Assembly: GCA_046732535.1 (NCBI GenBank)
Contig: JBKPNH010000062.1
Coordinates: 972-64,971, forward strand
Origin: Acidobacteriota bacterium
Lineage (GTDB): Bacteria > Acidobacteriota > Blastocatellia > Pyrinomonadales > Pyrinomonadaceae
Length of the DNA: 64,000 bases
Direction: 5' to 3'
Shown here: one piece after another, positions 1-64,000 of the stretch
Layout of the letters: each line of letters starts with the position of its first letter
How positions within the stretch are numbered: position 1 is the stretch's first letter
Position numbers and translations under genes: made by a program
The notes under the pieces: model-generated
Databases searched by the model: none
Told to the model about the DNA's origin: nothing
What the model saw: only the letters and a program-made list of their open reading frames with translations

Positions 1-2
1 TT

Positions 3-152
3 CTCTTCGACGCGGACGGCGCGCTGCCGACGTTTACGAGTATTTACCCGATCAAGCACGCTGCACTTGGCAGCTTCGATCTTTTCTTAACTCGGCGCGA
101 TGGTCCAAACGGCGAGATCTCCTACGAAGCGGTTTTTAATCACCTCCGATAG
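3..152 (+). CDS. 3' end of an unidentified CDS truncated by the window start (...ISYEAVFNHLR*)
   Basis: Frame +3 is open from the window edge to TAG at 150-152. Composition is protein-like. No family recognised. Confidence 0.3.
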   Translation, partial: LFDADGALPTFTSIYPIKHAALGSFDLFLTRRDGPNGEISYEAVFNHLR

Positions 153-204
153 GTGTGTCGATAGTCTCCCCGCGGGGCCGGGGCCTCATCGGGCCCCGCT
201 CATC

Positions 205-213
205 TGCTAGAAT
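205..213 (+). promoter_or_regulatory. Extended -10-like element TGCTAGAAT upstream of the 225 CDS
   Basis: TGnTAGAAT read directly at 205-213, 12 nt before the ATG at 225. No clear -35. Confidence 0.25.
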
Positions 214-224
214 CTCAGATTGTC

Positions 225-1040
225 ATGAACACTCTTTGGAAGATCGTGGCTTGCGCCATCACGCTAATCGTTAGCGGAGGTGTGGCCAGCGGCAAAGAGT
301 GGCGTGGAATTGTTCCGCTGAAATCGACGCGCGTTGACGTGGAGCGAGTATTTGGAGCCACGAAGGATGCTGAGAATACAGCTTCGTATTACGACCTGCC
401 AAACGAAATAGTTGTCTTTCAATATCAAGCTCAGACCTGCGATCACGACAAGTTTGGGTACGGATGGAACGTTCCTATCGGCACGGTTGTTAACATCGGC
501 GTCATTCCAAAAGGTACACATCGTCTCAAGGAATACCAATCAGGGAGTGATTTCAAAATCGATGATCGCGGCGCCGGGTTCATGAGTTACCACGATAATA
601 CGGCAGGGATCAGCGTAGAAACCTACAAAGATCGAGTGACCCTCGTCGAGTATGAACCGGAAGCAGCGCAGAAAACCTTGAACTGTCCTCGACTACAGGA
701 CTGCTGCATCGATTTTTTCCACAGATTTGATGAATACGAGCGAATACCATTTCAAGATGAAAAAGCCCGCCTCGATAATTACATGTTCCAAATCAATAAT
801 TTATTCGGCAGGGGAACTATCGAAGTACGTGGCCCTTCCAGGAGAGCCCGGGAAGAACGCATGAAAGTCGCCGCTCGGGCCAAGGCGTATTTAGTGAAAC
901 AACGTGGGCTTCACCCTGACCGACTCCTCATAGTCGATGGCGGTTTCAGCGAAAGGGCAGTGACTAATCTTAATATCTATTCGATAGGCGGCATCGCAAG
1001 CGCGATTTTTGTCTTTCCGCAACCAGATCCCTGGAAGTAG
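225..1040 (+). CDS. Secreted protein of unknown function
   Basis: 271-aa ORF with a signal-peptide-like N-terminus (MNTLWKIVACAITLIVSGGVASG). AT-richer than the core genes (lines 361-420 and 721-780 give 26/60 and 23/60 GC). No family recognised. Confidence 0.6.
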   Translation: MNTLWKIVACAITLIVSGGVASGKEWRGIVPLKSTRVDVERVFGATKDAENTASYYDLPNEIVVFQYQAQTCDHDKFGYGWNVPIGTVVNIGVIPKGTHRLKEYQSGSDFKIDDRGAGFMSYHDNTAGISVETYKDRVTLVEYEPEAAQKTLNCPRLQDCCIDFFHRFDEYERIPFQDEKARLDNYMFQINNLFGRGTIEVRGPSRRAREERMKVAARAKAYLVKQRGLHPDRLLIVDGGFSERAVTNLNIYSIGGIASAIFVFPQPDPWK

Positions 1041-1128
1041 CCACCGTTCTAAATCACCTCCCTCCTGGTCCTTTACGACTCGAGATTTCGCGTTATTCGA
1101 GTGTGAAGTCTTAGTCGTGGAGGGTGAA

Positions 1129-1548
1129 ATGAAGGCAATAATTTTAAGAGTAATGACGATGCTGGCCGTGGTGGTGGGCCTTACGGCCGTTTCTGCGCAG
1201 GCGCAGACGTCTTTCAACGCGCATAAGTTTACGGTGCCGTTTGAATTCAATATCGGCGACGAGGTGCTGCCGGCCGGGGACTACTCGGTCCTAGCGGAAA
1301 ACCAGACCATCCGCCTCCGAAAGAGCGATGGAAAGGCAAACGTGATCGCGCTTTTGCGGCGCACCATAACTGCAAACCATCGTGATAGCGAAGTTAAGCT
1401 AACGTTTCGGCAGTACGGCGATCAGACGTACCTGTCTCAAGTGTGGCTCGTTGATGGCATTGGTCGAGAATTGAAGAGACAGAAGAAAGAAAGCGAGCTT
1501 CTTGCCCGGGACTCCCGCATTGTTGAAGTAAAAGGGATGGCGCGGTGA
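1129..1548 (+). CDS. Small secreted protein of unknown function
   Basis: Internal ATG at 1129 gives MKAIILRVMTMLAVVVGLTAVSAQAQ, a signal peptide with an AxA site. The upstream part of ORF 1009..1548 is not protein-like. Confidence 0.55.
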   Translation: MKAIILRVMTMLAVVVGLTAVSAQAQTSFNAHKFTVPFEFNIGDEVLPAGDYSVLAENQTIRLRKSDGKANVIALLRRTITANHRDSEVKLTFRQYGDQTYLSQVWLVDGIGRELKRQKKESELLARDSRIVEVKGMAR

Positions 1549-1562
1549 GCCCCTTGCTGTTT

Positions 1563-1607
1563 GCAGCCTCTGTTCAACCATTAGCGTTACGGGCGAACAG
1601 AGGCTGC
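1563..1607. terminator. Perfect 13-bp stem hairpin between convergent genes
   Basis: gcagcctctgttc (1563-1575) pairs with gaacagaggctgc (1595-1607) across a 19-nt loop. There is no U-tract on either side. Confidence 0.4.
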
Positions 1608-1651
1608 GATGGCAGGTTAGTTATGTGTTTGTAATCATCTTACGGAACCCA

Positions 1652-2431
1652 CTAACGAATTCCGGCCAACATCTCTACGAGCGCTTCCGGTGCAGACCAC
1701 TGCGGATTGTGATCGGACGTCAACTGCAACATAGACCATCCTCTTTCCTTTGCGCGTTGTGACTGCCGAAAGAAGTCGTCGTCCTTAGCTTCCTTTCCTT
1801 TATCGACAGTCAGGATGTAAGTCGCAGGAAGTTTCCGCGCCGCTTCATTCTTCAACGTGATCGTATCCGTGAAGGTCTTTAGTGCTTGCGGTACGTCGTG
1901 CGGTGGCGGCTGATCCGGTTTGACCCATGCAGGGACGATATAGTCGCCTTTCGTCATTCGTTTAATGAAGTCGCCTCCACCCGGCATCATGTTGCTAACG
2001 CTGTCGCCATCGTTCGGGACCATCGCGTCGAGATAAACCAATCGCTTGATGCGATCGGGGACTCGCTCTGCAACACCGCTGATCACCATACCGCCATAGC
2101 TGTGGCCGACGAGGATGATGTCGCGCAAGTCTTCGTAAAGAATCGTATTGACGACGTCGTCGATGTGTGTGCTCAAGCCAATATCGGGCCGCGCCAGGTG
2201 TACGCGATCGCCTTGCCCGGTAAGTTGCGGACGATAGACTTCGAAACCCTTCTGCCGAAGCATCGCGTCCACTTTCTTGAACGCCCATGCGCCGCCCCAC
2301 GCGCCGTGAACGATAACGATCGTCGGCTTGGACGGAGTATCAGTTTTTGGCGCCTGTCCGCGGCCGTCACTCCAACTGAAAACGCCAACGACCAGCAAGA
2401 CAACTATGACGTACAAGTTTTTCTGCTTCAT
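1652..2431 (-). CDS. Secreted alpha/beta-fold hydrolase (esterase-like)
   Basis: Start at the second Met (MKQKNLYVIVVLLVVGV, signal peptide). Contains IVIVHGAWGG and the nucleophile-elbow motif GHSYGG. Confidence 0.8.
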   Translation of the reverse strand: MKQKNLYVIVVLLVVGVFSWSDGRGQAPKTDTPSKPTIVIVHGAWGGAWAFKKVDAMLRQKGFEVYRPQLTGQGDRVHLARPDIGLSTHIDDVVNTILYEDLRDIILVGHSYGGMVISGVAERVPDRIKRLVYLDAMVPNDGDSVSNMMPGGGDFIKRMTKGDYIVPAWVKPDQPPPHDVPQALKTFTDTITLKNEAARKLPATYILTVDKGKEAKDDDFFRQSQRAKERGWSMLQLTSDHNPQWSAPEALVEMLAGIR

Positions 2432-2527
2432 CTTCGTACCTGTTTGTGGTGGTTTTGAAAGATTTGCGGATCTTACCACAAAGCAATGGGTGTGAGGGTT
2501 GGAAGGAAAAGACGGAAGAAAAAGTGG

Positions 2528-2716
2528 TTATCTATCGCTGACAAACTCGCCGTACGAGCTTCTCTTTTGCGCGCTGAGGTGGTTGCTCAGGATCTGGTAG
2601 AAGCACTGTAGGCACACGCCGGAAGCGTTTTCCTGCTTGTCGTCGCGAATCTTCGCGCCGCAACAGATACATTGGACCACGAACGCATCGTCGTTCTCTT
2701 TCGGTTTACAATTCAC
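2528..2716 (-). CDS. Small Cys-rich (zinc-ribbon-like) protein
   Basis: 62-aa ORF with a GTG start preceded by AAGGAG 9 nt upstream. Carries CICC...CLQC cysteine pairs. Confidence 0.45.
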   Translation of the reverse strand: MNCKPKENDDAFVVQCICCGAKIRDDKQENASGVCLQCFYQILSNHLSAQKRSSYGEFVSDR

Positions 2717-2790
2717 AGCTCTTAACTCCTTTCGCTAGTATTTGTTTCAGTCAACTTATCCACCCCACGTTACGTCCTCCTAACCATCCG

Positions 2791-2891
2791 GTTAAATGTC
2801 CGTTAACTTATTTCACGTCATGTTCAGACACGGTTCAGTTGGACCGCAAAATAAAACATTTCACTACTCTCCCAGTTAACATTTTGGTAAC
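2791..2891 (+). promoter_or_regulatory. Three pairs of 11-nt-phased direct repeats (Pho-box-like operator cluster)
   Basis: gttaaatgtccgttaac (2791-2807), gttcagacacggttcag (2822-2838) and gttaacattttggtaac (2875-2891). The middle pair matches the pstS-upstream site 8853-8869 at 15/17 positions. Confidence 0.5.
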
Positions 2892-2990
2892 ATCGGCCGC
2901 AAATGCGCCGCCCCTAATGGCGCAGTGAAAGCCTTAACCGACGCACGCCGAAAAGACTACGCCGGTGAATTGACTGGGAGGATTAAGCCG

Positions 2991-3830
2991 ATGCACCCCA
3001 GCACCCGCAGGAACTATTTTTCTCCGAAGTGTCTCAATGTATGTTGGACCATCGCGATTCTCATCACCGCTGCGGTCCCGCTCTTTGCCACGACAACGGA
3101 TCGAGTGGTCGTTCGGGAGAGCGTCTCGGAGCGCCATCGCGAAGAACTTGCCAACCGATTGCGCGCCATTACTGGCTGGGACGGACTGAAGTTCGACGCC
3201 GCCGGCGTGCTACAGCTAAGCGACTCGGATCGTGCTGATGGTTCAGCGAGCGCGCGCGATCTGCTAAGCCGTGCCGTTTCAGGCCGCCGCGTGATTCTGC
3301 TTGAAGACGCGAGCTCACGAAAGGACGTGGTTTTTTGTCGAGTGGTTTTGGGAAAGTTGGTCCAGGAATCATTATCAAGCAGCGAGATCCACGTAGTCTT
3401 GATTGACTTTGATGACTTTCGCCAGGTGAGCGGAGACAAGCAAGCGCGCGCAGCGTTTAATGTTGGCTGGGCCGTTCTTCATGAGATAGACCACGTTGTC
3501 GTCGACTCTGCTGATCCGCAACAGGACACGTCTGCGGGTGATTGTGAAGGGCACATTAATAAGATGCGCCGCGAGCTTGGTCTACCGGTGAGAAGCAGTT
3601 ACTTCTTCAGTTTTCTACCAATCAGCAATGATGGAGTTCTGATCAGTCGCTTTGTTCGCCTCGGCTTCGATCACACCGTCGGCCGCACTGCAAAACCAAA
3701 GCGTTATTGGTTGATCTGGGACGCTGCCGTTGTCGGCGGTTTGGAGGCCCAAACCGTTGCGACCGAATATCCGATCAAAACGATAGGTGTTAGATCGCTG
3801 TCGTGGCTGTCGACGTCACAAACGTTTTGA
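2991..3830 (+). CDS. Membrane-anchored protein with an HExxH motif (putative zinc metallopeptidase-like, family unknown)
   Basis: ATG at 2991 has GGGAGG 9 nt upstream. N-terminal hydrophobic segment CWTIAILITAAVPLFA. HEIDH is encoded at 3480-3494. Confidence 0.6.
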   Translation: MHPSTRRNYFSPKCLNVCWTIAILITAAVPLFATTTDRVVVRESVSERHREELANRLRAITGWDGLKFDAAGVLQLSDSDRADGSASARDLLSRAVSGRRVILLEDASSRKDVVFCRVVLGKLVQESLSSSEIHVVLIDFDDFRQVSGDKQARAAFNVGWAVLHEIDHVVVDSADPQQDTSAGDCEGHINKMRRELGLPVRSSYFFSFLPISNDGVLISRFVRLGFDHTVGRTAKPKRYWLIWDAAVVGGLEAQTVATEYPIKTIGVRSLSWLSTSQTF

Positions 3831-4067
3831 AGCTACTGTCTTGCTCTTCTTCGCGGCGCCGACTTTGGTTAACAGCTTTTTCGCTTCTCTCGCTTGCCAC
3901 TGCGCATTATTGAGACGAGATCGCGTCTGGCCTATGTTCAACTGGCTCAGACACGCCTGAGCTTCCTTGATGCCTTTGATCGCGAAGTTCAACCGCTCAC
4001 ACGCCTCCCTCAGAAGATTAAGCTCCGAATCTTCGGTTGATGAAGGTGCAAAACCAACTGCGCTCAC
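3816..4067 (-). CDS. Small hypothetical protein (83 aa, helical, basic C-terminus)
   Basis: ORF only, with a GTG start. Its 3' end overlaps the convergent 2991..3830 gene by 15 nt. Confidence 0.3.
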   Translation of the reverse strand: MSAVGFAPSSTEDSELNLLREACERLNFAIKGIKEAQACLSQLNIGQTRSRLNNAQWQAREAKKLLTKVGAAKKSKTVASKRL

Positions 4068-4140
4068 TCCCGCAACTTAGCGGCCCAATTTTCGCTTGGC
4101 AATGTTTACGCTCATAGGAAGAAACAGATCATGACACGGA

Positions 4141-4344
4141 TCATGACGGTCTGCGTTCGGCCGCGGGCCTCGCCGTCTTCATGCTCTCTTTGAGGCGGTT
4201 GCCGCGCTCGTTCGCCGACATCTTTTGCAACGCAGAATGCACTTTCAAAATGACGTCTTTTAGTCGTCGTAATTCCTGGGGCGACTTGTTTTCTGCGAGA
4301 AGAGCGGCAGCAATGTCACTGCTGAGTTCGTTGGAAATGGCCAT
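4141..4344 (-). CDS. Small hypothetical protein (67 aa)
   Basis: ORF only, with no clear Shine-Dalgarno sequence. Confidence 0.3.
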   Translation of the reverse strand: MAISNELSSDIAAALLAENKSPQELRRLKDVILKVHSALQKMSANERGNRLKESMKTARPAAERRPS

Positions 4345-4407
4345 GGTTCAAAGGAATTTCTAATCTGCCGAGGCTGTTTTTGAAGAGAGGCTATCATAGA
4401 TTTTCGG

Positions 4408-4460
4408 TGTTACGTTGATGTTAACTTCGTGTTAATTCATGGCCGATCGAGTTTTATGAT
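4408..4460 (+). promoter_or_regulatory. Three tandem 11-nt units plus a -10-like TATGAT (Pho-box-type promoter candidate for the TonB-dependent receptor)
   Basis: Units are tgttacgttga, tgttaacttcg and tgttaattcat at 4408-4440. TATGAT lies at 4455-4460. Confidence 0.45.
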
Positions 4461-4603
4461 CTCACCCACCCTTTCCTGCTTAACAAACATTTAAGGCGAT
4501 ATTCACTGCTCTTTAACCTCCAGTCAGTAGCGTGTCCACTCGACACCAGAAAACGCATTGAGCAATTAGCACTTCCGTACCAGTTCATCTACAGGAGACT
4601 TGT

Positions 4604-7600
4604 ATGAAATTGTTTACCCTTGTATGCCGCCCGATCTGTTTGCTTCTAACTCTCACATTCTTCGCGTGTGTCGCCGTGGCCCAGTCAGGGACAGTCGGCA
4701 CGTTGACCGGCGTGGTCCACGATCCGAACGGAGCGAACTTGCCCGGCGTCGGCGTTGTCGTGAAAAACCTCGGCACAGGCGCCACCCGCACCGCGGTCAG
4801 CGATGAAGACGGGCATTGGTCCTTACCCGGCCTGTCGGTTGGCACGTACGAAGTCTCCTATGAGAGTACGGGTTTCAAGCGGCTCGTACGCGACCGCGTC
4901 GAAGTAGAAGCGAGCGTTCCTCGCACGCTGGATGACAAACTCGAAGTTGGTGAGATCGGCGCGGTGATCAATATCACCGAAGGCGCAGCGCTCATCACGC
5001 CCGAGACGTCAACCGTCGCGCGACAACTCTCCTCCGAACAACTGGTCCAGGTGCCAACCTCCACTCGCAGCTTCACGCAACTGCTTTCGGCTGAGGCCGG
5101 CGTCAGTTCAGATCTTTCTCCGGTGTTGACCAACGGGAACGGAAACCAGTCGCCGTCAGTAAACGGAACAAGGACCACCAGCACGAGCCTCTTCTTCAAC
5201 GGCATAGACGCCACGAACATCACGTCGAACGAAGGCTCGCTGAACGGGAACATCGCTCCCGCTCCCGAAACGTTGTCGGAAGTGAAACTGCAAACGAGTC
5301 TCTACGACGCGTCGACTGGCCGTTCGGGCGGCGGCAATTTTCAACTCGTCACCAAGAGTGGTACGAACCAGTTCAACGGAAGCGTCTACTACTACTTGCA
5401 GAACGAGAAGTTCAACGCCAACGATTTCTTCTTCAACAAGGACGGAATCGACCGTCCCAAAGCGCGCCGCAATGAAGGCGGGTTTACGATCGGCGGACCG
5501 GTTATTAAAGACCGGCTGTTCTTCTTCGGCGGATATCAGCACACGCAGGCGAACACCGGCTTCGTGAGCACGGCGAGCAGCATCACGGTCTTGCCGGCAG
5601 CATTGCGACTCATCACCGGAGAGCGGACCAAGGAAAACCTGTTAGCGGCCTTCAGCCAGTTGAACCCCGGGATTCTCGCTTCTATTCCGAAGGCGCAGTG
5701 CAATCCAACGGTTAACGGAGTGGTCGATCGCGCTTGTATCTCCGACGTCGCGATCGCATTATTGAACCTGCGAAATCCCGCGACAGGCGACTTCTTCATT
5801 CCTGCCCCACGCATTCCAACAACTATCGGTAGCGACGTGAGCGTAGCCGGCAACAACGGTGGAAATCCCTACGTTCGCCAGCGAAATGTGTTTCCGGCTG
5901 AGTTCGAGCAAGATCAGTTCACGATTAAGCTCGATGGCCGTTTGAGCAAAAAGAATACGTTGAACGGGACCGTGTTCTGGGCCAACTTCCCGGGATTCGA
6001 TCCCTTCCCGGATCCAGGGAGCCTGGCGTCGCCCGTAACAGTGAAGAGATCTGATCGCAATCGCACGGTGGCGATCTCTGACCAGCACGTCTTCGGCCCG
6101 CGGCTCATCAACGAAGTGCGCTTCGGATACTTCTCACTCAACAACACTCGCGTGCTCGACGATCCGTTTCTGGCAATCACTAACGAGTCAGTAGGAATTC
6201 CCAATCCGGCGGTCGCCTTCGACCAGGGACCGGGAACGCTGCGCCTCGGCCATTACGTTGGCCGGCCGGGCACAATCCTCGAAAGGTTTTCTTTCGGCGG
6301 ACCGAACGACACTTTCAATCGTCGCGAACAAAAGACGCTTTCGATCGGCGATCACGTCACTTATCTCGCCGGCGATCACAGCTTCCGCATGGGCGGTGAA
6401 TTCAAGCGCCATAATTTTAACACCGCGCTTCCGGAAGAGCAGGCGACTGAGTTTGAAAAGTACGACAACTTCACTCAGTTCCTGCGTGGAGTTGCGACAG
6501 AGGCTGACACGCAGTTTGGCGTCACTGAGAAGCAGTTCCGCTTTCGTGATGTGAGTCTTTACGTTGCGGATGATTGGAAAGTGAATCGCAAGCTCACTGT
6601 CAATGCAGGCTTGCGTTGGGAGTGGTTCGGTTGGCCCGAAGAGAAGAACGGGATGATCGGCAATTTCGATCCTTCGTTAGTCACCGACTTTGATAATCCG
6701 ATCACGGGTTTCATTGTTCCCTCGAACGCGGGGACGACGGGCTTCGTCGCTGTCGACACCGCCATCCAAGCAACGACGAGGGCCAGCACGAAGAGCACGA
6801 TAAAGAACCAGGACTTCAACAACCTTGCACCGCGCTTCGGATTCGCCTTTACGCCGTTCGACAAATTAGTCGTTAGAGGCGGTTACGGCATCTTCTTCGA
6901 TCGCCCATCAGCGGCGTTCATCAATACGGTCTTCAGCAATTATCCTCACCTGCGCGAAGAGGAAGTGACTTTCCCCGGCAGCAACGTTCCACTGAATTTG
7001 GCGTGGTCACAACAGGATCCAAACTTTCCATTCAACCAGTATCTGCCGAATCGCGTGGTGCGCACGGGCGGCGCCAATGGAACTTACCAGATTCGCGACA
7101 ATACCAACGTAACGCGAGGAGCAGACGGCACTCTGAATCCGATCGATCCTGCGACTGGACAGCCGTTCAGAGGAAACATCGCCGAGACGTTTGAGTTTCG
7201 CGCTGTCGATCGCAATCTGCGCACGCCATATGTCCAGCAGTGGAACCTCGGCGCGCAATACGAGGTTGGAGCTAACCTCCTGGTCGAGGTCAGATACGTC
7301 GGTTCCAAGGGGACAAAACTGCTTCAGGCGACTTCGTTCGCGCAGGGATTCGACTTAAACGATCCGAACACTCCGGATTTTATATATGAGAGATTCAACC
7401 GCGCATACGTCGCGTCCGGTAGTCCGCTTGGAGCACTGAACGTAGGTTCGACTGCACGGCAAAGAGGTTTAGGAAAAGCTTTCGGTTTCCCGAACGCGAC
7501 GTTGGGCGGGTTGATTGACTTGAACCTCGCGAATCCGGCGGGCGCGGTGATCACGTTCGAAGGCCGCTCGCCGTTTCTCGGCTTTGACGTGCCCGAGGCG

Positions 7601-8437
7601 ATTCTGCTCGGCAACTCCGCCTATTCAAGCTATCACTCAGCGCAGGTGAGCGTGACCAAGCGTCTCTCGCGAGGATTGCAGTTCAATGCTGCTTACACGT
7701 TCTCGAAGTCCATCGACAATGCGTCCGCCGATCCGGGCAGCACAGCCGGCGGAGGCAAGCCCGACCTGCCGAACGTTGGTTTTGCGGCGCAGGGAAACTC
7801 GTTTGACACCAACGCAAACAAAGGCGTGTCTGATTTCGATCGTCCGCATCGCTTCAGTCTGAGTTTTGTTTACGACATTCCCAGCTTCGGTTCGCAATCG
7901 AAGTTCCTGACAGGCTGGAGAGTTTCTGGTTTTGGACAGGCACAATCTGGGCTGCCTTACTCGATCTTCTCAGCGGAAGTGACAGTAGCGAATCCGACTA
8001 ATTACTCGAGCTTGAGACTCGGTTCCGGCGGTCTGTATCGCCTGGCGTTTGGCCGGCCCACGCTCTGCGGAACGCTCGACGACCTTCGGCGGCAAGGTTC
8101 AGATCCCACTGAGCAGGCTTTCACAGCGAATGGTGTTTTGTGCTCGCCGCTGACCCTGGCTGGTGGTTATCCGAACAACAGAGGTTTTGGAAACCTCGGT
8201 CGAAATGTCCTGCGTGGCTTCAGTCAGAACCGCATTGACCTCGGGCTTTCCAAGAATACAGCGATCACCGAGCGAGTTGGTCTGGAGTTTCGCTGGGACG
8301 TCTTCAACGTCTTCAACAACGTCAACTTCGCAACGCCGAATAACGTGATCGGTGAACCCGGAACTGACTTCGGAAGAATCACCGACACGATCGGCGGTCC
8401 AAGAGTGATGCAGTTTGGGATGAAGCTCAAGTTCTAA
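4604..8437 (+). CDS. TonB-dependent outer-membrane receptor with N-terminal carboxypeptidase-regulatory-like domain
   Basis: 1277 aa with a signal peptide. CarboxypepD_reg-like segment GTLTGVVHDPNGANLPGVGVVVKN...GTYEVSYE, then a long beta-barrel ending in the C-terminal ...FGMKLKF. AGGAG lies before the ATG. Confidence 0.9.
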   Translation: MKLFTLVCRPICLLLTLTFFACVAVAQSGTVGTLTGVVHDPNGANLPGVGVVVKNLGTGATRTAVSDEDGHWSLPGLSVGTYEVSYESTGFKRLVRDRVEVEASVPRTLDDKLEVGEIGAVINITEGAALITPETSTVARQLSSEQLVQVPTSTRSFTQLLSAEAGVSSDLSPVLTNGNGNQSPSVNGTRTTSTSLFFNGIDATNITSNEGSLNGNIAPAPETLSEVKLQTSLYDASTGRSGGGNFQLVTKSGTNQFNGSVYYYLQNEKFNANDFFFNKDGIDRPKARRNEGGFTIGGPVIKDRLFFFGGYQHTQANTGFVSTASSITVLPAALRLITGERTKENLLAAFSQLNPGILASIPKAQCNPTVNGVVDRACISDVAIALLNLRNPATGDFFIPAPRIPTTIGSDVSVAGNNGGNPYVRQRNVFPAEFEQDQFTIKLDGRLSKKNTLNGTVFWANFPGFDPFPDPGSLASPVTVKRSDRNRTVAISDQHVFGPRLINEVRFGYFSLNNTRVLDDPFLAITNESVGIPNPAVAFDQGPGTLRLGHYVGRPGTILERFSFGGPNDTFNRREQKTLSIGDHVTYLAGDHSFRMGGEFKRHNFNTALPEEQATEFEKYDNFTQFLRGVATEADTQFGVTEKQFRFRDVSLYVADDWKVNRKLTVNAGLRWEWFGWPEEKNGMIGNFDPSLVTDFDNPITGFIVPSNAGTTGFVAVDTAIQATTRASTKSTIKNQDFNNLAPRFGFAFTPFDKLVVRGGYGIFFDRPSAAFINTVFSNYPHLREEEVTFPGSNVPLNLAWSQQDPNFPFNQYLPNRVVRTGGANGTYQIRDNTNVTRGADGTLNPIDPATGQPFRGNIAETFEFRAVDRNLRTPYVQQWNLGAQYEVGANLLVEVRYVGSKGTKLLQATSFAQGFDLNDPNTPDFIYERFNRAYVASGSPLGALNVGSTARQRGLGKAFGFPNATLGGLIDLNLANPAGAVITFEGRSPFLGFDVPEAILLGNSAYSSYHSAQVSVTKRLSRGLQFNAAYTFSKSIDNASADPGSTAGGGKPDLPNVGFAAQGNSFDTNANKGVSDFDRPHRFSLSFVYDIPSFGSQSKFLTGWRVSGFGQAQSGLPYSIFSAEVTVANPTNYSSLRLGSGGLYRLAFGRPTLCGTLDDLRRQGSDPTEQAFTANGVLCSPLTLAGGYPNNRGFGNLGRNVLRGFSQNRIDLGLSKNTAITERVGLEFRWDVFNVFNNVNFATPNNVIGEPGTDFGRITDTIGGPRVMQFGMKLKF

Positions 8438-8456
8438 TACGGATTGGAGTTTGATA

Positions 8457-8819
8457 ATGGAAGTAATTACCAAGCAACCACCGGGAGCCGTACCTTCAAT
8501 AGCTGTCGAGAACAACGACGTCTTCGACGACGGCTTTCTCCGCGTCGAGCACCGCAACTACTACGTCGCTTGCGGAGGCACGCCTCTAAAACTACCTCGA
8601 ACCGAATTCCTAATCTTCTCGCGCCTGACGCGGACACCGGATCGCATCGTCACTGCCGAGGATCTGTGGAGTTCGGTTTGGGGAGACGACAAGCCGCTCA
8701 ATTCCGAGAGTCTTCACGTTTACATCTATCGCCTGCGGGCCAAACTCGCGGATTTTGGCCTGCAAATCGAGACCATGGTCAACGTCGGATACCGGCTGAT
8801 TACTTCGAAAGCCGAGTAA
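8457..8819 (+). CDS. Stand-alone OmpR/PhoB-type winged-helix DNA-binding protein (no receiver domain)
   Basis: ATG at 8457 has GGAG 7 nt upstream. Trans_reg_C-like pattern LPRTEFLIFSRL...AEDLWSSVWG...LHVYIYRLRAKL...VNVGYRL. Only about 25 aa precede the domain. Confidence 0.75.
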   Translation: MEVITKQPPGAVPSIAVENNDVFDDGFLRVEHRNYYVACGGTPLKLPRTEFLIFSRLTRTPDRIVTAEDLWSSVWGDDKPLNSESLHVYIYRLRAKLADFGLQIETMVNVGYRLITSKAE

Positions 8820-8840
8820 TGAGGACGATTCTGACGAGCG

Positions 8841-8884
8841 TGTTAACTCAGAGTTCAGACATAGTTCAGCTAGATGTAACACCC
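8841..8884 (+). promoter_or_regulatory. Four 11-nt-phased units upstream of pstS (Pho-box-like)
   Basis: Units are tgttaactcag, agttcagacat, agttcagctag and atgtaacaccc. The perfect 7-nt repeat AGTTCAG recurs with a 4-nt spacer. Confidence 0.55.
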
Positions 8885-8947
8885 GCTCTCTAGGCTAGGC
8901 CGTTATTCGATCCGAGAAATTCACCCGACAGCACAGGAGAAGCCTGA

Positions 8948-10030
8948 ATGTGTGCCTTGACGAGAAGCGTTCGACTAATGGCGTGGGTTGCCGCGTTGAG
9001 TGTTGTACTCGCTGGAATTGCATGTAATCCCGGGGGCGGACCGGGTTCCAGTGGGTCTGTCAGCCTGCAAGGCGCGGGCGCGACTTTTCCGAACCCGCTG
9101 TATCAAAAGTGGTTGAGCGAGTATGGCAAACTGCACCCGAACATGAAGATCGATTACCAGTCGATTGGTTCCGGAGGCGGGATCAAGCAGCTCAAGGAAC
9201 AGACGATCGACTTTGGCGCGTCTGACGCGCCGATGAAAGACGAAGATCTCAAAGCTGCCCCGAGCGACATCCTGCACATTCCGACTGTGTTGGGAGCCGT
9301 CGTTATCACTTACAACCTCGCCGGGGTTAATCAAACGTTGCGGTTTTCGCCGGAAGTAGTCGCCGACATCTTTCTCGGAAAGATCAAGCAGTGGAACGAC
9401 GCGAAGATCGCTGCCGACAATCCGGGAGTGACGCTCCCTGCGAGCAACATCACAGTGGTCCATCGTTCGGACAGCAGTGGCACGTCGGCTGTGTTTACCG
9501 ACTATCTGTCGAAAGTCAGTGCTGAGTGGAAGGAAAAAGTTGGAGCGGGCACGTCGCCGAGTTGGCCCACCGGACTGGGAGGAAAGGGGAACGAAGGGGT
9601 AACCGGCCAGGTGAAAAACACGCCGAATACGATCGGATACGTCGAATTGGCTTACGCGGTGCAGAACAAGCTTCCGGTAGGCCAAATCAAGAACTCGAGT
9701 GGAAATTTCATCGAGCCTTCGATGGATGCCGTGGCAGCAGCGGCCGCTGAGTCTGCCGGCAGTATGCCCGAAGACCTGCGCGTGTCGATTACAAACGCGA
9801 CGGGAGCGCAGGCTTATCCGATATCCAGCTACACCTACATACTGGTCTACAAAGAGCAGAAGAACGCGGCCAAAGGTAAAGCGCTCGTCGACTTCCTCTG
9901 GTGGGGCCTCCACGACGGCGAAAGCTACGCGAAAGACCTTCAGTACGTGCCGCTGCCGGCGGACATCGTCAAGCGCGCTGAAGGAAAGATCAAGGCCATT
10001 ACCGCGGGAGGCACGCCGCTGCGACAGTAG
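8948..10030 (+). CDS. pstS: Phosphate ABC transporter substrate-binding protein PstS
   Basis: LQGAGATFPNPLYQKW and SDSSGT motifs, N-terminal signal/lipoprotein-like segment, AGGAGA Shine-Dalgarno, and pstCAB immediately downstream. Confidence 0.92.
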   Translation: MCALTRSVRLMAWVAALSVVLAGIACNPGGGPGSSGSVSLQGAGATFPNPLYQKWLSEYGKLHPNMKIDYQSIGSGGGIKQLKEQTIDFGASDAPMKDEDLKAAPSDILHIPTVLGAVVITYNLAGVNQTLRFSPEVVADIFLGKIKQWNDAKIAADNPGVTLPASNITVVHRSDSSGTSAVFTDYLSKVSAEWKEKVGAGTSPSWPTGLGGKGNEGVTGQVKNTPNTIGYVELAYAVQNKLPVGQIKNSSGNFIEPSMDAVAAAAAESAGSMPEDLRVSITNATGAQAYPISSYTYILVYKEQKNAAKGKALVDFLWWGLHDGESYAKDLQYVPLPADIVKRAEGKIKAITAGGTPLRQ

Positions 10031-10038
10031 AATCCTAA

Positions 10039-11010
10039 ATGGACATTCGTTTTATCCGTGTTCCTATAAGTGCCTCATTTTCGCCAACTGGAAACCTTGG
10101 CGACGCGGTGTTTCGCGTTCTCATGTTCCTCGTCGCGTTCTTCATGGTGGCGATCGTGGTAGCGATGGTTGTAGCGCTCACCGCCGACTCGATGCTTTCG
10201 ATCCGCCAGTTTGGTTTCGGTTTCCTGACGGGCCAGAAGTGGAACCCGATTGCCGGTGAGTTTGGGGCGCTGCCTTTTGTTTACGGCACAGTCGCATCGT
10301 CGCTGATCGCGCTGCTGATCAGCGTTCCTTTCTCGCTCGGCATCGCCATCTTCCTCGTGGAGCAGGCACCTCACTACATCGCGCGGCCGGTCGGGTTTTT
10401 AGTTGAGCTGTTGGCGGCGATTCCGTCAGTGGTCTACGGCCTTTGGGGCATCTTCGTGCTGGCGCCAATTCTGCGCGAATACGTCGAGCCGGCTCTGGCG
10501 AAGACGCTCGGATGGCTGCCGCTGTTTCAGGGAACGATCACGGGTATCGGCCTATTAACCGGTGGAATCATTCTCGCGATCATGGTGACGCCGATCATCT
10601 CCGCGGTGGTGCGTGACGTCCTCGCGGCCGTACCCGGTTCGCAACGCGAAGCAGCACTGGCTTTGGGCGCGACCAAGTGGGAGATGATTCGCGTCGTGTT
10701 AGTGAACGGCGCGCCGGGAATCGCCGGCGCCATCATCCTGGGACTCGGACGAGCGCTCGGCGAGACGATGGCGGTGACGATGGTGATCGGCAATCGACCG
10801 GAGATCAGTGCTTCATTGTTCGATCCGTCTTACACGATCGCGTCGGCGATCGCGAACGAGTTCACCGAAGCGACGGGCGACCTCTATTTGAGCGCGCTTG
10901 TCGAGCTCGGACTGATTCTGTTTCTCGTGACTTTTATTGTGAATGGCATCGCCCGCGTCCTCGTTTGGAATGTAACGAGAAACACCGGCGGTGTAGGCCG
11001 AGCTGCTTGA
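10039..11010 (+). CDS. pstC: Phosphate ABC transporter permease PstC
   Basis: Multi-TM permease with an EAA-loop-like REAALALGATKWE, sitting between pstS and pstA. Confidence 0.9.
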   Translation: MDIRFIRVPISASFSPTGNLGDAVFRVLMFLVAFFMVAIVVAMVVALTADSMLSIRQFGFGFLTGQKWNPIAGEFGALPFVYGTVASSLIALLISVPFSLGIAIFLVEQAPHYIARPVGFLVELLAAIPSVVYGLWGIFVLAPILREYVEPALAKTLGWLPLFQGTITGIGLLTGGIILAIMVTPIISAVVRDVLAAVPGSQREAALALGATKWEMIRVVLVNGAPGIAGAIILGLGRALGETMAVTMVIGNRPEISASLFDPSYTIASAIANEFTEATGDLYLSALVELGLILFLVTFIVNGIARVLVWNVTRNTGGVGRAA

Positions 11011-11843
11011 TGACTAACTCCGATCAAGTACGACGGGTTCGCAGCGCGATCATGACGGCGCTGACCGCGTTGTGTACGTTGCTGGCGGTTGGCGCGCTGC
11101 TGATCATCCTCGGATACATCGCATGGCAGGGAATCGGCTCGCTGAACTTTCGCTTCCTCGTCGATGTCCCACGGCCGGTTGGCGAAGGCGGCGGCATCGG
11201 CAACGCCATCGTCGGTTCGCTCGTGTTGCTGTTGCTGTCGTCGCTCTTTGGTCTGCCGCTGGGAATATGCGTCGGCGTTTACTTATCGGAGATTGGCCGC
11301 GGACGGCTTGGCGGTGCGGTGCGGTTCATCGTCGACACGTTGACGGGCATTCCGTCGATCGTGACCGGCGTTTTTGTTTACGCGATTCTCGTTCTGCCGA
11401 TGAAGCATTTCTCGGCGTTCGCCGGCAGCGTGGCGCTGGCGTTCATCATGATTCCGATTGTGGCGCGCACGACTGAGGAGATGCTCAAGCTCGTGCCGCA
11501 TAGTTTGCGGGAAGGCGCACTCGCGCTCGGCGCGCCGCAGTGGCGCGTCGTATTGGGTGTGGTGATACCCGCGGCGGCGCCGGGGATTGCAACCGGAGCG
11601 ATGCTGGCCATCGCACGTATCTCGGGCGAAACGGCGCCGCTTTTGTTTACCGCGTTCGGCAGCCGCTTTTTTCCAGAGTCGCTGAACGAGCCGATCGCGT
11701 CGCTGACGGTCCAGATCTACAACTACGCGATCTCGCCGTACGACGAGTGGCACGCGCAGGCATGGGCCGCGACGTTGGTGCTGATGACGTTAGTGCTGGG
11801 GATCAATATCGTCGTTAGGTTCTTAACGCGGAAACGTTTCTGA
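11010..11843 (+). CDS. pstA: Phosphate ABC transporter permease PstA
   Basis: The ATG at 11010 overlaps the pstC TGA (ATGA). Contains MTNSDQVRRV..., multiple TM helices and REGALALGAPQW. The ORF part upstream of 11010 overlaps pstC and is Arg-rich junk. Confidence 0.9.
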   Translation: MTNSDQVRRVRSAIMTALTALCTLLAVGALLIILGYIAWQGIGSLNFRFLVDVPRPVGEGGGIGNAIVGSLVLLLLSSLFGLPLGICVGVYLSEIGRGRLGGAVRFIVDTLTGIPSIVTGVFVYAILVLPMKHFSAFAGSVALAFIMIPIVARTTEEMLKLVPHSLREGALALGAPQWRVVLGVVIPAAAPGIATGAMLAIARISGETAPLLFTAFGSRFFPESLNEPIASLTVQIYNYAISPYDEWHAQAWAATLVLMTLVLGINIVVRFLTRKRF

Positions 11844-11858
11844 AACACGGATTTTCTG

Positions 11859-12689
11859 ATGGCTGTGCAAACTTTAGCGCCAAAAATTGAGGTTCCCGAG
11901 CGTCAGGAGTCGCCTCCTGAGCGTGGGTCCGCGAAAGCGAAGGTGGCCGTGCACGATTTGAACTTCTTTTACGGCCGCACGCAGGCGCTCCATAATATCT
12001 CGCTCGAGATTCCAGAACGCATTGTCATGGCCTTCATCGGGCCATCGGGCTGCGGCAAGTCGACCTTCCTGCGCACGCTCAATCGCATGAACGACGTCAT
12101 CCCGGCAACGCGCGTCGCCGGCAAAGTGCTGATCGACGACCACGACATCTACGAGCCGGGAACGGACGTCGTCGAGTTGAGACGCAAGGTCGGCATGGTG
12201 TTTCAGAAGTCGAACCCGTTTCCGAAGTCGATCTTTGACAACGTCGCGTACGGATTAAGGATCAATCGTCTGACGAGCAGCAGTTCAGAACTGGCGGGGC
12301 GAGTTGAACAGGCACTCAAAGACGCGGCGCTGTGGGGCGAAGTCAAGGACCGTTTGAAGACGTCGGCGCTGAGTCTCTCGGGAGGACAACAGCAGCGTTT
12401 GTGCATCGCACGAGCACTGGCGATCCGTCCTGAGGTACTATTAATGGACGAACCGGCGTCGGCGTTGGATCCGATCGCGACTTCCAAGATTGAAGAGCTG
12501 ATTTTCGATCTGAAGAAGCAGTACACAATCGTGATCGTGACCCATAACATGCAGCAGGCCGCGCGCGTTTCGGACACCACCGCGTTCTTCCTGCTTGGTA
12601 AATTGATCGAGGTGAACACGACTGAGAAGATGTTCACGGCCCCCAATGAGAAACTGACTGAAGATTACATCACAGGGCGCTTCGGGTAA
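11859..12689 (+). CDS. pstB: Phosphate import ATP-binding protein PstB
   Basis: Walker [13 protein letters not shown] signature LSGGQQQRL and Walker B LLMDEP. Confidence 0.95.
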
Positions 12690-12698
12690 TACTAAATA

Positions 12699-13358
12699 AT
12701 GGATAAACACCGTCATCTCGACGACGAACTCAGCTCACTACGCGACCGCGTGCTTCTGCTTGGCGGCGAGGCGGAACAAGCGTTGGCGCGTGCTATGTAC
12801 GCTCTCAGCGAGCGCGACAGCGACGTCGCGCGCCAGGTGCTCGAACACGACGATCAGGTCGATCAACTCGAAGTTGAGATCGATCGCCAGTGCATCGACA
12901 TCATCGCCCTGCGACAACCCGCGGCGCGAGACCTGCGCTTTGTGATCTCCGTCGCGAAGATGGCGCCCGTGTTGGAACGCATCGCCGACCACGCCTGCAA
13001 CATCGCCCGCGCCGCGCTCGATCTGAACAACGAGCCCGAACTCAACTCAGTCGTCGATCTCAGCCGCATGTCGGACCACGCGCTGAAGATGTTGCGCTCG
13101 GCCCTTGATTCCTTTACTTCGAATGACGCGGTTACCGCGCGCGAGATCATCAAGAGCGACATCGAAATCAATGATCTCTACAACCATACGTTTCATCACC
13201 TGATCGAGTTGATGGTCACCGAGCCAGCCACCGCGACGCGCGATGCGCGGCTCTTGTTCGTGGCCAAGCACCTCGAACGCATCGGCGACTACGTCACCGA
13301 TATTTGTGAACTAACGGTCTACATGGCGGAAGCCGCCTTCATCAAGCACACGACATGA
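12699..13358 (+). CDS. phoU: Phosphate signalling regulator PhoU
   Basis: Two PhoU repeats (...LERIADHACNIA... and ...LERIGDYVTDI...) directly after pstB. Confidence 0.9.
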   Translation: MDKHRHLDDELSSLRDRVLLLGGEAEQALARAMYALSERDSDVARQVLEHDDQVDQLEVEIDRQCIDIIALRQPAARDLRFVISVAKMAPVLERIADHACNIARAALDLNNEPELNSVVDLSRMSDHALKMLRSALDSFTSNDAVTAREIIKSDIEINDLYNHTFHHLIELMVTEPATATRDARLLFVAKHLERIGDYVTDICELTVYMAEAAFIKHTT

Positions 13359-14071
13359 TTCGTCCAATCCTGATCATCGAGGATGATGCCGACATCTCTG
13401 AGAGTTTGAAGTACAACTTTGAGCGTGAAGGTCTGGCGGCCGTTACCGCGCCCACCGGTGAAGCCGGGTTGACCGCGGCATTGAATGAACGCGAGCCGCC
13501 GCGCCTCATAATTCTCGATCTGATGCTGCCGGGAATGAGCGGGATCGAACTGTGCCGCCGTCTCAGGCGTGAACCGGCAACACGTCGCACGCCCATCATC
13601 ATGCTGACCGCGAAAGCGTCCGAGTCAGACCGCGTATCCGGGCTCGATCTCGGCGCGGACGACTACATCACGAAGCCGTTTTCAGTACGTGAACTGCTGG
13701 CCCGTGTGCGTGCCGTCATGCGCCGCGCCGACGAGACGATGGGCAAGACATACGAAGACGACCATCTGATCATCGACTTCGACGACATTCGAGTGGTTTG
13801 CGACGGCACGAAGATAAAGTTGACCAACAAGGAGTTCACCCTGCTGTCAGTGCTCGCCAGAAGCGCCGATCGCGTCGTCACCCGGCAGCAGTTGCTGGAT
13901 AGCGTCTGGGGCTACAGTTATTATGGCGACGCGCGCACGTTGGACGTACACATTCGCCGCTTACGGCAGAAGCTCGATAAATGCGGCGATTGCATCGAAA
14001 CAGTGGTCGGAGTTGGCTATCGTTTCGTAGGTTGTACACGTCAGGCGGCTGCGGGCAATACTATTTCTTAA
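13355..14071 (+). CDS. phoB: OmpR-family response regulator, probable PhoB
   Basis: Receiver domain (ILIIEDD...ILDLMLPGMSG...TAK) plus winged helix (LTNKEFTLL...VHIRRLRQKL...GVGYRF). Overlaps the phoU stop (ATGA). Confidence 0.85.
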   Translation: MIRPILIIEDDADISESLKYNFEREGLAAVTAPTGEAGLTAALNEREPPRLIILDLMLPGMSGIELCRRLRREPATRRTPIIMLTAKASESDRVSGLDLGADDYITKPFSVRELLARVRAVMRRADETMGKTYEDDHLIIDFDDIRVVCDGTKIKLTNKEFTLLSVLARSADRVVTRQQLLDSVWGYSYYGDARTLDVHIRRLRQKLDKCGDCIETVVGVGYRFVGCTRQAAAGNTIS

Positions 14072-14129
14072 TCCGTGTTCTCCTATGTACGTAACGCCTC
14101 GGGACGCTACCAACTGAAAGTGATTTCTT

Positions 14130-15263
14130 GTGCCCACGCTACGATCTTTTCTGGCGCTCTTCCGGCATAAAAATGAAACAAATGCACCCGGTTCCGGTGA
14201 GCCGCAGGACCTGAGCCAGTCGCCGGAGAGTTTCGCGGTGAACTCACTGTTCGAGGCGACGATGGGCAGCATGCGCGAAGGTCTGTTAGTCGTGAACAAA
14301 GACATGCAGGTCGTTGCTTCAAATCCCGCAGCCCACAAGTTGTTCAATCCTTCACTCCCGAAAATCAATTCGCAGCGTCTGACCGAGTTGACTCGCAATC
14401 CCGCGATCTACGGCGCGTTCCTCGATGCGCTGAAAGGTGTCGAGCGCAGCGGCGTGAAGGTTGAGACGCACGGTCCTGAGCGCCAGGTGTTCGATCTGCG
14501 CGTCGTTCCGATCGGCAATGTGAACGGCAACGGCGCAGCAGGCGCGCTCGGCGTCTTCTTCGATATCACGCGGCTGGAACGACTCGAACTCGTGCGGCAG
14601 GAATTTCTCTCAAACGTCTCCCATGAGTTGCGCACACCGCTCACAGCGATCCTTGCTTTTGTCGAAACACTCGAAACGGGCGCGATGGAAGATCCGGAAA
14701 GCGCACAACGCTTCCTTTCGATCATTCGCAAGAACGCCTCGCGAATGCATGGTCTCATCGACGACATTCTCGAACTCACGGCGATCGAAGGCGGTAACGT
14801 TCGACTGCGCGCGGGCACTGTGGATCTTCATGCGGCGGTCGCCGACGTCTGCGCTTCGTTTGCCGCCAAGGCTTCGGGACATGGTGTTTCTCTGGTCAAC
14901 AAAGTAGATGCCGCGGTGACGGTCTATGCCGACGAGCGACGGCTGGAACAGATGCTCACGAACCTGATCGACAACGGGATCAAGTTCAGCCGCGAAGGCG
15001 GAACCGTCACGATCGGGCATGAGGACGGAGAGCGGGACAAGATCCTCGTAGAAGACAACGGCGACGGCATTCCCGCCCAGCACCTGGAAAGGCTTTTCGA
15101 ACGTTTTTATCGGGCCGACCGGGCGCGGTCGCGAGAGATGGGCGGCACCGGCCTGGGACTGGCGATCGTCAAGCACCTGGCGCTACTGCACGGCGGCGAG
15201 GTGACAGTCAATTCTGAGCTTGGAAAAGGCACGATTTTCACCATCCACCTGCCAAAACGCTAG
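14130..15263 (+). CDS. phoR: PAS-containing sensor histidine kinase, probable PhoR (no predicted TM segments)
   Basis: H-box SHELRTPLTAI, N-box NLIDNGIKFS, and G-boxes DNGDGI and GGTGLGLAIVK. GTG start; the exact start is uncertain. Confidence 0.8.
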   Translation: MPTLRSFLALFRHKNETNAPGSGEPQDLSQSPESFAVNSLFEATMGSMREGLLVVNKDMQVVASNPAAHKLFNPSLPKINSQRLTELTRNPAIYGAFLDALKGVERSGVKVETHGPERQVFDLRVVPIGNVNGNGAAGALGVFFDITRLERLELVRQEFLSNVSHELRTPLTAILAFVETLETGAMEDPESAQRFLSIIRKNASRMHGLIDDILELTAIEGGNVRLRAGTVDLHAAVADVCASFAAKASGHGVSLVNKVDAAVTVYADERRLEQMLTNLIDNGIKFSREGGTVTIGHEDGERDKILVEDNGDGIPAQHLERLFERFYRADRARSREMGGTGLGLAIVKHLALLHGGEVTVNSELGKGTIFTIHLPKR

Positions 15264-15318
15264 AAAACCAGCGGAAAATTGTTAGTTCAAATTGACGCCT
15301 CATAAATGTAAAACAATG

Positions 15319-15348
15319 TTGGCAAAATCCTCCGGGGTCTGCCATAAT
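15319..15348 (+). promoter_or_regulatory. Sigma70-like promoter candidate TTGGCA-N18-CATAAT
   Basis: Read directly from the sequence. It lies about 108 nt upstream of the small ORF at 15456. Confidence 0.25.
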
Positions 15349-15455
15349 GCCGCCTGCAACTTGCCCTCAGTTAGTCCCCGACGCCCCAAACAGGCCTCAA
15401 CAACTACTCACCGGTTACGTTTTAGAAGACAGACTAGCGTCTGGGGAGATGCAAT

Positions 15456-15650
15456 ATGCGAATCCGACGAGTATTTCGTTCTGCGTCGACGTTCGTGAGT
15501 GGACTGGCCGGCGCGCTTGTTAAAGCAGTGTTCATGAGTATGGTTGTCGGCGTTGGCCTCATTTCGATCATGCACTACATGGGCGTGCCTGTTCCCAGCG
15601 CTCATGAACTGCTGGGCGGACTTTCGAGATTGGCGCGCATCAAGTCGTAA
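15456..15650 (+). CDS. Small membrane protein (64 aa), hypothetical
   Basis: GGGGAGA lies 6 nt before the ATG. One hydrophobic helix, LVKAVFMSMVVGVGLISIM. Confidence 0.35.
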   Translation: MRIRRVFRSASTFVSGLAGALVKAVFMSMVVGVGLISIMHYMGVPVPSAHELLGGLSRLARIKS

Positions 15651-15672
15651 TCTGATCCGCGCCAATCCGTGG

Positions 15673-17226
15673 TCAGAACTCGAACACCAGTTGCGGCTGC
15701 CAACGATAGGTTGTCGGCGCGAAGTCGCCGAGCGGGACGAAGAAGTTTGGATACTGTCCGCTGCGTCGCAACGAGTTCTGGATGTAGATCAGGTTCTCGA
15801 AAGTCACTTTGTCGGTGATGCGATAGTCGAACCGGAAGTGATGCGTGCGGATGTTGACGCCCGTGTTAGTTCCCAGGTCGTCGTCAGTGAATTGCGAGAT
15901 CAGGGCGTTCGCTCCTTTGATGGCGAAGACGTAGCGGAAAGCCATGTCGCCTCGTTTTGCGCCTTTGCCGCTTTTACCTACTTGTAATGCCGTCAACAGC
16001 GCATCCCGTTCGTTCAGGCCGGTCGCGACATTGCGAGCCAACTGAAGGTTGAACGTGACGGGGAAATCGCGCTTGCCGTATTTGAATCCCGCGTAGTTGA
16101 GACCATACGTGAGTCTGGCGATCTGGAAACCGGGGGCTGTGTAAATCGCTCCGCCGGGAGTGGTCGTGGCGTTGCCGGTTCCGGGAAGCGGTCCGGACAG
16201 AGCGAGTCCGAGACCCGGTTGGACCAGCACTACCAGCCCTTCCAGAGTAGACGCGAGTTGGATCTGGTTTGGCTGGCGGTAGAGCTGGATGTCGCCGCCG
16301 ATCTGGCTGGACCATCGCTCGTTGAACTTCTGATCCGCCAGCAGTCCCTGGTGGAAGAGATTTGCGGAGCGTCCGGTGCTGCCCACGATTGCGCCCGCGC
16401 GCGCTAACGCACTGTTGGGCGTTACCACGGCTACCACCGGGTTCGTCAGAATGTATTGTCCGGCGCGAAACTCGACTTTCGAGAAGCGAAGCGCATTTGA
16501 CTTGAGCGTCATGGCGTAACGTTCGTTGAAGCCGTTGAACCGGATGTCGTCGTCGAAGAGAAAACGGGAGTTGTCGGCAAAGACGTCCGGGACGCGGCCG
16601 CCTAGCAGCTCAAGTGACGGAGTCGGGTTGTAGGCGATCCAGATCTCGCTCAACGAAAACGGCGGACGCGCGCCGAGCGATGTGAAATCCTGGTTGGTCG
16701 AGAGTGGATTGTTGACCGGGCCCGTGGCTAGCTGCGCGTGGAACTTGAGGTTCTGATAAATGTTTGCGTCAAGATTGAGCCGGAAACGATACCGGACTCG
16801 TGCGTTCTGGACGTGCTCGAGCGGTGGATCCGGAGGGTCGGTCGGCGAGCGGAAGGTGCCGTCGAAGCGCAAACGGAAGTCGCCGCTGAAGCGAATGGGC
16901 CCGAACTTCTTGATGTCGTTTTCGACCTTGTCGAGGCGCTTTTCGACGGCTTGTGGTGGTGCGGCGGCCACGGTATCGGGAGACTTAGTTTCTTCCACAG
17001 ACTTAACGGATAATTTGTCGAGTAACGCCTGAATCGCCAGGTGTTGCTCGGCGATGGTCTTTTGTAATTGATCCAGTTTGGCGTTTTGGCGTTCCAGCTC
17101 GCTTTCGAGGACTCGAATGCGTTCGTTAACACTCGGTTCCGGGGGATCTACGGGCTTAATCTCTTCCTGTGCGAGCGTGCAGTGGCAGCCAAACGCGATA
17201 AGGGCGATAAGTAAAATGGATCTCAT
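15673..17226 (-). CDS. Outer-membrane beta-barrel porin with N-terminal coiled coil; possibly phosphate-selective
   Basis: Second Met gives the signal peptide MRSILLIALIAFGCHCTLAQ, with GAGGA 7 nt upstream. A heptad-like segment is followed by alternating beta-strand patterns and a C-terminal ...QLVFEF. Pho-box-like repeats lie upstream. Confidence 0.65.
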   Translation of the reverse strand: MRSILLIALIAFGCHCTLAQEEIKPVDPPEPSVNERIRVLESELERQNAKLDQLQKTIAEQHLAIQALLDKLSVKSVEETKSPDTVAAAPPQAVEKRLDKVENDIKKFGPIRFSGDFRLRFDGTFRSPTDPPDPPLEHVQNARVRYRFRLNLDANIYQNLKFHAQLATGPVNNPLSTNQDFTSLGARPPFSLSEIWIAYNPTPSLELLGGRVPDVFADNSRFLFDDDIRFNGFNERYAMTLKSNALRFSKVEFRAGQYILTNPVVAVVTPNSALARAGAIVGSTGRSANLFHQGLLADQKFNERWSSQIGGDIQLYRQPNQIQLASTLEGLVVLVQPGLGLALSGPLPGTGNATTTPGGAIYTAPGFQIARLTYGLNYAGFKYGKRDFPVTFNLQLARNVATGLNERDALLTALQVGKSGKGAKRGDMAFRYVFAIKGANALISQFTDDDLGTNTGVNIRTHHFRFDYRITDKVTFENLIYIQNSLRRSGQYPNFFVPLGDFAPTTYRWQPQLVFEF

Positions 17227-17295
17227 CGATGAATCCTCGGGCCAGGTTGTTGATGGTGCTTGAGAACGGCGTAGCATATGACGCCGGTCTTAATT

Positions 17296-17328
17296 TTGTC
17301 TTGCTATGAAATTACATCTATGTGAACA
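17296..17328 (-). promoter_or_regulatory. Pho-box-like phased repeats upstream of the porin gene
   Basis: The minus strand reads tgttcacatag, atgtaatttca, tagcaagacaa. GTTCACATAGATGTAAT (17327 to 17311) matches pstS-upstream 8864-8880 at 14/17 positions. Confidence 0.45.
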
Positions 17329-17338
17329 GAGAGGATCG

Positions 17339-17367
17339 TTGACAATGCCCTGAGCGGCGCTTACTAT
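17339..17367 (+). promoter_or_regulatory. Sigma70-type promoter TTGACA-N17-TACTAT for nuoA
   Basis: Consensus -35, a 17-nt spacer and a good -10, 44 nt upstream of the nuoA ATG. Confidence 0.5.
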
Positions 17368-17410
17368 TTTCCCGTTCAATAACTTTCTCCCGCTCTTCCT
17401 ACGTACGAGG

Positions 17411-17827
17411 ATGATACTTCTTCAGGAAGTTGCTACGACCACACAATCTGTCGGCAGCCCTGTTACAGCCTATTGGCCGGTAATGGTCTTTTTTGCCGTG
17501 GCCATTATCTTTCCCGTTTTGCCTCTTGTGCTGGGACGGTTTCTGCGGCCAATCAAGTATGAAAAAGCCAAGATGCGGCCTTACGAGTGCGGCATCGATC
17601 CGACAACTGAAGCGCACGAACGGTTCACCGTCCGCTACTACATCGTGGCGATGCTGTTTTTGATCTTCGACGTCGAAACGATCTTCCTGCTGCCGTGGGC
17701 AATCATCTTCATGGGCGACGACTTCTCGTTTACCAAGTTTGCGCTGATCGAGATGTTTGTCTTCATTGCGATCCTTATAGTTGGTTACTACTACGCCTGG
17801 CGCAAAGGCGCGCTCGAATGGGCGTGA
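17411..17827 (+). CDS. nuoA: NADH-quinone oxidoreductase subunit A
   Basis: YECGIDP...RFTVRYYIVAMLFLIFDVETIFLLPWA. Confidence 0.92.
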   Translation: MILLQEVATTTQSVGSPVTAYWPVMVFFAVAIIFPVLPLVLGRFLRPIKYEKAKMRPYECGIDPTTEAHERFTVRYYIVAMLFLIFDVETIFLLPWAIIFMGDDFSFTKFALIEMFVFIAILIVGYYYAWRKGALEWA

Positions 17828-17836
17828 AGGCATTGC

Positions 17837-17941
17837 CGATTGGCAATTGCCGATTGCCGATTTGGCTCTCCGCGTAGTAACACCACAGAACCAGGCGATC
17901 GCCGGCGGCAGCGGAAATCGGCAATCGGCAATCGCCAATTG
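17837..17941. repeat. 27-nt inverted repeat (25/27 complementary) built from GCCGATT heptads, with a 51-nt spacer, in the nuoA-nuoB gap
   Basis: The left arm cgattggcaattgccgattgccgattt (17837-17863) pairs with the right arm aaatcggcaatcggcaatcgccaattg (17915-17941). Confidence 0.8.
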
Positions 17942-17951
17942 AAAATGACAT

Positions 17952-18575
17952 ATGGCTGAACACGAAGAGGGATTTGTTTTAACCACCGTCGACTCGATCA
18001 TGAACTCGATTCGACGCAGTGTCGGCGCGAAGACGGTGGACATCGCGGCGCCCGTAGTCAACTGGGCGCGCAAGTCGGCGCTTTGGCCCATGACGTTCGG
18101 TCTCGCCTGTTGCGCGATCGAGATGATCGCGGCGGGCGCGGGCAGGTTCGACATCGATCGCTTCGGCGCAGGTGTATTTCGTCCGAGCCCGCGGCAGAGC
18201 GACCTGATCATCGTCGCCGGAACAGTGACGTTGAAGATGGGCCCGGTCGTACGACGTGTTTACGATCAGATGCCCGAGCCGAAGTGGGCCATCGCGATGG
18301 GCGCTTGCGCTTCCACGGGCGGACCTTTCGATTCTTACTCCACCATGCAAGGCGTCGATCGTTGTATTCCCGTCGACGTTTACATTCCTGGCTGTCCGCC
18401 GCGGCCTGAAGCCCTTCTTTACGGCTTAATGCGTTTGCAGGACATCATCATGCGGGAAGCCCCCTCGGCTTACATCTTTGACAGCGACGGCGCCGTACAC
18501 CGGCAGCGCACTTTCGATGATGAACCCTTGCCCAGCGGCGGCGCCGAAACAGACCGTGCAGCCTTGCCCCTCTGA
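17952..18575 (+). CDS. nuoB: NADH-quinone oxidoreductase subunit B
   Basis: [14 protein letters not shown]...[10 protein letters not shown]...IPGCPPRPE (N2 cluster cysteines). Confidence 0.95.
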
Positions 18576-18629
18576 GCCCCAAGCCTCTGCGCGCGAGAGC
18601 GCGGTTCAATTAGTATGAGGAGCACAATC

Positions 18630-19256
18630 ATGAAAAAACAGCAGGCCATTATCGTGGCCGTTTTGACAATCCTTGCGCTTGTCAGTCTATCGCCTGTGAC
18701 AAGCGCGCAAACCAAGAAAAAGACCACTACAAAACGGGTCGTGCCATTGGTCCCGGTTGGCACCGATCTGAAGGTCCGGATCAACGATACCCTATCGAGC
18801 AAAGAATCGCGTGTTGGCGATCGATTCACGGCCACCGTCATCGATCCCAGCCGGTTTGACGAGGCTCGCCTTACCGGACACATCAGCTCGCTGCAGAAGT
18901 CGGGAAAGGTAAAAGGTCGAACGAGCATGAACCTCGCTTTCGACTCCATTGAATTGCGCGATGGCCGCAGAGGCACGTTGCACGGATACGTAACGCGCGT
19001 TTATGGAGACGATGCGGGGAAGGCGGATAACGAAGGCGGCATCGAATCGGGCAGCCGGACCAAGCAGACCGTCAAACGCACGGGTATCGGCGCGGGCGTT
19101 GGCGCGATCATCGGAGGCATCGCCGGCGGCGGCAAAGGCGCGGCGATTGGTATGATCGTGGGTGGCGCCGGCGGCGCTGGATCGCTGGCCGTGAAGGGGA
19201 GCAAGGAGTTGAAGATCGAGTCGGGGACGGAAATGCTGGTCCACGTCACGCGTTAA
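18630..19256 (+). CDS. Secreted glycine-zipper protein
   Basis: ATG at 18630 has GAGGAG 7 nt upstream. Signal peptide MKKQQAIIVAVLTILALVSLSPVTSAQ. C-terminal GAGVGAIIGGIAGGGKGAAIGMIVGGAGGAGS. Confidence 0.7.
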   Translation: MKKQQAIIVAVLTILALVSLSPVTSAQTKKKTTTKRVVPLVPVGTDLKVRINDTLSSKESRVGDRFTATVIDPSRFDEARLTGHISSLQKSGKVKGRTSMNLAFDSIELRDGRRGTLHGYVTRVYGDDAGKADNEGGIESGSRTKQTVKRTGIGAGVGAIIGGIAGGGKGAAIGMIVGGAGGAGSLAVKGSKELKIESGTEMLVHVTR

Positions 19257-19280
19257 CATAGATCCTCGGGACTTAAACGA

Positions 19281-19318
19281 GCCGCGGGTTACTTTTGCGT
19301 AATCCGCGGCGTTTTTTT
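19281..19318 (+). terminator. Rho-independent terminator after the glycine-zipper gene
   Basis: gccgcgggttac pairs with gtaatccgcggc (12-bp stem, one mismatch, 6-nt loop), followed by gTTTTTTT. Confidence 0.75.
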
Positions 19319-19319
19319 G

Positions 19320-19348
19320 GGAAGAATTCCGAGGTGAGCGGCGTCTAA
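19320..19348 (+). promoter_or_regulatory. ECF-type promoter candidate GGAAGAA-N17-TCTAA
   Basis: Resembles the RpoE-type GGAAC...TCTAA architecture and lies just upstream of the ECF sigma gene. Confidence 0.3.
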
Positions 19349-19380
19349 ATGTGTTAAGTGCGTGATTAGCGGGGGACTGA

Positions 19381-19980
19381 ATGGAGCGGCGCGCGGCAAT
19401 GGCTGAGCAGCTTATCAATGGACAGGTTATCGAAGCCTGCCAGCAGGGCGACCGCGAGGCCTTTCACTCCCTCTTCGAAGCTTACAAAGACAAGGTCTTC
19501 TCCATTGCTGTCTACTCTTCCGGCGGTGATCGGACCGTCGCGGAAGACGTCACACAGCAGATCTTTCTCAAGTTGTTCACTGCCATTCGCCAGTTTCGAG
19601 GGGAGTCGGAGTTTACAACCTGGCTTTACCGGCTGGTCGTCAACGCCTGTCTCGACGAGCGTCGCCGACGCCGAAGATGGTTACCCTGGGAATCGACGCA
19701 AACGACGGTGGCGATGAGTAACGTAAGCGACAAAAAACCGCAGGAACGGCAGTATGCCCGGCTCGAGATCTCGGAAGCTGTGCGAAGGGCGATCGCCGAA
19801 TTAAAGCCGAAGTTTCGACTGCCGATCTTGTTGAAGTACATCGAAGGTTTGTCGTACGAGGAGATTGCCGAGGTGATGGGTTGTTCGAAGGGAACCGTGG
19901 CGTCGCGGCTCAACCGCGGTCACAGCCAGTTGGCGAAGCGGTTGTCACACTTAAATAATCCCGCGTTATGGGGTGAGTAG
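19381..19980 (+). CDS. ECF (sigma-70 family) RNA polymerase sigma factor
   Basis: Region 2 (FHSLFEAYKDKVFSIA...DVTQQIFLK...FTTWLYRLVVNACLD) and region 4 (LKYIEGLSYEEIAEVMGCSKGTVASRLNRG). Confidence 0.85.
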   Translation: MERRAAMAEQLINGQVIEACQQGDREAFHSLFEAYKDKVFSIAVYSSGGDRTVAEDVTQQIFLKLFTAIRQFRGESEFTTWLYRLVVNACLDERRRRRRWLPWESTQTTVAMSNVSDKKPQERQYARLEISEAVRRAIAELKPKFRLPILLKYIEGLSYEEIAEVMGCSKGTVASRLNRGHSQLAKRLSHLNNPALWGE

Positions 19981-21153
19981 ATGTTTTCGAAACACGTAAC
20001 AAAAGATATTTCAGCTTACTGTAATGGAGAGCTTTCGAGTGAGGAGTCGAAGCTGTTTGCCGAACACATTATTTCGTGCGTGAAGTGTCGAACAAAGTTT
20101 GAAGAGATAAAGCTTGGTATCAAATTGGCTGAACAACTTCCGCGGCTGAGCGCGCCGGATTCGTTATGGCAGGAAGTTGATTCGTTGCTCGGCAAAGAAA
20201 CCACGGTGATTAGGACCACGTCGTGGCGCAAGCGAATGGCGATTGCGGCGGCGGTGATTATCGTATTCAGTGTCGGAATCGTTTGGGTTTATAACAGCCG
20301 CAAGTCGGAGCCGGAGAAAGGGTGGCAAGTCACTCGTCTCGGCGGCGCTCCGCGAATCGGATCGGAAGCAATTTCGTCCCACGGGTCTCTTGGAAAAGGT
20401 GAATGGTTGGAGACAGATGAAAACTCGCGAGCACAGATCGCAGTCGGATCGATCGGCAATGTTGAAATCGATGAAAACACGCGCGTCCGGCTGGTCGAGA
20501 CGCAGCCGACGGAGCACCGGCTCGAGCTGGCGCGAGGAAAGATGAGTGCGCGGATATGGGCGCCGCCGCGATTGTTCTTTGTCGACACGCCTTCCGCCGT
20601 TGCTGCCGACCTTGGTTGTGCGTACACGCTTGAGGTTAACGATAAAGGTGCGGGCCGGTTAAGCGTGACTTCGGGTTGGGTGGCCTTGCAAGCAAAAGAG
20701 CGCGAGTCTATAGTTCCGGCCGGCGCATCGTGTGAGACGGAGTTGGGCCTTGGGCCAGGCACGCCGTACTTTGACGATTCGACGCCACAGTTTCGGAATG
20801 CACTCCGGGATTTCGATAAGAACTCAGGCAGCCGAACAGACTCACTGACCTCGATGCTCGGCGAGTCGCGCCCCAAAGACACGCTGACCTTGTGGCACTT
20901 GTTACCGCGTGTTAATGAAGCGGATCGCACGCGCGTTTACCAAAAAATAGCTGATCTTGTTCCGCCGCCGGTGGGAGTGACGCGTGAAGGCGTCTTGAAG
21001 TTGGACCAGAAGATGCTGGAGCAGTGGCGGCACTCGCTCGAAGTCATTTGGGGAACCGGCGGGAAGGGAATGCCGAAAAATGCGGCAGAGTGGAAGTCGT
21101 TCAAGAAGGGCGACGATCCGAAGTTCAGCAAAGAAGCGGCGGGCAAGAAGTAA
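19981..21153 (+). CDS. Anti-sigma factor (zf-HC2 N-terminus, one TM, FecR-like periplasmic domain)
   Basis: HIISCVKCRTKFEE zinc-finger motif, TM helix MAIAAAVIIVFSVGIVWV, and a start immediately after the sigma gene stop. Confidence 0.75.
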   Translation: MFSKHVTKDISAYCNGELSSEESKLFAEHIISCVKCRTKFEEIKLGIKLAEQLPRLSAPDSLWQEVDSLLGKETTVIRTTSWRKRMAIAAAVIIVFSVGIVWVYNSRKSEPEKGWQVTRLGGAPRIGSEAISSHGSLGKGEWLETDENSRAQIAVGSIGNVEIDENTRVRLVETQPTEHRLELARGKMSARIWAPPRLFFVDTPSAVAADLGCAYTLEVNDKGAGRLSVTSGWVALQAKERESIVPAGASCETELGLGPGTPYFDDSTPQFRNALRDFDKNSGSRTDSLTSMLGESRPKDTLTLWHLLPRVNEADRTRVYQKIADLVPPPVGVTREGVLKLDQKMLEQWRHSLEVIWGTGGKGMPKNAAEWKSFKKGDDPKFSKEAAGKK

Positions 21154-21164
21154 CTCACATTCTT

Positions 21165-21638
21165 ATGAAAGCCAGACTTCTCAAAGTTGTTAAGTGGTTG
21201 CTGATCGTACTGGTGTGTTTGTTTGTGATCGCGCAATTCAGGAGGCCGGCGAAGACGAACCCGGCGGTTGATCAGGCAGTTGCGCTTGAATCGCATATGC
21301 AGCTCGAGCCGCAGGTTGCCGCGGTTCTCGATCGTTCCTGCATCGACTGCCATTCGAATAAAACGCGCTGGCCGTGGTATGCGAACGTCGCGCCCGTGTC
21401 GTGGTTCGTCATCGGCCATGTCGATCACGGCCGCGACCATATGAACCTATCCGAGTGGGGTAAATATAGTCCGAGCGAGCGAAAAGCGCTGCTTGGTCAG
21501 TTTTGCGAGTTGGTGACGGAAGGCTGGATGCCGCTCAGTTCCTACACGCCGTTGCATCCCGGCTCGAAGCTAAGCGATGCTGATAAGAAGCTCATCTGCG
21601 ATTGGGCCGCCGCTGAAGCCAATAAGATTGGCAGATAA
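21165..21638 (+). CDS. Haem-binding-domain protein (CxxCH)
   Basis: ATG at 21165 and an N-terminal TM helix. CIDCHSNKTRWPWYANVAPVSWFVIGHVDHGRDHMNLSEW resembles the Haem_bd family. Confidence 0.75.
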   Translation: MKARLLKVVKWLLIVLVCLFVIAQFRRPAKTNPAVDQAVALESHMQLEPQVAAVLDRSCIDCHSNKTRWPWYANVAPVSWFVIGHVDHGRDHMNLSEWGKYSPSERKALLGQFCELVTEGWMPLSSYTPLHPGSKLSDADKKLICDWAAAEANKIGR

Positions 21639-21676
21639 GAATCAGGTAATTTGGTTCAAGATCGGCAGGGCGTAAC

Positions 21677-22717
21677 CTATGAGCGCTGTCTATTTTGCGT
21701 TCGTAATGGCGCTCTGTTGGATGTTTGTTTTTGCTTTTCGTACCAGGCAACCCGCTCAGCTAAAGTTGTACGTTTTATACCTAACGCTACCGCCGTTGAT
21801 GTTAGATGTGCTCGATGTCTCGCAAGAGCTTTCTTTATATACATCTTTTCGAAACTGGAAATCGCTTCGTCGAGCAGAATGTGACCCTCAAGCATCTCGT
21901 CTATTAATTGCGCAAGCCGACCATCAAATGAGCGTTTAGTCTTAGACCGACGCCTCGCTTTCGCATCATTTTCATTTCGTTCCCCGGCCCGCGCGTTTTC
22001 AGACTGTTCCGCATTTAAAGCCATCCCGTGCTTGATATACAGAGATATCCATTTTCTGAGCACCAGAACAAGATTCGGTAAATGCCGAATTGACTCGATC
22101 GCTCCCGACTCAAATGCTCGAAGTGTCTTTTGATCCTGGCAATGGACAAGCGCGCGGAAGAATCCCGTTCTGACCGCGGCTCTCCTGAATTCGTCGCGAT
22201 TTTCATGCCCTGCGAACAGCTTCGCGGGAACTAAGTTCCAGCATCGTGCAACGGTCGATATCAGTGGCTGATGATCCTTGAGCCGCTGAAGAAATCGCTT
22301 GAGACCCAGAGACCTTTCGTCACAAAGTTTTAATGCTCCATCTAAGTCTCCGTCCTCTGGTACTGAATGCGAATACAAGATATTCGCCAAATACAAATGA
22401 ACGGAATCATCCTTCAGGAGTTGAGCGAGTTGTTGCAGGGCCTGCTTACGAGTTTTGTCAGTAAGCTCCAAGTCTAGTGATATCAATACAAGGTCAAGCG
22501 CGAGTGTAAGGTTGGAGTCTGCTTTCAGTTCATGCTCAATGGTTTCTTTAGTCGCGTTTTGAATAACTCTAAGATCGCTAGCATCGCCGAAAATAAACTG
22601 AAGGTCCGTTCGGCTTCTCGGAACGATAGTGGATGGGTTGTCCACATCGAACGACTTCAAGGAATCACCGTCGATTAATAATGCCCGTCGTGAACGTCCA
22701 GATATCAATGCGTTCAT
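21677..22717 (-). CDS. Unknown helical protein with a C-terminal Fis-type (HTH_8) DNA-binding domain and no AAA+ module
   Basis: C-terminus FEKMYIKKALARHRAHLTSTAVALGIKRTTLAERV. No Walker A or GAFTGA motif. AT-rich (lines 21721, 22021 and 22381 give 24-26/60 GC). Its start overlaps the upstream stop (TGATG). Confidence 0.6.
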   Translation of the reverse strand: MNALISGRSRRALLIDGDSLKSFDVDNPSTIVPRSRTDLQFIFGDASDLRVIQNATKETIEHELKADSNLTLALDLVLISLDLELTDKTRKQALQQLAQLLKDDSVHLYLANILYSHSVPEDGDLDGALKLCDERSLGLKRFLQRLKDHQPLISTVARCWNLVPAKLFAGHENRDEFRRAAVRTGFFRALVHCQDQKTLRAFESGAIESIRHLPNLVLVLRKWISLYIKHGMALNAEQSENARAGERNENDAKARRRSKTKRSFDGRLAQLIDEMLEGHILLDEAISSFEKMYIKKALARHRAHLTSTAVALGIKRTTLAERVAWYEKQKQTSNRAPLRTQNRQRS

Positions 22718-23568
22718 CAGCTTATTGTTACGCCATGCTTCCTGAGTTTCGATTTAAGTGCCTTGACTATCGTTGCCTTCGCGCGTGCTTTAGGTCCCGT
22801 TACAGTTACCTTCTCCATTGTAAGGACCGAAATCGGGCCCCAAATATGGACCTCCACGAACGCATCGTTCGCGGATGTTACACCTGACCTTAAAAGGAGG
22901 CCTGAGTATTGATTAGGACCTGTTGTAGAGTCAATGTCTGCGGCGAGTTTGGCTACGCAGAGCTTACCCCTGTCAGGCCAAGGTGCCCTAAATCCTTTTG
23001 GCAGATCGGGTTTACCAGCCAAAATCCCATTACGTTTCATGAACAAAACTGAATTCTCTTCGAAAACAGACGCGCGATGCGAAATCATTTCGTTGCGGAG
23101 AGTAATAGAACATGAGCCGTAATTCACTAGTCCTAGGCCATCGAGCGATAGCGCTGCAAAACGTATGTCCTGCTTGTATTTTGGAAAAAGCATCGTATCC
23201 GCAATCTCGCGCACTACGTCCCATTCATCACCGTCAGGCAATCTGACGCCCGCGTCGAGCTGCTGATAGTAGGTTGAGTAAAGTTGTCGCGTACTAGTGG
23301 CAAGTCTAAGAACCTCGCTCTCCGATCGGGCAATAACGGCAGTTGTATTGTTGATTGCGGCTTCGAAGTCTTGGACTGCAACATCCGCTTGCCGTGACAA
23401 AGCATCGGCCTTGGCCAGATCATAACGACTCTGCAAACCTGCTCGTTCGGCTGGATCCTCCGCAGCCAAAACATTCCAGAAGATGCCGGGTTCAGCACAA
23501 TGCGGACAGCGCTCGGCCGAGTGTGGAATATCATTCTTACAACGGGAACAGGTAATAGAGACCGACAT
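22717..23568 (-). CDS. Unknown protein with an N-terminal zinc ribbon
   Basis: CSRCKNDIPHSAERCPHCAEPG, then about 250 aa with no recognised domain. Starts 9 nt after the histidine phosphatase stop. Confidence 0.6.
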   Translation of the reverse strand: MSVSITCSRCKNDIPHSAERCPHCAEPGIFWNVLAAEDPAERAGLQSRYDLAKADALSRQADVAVQDFEAAINNTTAVIARSESEVLRLATSTRQLYSTYYQQLDAGVRLPDGDEWDVVREIADTMLFPKYKQDIRFAALSLDGLGLVNYGSCSITLRNEMISHRASVFEENSVLFMKRNGILAGKPDLPKGFRAPWPDRGKLCVAKLAADIDSTTGPNQYSGLLLRSGVTSANDAFVEVHIWGPISVLTMEKVTVTGPKARAKATIVKALKSKLRKHGVTIS

Positions 23569-23577
23569 CGTGAGAAA

Positions 23578-24210
23578 TTACACCTCAGTGAGATGACGTG
23601 TATCGTTGATAGTGAGCACTCGAACGAAACCATCCCGTCGAAGCTCAAACCGACTAATACCACAGTTGGCGCTGGAGATCCACACGGGCTTCAGTTCCGG
23701 CGCGTCGAGCGCGCCCATGAGGTGCAGGGCCATGATGCAGATCGTTCCGGTGTGACTGAAGATGGCGATGCGTCCGCCTTGATGTTGGTCGATGATCTCG
23801 TCGAGCTTGTTTCGTACGCGATCGAGTAGTTGGCGATAACTCTCGCCGCCGCTTAGCACGTGTTCGAAGTCTCGTCTGAGCAGCGCGGCGTACTCCTCTG
23901 GATGACGCTGTGCTGCGTCTTCGAACGTCAGTCCCTCCATCACGCCGACGCTGCGCTCGCGAAACGCTTCCGTCGCATTGATTGGTAGACCGATCAACGT
24001 CGCCAACGGCCGCGCCGTCTCAAGAGCGCGCGCGAGATCGCTCGAATAGATAGCAGTTATTGAGTCATCTTTAAGGGCCTGCGCCGTAGCCTGTGCCTGC
24101 TTACGCCCGCGCGGCGACAGCGGCGTCGCCGTGTGCCCGCCGAACCTCCGTTCAGCGTTTCCCTCCGATTGCCCGTGGCGTATCAGCAGTACGTGCGTAG
24201 CTTGCGACAT
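23578..24210 (-). CDS. Histidine phosphatase family protein (phosphoglycerate mutase-like)
   Basis: LLIRHGQSEGN catalytic RHG motif and a later ...FSHTG. Confidence 0.8.
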   Translation of the reverse strand: MSQATHVLLIRHGQSEGNAERRFGGHTATPLSPRGRKQAQATAQALKDDSITAIYSSDLARALETARPLATLIGLPINATEAFRERSVGVMEGLTFEDAAQRHPEEYAALLRRDFEHVLSGGESYRQLLDRVRNKLDEIIDQHQGGRIAIFSHTGTICIMALHLMGALDAPELKPVWISSANCGISRFELRRDGFVRVLTINDTRHLTEV

Positions 24211-24235
24211 CCGAACGACACATGAAGCATGAGAT

Positions 24236-25333
24236 TTACGCCACTACCGGATCCTCAGCGGTTGTGGTCGCGTCGGCTTTTAGTTTTTCGGCCTGGTAGT
24301 GGGCGACGAGAGCGTCGATGAAGGGGTCGAGGTAGCCTTCCATGACGAGATCGAGTTGGTGGATTGTCAGACCGATGCGGTGATCGCTGACGCGATTCTC
24401 TTTGAAGTTGTAGGTGCGGATCTTTTCTGAACGATCCCCTGAGCCGACCATCGAACGGCGCTCACTCGCTAAAGCCTCGTGCTGTTTCTGCTCTTCGAGC
24501 TCCTGAAGCCGGGCACGCAGCACGCGCATCGCCTTTTCACGGTTCTTGATCTGCGACTTCTCGTCCTGCATGGAGACGACGACGCCGGTTGGCAAGTGCG
24601 TCAGACGAACCGCGGAATACGTCGTGTTAACTGACTGTCCGCCAGGTCCCGACGAACAGAACGTATCGATACGCAGGTCCTTCGGATCGATCTTCACGTC
24701 CACCTCTTCAGCTTCCGGAAGCACCGCGACCGTGATCGCCGAAGTATGTATCCGCCCGCTGGCTTCGGTCTGCGGGACGCGCTGCACGCGATGCACGCCC
24801 GATTCGTGTTTCAAACGCGAGTAGACTTTGTCGCCTTCGATCAACACAATCGCTTCCTTGAGCCCGCCAATGCCTGACTCAGAAGCCTCGAGCACTTCAA
24901 ACTTCCAGCGCTGCTTCTCGGCATACCGCGAGTACATGCGGACCATCTCTGCGGCAAACAACGTCGCCTCGTCACCACCGGTCCCCGCGCGGATCTCGAG
25001 AATCACGTTCTTCTCGTCGTTCGGATCGGTGGGGATCAGCATGAGCTTGAGCTCGCGGTCGGCTTCGTCCAGTCTGGTTTGCAGCGATTCGAGCTCGAGC
25101 CGCGCCATCTCGCGCATCTCGTCGTCGTCAGACGTGTCGAACAACTCGCGCGCGCCGTCCAGCTCCGCTTTCAAACTCTTCCACGCCTGATACTTTTGCA
25201 CCACTTCGCCGAGCGAGCGATGTTGCTTCGCCGCTTTGCCGTAAGCAGACGGATTCGAGAGCAACTCAGGCGACGAGAGTTGCTGCGTCAACTCAGAGTA
25301 ACGATTTTCTATTTGTTCGAGCTTATCTAACAT
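24236..25333 (-). CDS. prfA: Peptide chain release factor 1
   Basis: PQTEA(S)GRIHTS (PxT-type recognition motif) and [11 protein letters not shown] (GGQ). Confidence 0.95.
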
Positions 25334-25342
25334 AGCCAGACC

Positions 25343-26536
25343 TCACGATAGCGGCGCCGGTTGCGGCTCTCCAGTTCGCGGCTCGAATTTTAACGACTCC
25401 TTCAACGCTTCAATCGCAACTTCGAGTTGCTGATCGTCCGGCTCCTGTGTAGTGATGTTTTGCAGCCACACGCCGGGCTTGGTCATCAACTTGAAGAACC
25501 AACTGCTCTCTTTTTTCGCCGACAAGCGAATGATCTCGTACGAGACACCGGCAACGACCGGCATCAGCGCCAGGCGAATCAGGAAGTTGAACAACAACGA
25601 GTCAAACTTGATTACTGAAAACAGCACGATCGCCACCAGCATCACCACCATTAAAAAACTGGTGCCGCAACGCGGATGCTGACGCGGTTGCGGGCGCGCG
25701 TTGTCGACCGTGAGCGGCAAACCCGCTTCCCATGTGAAGACCGTCTTGTGTTCCGCGCCGTGATACTGAAAGACGCGGCGAATGTCCTTCAGCAGCGAGA
25801 AACTGAAGATCATGATCAGAAAGAACGTCATGCGGATCAGTCCGTCGATCAGGTTGAAACCGACCGAAGGCCGCACCGGATGGAGATACGCCCGAACGCT
25901 CGTCCATGCGCGCGTATACCAGGATTCAGTCGTGGGAGAACTCGCCGGTTCGCTTGAAGACGCAGACGACGTCGATGCGGGCGCAGCGCTCGTAACGGAC
26001 GCAGGCGTCGTGGCCCAGCCAGCCGCAATGAAGAGCGCGTTCGTCAGCAACAAAGGCGCGGCGACGAACAGTAGCACGTTGAAGATCAACGCAAAGATTA
26101 TCGAACCAGCCGCCGCGGCCGTTGTGCCTTTCTTGAGCTCGTCTTTCGATCGTTCCTGCGTCGGCACGGGAAACAGGCCGGGCACGGCGCCGGTCAATCC
26201 GGCGAAGTCGCCTTCGCCTTCAATGACGGCTGGCGAGAGCGCAACCTTCACTTCCTTTGCCTCGGCTTCCTCTGCTTCAGCGAACGCGACGTTGGCCGAG
26301 TAGTTCAGCGCCTTGATTCCGAGGCCCATCGACTGAATCAGAACAGCGCCGCCACGCAGCACGGGCAGTTTCAGCAGCGGATACTTGTCGCTCCACTTGG
26401 GCAAGGGCGCCGCGGTGTTCACAATCGAACCGTCCGCCATGCGCACGGCGATGGCGTAGGCGTTTGGAGTTCGCATCATCACGCCTTCGATCACGGCCTG
26501 GCCGCCGACAATCAGATCTCGTTCCGGTGTGCTCAT
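25343..26536 (-). CDS. DUF1385 (YqhQ-like) membrane protein
   Basis: [13 protein letters not shown]...YHGAEHK, with multiple TM helices. It carries a Ser/Thr/Ala/Pro-rich insertion. ATG at 26536 is preferred over GTG at 26554. Confidence 0.8.
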
Positions 26537-26702
26537 AATGATCTCAGAAAACACTAACGCCGGCGGTTGCTGGGAGTCGCTTCCTCGTGGATGAACGAAA
26601 AGCGACCGACCAAGTACGCCGGCGATTAAGAGTGGCTATTGCTAATGCTGGTTTCGTAAAACCATTGCGAGAAAGTTACTGCGCGCTTGCAGTGGCTTCC
26701 GA

Positions 26703-26933
26703 TTACTGGGCGGCTGCGCCCTCGGTGGCCGGTTTCTTGCCATAGCGCTTGTTGAAGCGATCGACGCGTCCCGCGGTATCGACCAGCTTTTGCTTTCCGG
26801 TAAAGAAAGGATGGCAAGCCGAACAGATTTCCACGTGAAGGTCGCCCTTTTTAGTGGAGCGGGTCTTGAAAGTCTCGCCGCAAGCGCAGGTGACGTTGAT
26901 TTCTACGTATTCTGGGTGAATTCCTGGTTTCAT
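26703..26933 (-). CDS. rpmE: 50S ribosomal protein L31
   Basis: [22 protein letters not shown]...[13 protein letters not shown]. Confidence 0.95.
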
Positions 26934-27005
26934 CTACTTCTTTGTCTCCCCTGGCGGCATTCGGACTGCCCTAAGCGGCGCCCGTGCCGCATTAACAAAC
27001 ACGCC

Positions 27006-27035
27006 ATGATAGGGGCCTCTATACGAAGCCGTCAA
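27006..27035 (-). promoter_or_regulatory. Sigma70-like promoter candidate TTGACG-N18-TATCAT for rpmE
   Basis: Read on the minus strand, about 70 nt upstream of the rpmE ATG. Confidence 0.3.
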
Positions 27036-27235
27036 GCTCATGCGACATACAACGTTCTATTGAGTGACGCGCATCTTTGTCCCGGCAAAACGCTCATTGT
27101 TGTTGACAACGTGGTAGTCGCAGGCACGCCCACCCGGCTCACCTTACGTTAATTCCAATCATTCTTACTTAATCATGATCGCGAGCGATAACTCGCGGAA
27201 AACTCACACTTTCACTTCAAAGGAGATTCTCGAAA

Positions 27236-28411
27236 ATGAAGTACTTATCTCGCTGGCTTCCGTGTATCGGTCTGATTTTCATACTCATCGCAGGAGCTTT
27301 AATGGCAACAGAAAAGGCGAGCGCGGCTACGGCGTTTGGCACTTATCTCGGACAGTTCAATACGGTTGCCGCGTACTCCAACGGTTCCGCCTCTTACTAT
27401 AGCGCCATCGCCAACACTGTTAACGGGTATTACACAGGCATCAAGTGGCAGTGCGTTGAATACGTTAGGCGCTATTACTACACGATTTTCAACACGCAAT
27501 TCTCGAACGGCGTTGCCGGAGACGCCGGAACGTGGTTCGGGGCCGCGTCCGGTCTTGGCATGACGCCATATACTAACGGCCAAACAACCACTGCGCCCCA
27601 AGTCGGCGACATTCTCTGCTCCACAACGCACATCGCGATTATCAAGCGCGTCGTCGGCAATAAACTTTTTACTGCCCAACAGAACGTCTATCAGGATACA
27701 AACGATCCCGATCGCCAACTAACCTTGAGCAAATCAGCGGATGGCCGGTACACCATTAGCGGCGGACCCGGGACTATTCAGGGCTGGTTGCGAAAGCCCA
27801 TCGCTGCGCCACAAGCGGGTTCATATTGGCATCCCGACGGTGCGACACTCGTGGATAGCCGCGGCACCGTCTGGCTGATCGAAAATGGCAAACGACGAGG
27901 CGTCACGAGCGATTGGGGGTTCGCCACGAACGGCCTAAGTTGGTACCGCCTTATCAAGGCTACGGATCAGGAACTGTCCTGCATTCCCATCGACTCAAAT
28001 CTGCCCGACGGTTCCGCTCGCCGATTGGTCAGAAACTCGGCCGGTACCGTCTATCTGATTACTGACAAAGGTTACAAGCGAGGCTTTGCTTCGGCCGACG
28101 TTTTCAACGGCCTTGGCTATAGCTGGAGTGAAGTCGTTCTGGTCTCTGATGCCGAAATTTCGTCTTATCCGAACGATCCTGTCGCGCCCGTTTTCACTTC
28201 ACCGGTGCCCGACGGAACGCTCGTACAGGCCTCGGGCGGCGGAACCATTTATGTGATCACTAATGGTAAGAAGCGCGGAATTACGACGTCGTCAGCGTTC
28301 CTCACGCTTGGATACTCTTGGGATCGCGTTGTGACCCTGCCGCTCGGTACGTTGAATAGCATAGGCGAGGGTTCGCCGATCGATGACGGTCAACTTCAAT
28401 GCCATCCTTAA
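27236..28411 (+). CDS. Secreted CHAP-domain peptidoglycan hydrolase/amidase with three C-terminal ~55-aa repeats
   Basis: Signal/TM N-terminus. CHAP Cys (IKWQCVEYVRRYY) and His (GDILCSTTHIAIIK). The repeat core is PDG...GT[VI][WY][LV]I..G[KY][KR]RG[VFI]...F...G[LY]SW, present three times. Confidence 0.8.
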   Translation: MKYLSRWLPCIGLIFILIAGALMATEKASAATAFGTYLGQFNTVAAYSNGSASYYSAIANTVNGYYTGIKWQCVEYVRRYYYTIFNTQFSNGVAGDAGTWFGAASGLGMTPYTNGQTTTAPQVGDILCSTTHIAIIKRVVGNKLFTAQQNVYQDTNDPDRQLTLSKSADGRYTISGGPGTIQGWLRKPIAAPQAGSYWHPDGATLVDSRGTVWLIENGKRRGVTSDWGFATNGLSWYRLIKATDQELSCIPIDSNLPDGSARRLVRNSAGTVYLITDKGYKRGFASADVFNGLGYSWSEVVLVSDAEISSYPNDPVAPVFTSPVPDGTLVQASGGGTIYVITNGKKRGITTSSAFLTLGYSWDRVVTLPLGTLNSIGEGSPIDDGQLQCHP

Positions 28412-28434
28412 GATGAACGGCTACGAAGGGCAAA

Positions 28435-28464
28435 CGGATGCGGTTGCACAAGTGACCGCATCCG
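28435..28464 (+). terminator. 10-bp perfect hairpin after the CHAP gene
   Basis: cggatgcggt pairs with accgcatccg across a 10-nt loop. The T5 run starts only 13 nt downstream, so this is a weaker terminator. Confidence 0.35.
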
Positions 28465-28521
28465 GAACCCGGGGCTGTTTTTACTGAAAAAGCGAAACCC
28501 GTGGCGCGGAGAAAGAACGCT

Positions 28522-28530
28522 TGCTATAAT
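28522..28530 (+). promoter_or_regulatory. Extended -10 promoter element TGCTATAAT upstream of nuoC
   Basis: Read directly. It lies about 130 nt upstream of the nuoC ATG, with no good -35. Confidence 0.35.
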
Positions 28531-28658
28531 CCGGCTTCGAGCTTTTCTCTCATTAGCAGTAACACTGTGTGCTTAATTCAGTGCGATTGTCATCCTTGTG
28601 TGGTTTCGGGGCGATAATCACGAAAATCGCAGTGTAAGTGTGGAAACCGTCACTGCCT

Positions 28659-29558
28659 ATGTCGGAAGACACGAAACAGCCAGGCTCTGAAGAGCCTATC
28701 CAACCGGACGGAACGGTTTCCGATTCGTCCGGCACGCCCTCACCTTCTGCTATCCCTCCAGCAGGCGAACTTGCAGGCGCTGACGCCGAGAAGGCGGCGA
28801 TGGTTGAACAGGCCAAGTCGCGCGTTGCGGCCGTGAAAGAGTCGCTGGCCGAACAACCTGCCGCCGCCGGAGCAGCCGCACCAGGTGCGCCTAAACCTCC
28901 AGTCAAGAAGAAGGAAGAAGGCCCAAAACCAACGGACGCCGCCGATCATCCGCTGGTCAAGCAACTCAAAGCACAATTCAATGAAGCGATAGGCGAGGCG
29001 TCCGAGTTTATCGGCCAACTCTCGATCAGAGTTCAACGCGAACGCATCTTCGAGGTTTGCGATTTTCTCAAACGAGACGAAAAAACGCCGTTCAACTACC
29101 TGTCCGACCTGACGTGCGTTCACTATCCCGATCGCGGCGACGCGCCTTTTGAAGTCGTCTACAACCTGTTTTCGATTCCGGCTAACGAGCGCGTTCGTTT
29201 GAAAGTCAGCACCAGCGATGACGCCGCCGTCGATAGTGTCACCGGCGTGTGGCCGTCGGCGAACTGGCTCGAACGCGAAGTCTTCGACCTGTTTGGGATT
29301 CGTTTCGCTAATCATCCGGATCTGCGGCGACTCCTGTTGCCGCCCGATTGGGAAGGGCATCCGCTGCGAAAAGACTACCCGCTCGAATTCGTCGAGAACG
29401 CGTGGACGGAGAGACACCTGCCGGAAATGAGCGACGTGCAGAAGGAGCAGTTGGAACAGCGGCGAGCTTATGGTTTGGAGATTCTGTCAGTGCCGCAGGA
29501 GCGGATGATGCGCGACATCTTCCGCGGCGGCAAAGAAGTAATGCCGAAAGATAAATGA
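28659..29558 (+). CDS. nuoC: NADH-quinone oxidoreductase subunit C with a ~100-aa low-complexity N-terminal extension
   Basis: Core FNYLSDLTCVHYPD...ANWLEREVFDLFGIRFANHPDLRRLL. The N-terminal Pro/Ala/Glu-rich segment precedes the core. ATG at 28659 is preferred over GTG at 28638. Confidence 0.9.
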   Translation: MSEDTKQPGSEEPIQPDGTVSDSSGTPSPSAIPPAGELAGADAEKAAMVEQAKSRVAAVKESLAEQPAAAGAAAPGAPKPPVKKKEEGPKPTDAADHPLVKQLKAQFNEAIGEASEFIGQLSIRVQRERIFEVCDFLKRDEKTPFNYLSDLTCVHYPDRGDAPFEVVYNLFSIPANERVRLKVSTSDDAAVDSVTGVWPSANWLEREVFDLFGIRFANHPDLRRLLLPPDWEGHPLRKDYPLEFVENAWTERHLPEMSDVQKEQLEQRRAYGLEILSVPQERMMRDIFRGGKEVMPKDK

Positions 29559-29806
29559 CGCCGAAAGAGATCGCCGCCCATTACGACGCCAAAGTTTTCG
29601 ATTCGCCCGATGCGGCGACAGGCGCTGGATTTGTCCTTGGTGAAACTGCGAAGCCGCGAAACGTTTGGAACAAGGCGAGCGCCGCGACTGCGATCGTGCT
29701 GAAGTTAATCGAGAAAAGGAAAAGCGGGGAAGCGGAAGAGATTGGTTTGGTTATAGAGCCGTGGCGAGTAACTGGGTGTTATAAAACCACGAATCACACG
29801 GATTAA
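29555..29806 (+). CDS. Small hypothetical protein (83 aa) wedged between nuoC and nuoD
   Basis: Its ATG overlaps the nuoC TGA (ATGA) and it ends 5 nt before nuoD. No family recognised. Confidence 0.4.
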
Positions 29807-29811
29807 TTTCG

Positions 29812-30945
29812 ATGCATCAGGTAGAAATCGCGACAACTCAAGAGACGCTGCTCGACAGCCCCGAAATGGTGCTGAACATGGGGCCGCAACACCCGTCAAC
29901 GCACGGCGTGTTGCGCGTCGTCCTTCGGCTCGACGGCGAAACTGTTATCGATCTCGATTGCGACATCGGCTATCTCCATCGCGGCATGGAGAAGATCGCC
30001 GAAAACCGCATGTACACGATGATCGCCCCTTACTGGGACCGTCTCGACTACATCGCCGCGGTTTCAAACGGTCTCGTCTGGGTGGAAACTGTCGAACAGA
30101 TGATGGGTCTCGACGTCCCGCCACGCGCCCATTACATCCGCACCATCCTGACGGAGTTCAACCGTATCGCTTCGCACCTGCTGTGGCTCGCGACGCACGC
30201 GCTCGATATCGGCGCCGTTACCGTCCTGCTGTGGGCGCTGCGCGAACGCGAAGAGATTCTGAAGATCTTCGAACGTCAATTCGGTGCGCGATTGACGTGT
30301 CACGCGTGGCGCGTCGGCGGCATGCCGAACGATGCCTACGACGATTTCTATAAAGACTGCAAACAGTTCGTCAACAACTTCCCGAAGCGTCTCGACGAGT
30401 ACGAGACAGTGCTTTCCGAGAACCGCATCTGGTTGAGCCGCACTGTCGGGATCGGCGTCATCTCCGCTGAAGACGCAATCGCGATTGGCCTGTCAGGCCC
30501 GGCGCTGCGCGGCTCCGGTGTTGCGTGGGACGTCCGAAAGTCACGCCCATACGCGGCCTACGCAGACATGGATTTCGACATACCAGTCGGCGAGAACGGA
30601 GACACGTACGATCGCTACCTGGTGCGACTCGAGGAGATGCGGCAGTCGCGGCGCATCATCGATCAAGCGCTGGAGAACCTTCCCGATGGTCCAGTGAATG
30701 CGAAGCTGCCGAAGATCGTGAAGCCGCCCGTTGGTGATTACTATCACTCGATCGAGGCGCCAAAAGGCGAGATCGGCTGTTATATCGTCTCCGACGGCAC
30801 CGCCCAGCCGTGGCGCGTCCGGGTCCGGCCGCCGTCATTCATCAATCTCCAGGCGCTGAGACAAATGTGCATCGGACATCTCGTCGCCGACGTGGTCGCA
30901 ATCATCGGAACGCTCGACATTGTTTTAGGAGAGATCGATCGCTGA
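29812..30945 (+). CDS. nuoD: NADH-quinone oxidoreductase subunit D
   Basis: [21 protein letters not shown]...YLHRGMEK... Confidence 0.95.
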
Positions 30946-30952
30946 TATCCAC

Positions 30953-32248
30953 ATGCTGCTTCTGTCGCCCGTAAACGTACTCAACGATCTTTTGCTGAAG
31001 ATCGGCTTTAGCGCTGAAACGATCAACTTTTTCGTCTGGCCGCTAATCCAGATCGGCCTGGTCGTCACTCTGGTCGCGCTCTGGGTCGCGTACGCTACGT
31101 ACCTCGAGCGAAAGATTTCCGCGTTCATTCAGGCGCGGCTCGGGCCGATGCGCGTTGGTCCGTGGGGACTGCTGCAACCGATTGCGGATGGTCTCAAGCT
31201 GTTAACTAAAGAAGACTTTATCCCTGAAAAAGCCGACCGCTGGATCTTCTTCTTCGCGCCTTACATAGCCGTCGCTTCGGCGTTCATCGTCTTCTCCGTG
31301 ATCCCGTTTGGGCCGGACTGGGCGGTGATTGCCGACGTCAATATCGGACTGTTGCTGGTCTTAGCGGTATCGAGTGTCGGCGTGTTGGCGTTGATTCTCG
31401 CGGGTTGGTCTTCGAACTCGAAATACGCGCTACTGGGCGGGCTGCGATCGAGCGCGCAGATGGTGTCGTACGAAGTGGCGATGGGACTTTCGCTGATCGG
31501 CGCGCTCATGTTTGCGCGGACGCTTTCGCTTTCGGGGATCGTGGCCGCTCAGGGATCGGATTCGATTTGGTACATACTTTATCAGCCGGCGGGGTTTCTC
31601 ATCTTTCTCGTCAGCGGCATCGCCGAGAACAATCGTGCGCCGTTTGATCTGCCGGAAGCCGAGTCGGAACTGGTCGCCGGTTTTCACACTGAATACTCCG
31701 GCATGCGTTGGTCGCTCTTCTTCATGGCTGAGTATGCGGCGATGGTCGTGGTTACTGCCGTGGCGACAACGGTCTATCTCGGCGGCTGGTATTTCCCATT
31801 TGTTAATCGACTCGCGGGTGTGAATTACAATCTGTACGTCGTGGCTTGTGTGCTGGTCTTTTTGGTCAAGGCTTCGATCCTCCTTTACGTCTATTTTTGG
31901 CTGCGCTGGACGTTGCCGCGTTTCCGTTACGATCAGTTAATGGACATCGGTTGGAAGTGGCTGATCCCGTCGGCGCTGATCAACATTGTGCTGTCCGCAT
32001 TTGCGGTCTTTCTCGTTCAGGCTTTAAATGGTTGGCGAGGAATTAGAACGATCGAAGGGCTCGATAAGGGGCTGAACCTGACCGCGACGGGCAAGGGCGT
32101 GATGATCGCTATCGGCGTGCTCGGTGTTTTCATAATGGGCGTGTTGCTGGCGCGCATCAACTGGCGCTCGCGTGATTTCAATTTGAAGACGCAGCGCCGC
32201 AATATCAATCTGGTCAACGTGCCGAAAGGCAAGCCGGCGCGGGCGTGA
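30953..32248 (+). CDS. nuoH: NADH-quinone oxidoreductase subunit H (with a C-terminal extension)
   Basis: RLGPMRVGPWGLLQPIADGLKLLTKED...LPEAESELVAGFHTEYSGM. About 70 extra C-terminal aa include one more hydrophobic helix. Confidence 0.93.
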   Translation: MLLLSPVNVLNDLLLKIGFSAETINFFVWPLIQIGLVVTLVALWVAYATYLERKISAFIQARLGPMRVGPWGLLQPIADGLKLLTKEDFIPEKADRWIFFFAPYIAVASAFIVFSVIPFGPDWAVIADVNIGLLLVLAVSSVGVLALILAGWSSNSKYALLGGLRSSAQMVSYEVAMGLSLIGALMFARTLSLSGIVAAQGSDSIWYILYQPAGFLIFLVSGIAENNRAPFDLPEAESELVAGFHTEYSGMRWSLFFMAEYAAMVVVTAVATTVYLGGWYFPFVNRLAGVNYNLYVVACVLVFLVKASILLYVYFWLRWTLPRFRYDQLMDIGWKWLIPSALINIVLSAFAVFLVQALNGWRGIRTIEGLDKGLNLTATGKGVMIAIGVLGVFIMGVLLARINWRSRDFNLKTQRRNINLVNVPKGKPARA

Positions 32249-32275
32249 AATTCGTCATTATTAAAGAGGTACCTA

Positions 32276-32809
32276 ATGCCGTTAGTTAAAACCCCAAAAC
32301 CGACATTCGCGCAGAAGCTCAAGCGTTTCTTCATGATCGATCTGCTCAAGGGAATGGGGTTGACGTTGAAGTACAACCTCGGAGCGATCACCGACAAAGA
32401 CGCGGTTGCGGGCAAGGGGATCTACACCGAGCAATACCCGAAAGTGCGTCCTGACGTGGCGCCGCGATTTCATGGAGCACCACGTTTGAACATGGATCCC
32501 GAGACGCACGATACGCTCTGCATCGCCTGCAACCTCTGCGCGATCGCGTGTCCCGAAGACTGCATCGACGTGCTCGCGATGGACGTCGAGATCGTCGTCG
32601 CCGGCAAGCCGCGGCGCAAGAAAGTGCTCGACGAGTTCATCTTCGATACCTCGCGCTGCATGTTCTGCGCGCTCTGCCAGGAGGCGTGTCCGACGTCGTG
32701 TTTGGAGTTGACGCAGGATTTCGAGTTGGCCACCTACTCTCGCGCCGGCTTCGTCTGGAATCGCGAGATGTTGGAGCAAGGACGCGAGACCGTTAAATAC
32801 ACCAGTTAA
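32276..32809 (+). CDS. nuoI: NADH-quinone oxidoreductase subunit I
   Basis: Two 4Fe-4S motifs, CIACNLCAIACP and CMFCALCQEACP. Confidence 0.93.
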   Translation: MPLVKTPKPTFAQKLKRFFMIDLLKGMGLTLKYNLGAITDKDAVAGKGIYTEQYPKVRPDVAPRFHGAPRLNMDPETHDTLCIACNLCAIACPEDCIDVLAMDVEIVVAGKPRRKKVLDEFIFDTSRCMFCALCQEACPTSCLELTQDFELATYSRAGFVWNREMLEQGRETVKYTS

Positions 32810-32821
32810 TAAACTTCAATA

Positions 32822-33460
32822 ATGACTCTCTCCGGCTACGAAGCCCTCTTCTTCTGGATCTTCGCGCTGGCCGCGATCTTCGCGGGGTTGTTGACCGTGA
32901 TGGCGCGCAATGCGGTCCATAGTGCGCTATTTCTGATCTCGTCGCTGGTGTCGGTGGCCGCGCTGTTCGTGTTGGCGGGCGCGGAGTTCATCGCCGGCGT
33001 GCAGATCCTGGTCTATGTCGGCGGCGTGATGGTCCTGTTTCTGTTTGTGATCATGCTCGTCAACGTCGGCGCGGAAGAGAAAGGCCGCGACGAGATCTTC
33101 AACAAGCAGACGCAGGTCACCGCCAGTCTGATCTTCTGTTTCCTGTTAGTCGGCGGAGTGCTCTACGCAGTCAACAAGGGTTACGCGGGGTTACAAAAGA
33201 ATAACCCGACTCCTACGGAGCAACTAGCCCAACAGCAGGCTGCGAGAGAAGAGTCGCACCCGGTCTCCGCAACCCGAAGCAGCCGCATAACGGATGACAC
33301 TGAACGCGTCGGCGCCAGCCTTTATCGATACGCCTCGTTGCCTTTCGAAATCGCGAGCGTGTTGCTGCTGGTTGCCATCATCGGATCAGTGATGCTGGCG
33401 CGCACCTTGAAGCAGGAGGCTGCGGCTGACGACCTCGATCCCGACGAGCCAAGGTCATAG
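32822..33460 (+). CDS. nuoJ: NADH-quinone oxidoreductase subunit J
   Basis: Position in the operon, TM pattern, and [23 protein letters not shown]. Confidence 0.88.
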
Positions 33461-33465
33461 TAAAC

Positions 33466-33870
33466 ATGCTCAACTCTATCATCCCAACACTGGCGTTGTT
33501 TCAGGCGGTCGAAGGCGGACGCTGGGCGCAAACGTGGCACGCCGCGTCGCATCCCGATCTGTCGAAATTTCTCGTGATCGGTGCGCTGCTCTTCATCATC
33601 GGGGTTGCCGGAGTTTTGACGCGACGGAACATCATCGTGATCTTCATGTCCATCGAGTTGATACTGAACGCCGCGAACCTCAACTTCATCGCCTTCTCGC
33701 GCTACCTGGAGACGACCGGCAGCGTCAACGCGCTTGCTGGTCAGATCTTTGCAGTGTTCGTGATCGTCGTCGCGGCCGCGGAAGCGGCGATTGGTCTGGG
33801 AATCGTGATCGCGCTCTACCGGAACAAGGAAACGATCTGGGTTGACGAAATCGACTTGTTGAAGTGGTGA
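33466..33870 (+). CDS. nuoK: NADH-quinone oxidoreductase subunit K (about 30-aa N-terminal extension if the ATG at 33466 is used)
   Basis: [27 protein letters not shown]. Confidence 0.88.
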
Positions 33871-33871
33871 A

Positions 33872-36172
33872 ATGTACAAATACATTTGGCTAGTTCCCCT
33901 GCTACCACTGATCGGCGCGGCAATTAACGGCCTGCTGGGCCGCAAACTGCGCTTTTCGGAAAGGCTGATCGGCGGCATCGCTGTCGGATCGGTGGCGCTT
34001 GCTTTCCTCATCAGCGTTGCGGCTGTTTTTTCTTATGGAACCGGACACTGGCCCACGCCTTACTTAACAAGCCAGGACGGATTTAGTTTTGACTGGATTC
34101 CCGGTGGCGCCGTGAGCGTCAATCAAGGTTCCGAAGCGCGGGCGGGGGCGAAGCTTCACGACGAACAGGAACGACTGCATGCGATGACGCCGGAAGAGCG
34201 GGCCGAAGGTGGCTCGCGCTTCATCGCGACGAGTGAATCACCGCGTTACGTGCAGCTCGATATCAAGTGGAGCTATCAACTCGATCCGCTGTCGGCGATC
34301 TTCATGCTGATCGTCACCGGCGTCGGCTTGTGCATCTTCATCTTCGCCACCGGATACATGCACGGCGAGACCGGCTTCTACCGGTTCTTCGCGTACATGG
34401 GCCTGTTCATGTTCATGATGCTGGTGCTCGTGATGGGCTCGAACTTCCTGATGATGTTTGTCGGTTGGGAAGGCGTGGGTCTCTGTTCTTACCTGCTCAT
34501 CGGTTACTACTTCGATCGCCAGGAAGCCGCAAACGCGTCGCGCAAGGCGTTTATCACGAACCGCATCGGCGACTTCGGATTCGCGCTCGCGATCTTCGGC
34601 GTCATCGCCACGTTCGGCAGCCCCCAGTACGTCGACGTTTTCAACCAGGCGAAAGGCTACCCGGTGGAAACGCTCGGTCACTGGGGCCTCATGTCGTGGA
34701 TCGCGCTCGGACTGTTCGTCGGCGCCTGCGGTAAGTCGGCCCAACTTCCGCTGCACGTCTGGCTGCCCGATGCGATGGCGGGTCCGACACCCGTCTCGGC
34801 GTTGATTCACGCGGCGACGATGGTGACTGCCGGTCTCTACATGGTGACGCGAACGAACGTCATCTTCCAGCACTCGCAAACGATGCTGCTCGTCGTCGCA
34901 CTCGTCGGCACAGCGACCGCAATCTTCGCGGCGATCATTGGCATCACTCAAAACGATATCAAGAAGGTGCTGGCGTATTCGACCGTTTCGCAGCTCGGTT
35001 TCATGTTCATGGCGTGCGGCGTCGGCGCCTTCGCGATCGCCATCTTTCACGTGATGACGCACGCGTTCTTCAAAGCGCTGATGTTCCTCGGCGCGGGCAG
35101 CGTGATTCACGGTATGCACCACGAGCAGGACATGCGACGCATGGGCGGGTTGAAGAAGTACATGCCCTACACCTATTTGACGTTTCTTGCCGGTTGGTTG
35201 GCGATCTGCGGCATCATTCCGTTCAGCGGCTTCTGGTCCAAAGACGAGATCCTCTGGCAGGCCGCATCGACGACTCAGATCCCGCTCGGTTGGCTGGTGT
35301 GGCTGGTCGGCACGATCGCCGCGACGTGTACGGCGTTCTACATGACGCGCCTGATGGCGATGACCTTCTGGGGCAAGGAAAGGTTCCACGAAAAGCCGGA
35401 GACGCATGACATTCACGGCGGTGGCCATGAACATGCCGCGCATGTGCCGCACGAATCACCACCGTCGATGTGGGTGCCGTTGGTTGTACTGGCGGTGTTG
35501 GCGACGATCGGTGGATTGGTTGGTGTTGGCCCGGCATTTAAACCTATCACTGGCGCCGAGCACGCGGGTGGAAAATTGAATATCGTCAATTGGTTAAATC
35601 CAATCATTTGGAATCCAGAGACGCATGAATTCAAGGTTCCCGAAGCAGGTGAACACGGATCCGTGGTCGAACATGCCGCGCCCGCAGAGCACGATCACTT
35701 ATTAAAGGAATGGCTGTACATAATCATCTCGCTCGTGGCTGCCGGAATCGGCATCGGGTTGGGCATGCTCTTCTACGTCAAAAGTCCTGCTTTGCCGGAC
35801 ATCTGGGCGCGCCGCCTGCGGCCCTTGTATCAGGCGAGTTACAACAAGTTCTGGGTCGACGAATTTTACGGCTGGGCCGTCACGCGGCGCACGATGGATG
35901 CCGCGCGCGGTGTTTATGCTTTCGATTCGCGCCTTGTTGACGGCATCGTCAACGGCCTCGCGACGTTGAGCCGCGGTGTCAGCCGGATTGTCGGCGGCGT
36001 CGATAAATACCTCGTCGACGGAATCGTCAATAGCATCGCCGCCTTCATCAAGCGTTTGATGTCGCCGTTGTTCCGCGCGGCGCAGACGGGATTCACGCAA
36101 AACTACGCGCTCGTGATGGTGTTGGGACTAATGATAGCGGTAGTCATTTTCTTTGTGCGCGATATTTTCTGA
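33872..36172 (+). CDS. nuoL: NADH-quinone oxidoreductase subunit L (long form, 766 aa)
   Basis: Antiporter-like core WEGVGLCSYLLIGYY...KSAQLPLHVWLPDAMAGPTPVSALIHAATMVTAG. Confidence 0.93.
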   Translation: MYKYIWLVPLLPLIGAAINGLLGRKLRFSERLIGGIAVGSVALAFLISVAAVFSYGTGHWPTPYLTSQDGFSFDWIPGGAVSVNQGSEARAGAKLHDEQERLHAMTPEERAEGGSRFIATSESPRYVQLDIKWSYQLDPLSAIFMLIVTGVGLCIFIFATGYMHGETGFYRFFAYMGLFMFMMLVLVMGSNFLMMFVGWEGVGLCSYLLIGYYFDRQEAANASRKAFITNRIGDFGFALAIFGVIATFGSPQYVDVFNQAKGYPVETLGHWGLMSWIALGLFVGACGKSAQLPLHVWLPDAMAGPTPVSALIHAATMVTAGLYMVTRTNVIFQHSQTMLLVVALVGTATAIFAAIIGITQNDIKKVLAYSTVSQLGFMFMACGVGAFAIAIFHVMTHAFFKALMFLGAGSVIHGMHHEQDMRRMGGLKKYMPYTYLTFLAGWLAICGIIPFSGFWSKDEILWQAASTTQIPLGWLVWLVGTIAATCTAFYMTRLMAMTFWGKERFHEKPETHDIHGGGHEHAAHVPHESPPSMWVPLVVLAVLATIGGLVGVGPAFKPITGAEHAGGKLNIVNWLNPIIWNPETHEFKVPEAGEHGSVVEHAAPAEHDHLLKEWLYIIISLVAAGIGIGLGMLFYVKSPALPDIWARRLRPLYQASYNKFWVDEFYGWAVTRRTMDAARGVYAFDSRLVDGIVNGLATLSRGVSRIVGGVDKYLVDGIVNSIAAFIKRLMSPLFRAAQTGFTQNYALVMVLGLMIAVVIFFVRDIF

Positions 36173-36187
36173 TAACACGGATCTAAT

Positions 36188-37876
<1,689 letters not shown>

Positions 37877-37881
37877 AAGAG

Positions 37882-39453
37882 ATGCTTTTACAGGCAAACA
37901 CCACTTCGCTCATCAACGTCGCGGATCTGCAACTGATCGCGCCCGAGTTGATCCTTACTGCTTGCGCGTGCGTGGCGCTGGTGATGGAAGTCATACTTCC
38001 ATATCGCAAGAGCAAACTCACCGCCTACTTCTCGCTGATCGGCGTGGCACTCGCCTTCCTGTCGCTCGGGCTGCAATGGTGGTACATGGGGGTATCGCTG
38101 CCGTTCAATGGTTTCTACGGCATGGTCCGCATCGACGGCGTCGCACTGCTGTTCAAGGCGATCTTCCTGGTCGCGGCCGGACTCGCGATCGGCATCTCCA
38201 CGCGCTACCTCGATATCGAAGGCGAACAACACGGCGAGTACTACGCGCTGGTTCTCTTCGCCACCGTCGGCATGATGTTTATGGCCTGCGGTTACGATCT
38301 GATCTCGCTCTACATCAGTCTCGAGTTGATGGCGCTCACGTTCTACGTGCTGGTGGCCTTTACTAAACGTGAGAAGAGATCGAACGAAGCGGCGATGAAA
38401 TACTTTCTGCTCGGCGCCTTCTCGTCGGGCGTGCTGCTTTACGGTATGTCGTTGCTTTACGGCGTGGCCGGATCGACAAACATCGGGGATATCGGAACCA
38501 GCATCAGCGACTTGATGCCGAGGATTCAAACCGCGATTCAGGCCGGCCAAGCCGCCGGCGGAGTTCCGGACCAGCTCGCCGACCTGCGCCCGTTGTTGTT
38601 GTTGGCGATGATTGCGCTAGGCGCGGGGTTGTTCTTCAAAGTCGCGGCCGTGCCGTTTCACATGTGGGCGCCGGATGTTTACGAAGGCGCGCCGACGTCT
38701 GTCACGGCGTTCCTGTCGACTGGTTCGAAGGCCGCGAGCTTCGTGTTGTACTGGCGCGTTTTCAGCCAGGCGCTCGAGGGCATGCGCGCGGACTGGGCGC
38801 CGCTGCTCGGGCTCGTCGCGGCGATCACGATCATGGTCGGCAACTGGGCCGCCGTCACGCAGGACAACTCCAAACGGCTGCTCGCCTATTCGTCCATCTC
38901 GAACGCGGGCTATCTGCTGCTCGGGCTTGTCGCTCATAACGAATACGGCATGATTGGCCTGATCGTTTATCTGTTCGTCTACACGCTGATGAACATGGGC
39001 GCCTTCGGGATCATCATCAGTCTGCGGCGTCGGGGAATCATCGGCGACAACGTGGACGATCTGACCGGCCTCGGACAGAAGGCGCCGGTCATGGCGGCGA
39101 TGATGTCGATCTTCATGCTGTCGCTCGGCGGACTGCCGGTAACAGGCGGGTTCATCGGCAAGTACTTCCTGTTTGGTGGCCTGTTGCAACGAGGCCGGGC
39201 CGATAATAAGTACTGGTACTACGCACTCGCCGTTTGGGCTATTCTCAATACGGTCGTCTCCTTCTACTACTACTTCCGCTTCATCAAGGTGATGTATCTC
39301 GGCGACCGAGTCGCCGATAACAAGCCGCTGGCGCTCTCTCCGGCGCTACAAACGGCGCTGGCTGTGTCGGTGATCGGCGTGTTGGCGATCGGCGTCTATC
39401 CGCGCTGGATCATCCAGTTGACGCAAGAGCTGGTAAGGCCGTTGCTCAGGTAG
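37882..39453 (+). CDS. nuoN: NADH-quinone oxidoreductase subunit N
   Basis: FFKVAAVPFHMWAPDVYEGAPTSVTAFLSTGSKAA, last gene of the nuo block. Confidence 0.92.
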   Translation: MLLQANTTSLINVADLQLIAPELILTACACVALVMEVILPYRKSKLTAYFSLIGVALAFLSLGLQWWYMGVSLPFNGFYGMVRIDGVALLFKAIFLVAAGLAIGISTRYLDIEGEQHGEYYALVLFATVGMMFMACGYDLISLYISLELMALTFYVLVAFTKREKRSNEAAMKYFLLGAFSSGVLLYGMSLLYGVAGSTNIGDIGTSISDLMPRIQTAIQAGQAAGGVPDQLADLRPLLLLAMIALGAGLFFKVAAVPFHMWAPDVYEGAPTSVTAFLSTGSKAASFVLYWRVFSQALEGMRADWAPLLGLVAAITIMVGNWAAVTQDNSKRLLAYSSISNAGYLLLGLVAHNEYGMIGLIVYLFVYTLMNMGAFGIIISLRRRGIIGDNVDDLTGLGQKAPVMAAMMSIFMLSLGGLPVTGGFIGKYFLFGGLLQRGRADNKYWYYALAVWAILNTVVSFYYYFRFIKVMYLGDRVADNKPLALSPALQTALAVSVIGVLAIGVYPRWIIQLTQELVRPLLR

Positions 39454-39462
39454 TCCCCCTCT

Positions 39463-40611
39463 GTGTATCTATACTACTTTCTCGCGGCGCTCGCCTGCTG
39501 GTTTGGTATTCAGTCTCTTTTAAATGGCCGTCGTTTCGCCGCCTACGTGCAGCGTGAGACGAGCCGTGCGCTGCCGGACTTCCGGCCGTTCGTTTCGGTG
39601 ATCGCCCCGACGCGCGGGTTCGAGCCGGGCTTTGAGGAAAACGTTCGACCGCTGCTCGAACAGGACTATCCCGCGTACGAAGTTCTGTTTGTGTTTGACG
39701 ATGCGACAGATCCGTCATTGGAAATCGCCCGACACCTGAACGCTAAAACAATAATCAGCGGCGCGGCAAAAAACACGGGGCAAAAGGTCCACAACCTGAT
39801 CGCGGCCGTCGACGAGATCGATCCACGCTGTGAAGTGCTCGTGTTTGTGGATACCGACGCCAGGCCGGACACAAATTGGTTGCGGAACCTGGTCGCGCCG
39901 CTCGCGGATGAAACGCTTGGCGCGTCGACTGGTTACCGTTGGTTTGTTCCCGAACGAGGCGGGCTGGCGTCGCGTCTGCGCAGCGTTTGGAATGCGTCGA
40001 TCGCGTCCGCACTCGGCGAGAACGGCGATAAGAATTTTTGCTGGGGCGGCTCGACGGCAGTTAGGCGCGCGACGTTCGAGCGATTGAACGTTGTGGGCCA
40101 TTGGCGCGGCACTGTTTCAGACGATTTCACGATCACCCGCGTGTTGAAAGAAGCGAAACTGCCAATCCACTTTACACCGAACTGTCTCGTGCCTTCGGTC
40201 GGCGACTGCGACTTTCGCGAACTGCTGGAGTTCACGACGAGGCAGGTAAAGATCACGCGTGTTTATGCGTCGCACCTGTGGCTGCCGCTGATGCTCGGGT
40301 CAGGACTATTTTGCATCGTGTTTTTTGGCGGCATCGTTCTGTTGATTATTAACGGCTGGGTGTCCGTTATATTGGCAATCCTGTTTCTCCTTGGAGCAGC
40401 GAAGAGTTTTATCCGCTGGCGGGCAGTCAATGGTCCGCAGATAAATCGCGATCTATGGGCGCATGTCTTTCTCTGGCCGTTTGCTTCGTTACTGTATTTT
40501 TACAACACCATCGTCGCCGGTTTCTCGCGGCGTATAAAATGGCGCGGCATTACCTATGAATTGAAATCACCCAGTGAAGCTGTCATTATCTCGCGTGAAC
40601 CTGCATCATGA
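39463..40611 (+). CDS. Family-2 glycosyltransferase, ceramide glucosyltransferase/HpnI-like, membrane-bound
   Basis: Acidic motifs VLFVFDD, FVDTDA and VSDDF, then FTTRQVKITRVY in place of (Q/R)xxRW. N- and C-terminal TM helices. GTG start 9 nt after the nuoN stop. Confidence 0.8.
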   Translation: MYLYYFLAALACWFGIQSLLNGRRFAAYVQRETSRALPDFRPFVSVIAPTRGFEPGFEENVRPLLEQDYPAYEVLFVFDDATDPSLEIARHLNAKTIISGAAKNTGQKVHNLIAAVDEIDPRCEVLVFVDTDARPDTNWLRNLVAPLADETLGASTGYRWFVPERGGLASRLRSVWNASIASALGENGDKNFCWGGSTAVRRATFERLNVVGHWRGTVSDDFTITRVLKEAKLPIHFTPNCLVPSVGDCDFRELLEFTTRQVKITRVYASHLWLPLMLGSGLFCIVFFGGIVLLIINGWVSVILAILFLLGAAKSFIRWRAVNGPQINRDLWAHVFLWPFASLLYFYNTIVAGFSRRIKWRGITYELKSPSEAVIISREPAS

Positions 40612-41726
40612 ATAAAGCGGTCCAATTTGTGCAGCTCCTGCGCTCGTCGAAACGTGAGAAACATCTCGGCACGGTGATTCTGTTCGTCACCTCCCGCTGC
40701 AACGCGCTTTGCCAGACGTGCTTCTATCACGCCGAGTTAAACCAGCCTGGCGACCTGACCTTCGCGCAACTCGAGAAAATCTCGCAAACGATGCCGCCGA
40801 TCACTGATCTCTGGCTGTCCGGCGGCGAGCCCACGTTGCGCGGCGACGTTTCGCAGGTGATCGATCTATTCGTCCAAAGCAACGGTGTCAACCGAGTCAT
40901 CATTCCCACTAACGGCCTGATCAAGTCGCGCGTGTTCGAGATCGTCGATCGCGCGCTCGGCAACAATCCCACGATCGATCTCTATCTCAATGTCGCGCTC
41001 GACGGTTACGGCGAGACTCACGATCGCATTCGCGGCGTACCCGGCAACTGGCAAAGAACGCTGGACTGTATCGAGTCGCTCTATCCGCTGAAGTCGAAAT
41101 ACACCGATCGCTTTCGTTTGAACGTCAACACCGTCGTCTGCGCAGCCAACTACACCGAGATCGAGATGCTCTCCGAGTTCATGTGGGCAAGCTACAAGCT
41201 CGACGGCCAGTACTTCAACATCGTTCGCGGTGAGACGCTCGTCGGCGACGAGATAAAACAAGTGCCGCCGGAAGTGCTGCCGGCGATGTACGCGCACGCC
41301 GCAAAACTGACGAAGCGTTACGGCGATCGCATGTTTGCCGGTGACGATGCCAGCAAGCGCTTCGTTAAGAACGCCGCTTACGTCGGCACGATCACGACGC
41401 ACTACCGTACGCAGCATGCGAACTTCCGCGATCCTACGCCATGGCCGTTTCCCTGCACGGCGGGCGAGACGACGGCCGTGATCGATTACAACGGCGACGT
41501 TCGCGCCTGCGAATTGCGCGAGAAGTTTGCGACGCTCAGCGATTTCGATTACGACTTCGGCGCGCTGTGGTCCGCTCACGCGCGCGACGCCGAGCTGGCG
41601 GCAATCGACGGCGGCAAGTCGTGCTGGTGTACTCACGTTTGTTTTATTCACGACTCGATGCGCCACTCGCGCCGCGCCTTGCTCTACGAGGTCCCTAAAA
41701 ACTTTCTTACCCGCGAAAGTTGGTGA
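40608..41726 (+). CDS. Radical SAM protein with a SPASM/twitch-like C-terminal Cys cluster
   Basis: CNALCQTC (CxxxCxxC) and SGGEPTL. C-terminal segment CTAGETTAVIDYNGDVRACE...CWCTHVC. The ATG overlaps the GT2 stop (ATGA). Confidence 0.85.
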   Translation: MNKAVQFVQLLRSSKREKHLGTVILFVTSRCNALCQTCFYHAELNQPGDLTFAQLEKISQTMPPITDLWLSGGEPTLRGDVSQVIDLFVQSNGVNRVIIPTNGLIKSRVFEIVDRALGNNPTIDLYLNVALDGYGETHDRIRGVPGNWQRTLDCIESLYPLKSKYTDRFRLNVNTVVCAANYTEIEMLSEFMWASYKLDGQYFNIVRGETLVGDEIKQVPPEVLPAMYAHAAKLTKRYGDRMFAGDDASKRFVKNAAYVGTITTHYRTQHANFRDPTPWPFPCTAGETTAVIDYNGDVRACELREKFATLSDFDYDFGALWSAHARDAELAAIDGGKSCWCTHVCFIHDSMRHSRRALLYEVPKNFLTRESW

Positions 41727-41729
41727 ACC

Positions 41730-41969
41730 ATGCCTGAAGAACCAGGGTCCCCGAAGTCATCGCGGCGAGACCCGGAAGAGAACTTCAAGACGGGGTTAGC
41801 CTATGCTGCCGGGTTCACGCTGTTTGTGACAGTGGCCGCATTTACGGGGTTGGGCTGGTTCCTGGACAACTGGTTGGGCTGGCAGCCCTGGGGCTTGATC
41901 GGCGGCATCGTGGTTGGCTCAGCGGCGGGTCTTTACCAGTTTGTCCGTTTGAGTTCTAAGACGTATTAA
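41730..41969 (+). CDS. AtpZ/AtpI-family small membrane protein (putative F0F1-ATPase-associated)
   Basis: Two TM helices (GFTLFVTVAAFTGLGWFLD and WGLIGGIVVGSAAGLYQF) immediately upstream of atpI/atpB. Confidence 0.65.
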   Translation: MPEEPGSPKSSRRDPEENFKTGLAYAAGFTLFVTVAAFTGLGWFLDNWLGWQPWGLIGGIVVGSAAGLYQFVRLSSKTY

Positions 41970-41991
41970 ATTAAAATCGGCGGCTTTGTTA

Positions 41992-42393
41992 ATGGCCGAT
42001 TCTTCAAGCAACGCCCTCAATTTGCGGGTTTTCCGGACGATGGCGATTGCCACGGGTGTCAGTGTGGCTGTGTCTGCTTTCATTGGGCCATGGCGAGTCA
42101 CCACCGGTCTGCTGGTGGGTGGGCTGCTGGCGTTGTTCAGTCATCATTGGTTGAAAAACTCCGCCGCGGCCGCGATTCAGTTGTCGGTGGGCGGCGGCAC
42201 GCCGAAGTTACGGTTGATGCAGTTCATGCTGCGTTACGTCGTAATCGCGGCGATCGTGTTTTCGCTTTATCAACTCGATCTGTTGTCGTTACCTGCGGTC
42301 CTGTCGGGTATGTCGAGTTTTGTCGTAGCAATATTCGTTGAAGCTTTAAGAGAGTTTTATTTCGCAATCATCCAGCGAGAGGAAATCAGTTGA
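41992..42393 (+). CDS. atpI: ATP synthase protein I-like membrane protein
   Basis: Four hydrophobic helices directly preceding atpB. ATG at 41992 is preferred over TTG at 41986. Confidence 0.55.
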   Translation: MADSSSNALNLRVFRTMAIATGVSVAVSAFIGPWRVTTGLLVGGLLALFSHHWLKNSAAAAIQLSVGGGTPKLRLMQFMLRYVVIAAIVFSLYQLDLLSLPAVLSGMSSFVVAIFVEALREFYFAIIQREEIS

Positions 42394-43307
42394 TGTTTTG
42401 GTTGGACGAAGCTGCCCATCAAACAGCCGAGCACGGGGAAGAGGCGGCCCATCACACACCGATCATTGTCCAGCTTGTGAACGACTGGTTTGGTGAGGCT
42501 GCTCTTCATTTCGAGCTGAAGTACACCAAACCGATCTGGGACAAAGTGCTGGGCTACTTCGGCACCACGCCGGAAGCCGCCTTCGGACCTTACACCGCCG
42601 AGACCGCGATACCGTGGTACACGGTGATGTTCTTCATCGCGTGCATCCTGAGCGTTGTGATCATCTGGATCCTGAAAGGTAAGTTGTCAGAATCCGAGCC
42701 GGGCGGCGGACAGCAGACTCTCGAAGTCAGCGTGCTGTCGGTGCGGAGCATGATCGAAGACATCATCGGCCCACACGGGTTGAAGTACTTCCCGGTGGTG
42801 TTGACGTTCGCGACGCTGATCCTGGTGTCGAACCTGATGGGACTGTTCCCACTGTTCATGAGCCCCACGGCGGCGACGAGTGTTACGTTCGCTCTCGGGC
42901 TGAGCTCCTTTCTTTATTACAACTACATCGGTATCAGCGAGAACGGGATACTCCAGCACTTGAAGCATCTCGGTGGACCAGTCTGGTGGATCGCGTGGTT
43001 GATCTTTCCGATCGAGTTGATCAGTAACCTGATTCGTCCGTTCTCGCTCGGCATCCGTCTGTTCGGCAACTTGTTCGCGGATGAGCAGGTGATGGTGACG
43101 TTGGCGGGACTGGCGCCGCCGTACACCTGGTTTGCGCCGATCCTGTTGATGCCGTTGAGCGTCTTCGTGGCCCTGATTCAGACGTTCGTTTTCATATTGC
43201 TGTCGCAGCTTTACATCAGCGAGGTCTCGCACGCGCCGCACGCTCATGGCGAGCACGCCCATGGGCACGACGAGGGCGACGAGATGATCGCGCCAGTCTT
43301 GACTTAA
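42393..43307 (+). CDS. atpB: F0F1 ATP synthase subunit a
   Basis: IRPFSLGIRLFGNLFADE (conserved Arg helix) ...QTFVFILLSQLYI. The ATG overlaps the atpI TGA. Confidence 0.9.
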   Translation: MFWLDEAAHQTAEHGEEAAHHTPIIVQLVNDWFGEAALHFELKYTKPIWDKVLGYFGTTPEAAFGPYTAETAIPWYTVMFFIACILSVVIIWILKGKLSESEPGGGQQTLEVSVLSVRSMIEDIIGPHGLKYFPVVLTFATLILVSNLMGLFPLFMSPTAATSVTFALGLSSFLYYNYIGISENGILQHLKHLGGPVWWIAWLIFPIELISNLIRPFSLGIRLFGNLFADEQVMVTLAGLAPPYTWFAPILLMPLSVFVALIQTFVFILLSQLYISEVSHAPHAHGEHAHGHDEGDEMIAPVLT

Positions 43308-43572
43308 ATTGGCTTTATCCAAGCGCGCGGCGAGCGATGCGGCAGACGCGCCCGCACACGTTGCCACGCAATACAGATTGCTTTCGATCACCCATTCCGT
43401 CAGCACCAGGCAAGTCATAAGCTTCGGTTTTGTTGAAGCAGGTCCTGTCTGTATCGCAGGAGCGCCGTTGTAAGAGGGGCGGTGGATACCGGATGCAGGC
43501 GAAATAATAAGCGCCTCGTGCGACCGGCCATGTGGTCCAGCAGCAATCTAAAACCTGATTGAAGGAGGAACT

Positions 43573-43917
43573 ATGGGCAAATTCAGAATGCTCCTGTTCG
43601 TCGTCGCCGGCATTCTCATGAGTGCGATGACTGCGTTTGCGCAAGCCGAAGGCGCTGGCGCCGGTGACAATGTGTTTTCCGTGAACAAGTATCGGGCGAT
43701 TGCCGCCGGCATCGGGTTCGCTATCGCCGTGCTGGGTGGCGCTCTCGGTCAGTCGCGGATTGGCGCCGCGGCGTGCGAAGGTGCGGCCCGGAATCCCGGC
43801 GCGGCCGGTCGTATCCAAACGATGATGATTCTTGGTTTGGCGCTGATCGAGTCGTTGGTGCTGTTCGCGCTGCTGGTGGTATTTGCGGTAGTGAAGGGAA
43901 CCGGAAGCCCAACCTAA
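43573..43917 (+). CDS. atpE: F0F1 ATP synthase subunit c with a signal-peptide-like N-terminal extension
   Basis: Core GIGFAIAVLGGALGQSRIGAAACEGAARNP...ILGLALIESLVLFALLV. GAAGGAGG lies 5 nt before the ATG. Confidence 0.88.
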   Translation: MGKFRMLLFVVAGILMSAMTAFAQAEGAGAGDNVFSVNKYRAIAAGIGFAIAVLGGALGQSRIGAAACEGAARNPGAAGRIQTMMILGLALIESLVLFALLVVFAVVKGTGSPT

Positions 43918-43954
43918 GCCGCTAAATCGGAATCAAAGCCGTTTCTATGAGTGC

Positions 43955-43992
43955 GGGCGAGAGATTTTCCGTCTCTCGCCCGTCTCTTTGTT
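43955..43992 (+). terminator. Rho-independent terminator after atpE
   Basis: gggcgagag pairs with ctctcgccc (9-bp stem, 9-nt loop), followed by a T-rich gtctctttgtt. Confidence 0.6.
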
Positions 43993-44038
43993 GACCCGGC
44001 ATTAACCCGGATGGAATAATCGAAGGCGCGGCAAAAAG

Positions 44039-45661
44039 ATGAAAAAATGTCCGAAGTGTGGAGTTGAGTATTCTGATATGACGACGCTGTGTCCTAACGA
44101 CGGCGTCGCGCTGGAAACCACTGACGACGCACTTCTTGGCACCATCCTCGCCGGAAAATACCGTATCGACAAACGCCTCAACCAGGGCGGAATGGGCAGT
44201 GTTTACCAGGGCACGCACGTGCTGATGGACAAGACTGTGGCCATCAAGGTGCTGCGCCCCTCGCTCGCCGCCGACGAGAAGATCGTCGCCCGCTTTTCGC
44301 GCGAGGCACGCGCCGCCTCGCGTATTTCACACCCAAACGCTTTGAGCGTCACGGACTTCGGCGAGGACGACAACGGCACCGTCTTTCTCGTGATGGAATT
44401 TTTGAGCGGCAGGACGCTCAAACAGGTGATTCGAGACGAGGGCCCGTTGCCGCTGCCGAGAATCGTCGAGATCACACGCCAGGTTGGCGACGCGCTGGCC
44501 GCCGCCCACGCACAGGGCGTCGTACACCGCGATCTGAAGAGCGACAACATCATGTTGCTCGATATGACCACCGCCGGCGATTACGCGAAAGTGCTCGACT
44601 TCGGCATCGCGAAGATCAACGAGGCCGACGGAAAATTCGACGGCGGATTGACGGCGCCGAACCTCGTGATCGGCACGCCGCAATACATGTCGCCCGAGCA
44701 GTGCTCGCAGGATTCGGAGATCGACGCGCGGTCCGATATTTATTCATTCGGCGTGATTCTTTTCGAGATGCTCGTCGGTCACGTCCCTTTTTCCGGCGAC
44801 TCCGCGACGATCGTGATGATGAAGCACCTGCAGGATCCGGTGCCGTCGGTGTTGGAAGAACGGCCTGACGTGCCGCCGCCGGTGGGCCGTGTGATCGCGC
44901 GCGCGATGGCCAAGGTGCCGGACAATCGCTATCAGAACGTCGCGGAGTTGATCGAAGATCTGACGATCGCTTCGGGAATGATCGTGCCGGTTCCGGTGCC
45001 GCAGCCAGGAAAGAGTGCGGCCGGCCGGTCCACTACCAGCGGACGCGACGCGGATGATGAAGTCACGGTGGTGAGACCGCGCGAGGAGTATCCGGCCGCG
45101 GCTCCCATGCCTTCTGTCGTTCCTCGGCGCGCGCCTGTTACGGTCCCAGTTCAACCGGTGGGCGGTGCGCAGGTTACCGGCGGCAGTTTCAATCCCTGGA
45201 AGATACTGATTCCTTCCGCGATAGCGTTGCTGGTGATCTTCGCCGGCATTTACGCGTGGACGGCGCGCAACCCGACCGTCGATGCCACGAACACGAACGC
45301 GAACCAGTCAAATCAAACACTCGCTGCCGATCCAAACAGTCAGCCGGTGCAACCCGCGCAATCGCCAACGGGTAAAGCCGAACAAGGACTGCCTTCAGGT
45401 GGCGCGATCAATCCTTCCGCCAACGCCAACGTCAACGCCTCGCCAAACGCGAATGCTGAACAGGAGCCGACGCCGATCGAAGACGTCAGCCCTGATGCGA
45501 ATGCGAATCAGAACGCGAACAGCAACACCAATACGAACAGCAATCGCAAAGCGCCTCCATTGCCGGAGCCTACGCGCAGTGTCGTGCCCGGGAACGTCCC
45601 GGTTCCGACGCCCGAGGCGACGAAACCCCCGGCACCGTCTCCTACACCTTCACCGAATTAA
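44039..45661 (+). CDS. Ser/Thr protein kinase with an N-terminal zinc ribbon, one TM and an Asn/Ala/Pro-rich extracytoplasmic tail
   Basis: CPKCGVEYSDMTTLCPNDG; GGMGSVY...AIKVL; HRDLKSDN; DFGIAK; GTPQYMSPEQ; TM IPSAIALLVIFAGIYAW. Confidence 0.9.
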   Translation: MKKCPKCGVEYSDMTTLCPNDGVALETTDDALLGTILAGKYRIDKRLNQGGMGSVYQGTHVLMDKTVAIKVLRPSLAADEKIVARFSREARAASRISHPNALSVTDFGEDDNGTVFLVMEFLSGRTLKQVIRDEGPLPLPRIVEITRQVGDALAAAHAQGVVHRDLKSDNIMLLDMTTAGDYAKVLDFGIAKINEADGKFDGGLTAPNLVIGTPQYMSPEQCSQDSEIDARSDIYSFGVILFEMLVGHVPFSGDSATIVMMKHLQDPVPSVLEERPDVPPPVGRVIARAMAKVPDNRYQNVAELIEDLTIASGMIVPVPVPQPGKSAAGRSTTSGRDADDEVTVVRPREEYPAAAPMPSVVPRRAPVTVPVQPVGGAQVTGGSFNPWKILIPSAIALLVIFAGIYAWTARNPTVDATNTNANQSNQTLAADPNSQPVQPAQSPTGKAEQGLPSGGAINPSANANVNASPNANAEQEPTPIEDVSPDANANQNANSNTNTNSNRKAPPLPEPTRSVVPGNVPVPTPEATKPPAPSPTPSPN

Positions 45662-46634
45662 GAACCAGTCGAATCAGATCTGCTGCGTCGTCGATTTCCG
45701 GTTCGATCTCCAGAACGAAATACGGAAGTGAAAACGAGATTGAGTGCAGCTTGACTGCGTCTTTGGCAGTCGTGATGAAACTCTTCGCGCCTGCGTGTCT
45801 CGCTGTTTCAGTTAATGAATCGATATCGGATTGTGAATAGCGGTGATGATCGGGAAAGGTTTTTCGTAAAACGATTTCGTGTGGGATCTGGTTGAAGAAG
45901 GAACGTGGATTACCAACACCGCAAAAGGCCGCAACTGGAGAGGGAATTGTTTCACACGGATTTTTGATCCGCATTTGTGATTGGAATATCGGGATCTCAC
46001 CCGCGTGACGACGGATCTGCTCGCGAAGGGCGTCGATGTTGTTGGCCTGGTCGGTGCGCGTAATGACAACGCAGTCAGCGCGGCTGAGACCGCTCAAAGG
46101 CTCGCGCAAACGCCCGTACGGCAGCAGGTGTCCGCCGCCCCACGGGTTCGTCGCGTCGATGGTAACGATGTTCAGGTCGCGCTGAAGGCGCAAGTGTTGA
46201 AAGCCGTCGTCGAGTACAAAGCAATCCGTTCCTAAATGCTTGATTGCTCCGTTGGCGGCTTCGATGCGATCCGCATTGCTGATCACGGCGGCTATGCCTG
46301 CCAGGTTGGTTGCCAGCAGAAACGGCTCGTCGCCGGCTTCAGATGGAGTCGCCAGGACCTTCGTTCCATCTGACACGACGACCTGACGATCGGGATTGTC
46401 GCGGCCGTAGCCGCGCGTCAGGATGCAGACCTTCCTGCCTGCGCCGGCAAGAGTGCGCGCGACCCACTCGACGAGCGGCGTCTTGCCGGTCCCGCCGGTT
46501 GTGATGTTGCCGACGCTGATGACAGGACGATCGAGTTTTGTCGATTGAAAAGTTCCGCGGCGGTAGAGCGACAGGCGCGTTCGTGTGACGGCGCCGTACA
46601 GAACGCTCAGTGGCGGAAGAATCAGCGACCTCAT
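45642..46634 (-). CDS. lpxK: Tetraacyldisaccharide 4'-kinase
   Basis: VGNITTGGTGKTPLVEW P-loop context. Overlaps the waaA stop. Confidence 0.9.
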   Translation of the reverse strand: MRSLILPPLSVLYGAVTRTRLSLYRRGTFQSTKLDRPVISVGNITTGGTGKTPLVEWVARTLAGAGRKVCILTRGYGRDNPDRQVVVSDGTKVLATPSEAGDEPFLLATNLAGIAAVISNADRIEAANGAIKHLGTDCFVLDDGFQHLRLQRDLNIVTIDATNPWGGGHLLPYGRLREPLSGLSRADCVVITRTDQANNIDALREQIRRHAGEIPIFQSQMRIKNPCETIPSPVAAFCGVGNPRSFFNQIPHEIVLRKTFPDHHRYSQSDIDSLTETARHAGAKSFITTAKDAVKLHSISFSLPYFVLEIEPEIDDAADLIRLVLNSVKV

Positions 46635-47974
46635 GAAGTCTGAGCGTTGGCGGCGAGAAGGGAATTTGATTCCGATCGATCGGGTTGCTTCAGCGATAGA
46701 AGCGGCGCGATTAGCTTGATCGTTCGTTCAGCCGCGCCCTGGTTGTCGAGAACGAGTTGTTTAGCGCGAGCGGCGAGCTCAGACCGGCGATCAGGGTCTG
46801 ACAGTAACTCGGTGAACACCCTTGCGAGCTCGTTAGAGGCGGCTTCGTCCGGCAACGGCGGCAACTGAATAATCGCATTCGCTTCGTTCAGTAGATCGAT
46901 GATCGCGTGGAAGTTATGCGTGTGGGCGCCTGTTACGACAGGCGCGCCCATTGCCGCCGGCTCGAGCACGTTATGACCACCGCGATCGACGATGCTGCCG
47001 CCGACGAAAACCACGGATGCAAGCGAGTATGTGGCCGGTAGCTCACCGATCGTATCGAGCAGGATCACGCGCGCACTCGCATCAGACGCATCCGGTACGT
47101 TTGTTCGTCGTGCCCAACTCAATCCCGAGTCCCGGATCAACGAAGCGACTTCCTGAAAGCGTTCCGGATGCCTAGGCGCGAGCATCAAACGTGCCTGACC
47201 GTTGAGCTGTTTGAAGCTTTCGAGAATGATCTTCTCTTCCGGCGCGTGGGTGCTCGCCGCGAGAATCAGCGGCACGCCGGAATCCAACGCAAACCGCTCG
47301 CGGATCTCGGAAGTCTTCTCCGCCGCTGAAGAAACGGCGCCGGCGTCAAACTTCAGATTTCCCGCCGTGTGGATCCGGTCTGCGGGCATACCCAAATCCC
47401 GCAGCCGGCCGGCGTCGACTTCAGACTGCATGACCGCGATGTTCAAGCACCGCAGCATTCGACCCAGGAAGAACCTGATCGCCGAGTAGCGTCGAAACGA
47501 CTCGCGCGAAATCCGTCCGTTCACCAGCGCCACCGGAATCTCACGCGCCTGGCACTCCCGCAGGAAGTTGGGCCACAACTCCGTCTCCATGATCAGCACG
47601 GCGTCCGGGTTGATCCCTCGCAACGCGCGGCGGGCAGTCCAGCGCCAGTCAAATGGAAAGTAGAAGATGCTGTGCGCGTGCTTGCCGAAGACGTCGCGCG
47701 CCAGTTTTTGTCCGGTGAGTGTGATAGTGGAGACGACGAGCGCGTGGTGCGGAAACTCGCGCTTGATCCGTTCCACTAACGGCCGCGCCGCCTGCGTCTC
47801 GCCCACCGAAACACAGTGCAGCCAGATCACGGGATGCTGATCGATAGGAGGAATGGCACCAAAGCGTTGGCGCAAACCTTCGACGTATTTGCCGTGCGCC
47901 AACGCTTGAAACAGGAAGTGAGGGATTAGAACGAGAAGGCCGAGCGATAACAGGAGGCTGTAAGCCAGGTACAT
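46631..47974 (-). CDS. waaA: 3-deoxy-D-manno-octulosonic acid (Kdo) transferase
   Basis: IWLHCVSVGETQAARPL, N-terminal anchor, GT-B C-terminal half. Confidence 0.9.
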   Translation of the reverse strand: MYLAYSLLLSLGLLVLIPHFLFQALAHGKYVEGLRQRFGAIPPIDQHPVIWLHCVSVGETQAARPLVERIKREFPHHALVVSTITLTGQKLARDVFGKHAHSIFYFPFDWRWTARRALRGINPDAVLIMETELWPNFLRECQAREIPVALVNGRISRESFRRYSAIRFFLGRMLRCLNIAVMQSEVDAGRLRDLGMPADRIHTAGNLKFDAGAVSSAAEKTSEIRERFALDSGVPLILAASTHAPEEKIILESFKQLNGQARLMLAPRHPERFQEVASLIRDSGLSWARRTNVPDASDASARVILLDTIGELPATYSLASVVFVGGSIVDRGGHNVLEPAAMGAPVVTGAHTHNFHAIIDLLNEANAIIQLPPLPDEAASNELARVFTELLSDPDRRSELAARAKQLVLDNQGAAERTIKLIAPLLSLKQPDRSESNSLLAANAQTS

Positions 47975-47998
47975 TGGGAACCACGGATCTTACGAATT

Positions 47999-48562
47999 TT
48001 ATTTCGCTCGCTCGATGTACCGCCCTTCCGTCGGATCGACGCGGATTCGATCGCCCTCGTTGATGAACGGCGGGACTGAGATCGTAACGCCGTTCTCGAG
48101 CGTCGCGGGCTTGTTCACGTTGGAGACCGTAGCGCTCTTCAAGGTCGGCTCAGTCTGCGTCACAACCAACTCCATTGACGGCGGCAGGTCGATTCCGATC
48201 GGCGAGCCTTCGTAAAACTCCGCCTGAAGCTTCAGTCCCGGCGTGAGCCATTGGGCTGCGTCGCCCAGGTCGTCTTCGCTCAGGGCGATCTGTTCGTAGT
48301 TCTCCGTGTTCATGAAGTGATGGTGCGAGCCGTCGGAGTAGAGATACTCCATCTCGTGCTGTTCGAGCGAGGCGCGGTCCACCGTGTCGGCCGAACGAAA
48401 GCGATGTTCGAAGGAAGATCCGGTACGAATATTTCTTAGCTTGGTTTGTACCATTGCCCGCAGGTTGCCGGGCGTATGGTGACGGAATTCGACGACTTTG
48501 CACGGCTGGCCTTCGAAAACGATAACCATGCCGCGTCGAATCTGGGTTGCGGGAATTGCCAT
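47999..48562 (-). CDS. efp: Elongation factor P family protein (non-canonical beta3-beta4 loop)
   Basis: ...NKPATLENG...[22 protein letters not shown]. The loop reads [10 protein letters not shown] where E. coli EF-P has VKPGKGQAF. Confidence 0.9.
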
Positions 48563-48625
48563 AAAACTGAAGTCTCCGTTTAAAAATGTGGTCTAAAAAA
48601 GTGCGTAGTTTATCAGTTAATCATG

Positions 48626-48670
48626 AAAAAGGGCGACCTCTGAAAATGATTCCAGACAGCCGCCCTTTTT
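48626..48670 (-). terminator. Hairpin flanked by A5/T5 runs (bidirectional-type terminator) downstream of the 48737 gene
   Basis: aaaaagggcg pairs with cgcccttttt, with an imperfect inner stem tctgaaa/ttccaga. Confidence 0.45.
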
Positions 48671-48736
48671 GAGGAGCCCACCTACCTCGATTAGGTAAAC
48701 GCTAACTGGGCTGGACGGTTCCAATTAAAGTCGACG

Positions 48737-49456
48737 TCACGCGGCGCGTGCTCGCGGAACTCTTCGCAGCCGAGCGAGGCGTTCGAGCCATCGCTGCGCT
48801 TCCTCGTAGTGCGGAAACCGCCGCTCGTCGAGTCGGAAAGCGCTGGTGTGATAGTAGCGCCGGCCCTTGATCAACCGCGCCGGGTGCTTGATGTGGAGCA
48901 TCTCGTGATACAGGATGTACTCCACGAACCACTCCGGAACCTCTTTCGAATCCAGCGTCTTGCTGATCGTGATGCTGTCGTAAATGTGGTCGTGATGACC
49001 GAGGATGCTGCGCGTTCGCCGCTGCGACCACGTCAAGGTCGGCTTCGCCAACTGGCCGTCGAAGTAGCGGCGATTCAATTTGCCGAACATCCGTTCAAGA
49101 TCGTAAACCTCGCCCTGCGCTGACGAGATCATCTTCCGTCCGCGGCCTCTTCGAGCCAGGTCGGACGAGCGCATCACGGCTGGAGTCAGGGAATAGTCCC
49201 GGTAAACCCGGTCATGAATCGTCGGCACGCGTTTTCCGAGCAGCCGCGCCACCAGAATCCACGCCAGCGCCCGCAAAACGTCCGGCGGGCAGTCTTTGCA
49301 GATGTCTGAAAGTCGTACGTAAACCCGCCCCGAACGCAGCCGAATCGTGTGTCGCAGGCCAGCGTACGGGTAAAAACGCACCTCAATAGTCGGCACGCCA
49401 CGATTGCCGCCCATGTGACGGAACGCGTCCGCGAAATACTTTGCTACATCGTTCAT
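48737..49456 (-). CDS. Zinc-metallopeptidase-like protein (SprT/DUF45-like, HExxH)
   Basis: ILYHEMLHIKH motif, followed by ...YHTSAF. Confidence 0.6.
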   Translation of the reverse strand: MNDVAKYFADAFRHMGGNRGVPTIEVRFYPYAGLRHTIRLRSGRVYVRLSDICKDCPPDVLRALAWILVARLLGKRVPTIHDRVYRDYSLTPAVMRSSDLARRGRGRKMISSAQGEVYDLERMFGKLNRRYFDGQLAKPTLTWSQRRTRSILGHHDHIYDSITISKTLDSKEVPEWFVEYILYHEMLHIKHPARLIKGRRYYHTSAFRLDERRFPHYEEAQRWLERLARLRRVPRARAA

Positions 49457-49469
49457 GCGGGTGCCTACG

Positions 49470-49511
49470 GTTACAGACCTCTGGTTGGGTAGTTACAAAC
49501 CTCGGGTCGGG
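49470..49511 (+). repeat. Tandem 20-nt imperfect direct repeat (17/20), 22-nt period, in the hrcA upstream region
   Basis: gttacagacctctggttggg (49470-49489) and gttacaaacctcgggtcggg (49492-49511). Confidence 0.6.
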
Positions 49512-49731
49512 GGACAGAACGCCTTACCGGCAATCGAAAGGAGTAAGTTTGACGGACCGAGTGACGCAGGGCGTGACCAGGTTTTGGAACTTCCAGCGGC
49601 GGTAATCTTAAAGACGCGGGGCTAGGCGGGTCAAGCCTTGGCGGGGGTCCTGCCGGATGGCGGTGTTCGGGGCGGGTCGGGCAGACAGAAACACGGAATA
49701 AACTGTATACTGCTCAGGTTTTTGTAAATTT

Positions 49732-50847
49732 ATGCCTCGGCGAGCCTCAAATCTTCAACACAGCGACAAAAACGCGCTCGACTCGCGCGCCGAAGTGCTG
49801 CTTGCAGCCCTGATCAAGGAACATTTGGTCACCGGCGAGGCGGTCGGTTCGCGCGTGCTGTCGGATCGTTTCGCGCATGGCTACGGCTGGAGCCCGGCGA
49901 CGATTCGCAACGTCATGGGTAATCTCGAAGAAGCCGGCTTCGTAGATCAACCACATACCTCCGCGGGCCGCGTGCCAACGGATAAAGGCTACCGCTACTA
50001 CGTCGACAACATGCTCGGCCAGGCGCGATTGTCGCGCGGCGATCTCAAGACCATCGATCACCTGTTTGCAGCCTACGACATCGATGCCGCGTCGTCGCCG
50101 GACCGGTTGATGGAGACCGCGTCGCACGTGTTGTCAGCGTTGTCGCAGAACGTCGGGATCGTCGTCTCGCCGTCGCTGGCGGAAAACCGTCTCAAGCACA
50201 TCGAGTTCGTACAGCTCCCGGACAAGCGAATCCTGGTCGTGCTCGTCTCCGTGTCAGGCATCATTCACAACAAAGTCATCAGAACCTCGGACGACTTCAG
50301 TCAAGACGATCTCGATCGCACCGCCAACTATCTGAACCTCGAGTTTCACGGCAAGAGCCTCGCGACGATCCGCGCTGAAATCGTGGAGCTGATGAAAGAA
50401 GAGAAAGCGCTCTACGACAAACTTCTCCAAAACGCGGTGCTGTTGTGCGAGCGAAGTCTGGAAGGCGAGGAGACGACCGGAGAAGTTTACGTCGACGGCG
50501 CTTCCAACATTCTTACAAAGCCCGACTTCGACGACATCGAACGCATGCGCGACCTGTTTCGCATGTTCGAAGAGAAGTCGCGGCTCATCAAGATTCTGAA
50601 CGAATGTGTTCACGAACCCCCAACGTACCCCGGCGACGTGCATGTAACCATCGGGCGCGAACACCTGGCGAGTTCGATGCGCGATTGCGCGCTCATAACC
50701 GCGCCCTACCGTGTCGGATCCAACGAAAATATCGGTACTCTCGGCGTCGTTGGGCCTATGAGAATTGAATATGCACGGATAATGGCTATGGTAAACTACA
50801 TGGCGCGGTTGATAGAGCAGCGCCTCGGCGAACAAACCGCACGTTAG
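49732..50847 (+). CDS. hrcA: Heat-inducible transcription repressor HrcA
   Basis: N-terminal winged helix (LIKEHLVTGEAVGSRVLS...SPATIRNVMGNLEEAGF) and position ahead of grpE-dnaK-dnaJ. Confidence 0.92.
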   Translation: MPRRASNLQHSDKNALDSRAEVLLAALIKEHLVTGEAVGSRVLSDRFAHGYGWSPATIRNVMGNLEEAGFVDQPHTSAGRVPTDKGYRYYVDNMLGQARLSRGDLKTIDHLFAAYDIDAASSPDRLMETASHVLSALSQNVGIVVSPSLAENRLKHIEFVQLPDKRILVVLVSVSGIIHNKVIRTSDDFSQDDLDRTANYLNLEFHGKSLATIRAEIVELMKEEKALYDKLLQNAVLLCERSLEGEETTGEVYVDGASNILTKPDFDDIERMRDLFRMFEEKSRLIKILNECVHEPPTYPGDVHVTIGREHLASSMRDCALITAPYRVGSNENIGTLGVVGPMRIEYARIMAMVNYMARLIEQRLGEQTAR

Positions 50848-50876
50848 ACTCGCGGCGGAGATTCCGACCCTTCCTA

Positions 50877-51581
50877 ATGACATCTGACAGGAAAGACAAG
50901 CGCGGGTTCCGTATTCCAATCAGGTTCAGCGACGCTGAAAATGAGACCGAATCTTCCGACAGACCAGCCGAGATGGACAGAATAGACCCCGACGCCAACC
51001 CGGAAATCGAGAGCGAAGATCAACTGACAACCGAAACCGATCTGGGGCTCGACGATCTGGAGCCGGAAGAAGTCGCGGGTGGGCCTGATACGGCTGAACT
51101 GATCGCCACGCGTTCCGAGTTGAAGCGTGTCGAGGCGGAAAACGCCGAACTGAAAAACAGCCTGGCGCGCCGGCAGGCCGACTTTGAAAACTACCGCAAG
51201 CGCGTCGACCGCGAACGAAGCGAGACGTACAACCGAGTCGTCGCCGATATCGCGGCAAAGCTGTTGCCCGTATCGGACAACCTGAAGCGCGCGCTCGACA
51301 CGGAAGCATCGGTCGAGGCTTCAGAGTCTGACGAGTTTCGTCATTTTCTGAGTGGCGTGGACCTGATCTGGAAACAGCTCGGCGGCGTTTTCGAAGCATT
51401 CGGCGTCAAGCCGATCGAAGCAGTCGGACAACCGTTCAATCCGCACCTTCACGAGGCAGTGGTGATGGAAGCGACGGACGAGTACGAGCCTGACATGGTG
51501 ATCCAGGAGATCCGCAGCGGATACAAAATCGGCGACAAACTGATTCGCCCGGCACTAGTTAAAGTCTCGACCCGGAAATAG
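50877..51581 (+). CDS. grpE: Nucleotide exchange factor GrpE
   Basis: ADFENYRKRVDRE...FNPHLHEAV...GYKIGDKLIRPALVKV. Confidence 0.9.
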   Translation: MTSDRKDKRGFRIPIRFSDAENETESSDRPAEMDRIDPDANPEIESEDQLTTETDLGLDDLEPEEVAGGPDTAELIATRSELKRVEAENAELKNSLARRQADFENYRKRVDRERSETYNRVVADIAAKLLPVSDNLKRALDTEASVEASESDEFRHFLSGVDLIWKQLGGVFEAFGVKPIEAVGQPFNPHLHEAVVMEATDEYEPDMVIQEIRSGYKIGDKLIRPALVKVSTRK

Positions 51582-51585
51582 CTGG

Positions 51586-53400
51586 ATGGGAAAAGCAATC
51601 GGCATAGATTTAGGCACTACGAACTGCTGCATCGCCGTTCTTGAAGGCGGCGCGGTGCAGATCGTGGCCAACAAGGAAGGCGGCCGCACGACGCCGAGCG
51701 TGGTCGGATTTACCGATAAAGGCGAACGGCTCGTCGGTCAGATCGCCAAACGTCAGGCTGTCACCAATGCCGCGAATACCGTCTATGCCGTCAAACGATT
51801 AATCGGAAGAAAGTTCAGCTCTACGGAAGTCGCGCGGATGCGCGAGACGTCGGCTTTCGAGATCGTCGATTCGCCGAACGGCGATGCGCGAGTCAGCGTG
51901 CAGGGCCGGAAGTACAGCCCGCCCGAGTTGTCTGGGATCGTCTTGCAGCGCTTGAAGGCCGCCGCCGAAGAGTTTCTCGGTGAACCTGTAACGGACGCCA
52001 TCATCACCGTCCCCGCGTATTTCGACGATACGCAACGGCAAGCGACTAAAGATGCCGGCAAGATCGCCGGACTGAAAGTCGAACGCATCATCAACGAGCC
52101 GACGGCAGCGGCGCTGGCTTACGGACTCGGAAAGTCGGACGTCGAACGGATCGCGGTTTACGATCTCGGCGGCGGCACGTTCGATATCTCGATTCTGGAA
52201 ATGAACGACGGCGTCTTCGAAGTGCTGTCGACCTCCGGAAATACGTTCCTCGGCGGCGAAGACTTCGACGAGCGCATCATGCACTGGATGGCGGAACAGT
52301 TTCTTGCCGACACCGGAATTAATCTGCGCCAGGACCGGCTCGCTTTGCAGCGTCTCAAGGAAGTCGCGGAGCGAGCGAAGTGCGACCTTTCTTCGACGCT
52401 CGAGACAAACATCAACCTGCCATTCATCGCGGCGGACGCCAGCGGGCCGAAGCACTTCAACAAGAACCTGACCAGGCAGCAATTCGAAACCCTCGTGAAT
52501 GATCTCGTCGAGCAGACCGTCGAGCCCTGCCAGACGGCGCTGAAAGACGCCAATCTGCAACCGGGTGATATTCACAAGGTGATCCTGGTCGGTGGTCAAA
52601 CTCGCTCGCCGATCGTGCAAAGAACCGTCGAGAAAATTTTCGGCCGCAAGCCGTCTGCGGAGATCAATCCGGATGAAGTAGTGGCGATGGGCGCCGCGAT
52701 TCAGGGCGGCGTGTTGAACGGTGAAGTCAAAGACATCGTGCTGCTCGACGTGTTGCCGCTGAGTTTGGGTCTCGAAACGCGCGGCGGCTTGTTCACGAAG
52801 ATCATCGAGCGCAATTCGACGATTCCGCTGCGCAACAGCCTGACGTTTACAACCGTTGTCGACAATCAGTCATCAGTTGAGATTCACGTTTTGCAGGGCG
52901 AGCGCGAGATCGCGCAAGGCAACCGTTCGCTCGGCAAGTTTGAGCTCGTAGGGATTCCGCCGAGCCCGCGCGGCGTGCCGCAGATCGAGGTCTCGTTCGA
53001 AGTCGACGGCAACGGAATCGTTTCAGTGTCGGCGCAGGACAAAGCGACCGGACGGGAACAGCAGATGCGCATCACGCCGACCTCCGGTTTGGCGCCCGAC
53101 GAGATCGATCGTCTGATCCAGGAAGCCGAAGACTTTGCCGACAGCGATCGCGCCGTCAAGGAAGTCCTTGTGTTGAGAACGAAGCTGGAGTCCTTGCTCA
53201 GAAACACTAAGAAGTCGTTTACTGAGTACGGCGGCCTGCTTTCGGAGACCGATCAGGGCAATGCCGATACTGTGTTCAAGGAAGCGGAGGCCGCGAGAAG
53301 CTCAGAGAAGCTTGAAGAGATCAAAATGGTGCTGACCAAACTGGAGCGGGTCGCCGGACAACTCACGGCCGCCATGCTGAACCCCACGAGCGAAATCTAG
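51586..53400 (+). CDS. dnaK: Molecular chaperone DnaK
   Basis: IGIDLGTTNC...DLGGGTFDIS...VILVGGQTR... Confidence 0.97.
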   Translation: MGKAIGIDLGTTNCCIAVLEGGAVQIVANKEGGRTTPSVVGFTDKGERLVGQIAKRQAVTNAANTVYAVKRLIGRKFSSTEVARMRETSAFEIVDSPNGDARVSVQGRKYSPPELSGIVLQRLKAAAEEFLGEPVTDAIITVPAYFDDTQRQATKDAGKIAGLKVERIINEPTAAALAYGLGKSDVERIAVYDLGGGTFDISILEMNDGVFEVLSTSGNTFLGGEDFDERIMHWMAEQFLADTGINLRQDRLALQRLKEVAERAKCDLSSTLETNINLPFIAADASGPKHFNKNLTRQQFETLVNDLVEQTVEPCQTALKDANLQPGDIHKVILVGGQTRSPIVQRTVEKIFGRKPSAEINPDEVVAMGAAIQGGVLNGEVKDIVLLDVLPLSLGLETRGGLFTKIIERNSTIPLRNSLTFTTVVDNQSSVEIHVLQGEREIAQGNRSLGKFELVGIPPSPRGVPQIEVSFEVDGNGIVSVSAQDKATGREQQMRITPTSGLAPDEIDRLIQEAEDFADSDRAVKEVLVLRTKLESLLRNTKKSFTEYGGLLSETDQGNADTVFKEAEAARSSEKLEEIKMVLTKLERVAGQLTAAMLNPTSEI

Positions 53401-53446
53401 TGTCCTCGCAATCAAAGTAGTATTTTTTAGAAGGTTAACGGATTGA

Positions 53447-54568
53447 ATGAGTAAGCGTGACTATTATGAAGTGCTGGGCGTGAGCCGTACGGCCACGGAG
53501 CAGGAGCTGAAGACGGCCTACCGCCGTCTCGCGATTAAGTACCATCCTGATAAGAATCCCAACGACAAGGCTGCGGAAGAGAAGTTTAAGGAAGCCGCCG
53601 AGGCTTACGGTGTGTTGTCGAACGGCGAACAGCGGAAGCGTTACGACCGGTTCGGTCATGCGGGAGTGTCGAGCAGCGCCGGCGCCGGTTCGTGGGGCGC
53701 GCCCGGTTTTGGTGGAATTGAAGATATCCTTGGAGACCTGTTTGGTTTTGGCGACGTGTTCGGCGGCGGGCGCGGCGGTTCGCGCCGCTCGGCAGCACAA
53801 CGCGGCGCCGATCTCCGCTACGATCTCGAGATCACTCTCGAAGACGCCGCGAACGGTATGACTGCGCAGTTGCGCATTCCGCGTCTCGAAGGCTGCGAGT
53901 CGTGTAAAGGCTCAGGCGCCGCGGCAGGCACGGAGCCGGAGAGTTGTAGCACTTGTAACGGCACCGGGCAGGTTCGTTATCAACAGGGCTTCTTCTCGGT
54001 CGCCCGCACGTGTCACGTGTGTCGGGGCGTTGGTCGCGTGGTGAAGAACCCGTGTCCGCAGTGTAACGGCGCGGGACGAGTCGAGCGCGAGAAGCAGATG
54101 GAGGTCAAGATTCCCGCGGGCGTCGAGACTGGTTCACGACTGCGCGTGCCGGGAGAAGGTGAAGCGGGAACGCAGGGCGGTGCAGCCGGCGACCTCTACG
54201 TCGTGATCCATGTTGCCGAACACGCTCAGTTTGAGCGGCAAGCGAACAATCTTTACCAGGCGGTCCCGATCACATTCGCGCAAGCCGCACTCGGCGCCGA
54301 GTTGACGGTGAAGATGCTCATCGACGGTGAAGAGAAGCTCAAGATCCCGATGGGCACTCAGACAGGGACAGTGTTTCGTTTGCGCGGGAAGGGAATGCCT
54401 GCGCTTGGCGGCCGCGGCCGTGGCGATATGTTTGTTTCAGTGACTGTGATGACGCCGACGAGCTTGACCCGCGAACAGCGTCGCTTGCTCGAACAGTTAG
54501 CCGAAGTCGAAACCACGGATCTTGCGGATAAGAAACTGGTCGATAAGGTACGGGATATTTTCGGATAA
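53447..54568 (+). CDS. dnaJ: Molecular chaperone DnaJ
   Basis: J domain with HPD (KYHPDKN), a Gly-rich linker and four CxxCxGxG repeats. Confidence 0.95.
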
Positions 54569-54583
54569 TTCGTTAATCCGCGG

Positions 54584-54997
54584 TTACTTTCCTAACAACC
54601 TCATCATCTCTGCATGCAGCAGCACGACGTCCGGTGATTGCTGCAATGCCAGGAAGTAATTCTTCTGAAACTCGCTTCCCGTTTCCGATGGCGCAAGCAG
54701 GCTCTTCGCGCGCGCCACGAGGGCTTTCGCGTCTTCTTCAGTAGTCGGTTGGTCAGGATCGCGAGTGTCCAGCGTTTCATCAATTTGGACGATCAGTTCA
54801 GACAATCGGTGCAGCCAATCGAACCACGGATCTTTCAAGACCAACTGCAAAAACTCATAACTATTCCCAATCCGCCCTCGTGCCCGCTCGTAACCTAGCC
54901 GCTCCAGATCGAGCAGTGTCTTGTGCAGCCGCAACAATCCCTGGCGCAACTCCTTCAACGCCTCACGCGTGATATCCGAAATGTTCTCGTTTGCCAT
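54584..54997 (-). CDS. Conserved-looking hypothetical protein (137 aa)
   Basis: Internal ATG at 54997 (MANENISDITREALKEL...). The part upstream of it is low-complexity. Confidence 0.5.
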   Translation of the reverse strand: MANENISDITREALKELRQGLLRLHKTLLDLERLGYERARGRIGNSYEFLQLVLKDPWFDWLHRLSELIVQIDETLDTRDPDQPTTEEDAKALVARAKSLLAPSETGSEFQKNYFLALQQSPDVVLLHAEMMRLLGK

Positions 54998-55060
54998 TCC
55001 TTCCCCCTGTCCCCGCTTCTCCCTTTCTCCCGTCCCCGTTTCACTGCGGCCCGCTATGCT

Positions 55061-57367
55061 ATGATCCCGGCGATGCCCAGCGCCATCTTCCTCGACACTC
55101 CGGTCGAGGATCTTCACAAGTTTCGCATCGCACGACTAGGTGAGAGTCCTTCGCGCAAACTCGCCTCGGCGCTCGCCTCGCAGGTTCACAAGCGAAAGGT
55201 GTCCGAGGTCACTGTCGAAGATCTGCTCACCTATCTCCCGATGCGTTACGAGGATCGCTCTCGCACAGCCGCCATTCGCGATCTGCAAGACGGCCTCGAG
55301 GCGTCGCTCGATCTTACTGTAACTCACGCGCACGGTTATCCAGTGCGCGGCAAGAGCAACTTCGGCGGACGACCAAGACTATACATCTTCGAAATCGCCG
55401 CCGCAGACGCGGGTAAAACCGGACGCGATGTTGTCGTCTGGTGGTTCGTCTCCGGCCGCCGCGCTTACGACATCATCAAGTACTACACCGCCAGGCTCGT
55501 TCCCGGCACACGTTTCATCACCTTCGGCCGTTGGGAACTGGAACCGCGCCGCAACGCTTACAAACTGCGCTTACAGAAACCGGCAGACGAGCTCGAAATC
55601 ATCGCCATACCGGAACAGGATGATCTGCCGACAGGCGAGCATTACTCCGAACAGCCCGATCCCGAACAGATCGAGGAGAACGTACCCGATCCCTCGCTGG
55701 CCGCGATCCACGTCGCGCGGCGCGTGCCCGTGTATCGCAAACTCGGCGACTTCAACTCGAAACGCCTGCGAGAGATCGTCCATGCGACCCTGGCCCACGT
55801 CGACGACGCTGCGATCGAGGAAACATTGCCAGCCGACCTGAGACAGCGCATCCGGCTCGTCGGCCGCGCACAAGCATTGCGCGAGATTCACTTCCCACCA
55901 ACGGAAATATCGATGTCGGATTACGAACAGTCGCGCAGCCCGGCGCACCTGCGACTGATCTTCGAGGACTTCTTCTGGCTGACGTTCGCCATTGGCGTAA
56001 AGCGCGGCCTCCGCGTCAAGGAATTGAAAGACACGCCGGTAAGGATCGACAAAGACGTCAAAAACGCGGTCGCATCGGTGTTGCCGTTCAAGTTGACGAA
56101 GGCGCAACGAAAGGTCACGGCCGATATTTTTAACGACATGAAGTCGACCTCCGCGATGAATCGACTGCTACAGGGCGACGTCGGCAGCGGCAAAACCATC
56201 GTCGCTCTCATCGCGATGATCGCGGCCATCGAAAACGGTTTGCAAACCGCGTTGATGGCGCCCACCGAGATTCTCGCCGAACAGCACGCACGAAACATCA
56301 AACGCCTGCTCGCGAAAACGCCATATCGCGTTGAGTTGTTAACCGGCTCCGTCCGCGCTGCTGAGAAACGCAGGCTGCAAACGGCGCTGCGAGACGGTGA
56401 GATCAACGCCGTCGTCGGCACGCAGGCGCTGATTCAGGAAGGTGTGTCGTTCGCGCGGCTCGGGCTCGTGGTCATTGACGAACAACACCGTTTCGGCGTG
56501 ATGCAGCGTGCGGAGCTGCGCGAACGCGGACTGAATCCCGACGTGCTCGTTATGACGGCGACGCCGATCCCGCGTTCGCTGGCGATGACGGTCTACGGCG
56601 ATCTCGACGTTTCAGTGATCGACGAACTGCCGCCGGGCCGCACGCCGATCGAGACGATGGTCGTCGGCGAAGATCACCGGCAGGAAGTGAAGCGTTTAAT
56701 AAAGCGCGAAGTGAGCGCGGGACGCCAGGTCTACGTCGTATATCCGCTTGTCGAAGAGTCGGAAAAGATGGACTTGCGCGATGCGAAGCAACGTTATGAA
56801 TATCTGCGCGACACAGTCTTTCCGAAGCTGCCCATTGGCCTGCTGCACGGAAAGATGAAACCCGCGGAGAAAGAAGAAGTGATGAGTGCGTTCGTGGCCG
56901 GCAAGATCAAGATACTGGTCTCGACGAGCGTGATCGAGGTCGGCGTCGACGTTCCGAACGCGTCAGTGATGATCGTCGAGCATGCGGAACGGTTCGGACT
57001 ATCGCAGCTTCATCAACTGCGTGGCCGCGTCGGCCGGGGCGCCGAAAAGAGTTACTGCGTTCTGCTGACGAGCGACAAGAAGACGGCGATCGCCGAAGAG
57101 CGGCTGGGGATCATGGCTAAGACGAGCAACGGGTTCGTCATCGCCGAGAAGGATCTGGAGCTGCGTGGGCCAGGCGAGTTGCTGGGGACGAAGCAATCCG
57201 GGCTGCCGGAGTTTCGCATCGGAAACATCGTTCGCGATCAGCAGTTGCTGGAACAGGCGCGACACGAGGCCGACTACTATTTAAGCCGCGAAAAATCTAC
57301 GGCGACGATGAAGATGATGGCCCGTGTCTCCACCGACGCGCGATTAGGGTTGGCGGCGATCGGATGA
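55061..57367 (+). CDS. recG: ATP-dependent DNA helicase RecG
   Basis: FKLTKAQRKV...LLQGDVGSGKT...DEQHRFG...TATPIPR...QLHQLRGRVGRG. The start is ambiguous (55061 or 55073). Confidence 0.9.
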   Translation: MIPAMPSAIFLDTPVEDLHKFRIARLGESPSRKLASALASQVHKRKVSEVTVEDLLTYLPMRYEDRSRTAAIRDLQDGLEASLDLTVTHAHGYPVRGKSNFGGRPRLYIFEIAAADAGKTGRDVVVWWFVSGRRAYDIIKYYTARLVPGTRFITFGRWELEPRRNAYKLRLQKPADELEIIAIPEQDDLPTGEHYSEQPDPEQIEENVPDPSLAAIHVARRVPVYRKLGDFNSKRLREIVHATLAHVDDAAIEETLPADLRQRIRLVGRAQALREIHFPPTEISMSDYEQSRSPAHLRLIFEDFFWLTFAIGVKRGLRVKELKDTPVRIDKDVKNAVASVLPFKLTKAQRKVTADIFNDMKSTSAMNRLLQGDVGSGKTIVALIAMIAAIENGLQTALMAPTEILAEQHARNIKRLLAKTPYRVELLTGSVRAAEKRRLQTALRDGEINAVVGTQALIQEGVSFARLGLVVIDEQHRFGVMQRAELRERGLNPDVLVMTATPIPRSLAMTVYGDLDVSVIDELPPGRTPIETMVVGEDHRQEVKRLIKREVSAGRQVYVVYPLVEESEKMDLRDAKQRYEYLRDTVFPKLPIGLLHGKMKPAEKEEVMSAFVAGKIKILVSTSVIEVGVDVPNASVMIVEHAERFGLSQLHQLRGRVGRGAEKSYCVLLTSDKKTAIAEERLGIMAKTSNGFVIAEKDLELRGPGELLGTKQSGLPEFRIGNIVRDQQLLEQARHEADYYLSREKSTATMKMMARVSTDARLGLAAIG

Positions 57368-57380
57368 TAAGGTTTTTGTC

Positions 57381-57926
57381 ATGCGGATCATTGCGGGAAC
57401 GTACAAGGGTCGGAATCTCAAGAGCCCGCCGTCTATGCAAGTGCGGCCCACGTCGGATCGGCTGCGCGAAACGCTTTTCAATGTGATTGCGCCGCGAATC
57501 GAGGATGCGAGGTTCCTGGATTTGTGTGCCGGTTCAGGGGCGGTCGGAATCGAGGCGTTGTCGCGTGGCGCGCACCATGTGACGTTTGTGGATCGGTCGA
57601 GAAAGAGTTGTCAATTGATTGAGTCAAACGTCGAGCTGTGCCGTATTCCGAAGGAGCAGTACGAGATCTATCAGATGACGGCGGAGGACTTTTTACGGCA
57701 ACCGTCAACGGAGTCGTGGGACATCGCGTTTTTCGATCCACCTTATAAAGAAGACTACCTGCGCACGTTGGAACTTCTGAAGAGCGGCTTAGTGATTGTC
57801 GAGCACCATCATAAAAACACATTACCTGAAATGATTGGCGCCTTACATCGCACTCGGATCTTGAAACAAGGCGATTCATCGCTTAGCTTTTACGAAGGTT
57901 TAGCTCATGTTGATTCTCGGTATTGA
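57381..57926 (+). CDS. rsmD: 16S rRNA (guanine966-N2)-methyltransferase RsmD
   Basis: [12 protein letters not shown]...[13 protein letters not shown]...[19 protein letters not shown]...DPPY. Confidence 0.88.
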
Positions 57927-58983
57927 AACATCATGTGACGAAACAGCGGCTGCGGTCGTGCGTGACGGCCGGGAGATCGTATCGTCCGTGATCTCCTCTC
58001 AAGTACCTGTTCACAAGCGATACGGCGGCGTCGTCCCCGAGCTTGCTTCACGCGAGCACCTCGACAAGATCGTTCCCGTTGTCTCTGAAGCATTCGAACG
58101 TTCCGGTGTAGCAGCGCGTGACGTCGACGGCATCGCCGTGACGATTGGACCGGGCCTCGTCGGTTCGCTGCTTGTCGGTGTTTCGTATGCGAAGGCGATG
58201 GCGTATGCGCTCGACAAGCCGTTCGTCGGCGTCAATCATATCGAAGGTCACATCTATTCCGTCGCTTTTGAGAACCCGCCGATCGAGTATCCGGCGGAGG
58301 CGCTGATCGTTTCCGGCGGGCACACGAACATCTTTCACATTCCCGAACCGGGACAGTACAAAGTCGTCTCGCGTACGCGTGACGATGCTGCGGGCGAGGC
58401 GTTCGACAAAGTCGCGAAGATGCTGGGGCTTGGTTATCCGGGTGGGCCCGTCATCGAGCGGCTTGCGCGCGAGGGAAATCCGCACGCGGTGCCGTTTTCG
58501 ATTCCGCGCATGGGCGACGGGCTGCCGGATTTCAGTTTCAGCGGACTGAAGACGGCGGTCACGAAGCACGTGCGCGAGAGCGGATTGTCGCCGGTTGAGA
58601 ATGGCGGTGAGCCGTCGCAGGAGATCAAGGATCTTGCCGCCAGTTTTCAGCACGTCGTGGTCCAATCCCTGGTGCGGACGATGGAACGGATCGCCGAAGA
58701 GTATTATCCGAAGACGTTGATCGTCGCCGGCGGAGTTGCGTGTAACGGAAAACTGCGCGAGGTTGCGCGTGAGATGGCGTCGTCGTTGGACCTGCCTGTT
58801 TACTTCCCCTCGCCACACTTGTCGACTGACAACGCTGCGATGATCGCGGCGGCTGGAACCGTAAAACTTCTCGCGGGCGAACGCGGCACTCTCGACATGA
58901 ACGCCGACGTCACTTTGCGACTTCAAAACATGGATCTTGAAGAAGAAGCCGCCAAGCGCGCCGGCGTTCGCTATCGGCTTTAA
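57907..58983 (+). CDS. tsaD: tRNA N6-adenosine threonylcarbamoyltransferase TsaD
   Basis: [16 protein letters not shown]...VNHIEGH...SGGHT...GGVACN. Confidence 0.95.
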
Positions 58984-59382
58984 CTATGGAACGCTAACGA
59001 AACGAACTACCGACGCCGGCAGCGGCCCCGCCGAGCATCCGTGTCCGGGAATTGTTCTCGGCACGGTCGTACTGTCCAGCATATTAGTCAGATCGACCAC
59101 AGCCAACTGGGTTGCCCCGGCATTCGCCAACAGCGCGATTGCGTGGCCCGTGGCTGGACTGCGATACGCAGTCACAGTATGCGGATCAAAGCCATTATTG
59201 AAACCGTTCCCGATGTTGCAGGAGACCCAGTCACCGATCGCCGGCGTAAGGCCGCCACCTGAAACTGAGGGAAGGAGAAACGCAGTAATGACATCGCCTC
59301 CGAACTCTCCGGTCACGATACGCGCGTGCACGAGGACTGTGGTGTGTGTAAATTCGTTTGTCTGTGTTTCTGGTCTCGTCAC
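58984..59382 (-). CDS. Hypothetical 132-aa protein, possibly a remnant of a larger beta-propeller (LVIVD-like) protein
   Basis: ORF with a GTG start, 22 nt downstream of the YARHG gene. It has no signal peptide and contains ...ATQLAVVDLTNM.... Confidence 0.3.
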   Translation of the reverse strand: MTRPETQTNEFTHTTVLVHARIVTGEFGGDVITAFLLPSVSGGGLTPAIGDWVSCNIGNGFNNGFDPHTVTAYRSPATGHAIALLANAGATQLAVVDLTNMLDSTTVPRTIPGHGCSAGPLPASVVRFVSVP

Positions 59383-59404
59383 GCGAGACCTAGAGTGGGC
59401 CTTA

Positions 59405-60556
59405 TCAACCCTCTATCGTGCTCATCGCGGTGACGGCACGTTTTTCATAGGCCGCAATGGTCGCGATGTTCTTCTTCTCGACCTCATTCAACGACGCATC
59501 AGTAAAGTTTGGATCTGCTTTGTACCAGTCGAAGCTGGAGAAGTACTTCTGTAGCCACGGCTCTTTGAAGACCTTGCCGTGACGCGCGTAGATCTCCTGC
59601 CGCATCTGGCTCGCGTCTTCGATGAACAAACCTTCCAACAGCGCGCGCGTGATCGGTTTGGTGCCCAGTTCCTGGTGAATGCGGTTCTCATACTTGACGA
59701 TCGTCTCGACGTTCAACTTGTCGGTTCCTGAAACGCTCTCGTCCTTGAAGTTCTCGTCAGGCGTGTACCACGGCTGCTGGTAGAAATACTGTTGCAACCA
59801 TTCAGCGCGAAACATGCGCCCGTGGCGCGCATAAACCTCGTTCCGCAGCAGCCGCAACTCGTGCAGGCTCAAGCCCAGTAGCATCTGTTCGGAGATCGTC
59901 CTGTTTTCGAATAACTCCATATCGCCCGGCAGGAGGGCCACGCGGCGTTGCTTCTTCTCGGCGGTGCTTAGCGTCTCGAGGTTCTTACGTTCGATAGCGG
60001 TGAGTTTCTTCGAATCGTACTTGTCGTTCGGCCGATACCAGTAACGTTCTTCGAAATATTGTTGCAGCCAGGGCTCGTCGTCGAAGCGTTTTCCGTGAAT
60101 CGCTTCGAGCTCCGCTTGCAGCACTTTCCATTCAGCATTGCTGTGCTTGCCCAGTTTGCGTGGAGTGATCGTGCGGTCACGCCAGTAGCGCATGTCGCCC
60201 GGTTGGATTGTTTCGTGCAGCGCGGCTTCGGCGATCCGAATCATGTCGAGATTGCGACGCTCGGTGTCGTTCAGCATCGAGTTCTTGAAATCGGGATTCG
60301 GCGAGTACCACGGCTGCGCTTCGAGATACTGCTTGATCTCGGCGTCTTTGAAGACGCGTCCGTGACGGCCAAACACGAGCCCGCGCAACAGTTTCAGATC
60401 CCATATCGTGAGCTTCTGAATGTCGGCGCGCTTGATGGCGTTTTCGCTGAAGTCAAAGCCCTTCCACGCGTCCATCGGGTCCTGGGCGACGACGGTGAAC
60501 GCGGAGACGGCAATTAAAGTTAGGATGAGAAGGGAGCGTCGGGAGATAGAAAACAC
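59405..60556 (-). CDS. Secreted protein with four YARHG domains
   Basis: GTG at 60556 has AAGGAG 7 nt upstream and gives MFSISRRSLLILTLIAVSAFTVVAQ. Four copies of the (V/I)(F/Y)(G/A)RHG(R/K)xF....Y(F/L)..Q.WY.P pattern. Confidence 0.85.
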   Translation of the reverse strand: MFSISRRSLLILTLIAVSAFTVVAQDPMDAWKGFDFSENAIKRADIQKLTIWDLKLLRGLVFGRHGRVFKDAEIKQYLEAQPWYSPNPDFKNSMLNDTERRNLDMIRIAEAALHETIQPGDMRYWRDRTITPRKLGKHSNAEWKVLQAELEAIHGKRFDDEPWLQQYFEERYWYRPNDKYDSKKLTAIERKNLETLSTAEKKQRRVALLPGDMELFENRTISEQMLLGLSLHELRLLRNEVYARHGRMFRAEWLQQYFYQQPWYTPDENFKDESVSGTDKLNVETIVKYENRIHQELGTKPITRALLEGLFIEDASQMRQEIYARHGKVFKEPWLQKYFSSFDWYKADPNFTDASLNEVEKKNIATIAAYEKRAVTAMSTIEG

Positions 60557-60570
60557 GTATGTTCTCCTTA

Positions 60571-60993
60571 TTAAGAGGCGCAATGTTTCTCGAAGGCCTC
60601 GGTGAGCTCGCCGGCGATCTGGGTTGCGTCGCGGCCCTCGATTTGAAATCGTTCCAACATGTAGACGAGTTCGCCGTCTTTGAGAATGGCGATTGACGGA
60701 GATGATGGCCGATAGCCGGTGAAGTAGCTGCGCGCTCGGTCGGTCGCTTCGATGTCAGCGCCGGCGAAAACGGTCGTAACTCGATCGGGTTTCACCTCAT
60801 TTTGCAGCGCCAGAGCTACGCCCGGACGCGCCTTTCCCGCGGCGCAGCCGCAAATCGAGTTTACGACAACCATCAGCGTTCCTTTGCTGTTCTTCACGGC
60901 GTCGTCGACTTCCTCCGCCGTTTTCAATTCCTCCACTCCTAAACGCGTTAAATCTTCGCGCATTGGGCGAATCATGATTTCTGGATATGGCAT
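60571..60993 (-). CDS. Bacilliredoxin (BrxA/BrxB, YphP/YqiW family)
   Basis: Near full-length resemblance to B. subtilis YphP as I recall it: ...LMVVVNSICGCAAGKARP...VFAGADIEAT...YFTG..PSSPS.... Confidence 0.88.
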   Translation of the reverse strand: MPYPEIMIRPMREDLTRLGVEELKTAEEVDDAVKNSKGTLMVVVNSICGCAAGKARPGVALALQNEVKPDRVTTVFAGADIEATDRARSYFTGYRPSSPSIAILKDGELVYMLERFQIEGRDATQIAGELTEAFEKHCAS

Positions 60994-61007
60994 TTACTAT
61001 TCACTCC

Positions 61008-61463
61008 TTAACGTTTTGTGATTGAGATCCGGCGAGGCGAATCGCCATCGCCGGAAATGTTAATGTGCCAGACGGCGTTGGGTAAAGGGTAGTCGCCCAT
61101 CCGTTCAGGCCATTCGATGACTATCACGGCGTGTTCGTCGATGAGTAATTCGTCCAGATCGACGGCGTGGGCCGCGCTAGCGCCCTTGTCCAGGCGGTAG
61201 AGGTCGATGTGATAGAGGCGCAGGCGGCCCTCGTGCGGATTGACGAGCGTGAATGACGGGCTGGTGACGTCTTCTTCGGCGACTCCGAGGGCAGAACCGA
61301 TTCCTTTGACGAAGAGCGTCTTGCCGGCGCCCAGTGGTCCGTTGAGTAGCAGGATCTCGCCGCCCTCGAGCCGCGCCCCGACCTGATGTCCGAGGTTGAA
61401 AGTTTTCACCGGAGAAGAGCTGTGAAAGTCACCGGTAGGAAGATGGTCGCGAGATCTCGTCAT
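61008..61463 (-). CDS. tsaE: tRNA threonylcarbamoyladenosine biosynthesis ATPase TsaE
   Basis: LLNGPLGAGKTLFVKGI...SPSFTLVN...HIDLYRL. Confidence 0.9.
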   Translation of the reverse strand: MTRSRDHLPTGDFHSSSPVKTFNLGHQVGARLEGGEILLLNGPLGAGKTLFVKGIGSALGVAEEDVTSPSFTLVNPHEGRLRLYHIDLYRLDKGASAAHAVDLDELLIDEHAVIVIEWPERMGDYPLPNAVWHINISGDGDSPRRISITKR

Positions 61464-63067
61464 ATGGCCGCACCAGGTTGTTCTCCTTCTGGATCTAAAT
61501 AACGCACCGCGCTCGTGAAATGGTCGCGGATATCGGAAGCGACCATCGTGCGCATGCCAAACATTTCCGCTGCCAAATCGCCCGCGAGTCCGCCGACGTA
61601 CAACGCCGCGATAACTGCTGCCAGCGGATCTGCTTTGTCTTTCAGAGTCGCGTAGGCTTGCGCAAGAAAGCCGGAAATAAGACCGGCGAGCGTGTCGCCC
61701 GAGCCCGCCGTGCCCAGACCTGGATTTCCGGTCGGGTTAACGAAGACGCGGCCATCTGGCGCCGCCACGATTGATCTTGCTCCTTTCAACATGACAATCA
61801 CTTGATGCGCCGTCGCAAACTCGCGCGCCGTTTCAACCGGGTCGCCGAGTTCAGTCTTGCCCGTCAACTTCAGCATCTCGCCGGGGTGCGGAGTCAGCAC
61901 GAGCGGATGTTCGGAGTTGCCGCTCAGCTCGTCAGGCCAGGGCGCGAGACAGTTCAATCCATCGGCGTCGATGACGCACGGCTTCGAACGCCGTTCGACG
62001 ATGCCGCGGACAAAGCGGCGGGTGCGTTCGTCGTCCGCCGTCAGTCCTGGGCCAACGGCTACGACAGTCGCTTTCTTGCCCGCAAGCTTCAGGAAATGAT
62101 CGATCGCGTCGTCGCTGACCGCGCCGCGATCTGTTTCGGCGAGTGGAGACGTCATGACTTCGGGCATCGAACCCGCGGCGACCAACGGTTGCGCCGAAAC
62201 GGGCGTCGCGACAGTCACCAGTCCGGCTCCTGAACGCATCGCGGCATTACCGCACAACGCTGCCGCGCCGGAATATCCGCGCGAGCCTGCGACGATGAAA
62301 ACGTTTCCGTGCGTGTTCTTGTAAGAGCCGCGGACGTAGCGCGTACTGATGAGCCACTGCCGCGCGTCGTCCTCTTCAACGAGAAACAGCCACGGTTTCA
62401 TCTCGTCGATCAACGAACGTGGCGAGCCGATGTCGGCGACAGTCAATTGACCGCCGAAGTCACACGCCGGCGGGAGGACGTTCGCCGGTTTAGGCGCAGT
62501 GAACGTCACGGTGAGATCCGCTTTCACGGCCGACCCGATCGGATTCGCGAGGTCCGCGTTGAGACCGGAAGGGATGTCGATCGAGAGTATCAATGCATCC
62601 TGGATACGCGAAAGATGCTCGATGACTTTTAAGTGAACACCTTCCAGTGGACGCGTCAGTCCGGTGCCGAAAAGCGCATCGACGATCACATTGAAACGGG
62701 ACGAATCATTCCAGTCGGAATTGTCCGCAGATTCAATCAGCGTCAGCCGTTCGAGACCCGTCAGGCGTTCGAAGTTAGTCCTGGCGTCTCCGCGCGTATC
62801 TGCGACCTTTCCAAACAGCACGACCGTGCACTCAGCCCCCTCGGCAACGAGCAGACGAGCGAGGCCCGCGCCATCGCCGCCGTTGTTGCCCTTGCCGCAA
62901 AGCACGAGGACTCGCAGGCCCGAGAGCTGCGAGTCGAGACGCGCGCGGAGTGCCTCGAGGCAGGCCGCGCTGGCCGATTCCATTAACTTTATTGAAGGGA
63001 TTTTTAGCCGCTCGGTGGTGAGACGATCGATCTCCCGCATCTGGTCGGCGAAGATTACTGGCTGCAC
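61460..63067 (-). CDS. nnr: Bifunctional NAD(P)H-hydrate repair enzyme (epimerase/dehydratase)
   Basis: YjeF_N (LCGKGNNGGDG) and carbohydrate-kinase C-terminal half (...GTAGSGDTLAGLI). Confidence 0.92.
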   Translation of the reverse strand: MQPVIFADQMREIDRLTTERLKIPSIKLMESASAACLEALRARLDSQLSGLRVLVLCGKGNNGGDGAGLARLLVAEGAECTVVLFGKVADTRGDARTNFERLTGLERLTLIESADNSDWNDSSRFNVIVDALFGTGLTRPLEGVHLKVIEHLSRIQDALILSIDIPSGLNADLANPIGSAVKADLTVTFTAPKPANVLPPACDFGGQLTVADIGSPRSLIDEMKPWLFLVEEDDARQWLISTRYVRGSYKNTHGNVFIVAGSRGYSGAAALCGNAAMRSGAGLVTVATPVSAQPLVAAGSMPEVMTSPLAETDRGAVSDDAIDHFLKLAGKKATVVAVGPGLTADDERTRRFVRGIVERRSKPCVIDADGLNCLAPWPDELSGNSEHPLVLTPHPGEMLKLTGKTELGDPVETAREFATAHQVIVMLKGARSIVAAPDGRVFVNPTGNPGLGTAGSGDTLAGLISGFLAQAYATLKDKADPLAAVIAALYVGGLAGDLAAEMFGMRTMVASDIRDHFTSAVRYLDPEGEQPGAAI

Positions 63068-63179
63068 GGCGGGATCATATCAGACCCCCCGCCCGCCTGC
63101 CTGCCGCTGCACTATCTTCCGTTTTTTCCAGGATACTTAACTTAAATATTCAATACGACGGCGTCTCCAGAAATTACGC

Positions 63180-63219
63180 AAAAAAAATTCTGGAACAGGT
63201 GATTACCCTGTTCCAGAAT
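63180..63219 (-). terminator. Rho-independent terminator (13-bp perfect stem plus U8) after the 63243 gene
   Basis: attctggaacagg (63187-63199) pairs with cctgttccagaat (63207-63219) across a 7-nt loop. An A8 run on the plus strand at 63180-63187 gives T8 on the minus strand. Confidence 0.8.
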
Positions 63220-63242
63220 CTGGTCGGTCCTGTAACGCGTTG

Positions 63243-63446
63243 TTAGATGGTGATGGCAGCGCGCACATTAGTGTGGGGAATTACCTGGCCCTGATCGCTT
63301 GCCGGTGCGAGACCTGCTCGAATCAGGTACATGAGCGCCTCGCAAACCTCGCGTGAGCCCGTTCCCACCACTTGTCCTTTTTCATCCTGCAGCACATAGA
63401 TCCGGCCACTCCCGTCTAGTGGAAGAATCATTGGCTTGGTATACAT
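63243..63446 (-). CDS. Small hypothetical protein (67 aa)
   Basis: AGGAG lies 9 nt upstream of the ATG and a strong terminator follows. No family recognised. Confidence 0.55.
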   Translation of the reverse strand: MYTKPMILPLDGSGRIYVLQDEKGQVVGTGSREVCEALMYLIRAGLAPASDQGQVIPHTNVRAAITI

Positions 63447-63492
63447 GCGTTTGTCTCCTGGTTAGGGGCGTTCCAGTACGGTCCAATCCATA

Positions 63493-64000
63493 TCACTTCT
63501 GTTGGCGATTTTTCAACCTGCGGCGAACCGCCCCGGCCGTTCCGAGAAGCCCGCTACCCAACAGGAACAGACTGGCTGGTTCCGGAACCTCACCTGCGGG
63601 AGCGAAACCGCCGAGTCGCCACTGATTGATGTCCGCGAAGTTCGTACCGCCCAGACCCTGGACCGTGACGCTATTGATTACCGCGCCGTCGCCGGCAACG
63701 ATGCCGAAAAAGTTTTGGCCGTTGGTATCGACCGTGAAGACCTCGTTGAAGACTTGGCCGCCGGCAAGCGTGTAGTTAACCGTGAACTGCACCTGTGTCG
63801 GAGGCGGAAGGTTGTTGGTGACGTCGATGTTCAGGATCAGTTTGGTGAACGTGGCGCCGTTTTCGAGTTGGACGGTGACGTTGCTGAAGGGGACGTTGTC
63901 AGTCCCGCCGACGAGCACCGCCTGGCCGCCGCTGACGCCGAGATTGCCGGAGCCGGAAGCGGACGTGAAATCGACGATAAAGCCGGCGCCTGAGCCATTG
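63493..64000 (-). CDS. PEP-CTERM-anchored secreted protein, 5' end beyond the window
   Basis: C-terminus VPEPASLFLLGSGLLGTAGAVRRRLKNR (PEP motif, TM helix, basic tail). The frame stays open upstream of the GTG at 63918 to the window edge. Confidence 0.8.
   Translation of the reverse strand, partial: NGSGAGFIVDFTSASGSGNLGVSGGQAVLVGGTDNVPFSNVTVQLENGATFTKLILNIDVTNNLPPPTQVQFTVNYTLAGGQVFNEVFTVDTNGQNFFGIVAGDGAVINSVTVQGLGGTNFADINQWRLGGFAPAGEVPEPASLFLLGSGLLGTAGAVRRRLKNRQQK

Follow-up and report, generated by a model that had tools for sequence, protein, structure and literature searches.

What is the AT-rich pair of overlapping genes that follows the prfA operon of this acidobacterium, does it represent a foreign cassette, and what could its two proteins do together? 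Acidobacteriota are among the most abundant bacteria in soil, and their regulation is poorly understood. We analysed the pair, here called gene A and gene B, in its 64-kb surroundings (the window, meaning the whole stretch of DNA studied) and in related genomes. The locus is laid out as follows:

23578..24210, minus strand: histidine phosphatase gene (His_Phos_1; PF00300, 1.2e-55), the last gene of the rpmE-DUF1385-prfA operon
23569..23577, minus strand: spacer of 9 nt (tttctcacg) from the histidine phosphatase gene to the ATG of gene A, taken from the sequence
22717..23568, minus strand: gene A (open reading frame, 283 aa), encoding a zinc ribbon joined by a helical linker to a probable ADP-ribosyltransferase (ART) fold domain
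22715..22719, minus strand: TGATG stop/start overlap with translational coupling, read in the sequence
21677..22717, minus strand: gene B (open reading frame, 346 aa), encoding a new N-terminal domain, a charged linker and an HTH_8

The two minus-strand reading frames of the initial annotation and their overlap were both recovered: the TGA of gene A (22719-22717) and the ATG of gene B (22717-22715) have one base in common (...ATAAGC TGATG AAC...). The distance of 9 nt to the last operon gene was likewise confirmed by counting the spacer after the TAA stop codon of the histidine phosphatase gene, which lies at 23578-23580. Given this spacing, the sequence suggests that gene A is probably co-transcribed with the phosphatase gene upstream. 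A pattern scan, the matches of which were overall near chance, found nothing resembling a promoter ahead of gene A on this strand and flagged one weak hairpin with a T-tract at the end of the phosphatase gene (23595-23581, minus strand). No second copy of gene A or gene B was found in the 64-kb window.

The composition of the pair is as atypical as first noted. Its GC content is 48.5% (50.1% for gene A and 47.2% for gene B), whereas the mean of the window is 56.8% (sd 2.2 over segments of 1892 nt); the pair is the lowest-GC 1.9 kb of the 64 kb, a level reached by just 0.3% of such segments. Its GC3 of 0.46-0.48 compares with 0.62-0.73 in the neighbouring genes. Taken by itself, such a composition speaks for a foreign, AT-rich cassette that this genome acquired recently behind its prfA operon. 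However, the pair occupies this site in every Pyrinomonadaceae-type relative and shows the GC3 deficit in each; being common to all of them, the deficit characterises the gene pair and is no mark of recent arrival. The initial annotation had asked whether relatives have the prfA operon without the pair; in the Pyrinomonadaceae/Blastocatellia MAGs the order rpmE-DUF1385-prfA-HisPhos-pair...Haem_bd...NuoBA is kept, with the pair in the same position. It was seen at this site in two multi-megabase assemblies as well as in a distant contig of 68% GC, which retains the adjacency. Moreover, the window contains no integrase, mobility gene or flanking repeat, and on these grounds we rejected the recent arrival of a genomic island or mobile cassette. 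On the other side, the window allele diverges unusually from that of its nearest relative (65% identity for ZnR and 44% for the N-domain, with flanks at 83-96%), and in L010, and in this relative only, a 70-nt copy of the 3' end of the phosphatase gene lies on both sides of the cassette. Together these two observations make cassette turnover at the locus plausible, which is the part of the proposed acquisition at an operon end that survives the shared site and shared GC3 deficit. A foreign cassette is largely refuted by synteny and is in our judgement very improbable. The synteny in Pyrinomonadaceae/Blastocatellia and the tight spacing after the phosphatase gene of the prfA operon instead point to a housekeeping-like inheritance: the pair is a conserved and undescribed one in soil Acidobacteria, and not a recent insertion.

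The tight coupling of the two genes was also evident outside the window. Both were present together in all 21 distinct loci examined, gene A lying directly upstream of gene B and either overlapping it by 1 nt as in the window or ending a few nt before it, and these loci include unrelated, high-GC contexts. The histidine phosphatase gene adjoins the pair in L001-L003, L006, L010, L013 and L020, is separated from it by a 1.6-kb insertion in L009, and is absent from L016-L018, L022 and L024. Because it is missing from the non-syntenic loci, we did not consider the phosphatase a member of the module. Nor is there a conserved third gene, the reading frames that follow the pair in L016 and L017 being mutually unrelated and without a family. 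A locus scan with one narrow peptide pattern, derived from the closer N-domain alignment, returned 10 loci, all from Acidobacteriota; for that reason the taxonomic range is under-sampled.

Three parts can be distinguished in the product of gene B:

22028..22717, minus strand: N-terminal partner domain (aa 1-230), a beta meander followed by a helical bundle, delimited by the AF2 model and homologue searches
21878..22027, minus strand: charged low-complexity linker (aa 231-280), from the sequence, with no family match
21749..21856, minus strand: HTH_8 of the Fis/NtrC type (aa 288-323), PF02954

Conservation with other proteins is limited to the first ~195-230 aa. The AF2 model of this N-terminal domain (pLDDT 91, pTM 0.84) opens with a beta meander of four strands (residues 2-34), after which come helices; the domain is followed by the charged linker of ~55 aa. 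The all-helical region of about 270 aa first described thus had to be revised in both length and fold. That it belongs to no known family still held, as Pfam, NCBIfam, PADLOC and PHROGs returned nothing for it, and no PDB entry matched it in sequence or in fold (best E 0.6). It is nevertheless widespread, with 836 representative clusters (50% identity) at E<=1e-3 and 460 at <=1e-10, and among the 150 matches listed it is N-terminal in all save evident fragments. The HTH_8, which gene B shares with regulators of the NtrC/Fis family, scored above the gathering cut-off as annotated (30.1 bits against 22, aa 288-323), and the C-terminal end of the NCBIfam NtrC model aligned with aa 210-323. Unlike the NtrC family, gene B of the window has no AAA+ module, again in agreement with the initial annotation (no match to Sigma54_activat, PF00158), and this absence rules out a role as sigma54 activator. 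The equivalog models for NtrC, AtoC and PrdR gave 13-20 bits against cut-offs of 559-795, and a role as sigma54 enhancer-binding protein was therefore rejected. The N-terminal domain is not a REC, GAF, PAS or other known sensor of NtrC-type regulators either.

In other proteins, the partner domain carries a range of modules behind it, and it is also found stand-alone. TPR repeats are the commonest fusion (about 30 of 86). The other modules seen are sigma54 AAA+ (REC being present or absent), ECF sigma factors, Pkinase, HATPase_c_2, CHAT, Peptidase_C25, TIR-NACHT-TPR, MreB, RecA-like modules and a sugar transferase. In P0123 and P0139 the domain is followed by Sigma54_activat, AAA_lid and HTH_8, with a REC as well in P0139. 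The architecture with the N-domain and HTH_8 only was seen repeatedly (P0275, P0280-P0282 and L013), and the HTH tail of L013 groups with the tails of the sigma54-AAA+ members. The gene B architecture of the window is probably derived from an N-domain-sigma54-AAA+-HTH_8 ancestor that lost its AAA+ core. Since the site is occupied in close relatives by HTH, sigma54-AAA+, anti-sigma-kinase or TPR versions, the locus amounts to a natural experiment in domain swapping. The N-terminal placement of the partner domain, its fusion to many outputs and the recurrence of the HTH_8-only form suggest a receiver-like logic. In this respect the pair is analogous to response regulators (REC plus variable output), having a constant N-terminal domain with many outputs beside a constant, putatively modifying enzyme; unlike response regulators, it has another fold and a different proposed chemistry, ADP-ribosylation as opposed to phosphotransfer.

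The product of gene A has two recognisable parts:

23488..23556, minus strand: zinc ribbon (aa 5-27, CxxC...CPHC), from the conserved residues
22789..23346, minus strand: probable SopF/DUF3626-like ART-fold domain (~aa 75-260, boundaries approximate), from Foldseek

Gene A has 601 homologue clusters (90% identity) at E<=1e-3, and the 120 homologues listed are 57-78% identical and nearly all without a precomputed Pfam domain. The N-terminus reads as a zinc ribbon, with two CxxC knuckles of conserved spacing. The four cysteines first pointed out there are invariant across 28 homologues, in which C7, C10, C21, P22, H23 and C24 are all unchanged; in a wider set of 17 sequences C21 and C24 are invariant and C7 and C10 nearly so. 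Zinc-ribbon models of Pfam matched 9-14 of these 17 members, all below threshold. Beyond the zinc ribbon no curated family was found in Pfam, NCBIfam, PADLOC or PHROGs, in keeping with the unassignable remainder of the initial annotation; the NCBIfam, PADLOC and PHROGs searches gave nothing for either protein apart from the HTH and the zinc ribbon. A sequence and profile search of PDB chains with both proteins and the family profiles produced just zinc-ribbon or chance matches.

The fold of the remainder was approached through a structure model of low confidence (pLDDT 57, with residues 167-237 below 50). With this model, the best solved structure in Foldseek was SopF (7dn8, E 2e-4, prob 1.0), and further matches included DarT, CteC, Tpt1, pertussis S1, PltA and LT, the DarT structures taking ranks 3-7; the top match in BFVD was a phage DUF3626 protein (E 9e-8). 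SopF is a DUF3626 (PF12294) ART having an I-Y-E triad (PMC6682159; PMC10333799). It is a T3SS effector of Salmonella and is activated by ARF GTPases. Of the papers searched, two mention DUF3626 and none SopF-like families. PF12294 had no match in the gene A protein of the window in the Pfam search, and among the 17 members it matched only P0034, below the gathering score (E 0.067, 12.6 bits against a cut-off of 27), with aa 142-260 colinear with HMM positions 83-203. The DUF3626-like protein of Bacillus phage CP-51 is one of the fold matches of the gene A model, and a search with the family HMM of the reading frames in the first 50 kb of this phage gave no match; the target protein may lie elsewhere in the phage genome, or the similarity may be past the reach of an HMM-to-sequence comparison. 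The Foldseek matches of the low-confidence model to SopF, DarT and phage DUF3626, together with the one weak Pfam match, suggest that the C-terminal part of gene A is probably a divergent ART fold of the SopF/DUF3626 type.

This probable fold supersedes the initial statement that no catalytic motif is evident. About 40 residues of gene A are invariant across 44-100% identity, including R81, Y150, C153, R165, S167, N172, E239 and H241. Y150 and E239 (in FVEVHIWGP) are candidate catalytic residues, and R81 and S154 further candidates for a catalytic triad, which is H/I-Y-E or R-S-E in known ARTs; all four are invariant or nearly so. We also weighed the view that the ART-like fold has degenerated into a binding module and that the pair forms a complex of structural or adaptor type, tethering different proteins. 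It would agree with the absence of any curated ART family above threshold in gene A or the 17 members, and with TPR, a scaffold, being the commonest C-terminal module; however, the invariant polar, aromatic and charged residues, with the E-x-H strand motif among them, resemble an active site, and we find a non-enzymatic complex improbable.

How, then, might the two proteins work together? The reading that we tentatively favour, at somewhat less than an even chance, is a regulatory module of two proteins, vertically inherited in Acidobacteriota, in which an ART switch acts on, or is held by, the partner domain. Gene A would be the enzyme, built from the zinc ribbon, the helical linker and the divergent SopF/DUF3626-type ART fold, and the partner domain of gene B (~200 aa, a new fold) would couple to it both physically and functionally. 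The ART would use NAD+ to ADP-ribosylate the partner domain, or else the partner domain would bind and gate the ART; either event would switch the module fused behind, which may be a different output or sensor in different lineages. In this genome, the fused Fis-type HTH would make the output DNA binding and transcription control. Here we infer the ADP-ribosylation, its target and its physiological trigger. It counts against a switch that the pair encodes no reversing enzyme, neither a macrodomain nor an ARH.

Endogenous ADP-ribosylation of proteins that is regulatory and non-toxic has a bacterial precedent in DraT/DraG of nitrogenase control. Unlike that system, gene A has no DraT homology, a DraG-like hydrolase is missing and the target would differ. 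The need of SopF for a protein cofactor is paralleled by the obligatory partner of gene A. Unlike SopF, gene A is cytoplasmic, occurs in free-living soil bacteria, has an N-terminal zinc ribbon and lacks a secretion context; the sequence similarity between the two is under any curated threshold, and the partner is unrelated to ARF.

[quoted passage not shown] Like DarT, the toxin may target nucleic acid, in its case by way of the zinc ribbon; variable C-termini such as TPR, NACHT-TPR, kinase and REC-AAA+ would be toxin-releasing sensors, TIR and CHAT extra effectors instead, and the HTH of the window would serve autoregulation, a trait of many antitoxins. One of the best fold matches is DarT, and darT-darG, encoding an ssDNA ADP-ribosylating toxin and a macrodomain antitoxin, is likewise a pair of overlapping genes with the ART-fold toxin first. 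Gene A is damaged in 3 of the 21 loci (a stop codon in L016, a frameshift in L019, an internal deletion in L024), whereas gene B is intact in all of them; these lesions may, however, be metagenome assembly errors. The strong divergence between the alleles of close relatives, the low GC3, the stand-alone form of the N-domain partner, the fusions to TIR-NACHT-TPR, CHAT and Peptidase_C25, and a caspase (Peptidase_C14) gene that adjoins the pair in L001 and L020 point the same way. Conflict-type effectors (TIR, NACHT, CHAT, caspase-like) and gene A lesions indeed fit a toxin better than a switch. In contrast, neither protein matches DarT (DUF4433), gene B has neither a macrodomain nor a known antitoxin fold, and it has interchangeable output domains, a feature that DarG lacks. 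With these Pfam matches absent and no PDB fold match for the N-domain, DarTG itself was rejected. Furthermore, the pair of Blastocatellia is fixed at a core-operon position and not in variable islands, many fusions are to ordinary regulators (ECF sigma, sigma54 activators, anti-sigma kinase, HTH), and MreB and sugar transferase are among them. A toxin is accordingly possible, if doubtful.

The defence link proposed initially found no backing, as no enrichment near defence islands was seen. PADLOC-DB 2.0 gave 0 matches for gene A, which also weighs against a toxin, and for gene B a match through the HTH tail only (an RtcR/PspF-type model, E 1e-4); a known anti-phage defence system was rejected on this basis. 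The pair does resemble the conflict systems with effector-associated domains in its repertoire of TPR, NACHT, TIR, CHAT/caspase and kinase modules, and these systems also link neighbouring genes by a short constant N-terminal adaptor (PMC7159879). That adaptor is a death-like helix bundle of ~100 aa, whereas the partner domain has ~200 aa and a beta meander; and unlike those systems, the pair is fixed in a core operon, often with plain transcription regulators. In their description, an ART appears only in a three-gene toxin-antitoxin example and Acidobacteria are never mentioned (Kaur, Burroughs, Iyer, Aravind 2020; PMC7159879).

[quoted passage not shown] The probable fold of gene A is of an NAD+-using type. 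To our knowledge, however, no SopF/DarT-type ART-fold enzyme acts as a signal synthase, and TPR, the commonest fusion, is no effector; we hold a signal of this kind to be hardly probable.

The pair defines two uncurated protein families, and the partner domain is a confidently predicted fold without a solved relative. A stronger form of the favoured ART switch is a new two-component-like signalling in which a SopF-like ART 'writer' modifies a new 'receiver' domain and which is widespread in Acidobacteriota, with more than a dozen types of output (HTH, sigma54 activators, ECF sigma, kinases, proteases, TIR-STAND, MreB); we regard this form as rather unlikely. If gene A is an active ART, the system would provide a rare example of ADP-ribosylation that is endogenous, specific for a partner and connected to transcription factors, sigma factors, kinases and effectors of the cell-death type, and the SopF/DUF3626 fold would extend from a pathogen effector and phage proteins to bacterial housekeeping or conflict biology.

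Genes A (zinc-ribbon protein) and B (its partner) lie on the minus strand of the window:

22717..23568, minus strand, gene A, ORF of 283 aa
21677..22717, minus strand, gene B, ORF of 346 aa

Direct reading of the DNA showed that the gene A stop and the gene B start have one base in common (AAGC-TGATG-AAC), and that a spacer of 9 nt separates the gene A start from the TAA of the preceding histidine phosphatase gene (HisPhos; PF00300, 1.2e-55, Pfam), the last gene of an rpmE-DUF1385-prfA-HisPhos run. Downstream, a Haem_bd gene convergent with gene B is preceded by genes for an ECF sigma factor and a FecR/zf-HC2 anti-sigma factor (Pfam); this plus-strand module (window:19381-21638) keeps its synteny in several relatives, in some of them enlarged by further genes such as a dioxygenase in L002 (L001-L024 denote relatives' loci with the pair). 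The GC content of the pair is 48.5% versus 56.8% for the window, making it the lowest-GC 1.9-kb stretch within the 64 kb, and its GC3 is 0.46-0.48 versus 0.62-0.73 in the neighbours. The ORF, overlap, spacing and computed GC/GC3 data thus show that the initial annotation had described the locus accurately.

That annotation also considered the pair to fit an acquired cassette. However, the order rpmE-DUF1385-prfA-HisPhos-A-B...Haem_bd...FecR-ECF...NuoB-NuoA is conserved in Pyrinomonadaceae/Blastocatellia MAGs, and HisPhos-A-B...NuoB-NuoA is retained even on a 68%-GC contig (L020). Since the GC3 of the pair is 0.1-0.2 below the flanks in all these syntenic relatives, low GC is a trait of genes A and B and no sign of recent arrival in this genome. 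With the same position and the same GC3 deficit in relatives, recent insertion is a very improbable explanation.

The locus has nevertheless not been static. In TPR-type loci, identities track the flanks (A 74-92%, B 71-85%, prfA 84-97%). Between the window and its nearest relative, L013, the flanks are 93% (prfA), 83% (HisPhos) and 96% (NuoB) identical, the pair 65% (A) and 44% (B domain). In L010, 70 nt of the HisPhos 3' end recur with 79% identity directly after gene B, so that the cassette is bracketed by direct repeats (L010:5064-5133 and L010:8225-8294), an arrangement resembling the mark left by an insertion or a replacement. After the L001 cassette there is a far weaker HisPhos trace (NDTRHL; L001:11096-11125). 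L009 carries a 1.6-kb insertion between HisPhos and gene A (L009:3434-5135), comprising a minus-strand 393-aa multi-pass membrane ORF of unassigned family and then a second HisPhos 3'-end copy (aa 13-50). In L008, L012 and L015, a divergently transcribed OmpR-type response regulator replaces the prfA operon upstream of gene A; weak degenerate HisPhos 3'-end traces before gene A in L012 (5035-5082) and L015 (5033-5131; tblastn E about 0.7 for both) were found, and the arrangement points to a rearrangement that split the prfA operon from the pair. The divergence of the locus may reflect recombination that replaced alleles, or else sequence change that sped up after the tail swap. Putative endonuclease genes of the Uma2 family (PF05685) were seen at L001:5601-6167, where one is inserted into the housekeeping operon between DUF1385 and prfA, and at L022:13137-13748 and L024:5550-6206; in L009 and L010 about 600 nt separate DUF1385 from prfA.

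Co-occurrence of the two genes, proposed as a check in the initial annotation, was evident: gene A immediately precedes gene B in all 21 distinct loci with DNA, window included, the two genes overlapping by 1 nt, or overlapping or being spaced by a few nt. These include high-GC contigs with unrelated contexts, where gene B occurs in TIR-NACHT-TPR (L016), CHAT (L017), Pkinase (L018), ECF sigma (L019) and RecA-like (L020) versions or without a fused module (L022). No conserved third gene was found beside the pair. A same-strand Peptidase_C14 (caspase-family) gene follows it in two distant relatives, one with a TPR-type and one with a RecA-like gene B (L001:11335-12633 and L020:3627-4976), and not in the window. 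In three loci gene A carries a lesion, which could be real decay or an assembly error, while gene B is intact in every locus:

L016:2480-3379, in-frame stop codon inside the zinc ribbon
L019:278-1089, frameshift
L024:6569-7001, internal deletion of about residues 82-218

In the Pfam scan of gene B the sole match was HTH_8 (residues 288-323; score 30.1 bits, cut-off 22); a sigma54 AAA+ domain is absent, as the initial annotation had stated. A word-indexed search found just two relatives, aligned only over residues 1-227 (45-47% identity), in which the N-terminal domain (N-domain) precedes HATPase_c_2 (P0122, 374 aa) or Sigma54_activat, AAA_lid and HTH_8 (P0123, 564 aa). Exhaustive HMMER searching of 1.84 billion representatives yielded 836 clusters at E<=1e-3 (460 at <=1e-10). 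Among the best 150 of the 836, alignment is confined to roughly residues 1-195/230 of the query, and the N-domain stands at the N-terminus of proteins of 120-1204 aa, the few exceptions resembling fragments. The tails are very diverse, clustering into one 30-member TPR group, a 6-member sigma54 group and about 50 singletons. Modules found behind the N-domain by Pfam scan were TPR repeats (about 30/86 members), sigma54 AAA+ with or without REC, ECF sigma factors, Pkinase, CHAT, Peptidase_C25, TIR-NACHT-TPR, MreB, a RecA-like P-loop, a polyprenyl-phosphate sugar transferase and DUF4230; the domain also occurs as a complete stand-alone protein of about 250 aa on long contigs. Proteins of about 300 aa with the N-domain and HTH_8 only recur (P0275, P0280-P0282, L013), and because the L013 HTH tail clusters with tails of sigma54-AAA+ members, loss of the AAA+ core is suggested as their origin. 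TPR tails (L009:7144-7463; also L001, L006, L015) consist of near-identical 34-aa units, VAKxGRAEVLKAxGxLDEALAAYDEVIxxHPE, that are 102-nt tandem repeats in the DNA; copy number varies between relatives, and repeat expansion therefore seems to be ongoing. Right behind the N-domain, in most relatives and notably in the tails of the TPR type, an acidic stretch leads into a basic patch (RRRHGRR), which may be a conserved linker motif; in this region (window:21878-22027, gene B aa 231-280) the window has ENDAKARRRSKTKR.

Residues 1-230 of gene B, modelled with AlphaFold2 from a 16-sequence alignment, gave a confident structure (pLDDT 91, pTM 0.84), which opens with a four-strand beta meander (residues 2-34) and continues as a helical bundle. 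Foldseek found no fold relative in the PDB (best E 0.6, TM at most 0.27), and a profile search of PDB sequences found no sequence relative. The N-domain forms a new family, none of whose relatives has a solved structure.

For gene A, a cut-off of E<=1e-3 gave 601 homologues. Identity is 57-78% among the 120 listed, almost all of which have a length of about 283 aa; they have no precomputed Pfam family (one exception has a zinc-ribbon entry), and the named ones stem mostly from MAGs of Pyrinomonadaceae or other Acidobacteria. Copies at greater distance (44-48% identity) were found in neighbourhoods of distant gene B relatives. About 40 residues are invariant over the full range, among them C21-P-H-C24 of the zinc ribbon (C7 and C10 nearly so in the wider set), R81, W116, R120, D124, Y150-G151, C153, R165, S167, N172, W197, R200, K207 and E239-x-H241 within the strand FVEVHIWGP. 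The pattern looks enzyme-like, and a non-catalytic scaffold appears improbable.

The AlphaFold2 model of gene A was poor (pLDDT 57, pTM 0.59), and Foldseek matches to it were coherent: all PDB matches listed are ADP-ribosyltransferase (ART)-fold proteins, led by SopF with ARF1 (7dn8, E 2e-4, prob 1.0) and followed by DarT, a ubiquitin-ADP-ribosylating Chromobacterium effector, Tpt1, pertussis toxin S1, PltA and LT. In BFVD the best of 13 matches below 1e-3 was a Nodularia phage DUF3626 protein (E 9e-8). SopF contains DUF3626 (PMC6682159) and belongs to the ARTs; it has an I-Y-E triad and depends on ARF GTPases for its activity (PMC10333799). Independently of the model, the homologue P0034 (aa 142-260) gave a weak colinear hmmscan match to PF12294 DUF3626 (HMM positions 83-203, E 0.067); no profile match of the family reached a curated ART threshold. 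An ART fold is probable for gene A, with Y150 and E239 as candidate catalytic residues.

Our preferred reading, still a tentative one, is that the gene A ART would act specifically on its partner, whose N-domain would be its substrate or gate, the module fused behind it providing the output. Since that module in the window is a Fis-type HTH, the output there would be transcription control. The architecture is similar to that of receiver domains with their variable outputs. This regulatory reading is favoured by the many gene B outputs that are ordinary regulators and by the fixed place of the locus in a core operon. Its close rival, a DarTG-like toxin-antitoxin or conflict module, we consider somewhat less probable; for it speak the TIR, NACHT, CHAT and caspase-like fusions of gene B relatives, the Peptidase_C14 genes adjoining the pair in L001 and L020, damage to gene A with gene B intact, and the fast divergence of alleles. 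A Thoeris-like signal-and-sensor scheme has little probability.

We found no published description of this pair. Neither gene A nor the gene B N-domain has a model in Pfam, NCBIfam, PADLOC or PHROGs. In the literature searched, DUF3626 is mentioned for SopF only. The conflict-system survey of Kaur et al. (PMC7159879) has an ART solely in a three-gene toxin-antitoxin example, and Acidobacteria are absent from it. With its predicted biochemistry, the pair represents a two-gene module centred on a probable ART, in which the partner domain is new and the modular logic unusual.

What the first reader, a model, noticed from the sequence alone, without database searches (positions are those of the whole stretch)
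39463..41726. GT2 glycosyltransferase + radical SAM/SPASM pair embedded between complex I and ATP synthase Fo genes; second candidate system
From nuoC (28659) to atpB (43307) all genes are on one strand with gaps of 27 nt or less, most of them under 15 nt or overlapping. Inside this respiratory super-cluster sit two genes. One is a polytopic ceramide-glucosyltransferase/HpnI-like GT2 (motifs FVFDD, VDTD, SDD), starting 9 nt after nuoN. The other overlaps it (ATGA at 40608) and is a radical SAM enzyme (CNALCQTC) with a C-terminal auxiliary Cys cluster; it ends 3 nt before atpZ. A membrane GT paired with a SPASM/twitch radical SAM recalls sugar-modifying pairs (HpnI/HpnJ in hopanoid head-group synthesis; BtrN-type sugar dehydrogenases). 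That suggests synthesis of a modified glycolipid or glyco-conjugate. Co-transcription with energy-converting complexes is unusual and hints at a lipid or cofactor tailored to them.
Basis: partly seen in the sequence, partly recalled or inferred. Interest (0 to 1): 0.65.

Follow-up and report, generated by a model that had tools for sequence, protein, structure and literature searches.

The report
Membrane glycosyltransferase plus sugar-editing radical enzyme
Two overlapping genes in a soil acidobacterium (family Pyrinomonadaceae) encode a membrane sugar-transferase and a radical SAM enzyme that most likely build and then chemically edit a sugar-bearing membrane lipid; the pair is real, conserved and uncharacterised, but its position between respiratory genes is mostly a family-specific gene order.

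Summary
A 382-aa polytopic GT2/GT21 (HpnI-like) glycosyltransferase (39463-40611) overlaps by ATGA a 372-aa radical SAM enzyme (40608-41726). The pair sits between nuoN and atpZ-atpI-atpB-atpE with gaps of 9 and 3 nt. The only strong terminator-like hairpin comes after atpE.

The two genes form a module:
- They are adjacent in all 73 of 80 related species loci that reach upstream of the rSAM gene.
- They are adjacent in distant clades (rSAM 40-51% identity).
- Their divergence is correlated (Spearman 0.88).
- More distant rSAM homologues are fused to GT2 or GT4 domains, or flanked by glycosyltransferases.

The rSAM has one twitch-like auxiliary Cys cluster, not a full SPASM domain. It has no B12 domain, so it is not HpnJ. 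It has no close solved or curated relative.

The respiratory link is weaker than proposed. Pyrinomonas methylaliphatogenes has topA upstream instead of nuo. Restriction-modification genes are inserted between nuoN and the GT in two loci examined. Distant clades carry the pair next to panBC/mqn or phosphatase genes. Only the small atpZ-like gene always follows the pair in Blastocatellia.

Best reading: an uncharacterised glycolipid head-group pathway, analogous to HpnI/HpnJ or calditol synthesis. The chemistry is unknown. Interest is moderate.

The parts
39463..40611 (+). Polytopic GT2/GT21-type (HpnI-like, ceramide-glucosyltransferase-like) membrane glycosyltransferase, 382 aa, GTG start
   Evidence: - Pfam: PF13641, PF00535 and PF13506 above cut-offs.
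- NCBIfam HpnI: E 2e-33 over the full length, but 115 bits against a cut-off of 310.
- Full-length alignment to human ceramide glucosyltransferase 26qf, E 1e-9, with D1/D2/D3 aligned.
- AF2 model with pLDDT 83.8: N-terminal helix, GT-A domain and C-terminal helices 251-354.
- Hydrophobic block at residues 269-319.
40608..41726 (+). Soluble radical SAM enzyme, 372 aa, with CX3CX2C (C31/C35/C38) and a twitch-like auxiliary Cys cluster (C283-X12-G296-X4-C301 ... C339-X-C341-X3-C345); start overlaps the GT stop (ATGA)
   Evidence: - PF04055 at 36.4 bits, above the 29.5 cut-off.
- All NCBIfam hits are far below their cut-offs.
- The Cys residues are conserved in 100 homologues.
- AF2 model with pLDDT 94.9.
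- Foldseek best matches are SkfB, BlsE, SuiB, anSME, MoaA and DesII, with TM-scores of 0.58 or less.
- No TM segment.
41730..41969 (+). atpZ-like small two-helix membrane protein (PF09527), 79 aa; possibly a third member of the module, otherwise the first gene of the Fo operon
   Evidence: - PF09527, E 1e-10.
- It follows the rSAM at a median alignment gap of 12 nt in 79 loci.
- It stays behind GT-rSAM in L098, L100, L102, L104, L109, L131 and L134, where no atpI/B/E follows (up to about 8 kb examined); DUF1800/DUF1501 were identified downstream in L100.
37882..39453 (+). nuoN, last gene of the nuoC-N cluster; context, not part of the module
   Evidence: - TIGR01770 at 422 bits, above the 332.6 cut-off.
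- The link to the GT is broken in Pyrinomonas K22 and by restriction-modification insertions in L058 and L075.
41986..43917 (+). atpI (41986-42393), atpB (42390-43307), atpE (43573-43917): Fo genes downstream; context
   Evidence: PF03899, PF00119 and PF00137.
43953..43983 (+). Strongest terminator-like hairpin in the 27-46 kb region (13-bp stem, 8 GC pairs); probable end of the transcription unit
   Evidence: No comparable site lies between nuoN, GT, rSAM and atpZ. A promoter-like site at 43991-44020 precedes the Ser/Thr kinase gene.

Best explanation
The GT and the rSAM form a two-enzyme module that makes a modified glycolipid in the cytoplasmic membrane.

Step 1 (inferred from homology). 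The polytopic GT21/HpnI-type transferase uses a nucleotide sugar at its cytoplasmic GT-A domain. It glycosylates a hydroxyl of a membrane lipid, such as diacylglycerol or the glycerol-ether or iso-diabolic-acid lipids typical of subdivision-4 acidobacteria.

Step 2 (inferred). The soluble radical SAM enzyme cleaves SAM at its CX3CX2C cluster and abstracts a hydrogen from the sugar ring. Helped by one auxiliary [4Fe-4S] cluster in a twitch-like domain, it edits the head group. Possible reactions are oxidation or epimerisation (BtrN/SpeY/HygY-type), decarboxylation (BlsE-type), or ring contraction to a cyclitol (as proposed for HpnJ and Cds). The order of the two steps could be reversed, with the rSAM acting on the nucleotide sugar first.

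Shown here: the gene pair is real, translationally overlapped, vertically co-inherited and under strong purifying selection. The wider rSAM family is repeatedly fused or adjacent to glycosyltransferases.

In this organism the pair is probably transcribed with nuoC-N and atpZIBE. That is a family-level operon arrangement, not evidence that the product serves the respiratory complexes.
For: Pair conservation:
- GT-rSAM adjacency in all 73 of 80 GTDB species loci that reach upstream of the rSAM gene; the alignment gap has a median of 13.5 nt and a maximum of 239 nt over the 74 loci where it could be measured.
- Adjacency persists in clades with 40-51% rSAM identity: L081-L083, L095, L099, L110, L117-L119, L145, L148, and the P0391 and P0416 loci.
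- GT and rSAM identities co-vary (Spearman 0.88, 90 pairs).

Link to glycosyltransferases across the family:
- Rosetta-stone fusions: 7 of 7 tested N-terminally extended homologues are GT2-rSAM, and one is rSAM-GT4.
- The fusions and distant members sit in glycan clusters.
- 12 of 32 immediate neighbours of distant members are GT2 and 3 are GT28-like.

The GT looks like a lipid glycosyltransferase:
- Its best characterised relatives act on lipids: HpnI E 2e-33 over the full length and human glucosylceramide synthase over the full length.
- The Trp of the (Q/R)XXRW motif found in processive synthases is absent.

The rSAM:
- Invariant CX3CX2C plus C-X12-G-X4-C ... CXCX3C.
- Confident model whose nearest folds include the sugar- or nucleotide-acting twitch enzymes BlsE, DesII, MoaA, SpeY and BtrN.
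- No TM segment.
- Median identity 84.5%, like NuoM (85.9%) and AtpE (82.1%).
Against: - No biochemical data exist, and the lipid acceptor and the reaction type are guesses.
- Foldseek places the GT model closest to hyaluronan and cellulose synthases (TM 0.65-0.68), so a polysaccharide product is not excluded. The GCS structures seem to be absent from that library.
- The nearest rSAM folds also include peptide maturases (SkfB, SuiB, anSME).
- The distant family members act in polysaccharide clusters, not obviously in lipid clusters.
- About a dozen homologues at 39-44% identity have no GT neighbour; they lie next to NifU_N/DUF6659 or NUDIX genes.
- The high rSAM identity in L001-L080 is partly inflated, because those loci were ranked by rSAM similarity.
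Confidence: 0.5

Rival explanations
1. The pair makes or edits a secreted or cell-envelope polysaccharide. The GT is a small processive synthase (HAS/PgaC/NodC-like) and the rSAM modifies the sugar units.
For: - The best structural matches of the GT model are Chlorella virus hyaluronan synthase and BcsA.
- There is a weak PgaC hit.
- Distant rSAM homologues lie in Wzx/Wzy, GT4, GT9 and deacetylase clusters.
Against: - By sequence the GT is much closer to HpnI (E 2e-33, full length) and GCS than to PgaC (E 3e-8, partial).
- At 382 aa it has fewer helices than channel-forming synthases.
- The RW of QXXRW is replaced by KI.
- No export or polymerase genes lie near the pair in any GT21-type locus.
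Confidence: 0.17
2. The module is functionally tied to energy conversion. Together with the atpZ-like protein, its product (a lipid, a glycoconjugate or a modified quinone) is needed by ATP synthase Fo, complex I or the menaquinone pool.
For: - Tight packing between nuoN and atpZ, with no terminator before 43953.
- GT-rSAM-atpZ-like is invariant across three different Blastocatellia arrangements, including loci without atpIBE.
- Other clades place the rSAM next to VitK2_biosynth (MqnA/D) genes (L094, L095, L110, P0416 locus) or just downstream of frdA/frdB-type genes (L137, L139, L143).
Against: - The nuo link is lost in Pyrinomonas K22 and interrupted by restriction-modification insertions.
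- Several clades show no respiratory genes at all.
- The frd loci have a 458-nt gap (L137) or an intervening opposite-strand gene (L143).
- The mqn genes come after panBC, which looks like a housekeeping string.
- No known quinone or ATP synthase pathway uses a GT plus an rSAM.
Confidence: 0.1
3. The rSAM acts on lipid tails. It would be the missing acidobacterial enzyme that couples two iso-C15 chains into iso-diabolic acid (Tes/Mss-like chemistry), and the GT supplies or decorates the lipid substrate.
For: - The best PDB sequence hit of the single protein is GDGT-MAS/Tes 7tol (E 2.8e-6); the Tes family model scores 40.8 bits.
- No Mss homologues were found in Acidobacteria, although SD1, 3, 4 and 6 make iso-diabolic acid (PMC13159169). 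A May 2026 paper (PMC13274423) names no acidobacterial coupling enzyme either.
- The gene is highly conserved in a family known for these lipids.
Against: - The similarity to Tes covers only the generic core (residues 25-110), and 40.8 bits is far below the cut-off of 450.
- The protein is 372 aa with one twitch-like cluster, against about 500 aa for Tes (526 aa in the 7tol chain).
- GDGT-MAS is not among the top 50 structural matches.
- Family-wide fusion and adjacency to glycosyltransferases points to sugar chemistry, not alkyl chemistry.
- Presence in SD1 and SD3 producers was not shown.
Confidence: 0.06
4. The rSAM is a peptide or protein maturase (RiPP-like, or modifying the adjacent AtpZ-like protein) and the GT glycosylates the same substrate.
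For: - The top structural and profile hit is SkfB; SuiB, anSME, PqqE and the epimerase EpeE/YydG are also found.
- A small ORF (atpZ-like) always follows the rSAM in Blastocatellia.
Against: - The atpZ-like protein is an ordinary PF09527 two-helix membrane protein, not a leader-core peptide.
- No RiPP recognition element, protease or transporter is present.
- Clades lacking atpZ still keep GT-rSAM.
- The GT is of a lipid-acting type.
Confidence: 0.04

Closest known systems
HpnI / HpnK / HpnJ (bacteriohopanetetrol glucosamine to cyclitol ether)
   Same: - A polytopic GT2 lipid glycosyltransferase is paired with a radical SAM enzyme proposed to edit the lipid-linked sugar.
- The GT here has HpnI as its best curated relative (E 2e-33, full length).
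   Different: - The score of 115 bits is far below the HpnI cut-off of 310.
- The rSAM has no B12-binding domain and is about 100 aa shorter than HpnJ (from my own knowledge of HpnJ).
- No deacetylase, shc or other hpn genes are nearby.
- Subdivision-4 acidobacteria other than Chloracidobacterium make no hopanoids (PMC5462960).
Calditol synthase Cds (Sulfolobus) acting after a glucosyltransferase
   Same: The proposed logic is the same: a hexose is put on a membrane lipid, then a radical SAM enzyme abstracts a ring hydrogen and contracts the sugar to a cyclitol (PMC13459092, PMC9385802).
   Different: - Cds is archaeal and acts on GDGTs.
- Homology to Cds could not be tested here because no sequence was available.
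- No evidence exists for cyclitol lipids in Pyrinomonadaceae.
GT21 lipid glycosyltransferases: eukaryotic glucosylceramide synthase and, from my own knowledge, the processive diacylglycerol glycosyltransferases (Pgt) of Agrobacterium and Mesorhizobium
   Same: - Same length and architecture.
- PF13506 scores above its cut-off.
- D1/D2/D3 acidic motifs align with human GCS over residues 38-369.
   Different: - The similarity is remote (phmmer E 1e-9, 40.9 bits).
- The RW of (Q/R)XXRW is replaced by KI.
- GT21 enzymes are not known to work with a radical SAM partner.
Twitch-domain sugar and cyclitol radical SAM enzymes (BtrN, SpeY, HygY) and BlsE
   Same: - A CX3CX2C core plus a short C-terminal domain with a C...GX4C...CXXC-type single auxiliary cluster.
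- The substrates of those enzymes are sugars or aminocyclitols.
- BlsE is the second-best structural match (TM 0.56/0.63), and SpeY and BtrN are also found.
   Different: - Identity is 10-18%, with TM-scores (normalised to the query) of 0.30-0.56.
- The twitch family model NF033640 scores 38 bits against a cut-off of 170.
- Those enzymes act on soluble antibiotic intermediates and are not paired with membrane GTs.
Tes / GDGT-MAS and bacterial Mss (membrane-spanning lipid synthases)
   Same: They are radical SAM enzymes acting on membrane lipids. GDGT-MAS gives the best single-sequence PDB hit.
   Different: - Only the generic N-terminal core aligns.
- The score is 40.8 bits against a cut-off of 450.
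- The C-terminal domains, cluster content and size differ.

Membership tests
Glycosyltransferase family 2 (GT-A fold) | Pfam PF00535/PF13641 above the gathering score; acidic DXD-type motifs in a GT-A domain | tested here: met
   - PF00535 at 42.7 bits (cut-off 23.3) and PF13641 at 43.7 bits (cut-off 27).
- FDD, VDTD and SDD motifs present.
- The AF2 model shows alternating beta-alpha elements at residues 44-247.
GT21 (ceramide glucosyltransferase-like) | PF13506 above the gathering score; D1, D2, D3 and the (Q/R)XXRW motif | tested here: inconclusive
   - PF13506 at 40.9 bits (cut-off 21.7).
- D1, D2 and D3 align with human GCS.
- At the (Q/R)XXRW position the sequence is R-Q-V-K-I: the first R is kept and RW is lost.
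HpnI (TIGR03472 equivalog) | Score of at least 310 bits; genomic and organismal context of hopanoid synthesis (shc, hpnH/G/J/K) | tested here: not met
   - 115.5 bits.
- No hpn or shc genes were seen among the window ORFs scanned (one search lists only the 25 most frequent families).
- SD4 acidobacteria including Pyrinomonas lack hopanoids and their genes (PMC5462960).
Radical SAM superfamily | CX3CX2C cluster motif and PF04055 above the gathering score | tested here: met
   - C31-X3-C35-X2-C38 is invariant in 78 sequences.
- PF04055 at 36.4 bits (cut-off 29.5).
- The GGEP SAM-binding motif is invariant.
SPASM domain (PF13186; two auxiliary clusters) | Seven-Cys motif CX9-15GX4C - gap - CX2CX5CX3C - gap - C | tested here: not met
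   - PF13186 does not hit the window protein.
- Only C283, C301, C339, C341 and C345 are present.
- The first half (C-X12-G-X4-C) is present, but the second half is CXCX3C.
- SPASM is detected in three fused homologues.
Twitch-domain radical SAM enzymes (one auxiliary cluster; BtrN, MoaA, SkfB type) | Truncated SPASM-like beta-hairpin with 3-4 Cys binding a single auxiliary cluster | tested here: inconclusive
   - The Cys pattern and the predicted strands at 289-299 followed by helices fit.
- SkfB, MoaA and BtrN are structural matches.
- NF033640 scores only 38.4 bits against a cut-off of 170.
- Cluster content needs spectroscopy.
HpnJ (TIGR03471; B12-binding radical SAM) | N-terminal cobalamin-binding domain plus the rSAM core | tested here: not met
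   - No B12-binding Pfam domain; the rSAM core starts at residue 27 of 372.
- HpnJ is not among the 25 best NCBIfam hits.
Tes / GDGT-MAS (NF045702) | Score of at least 450 bits; full-length match including the SPASM and lipid-binding domains | tested here: not met
   - 40.8 bits, covering residues 19-127 only.
- The PDB alignment is limited to residues 25-106.
AhbD heme b synthase ('Fe-coproporphyrin III synthase', the name JGI gives many homologues) | TIGR04545 score of at least 500 bits | tested here: not met
   43.1 bits. The JGI name is best treated as an over-annotation.
Calditol synthase Cds | Sequence homology to Saci_1489 | not testable with these tools

The most novel reading that the evidence does not exclude
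GT, rSAM and the atpZ-like membrane protein form a three-gene unit. It would make a previously undescribed, radically edited glycolipid head group, for example a carbocyclic cyclitol or a keto or epimerised sugar. That would be a third, independently evolved case after HpnI/HpnJ and Cds. The lipid would be specifically needed by, or co-regulated with, the proton-translocating machinery of Blastocatellia.
Probability: 0.15. Interest if true: 0.75.

Novelty: new variant of a known kind. Interest (0 to 1): 0.45.

Why it matters
- Pyrinomonadaceae are well represented in soil metagenomes and in the MAGs recovered here, and their membrane lipids (iso-diabolic acid, glycerol ethers) underlie widely used palaeoclimate proxies. 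Their lipid head-group biosynthesis is almost unknown.
- The rSAM is as conserved as core respiratory subunits, which suggests the product is important to the cell.
- If the rSAM edits a lipid-linked sugar, it would define a new functional subfamily of twitch radical SAM enzymes. That subfamily includes natural GT-rSAM fusions found across many metagenomes.
- It would also add a bacterial counterpart to the poorly understood HpnJ and Cds reactions, neither of which has been reconstituted in vitro.
- A cultured strain, Pyrinomonas methylaliphatogenes K22, carries the module, so the question can be tested directly.

Tried and rejected
- **HpnI/HpnJ membership rejected.** The GT scores below the HpnI cut-off, the rSAM has no B12 domain, and the clade makes no hopanoids (PMC5462960).
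- **Tes/Mss and AhbD identities rejected.** Scores are about ten times below the cut-offs and only the core aligns.
- **Sequence and structure searches gave no functional assignment.**
  - PDB by sequence with the single protein and with the family profile found only generic rSAM cores.
  - Foldseek on the rSAM model found no match above TM 0.58.
  - Foldseek on the GT model returned hyaluronan and cellulose synthases and not GCS, probably because the new GCS entries are missing from that library. It therefore did not separate a lipid from a polysaccharide acceptor.
- **The genome-contig scan** returned only close Pyrinomonadaceae relatives, so the distribution in subdivisions 1, 3 and 6 could not be assessed.
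- **Two of three homologue searches** listed only near-identical proteins.
- **A literature search for Pyrinomonas glycolipids** returned nothing relevant, and the calditol synthase paper is not held.
- **The promoter scan is uninformative:** 6 sites found against 7.7 expected.
It was rerun with a shallower alignment.
Full report
**1. Observation.** The ORF map, the translations and the junction sequences confirm every coordinate in the finding.
- nuoN ends at 39453.
- A 382-aa ORF starts with GTG at 39463. Its homologues start MYxYYFLAAL at the same place.
- Its TGA stop overlaps the ATG of a 372-aa ORF (ATGA at 40608-40611).
- That ORF ends at 41726, 3 nt before a 79-aa ORF at 41730.
- Pfam and NCBIfam identify the flanks as nuoN, an atpZ-type protein (PF09527), atpI, atpB, atpE and a Ser/Thr kinase.
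- Upstream lie nuoC, nuoD, nuoH, nuoJ, nuoK, nuoL and nuoM. The 177-aa ORF at the nuoI position (32276-32809) was not individually identified.
- G+C content across the pair (0.565) matches the flanks, so nothing suggests recent transfer.
- Best hits place the window in Pyrinomonadaceae (Acidobacteriota, Blastocatellia, 'subdivision 4').

**2. The glycosyltransferase.**
- It passes the Pfam cut-offs for GT2 families and for GT21.
- Its best curated relative is HpnI, the hopanoid-polyol GlcNAc transferase (E 2e-33, full length). The score of 115 bits is far below the equivalog cut-off of 310.
- Its best solved relative by sequence is human glucosylceramide synthase, aligned over residues 38-369 with the three acidic motifs in register. 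At the (Q/R)XXRW position the sequence is RQVKI.
- An AlphaFold model (pLDDT 83.8) shows a long N-terminal helix, a GT-A domain and C-terminal helices. Hydropathy gives a strong membrane block at 269-319.
- Foldseek against the PDB returns hyaluronan synthase (TM 0.65-0.68), an archaeal mannosyltransferase and BcsA. The recent GCS entries do not appear in that library, so this result does not separate lipid from polymer acceptors.
- Subdivision-4 acidobacteria other than Chloracidobacterium have neither hopanoids nor hpn genes (PMC5462960). The enzyme therefore cannot be doing HpnI's job.

**3. The radical SAM enzyme.**
- Only PF04055 passes its cut-off. All 46 NCBIfam hits are 5- to 15-fold below their cut-offs.
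- In 100 and 78 family members the invariant or near-invariant residues are C31/C35/C38, GGEP, C283, G296, C301, C339, C341 and H343. C345 is 83% conserved.
- This gives C-X12-G-X4-C followed by CXCX3C: the first half of a SPASM motif plus a short second half. That fits a single auxiliary cluster (twitch-like).
- The AlphaFold model is confident (pLDDT 94.9). No PDB structure matches better than TM 0.58 at 17% identity. The list mixes peptide maturases (SkfB, SuiB, anSME) with sugar- or nucleotide-acting enzymes (BlsE, MoaA, DesII, viperin, SpeY, BtrN).
- A family profile searched against PDB sequences matches only rSAM cores.
- The protein has no membrane segment.
- The name 'Fe-coproporphyrin III synthase' that JGI gives many homologues is not supported: AhbD scores 43 bits against a cut-off of 500.

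**4. Are the two genes a unit?** Yes.
- In 80 species-level loci from GTDB, all Pyrinomonadaceae or Blastocatellia, every one of the 73 that reach upstream of the rSAM gene has the GT directly upstream. The alignment gap, measurable in 74 loci, has a median of 13.5 nt and a maximum of 239 nt.
- The pairing persists in much more distant clades:
  - rSAM 46-51% identity: L081-L083, the P0391 locus, the P0416 locus, L095, L099, L110 and L148.
  - rSAM 40-45% identity: L117-L119 and L145.
- GT and rSAM identities to the window proteins co-vary across 90 loci (Spearman 0.88). That is what vertical co-inheritance predicts.
- A search of 1.8 billion representatives found 452 relatives at E of 1e-30 or below.
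- All seven tested hits with an N-terminal extension of about 280-375 residues ahead of the rSAM match are GT2-rSAM fusions, and one hit is an rSAM-GT4 fusion.
- A GT2 fusion sits in a glycan cluster with GT2, GT4, GT9, deacetylase and methyltransferase genes. The GT4 fusion is followed by a PMT_2 gene.
- A 39%-identity member lies between a GT4 and a GT2 gene in a Wzx/Wzy cluster.
- Of 32 immediate neighbours of members at 28-37% identity, 12 are GT2 and 3 are GT28-like.
- The family as a whole therefore works with glycosyltransferases, which points to sugar chemistry.
- One subgroup at 39-44% identity lacks a GT neighbour. It lies next to NifU_N/DUF6659 or NUDIX genes instead.

**5. Is the respiratory context meaningful?**
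- In the window there is no room for a promoter at either junction. The only strong terminator-like hairpin in 27-46 kb is at 43953-43983, after atpE. A promoter-like site before the kinase gene follows it. Co-transcription from nuoC to atpE is plausible here.
- The order nuoL-M-N-GT-rSAM-atpZ-I-B-E-kinase recurs, wherever the contigs reach, in all 80 GTDB loci.
- The nuo link is not obligatory:
  - Pyrinomonas methylaliphatogenes K22 has dprA-topA-GT-rSAM-atpZ-I-B-E.
  - 14 of 64 loci have more than 300 nt between nuoN and the GT. In L058 and L075 that space holds a DNA methyltransferase and a putative restriction enzyme.
- The atpIBE link is not obligatory either. In seven loci (L098, L100, L102, L104, L109, L131, L134) GT-rSAM-atpZ-like has no atpI/B/E downstream (up to about 8 kb examined). 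In L100 the downstream genes are DUF1800 and DUF1501.
- Outside Blastocatellia the pair sits after an endonuclease/exonuclease/phosphatase-family gene, or before panB-panC and a VitK2_biosynth (MqnA/D) gene.
- Two observations keep a small door open:
  - The atpZ-like gene is the one invariant neighbour in Blastocatellia.
  - Unrelated clades place rSAM homologues near mqn genes (L094, L095, L110, P0416 locus) or just downstream of frdA/frdB-type genes (L137, L139, L143). The frd loci, however, have a 458-nt gap (L137) or an opposite-strand gene (L143) in between.

**6. Mechanism.** The best-supported model is a glycolipid pathway.
- A GT21/HpnI-type transferase puts a sugar on a membrane lipid hydroxyl.
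- The soluble twitch-type rSAM then abstracts a hydrogen from the sugar and oxidises, epimerises, decarboxylates or ring-contracts it.
- Precedents for 'lipid GT, then rSAM on the head group' are HpnI/HpnK/HpnJ and the glucosyltransferase/Cds route to calditol. In both, the rSAM step is genetic inference only (PMC13459092, PMC9385802).
- Precedents for twitch enzymes on sugars and cyclitols are BtrN, SpeY and HygY, plus BlsE (my own knowledge).
- A 2026 review of lipid-modifying rSAM enzymes lists nothing resembling this pair.
- I give this model 0.5.
- Rivals and their weights:

| Rival | Weight |
|---|---|
| Polysaccharide product | 0.17 |
| Real functional tie to energy conversion or quinones | 0.10 |
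| Missing acidobacterial iso-diabolic-acid synthase | 0.06 |
| Peptide maturation | 0.04 |

- The iso-diabolic-acid rival is attractive because no Mss homologue exists in Acidobacteria (PMC13159169, PMC13274423). The evidence for it is only generic core similarity to Tes.

**7. Selection.** Across L001-L080 the median identities to the window proteins are as follows.

| Protein | Median identity (%) |
|---|---|
| rSAM | 84.5 |
| NuoM | 85.9 |
| AtpE | 82.1 |
| AtpB | 80.7 |
| NuoN | 79.8 |
| GT | 67.3 |
| AtpZ | 64.1 |

The loci were ranked by rSAM similarity, so the rSAM figure is somewhat inflated. Even so, the enzyme is clearly under strong constraint.

**8. Verdict.**
- The pair is a genuine, conserved, uncharacterised module belonging to a wider family of GT-associated radical SAM enzymes.
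- The proposed special relationship with the respiratory complexes is largely a family-specific gene order.
- It is a new variant of a known kind (GT plus rSAM head-group or sugar editing), of moderate interest.
- It can be tested directly in the cultured strain K22.

Noticed in passing
L098, L100, L102, L104, L109, L131, L134 (e.g. L100:6673-13233): In a sub-lineage with rSAM 76-78% identity, the atpZ-like gene (PF09527) stays directly behind GT-rSAM. No atpI/atpB/atpE follows (up to about 8 kb examined); in L100 the downstream genes are DUF1800 and DUF1501. The atpZ-like gene may belong to the GT-rSAM unit and not to the Fo operon.
   Followed up: partly
L058:7141-8667 and L075:7227-8771: A DNA methyltransferase (DPPY motif) and a 202-aa putative restriction enzyme are inserted between nuoN and the GT. 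Fourteen of 64 loci have more than 300 nt at this junction.
   Followed up: partly
L094:9061-9900; L095:4511-5389; L110:7995-8849; P0416 locus: VitK2_biosynth (MqnA/MqnD, futalosine-pathway menaquinone synthesis) genes lie directly after, or a few genes after, rSAM homologues in two different clades. In one of those clades they come behind panB-panC.
   Followed up: partly
L137:4811-7525, L139:21-2588, L143:3890-6616: Fumarate reductase/succinate dehydrogenase flavoprotein and Fe-S subunit genes lie just upstream of rSAM homologues at 36-37% identity. A GT28/EryCIII-like glycosyltransferase gene lies downstream of related rSAM homologues in L136 and L140. In L137 a 458-nt gap separates the frd genes from the rSAM gene; in L143 an opposite-strand gene does.
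   Followed up: no
L087:279-656; neighbours in L118-L128, L135, L138 (alignment A3): rSAM homologues at 39-45% identity are flanked by a small gene of 112-146 aa on the opposite strand. It matches NifU_N (4 cases) or DUF6659 (6 cases) and may be a dedicated Fe-S scaffold. In L087/L088 a NUDIX hydrolase gene follows the rSAM.
   Followed up: partly
window 28638-39453: This nuo cluster runs nuoC-D-H-(I)-J-K-L-M-N. No nuoA or nuoB lies upstream (a CHAP-domain gene is there instead) and there is no nuoE/F/G. The nuoC ORF has an N-terminal extension of about 130 aa without a Pfam match. An 83-aa ORF without a match (29555-29806) sits between nuoC and nuoD.
   Followed up: no
window 45642-47974 (- strand): lpxK (tetraacyldisaccharide 4'-kinase) and waaA/kdtA (Kdo transferase), two lipid A/LPS core genes, converge on the Ser/Thr kinase gene downstream of the atp genes.
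   Followed up: no
window 44039-45661: A PknB-type Ser/Thr kinase gene follows atpE wherever the contig extends far enough in the Pyrinomonadaceae loci, including strain K22. In the window it has its own promoter-like site (43991-44020) after the terminator-like hairpin.
   Followed up: no
window about 8900-17300: Family counts indicate a phosphate-uptake and regulation cluster: PBP_like_2, BPD_transp_1, ABC_tran, PhoU, a response regulator and a histidine kinase. A large TonB-type outer-membrane barrel gene is at 4604-8437. Individual genes were not mapped.
   Followed up: no
homologues P0021, P0027, P0052, P0391, P0511 etc.: JGI labels many members of this rSAM family 'Fe-coproporphyrin III synthase' (AhbD). 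The AhbD model scores 43 bits against a cut-off of 500, so this looks like a propagated over-annotation.
   Followed up: yes
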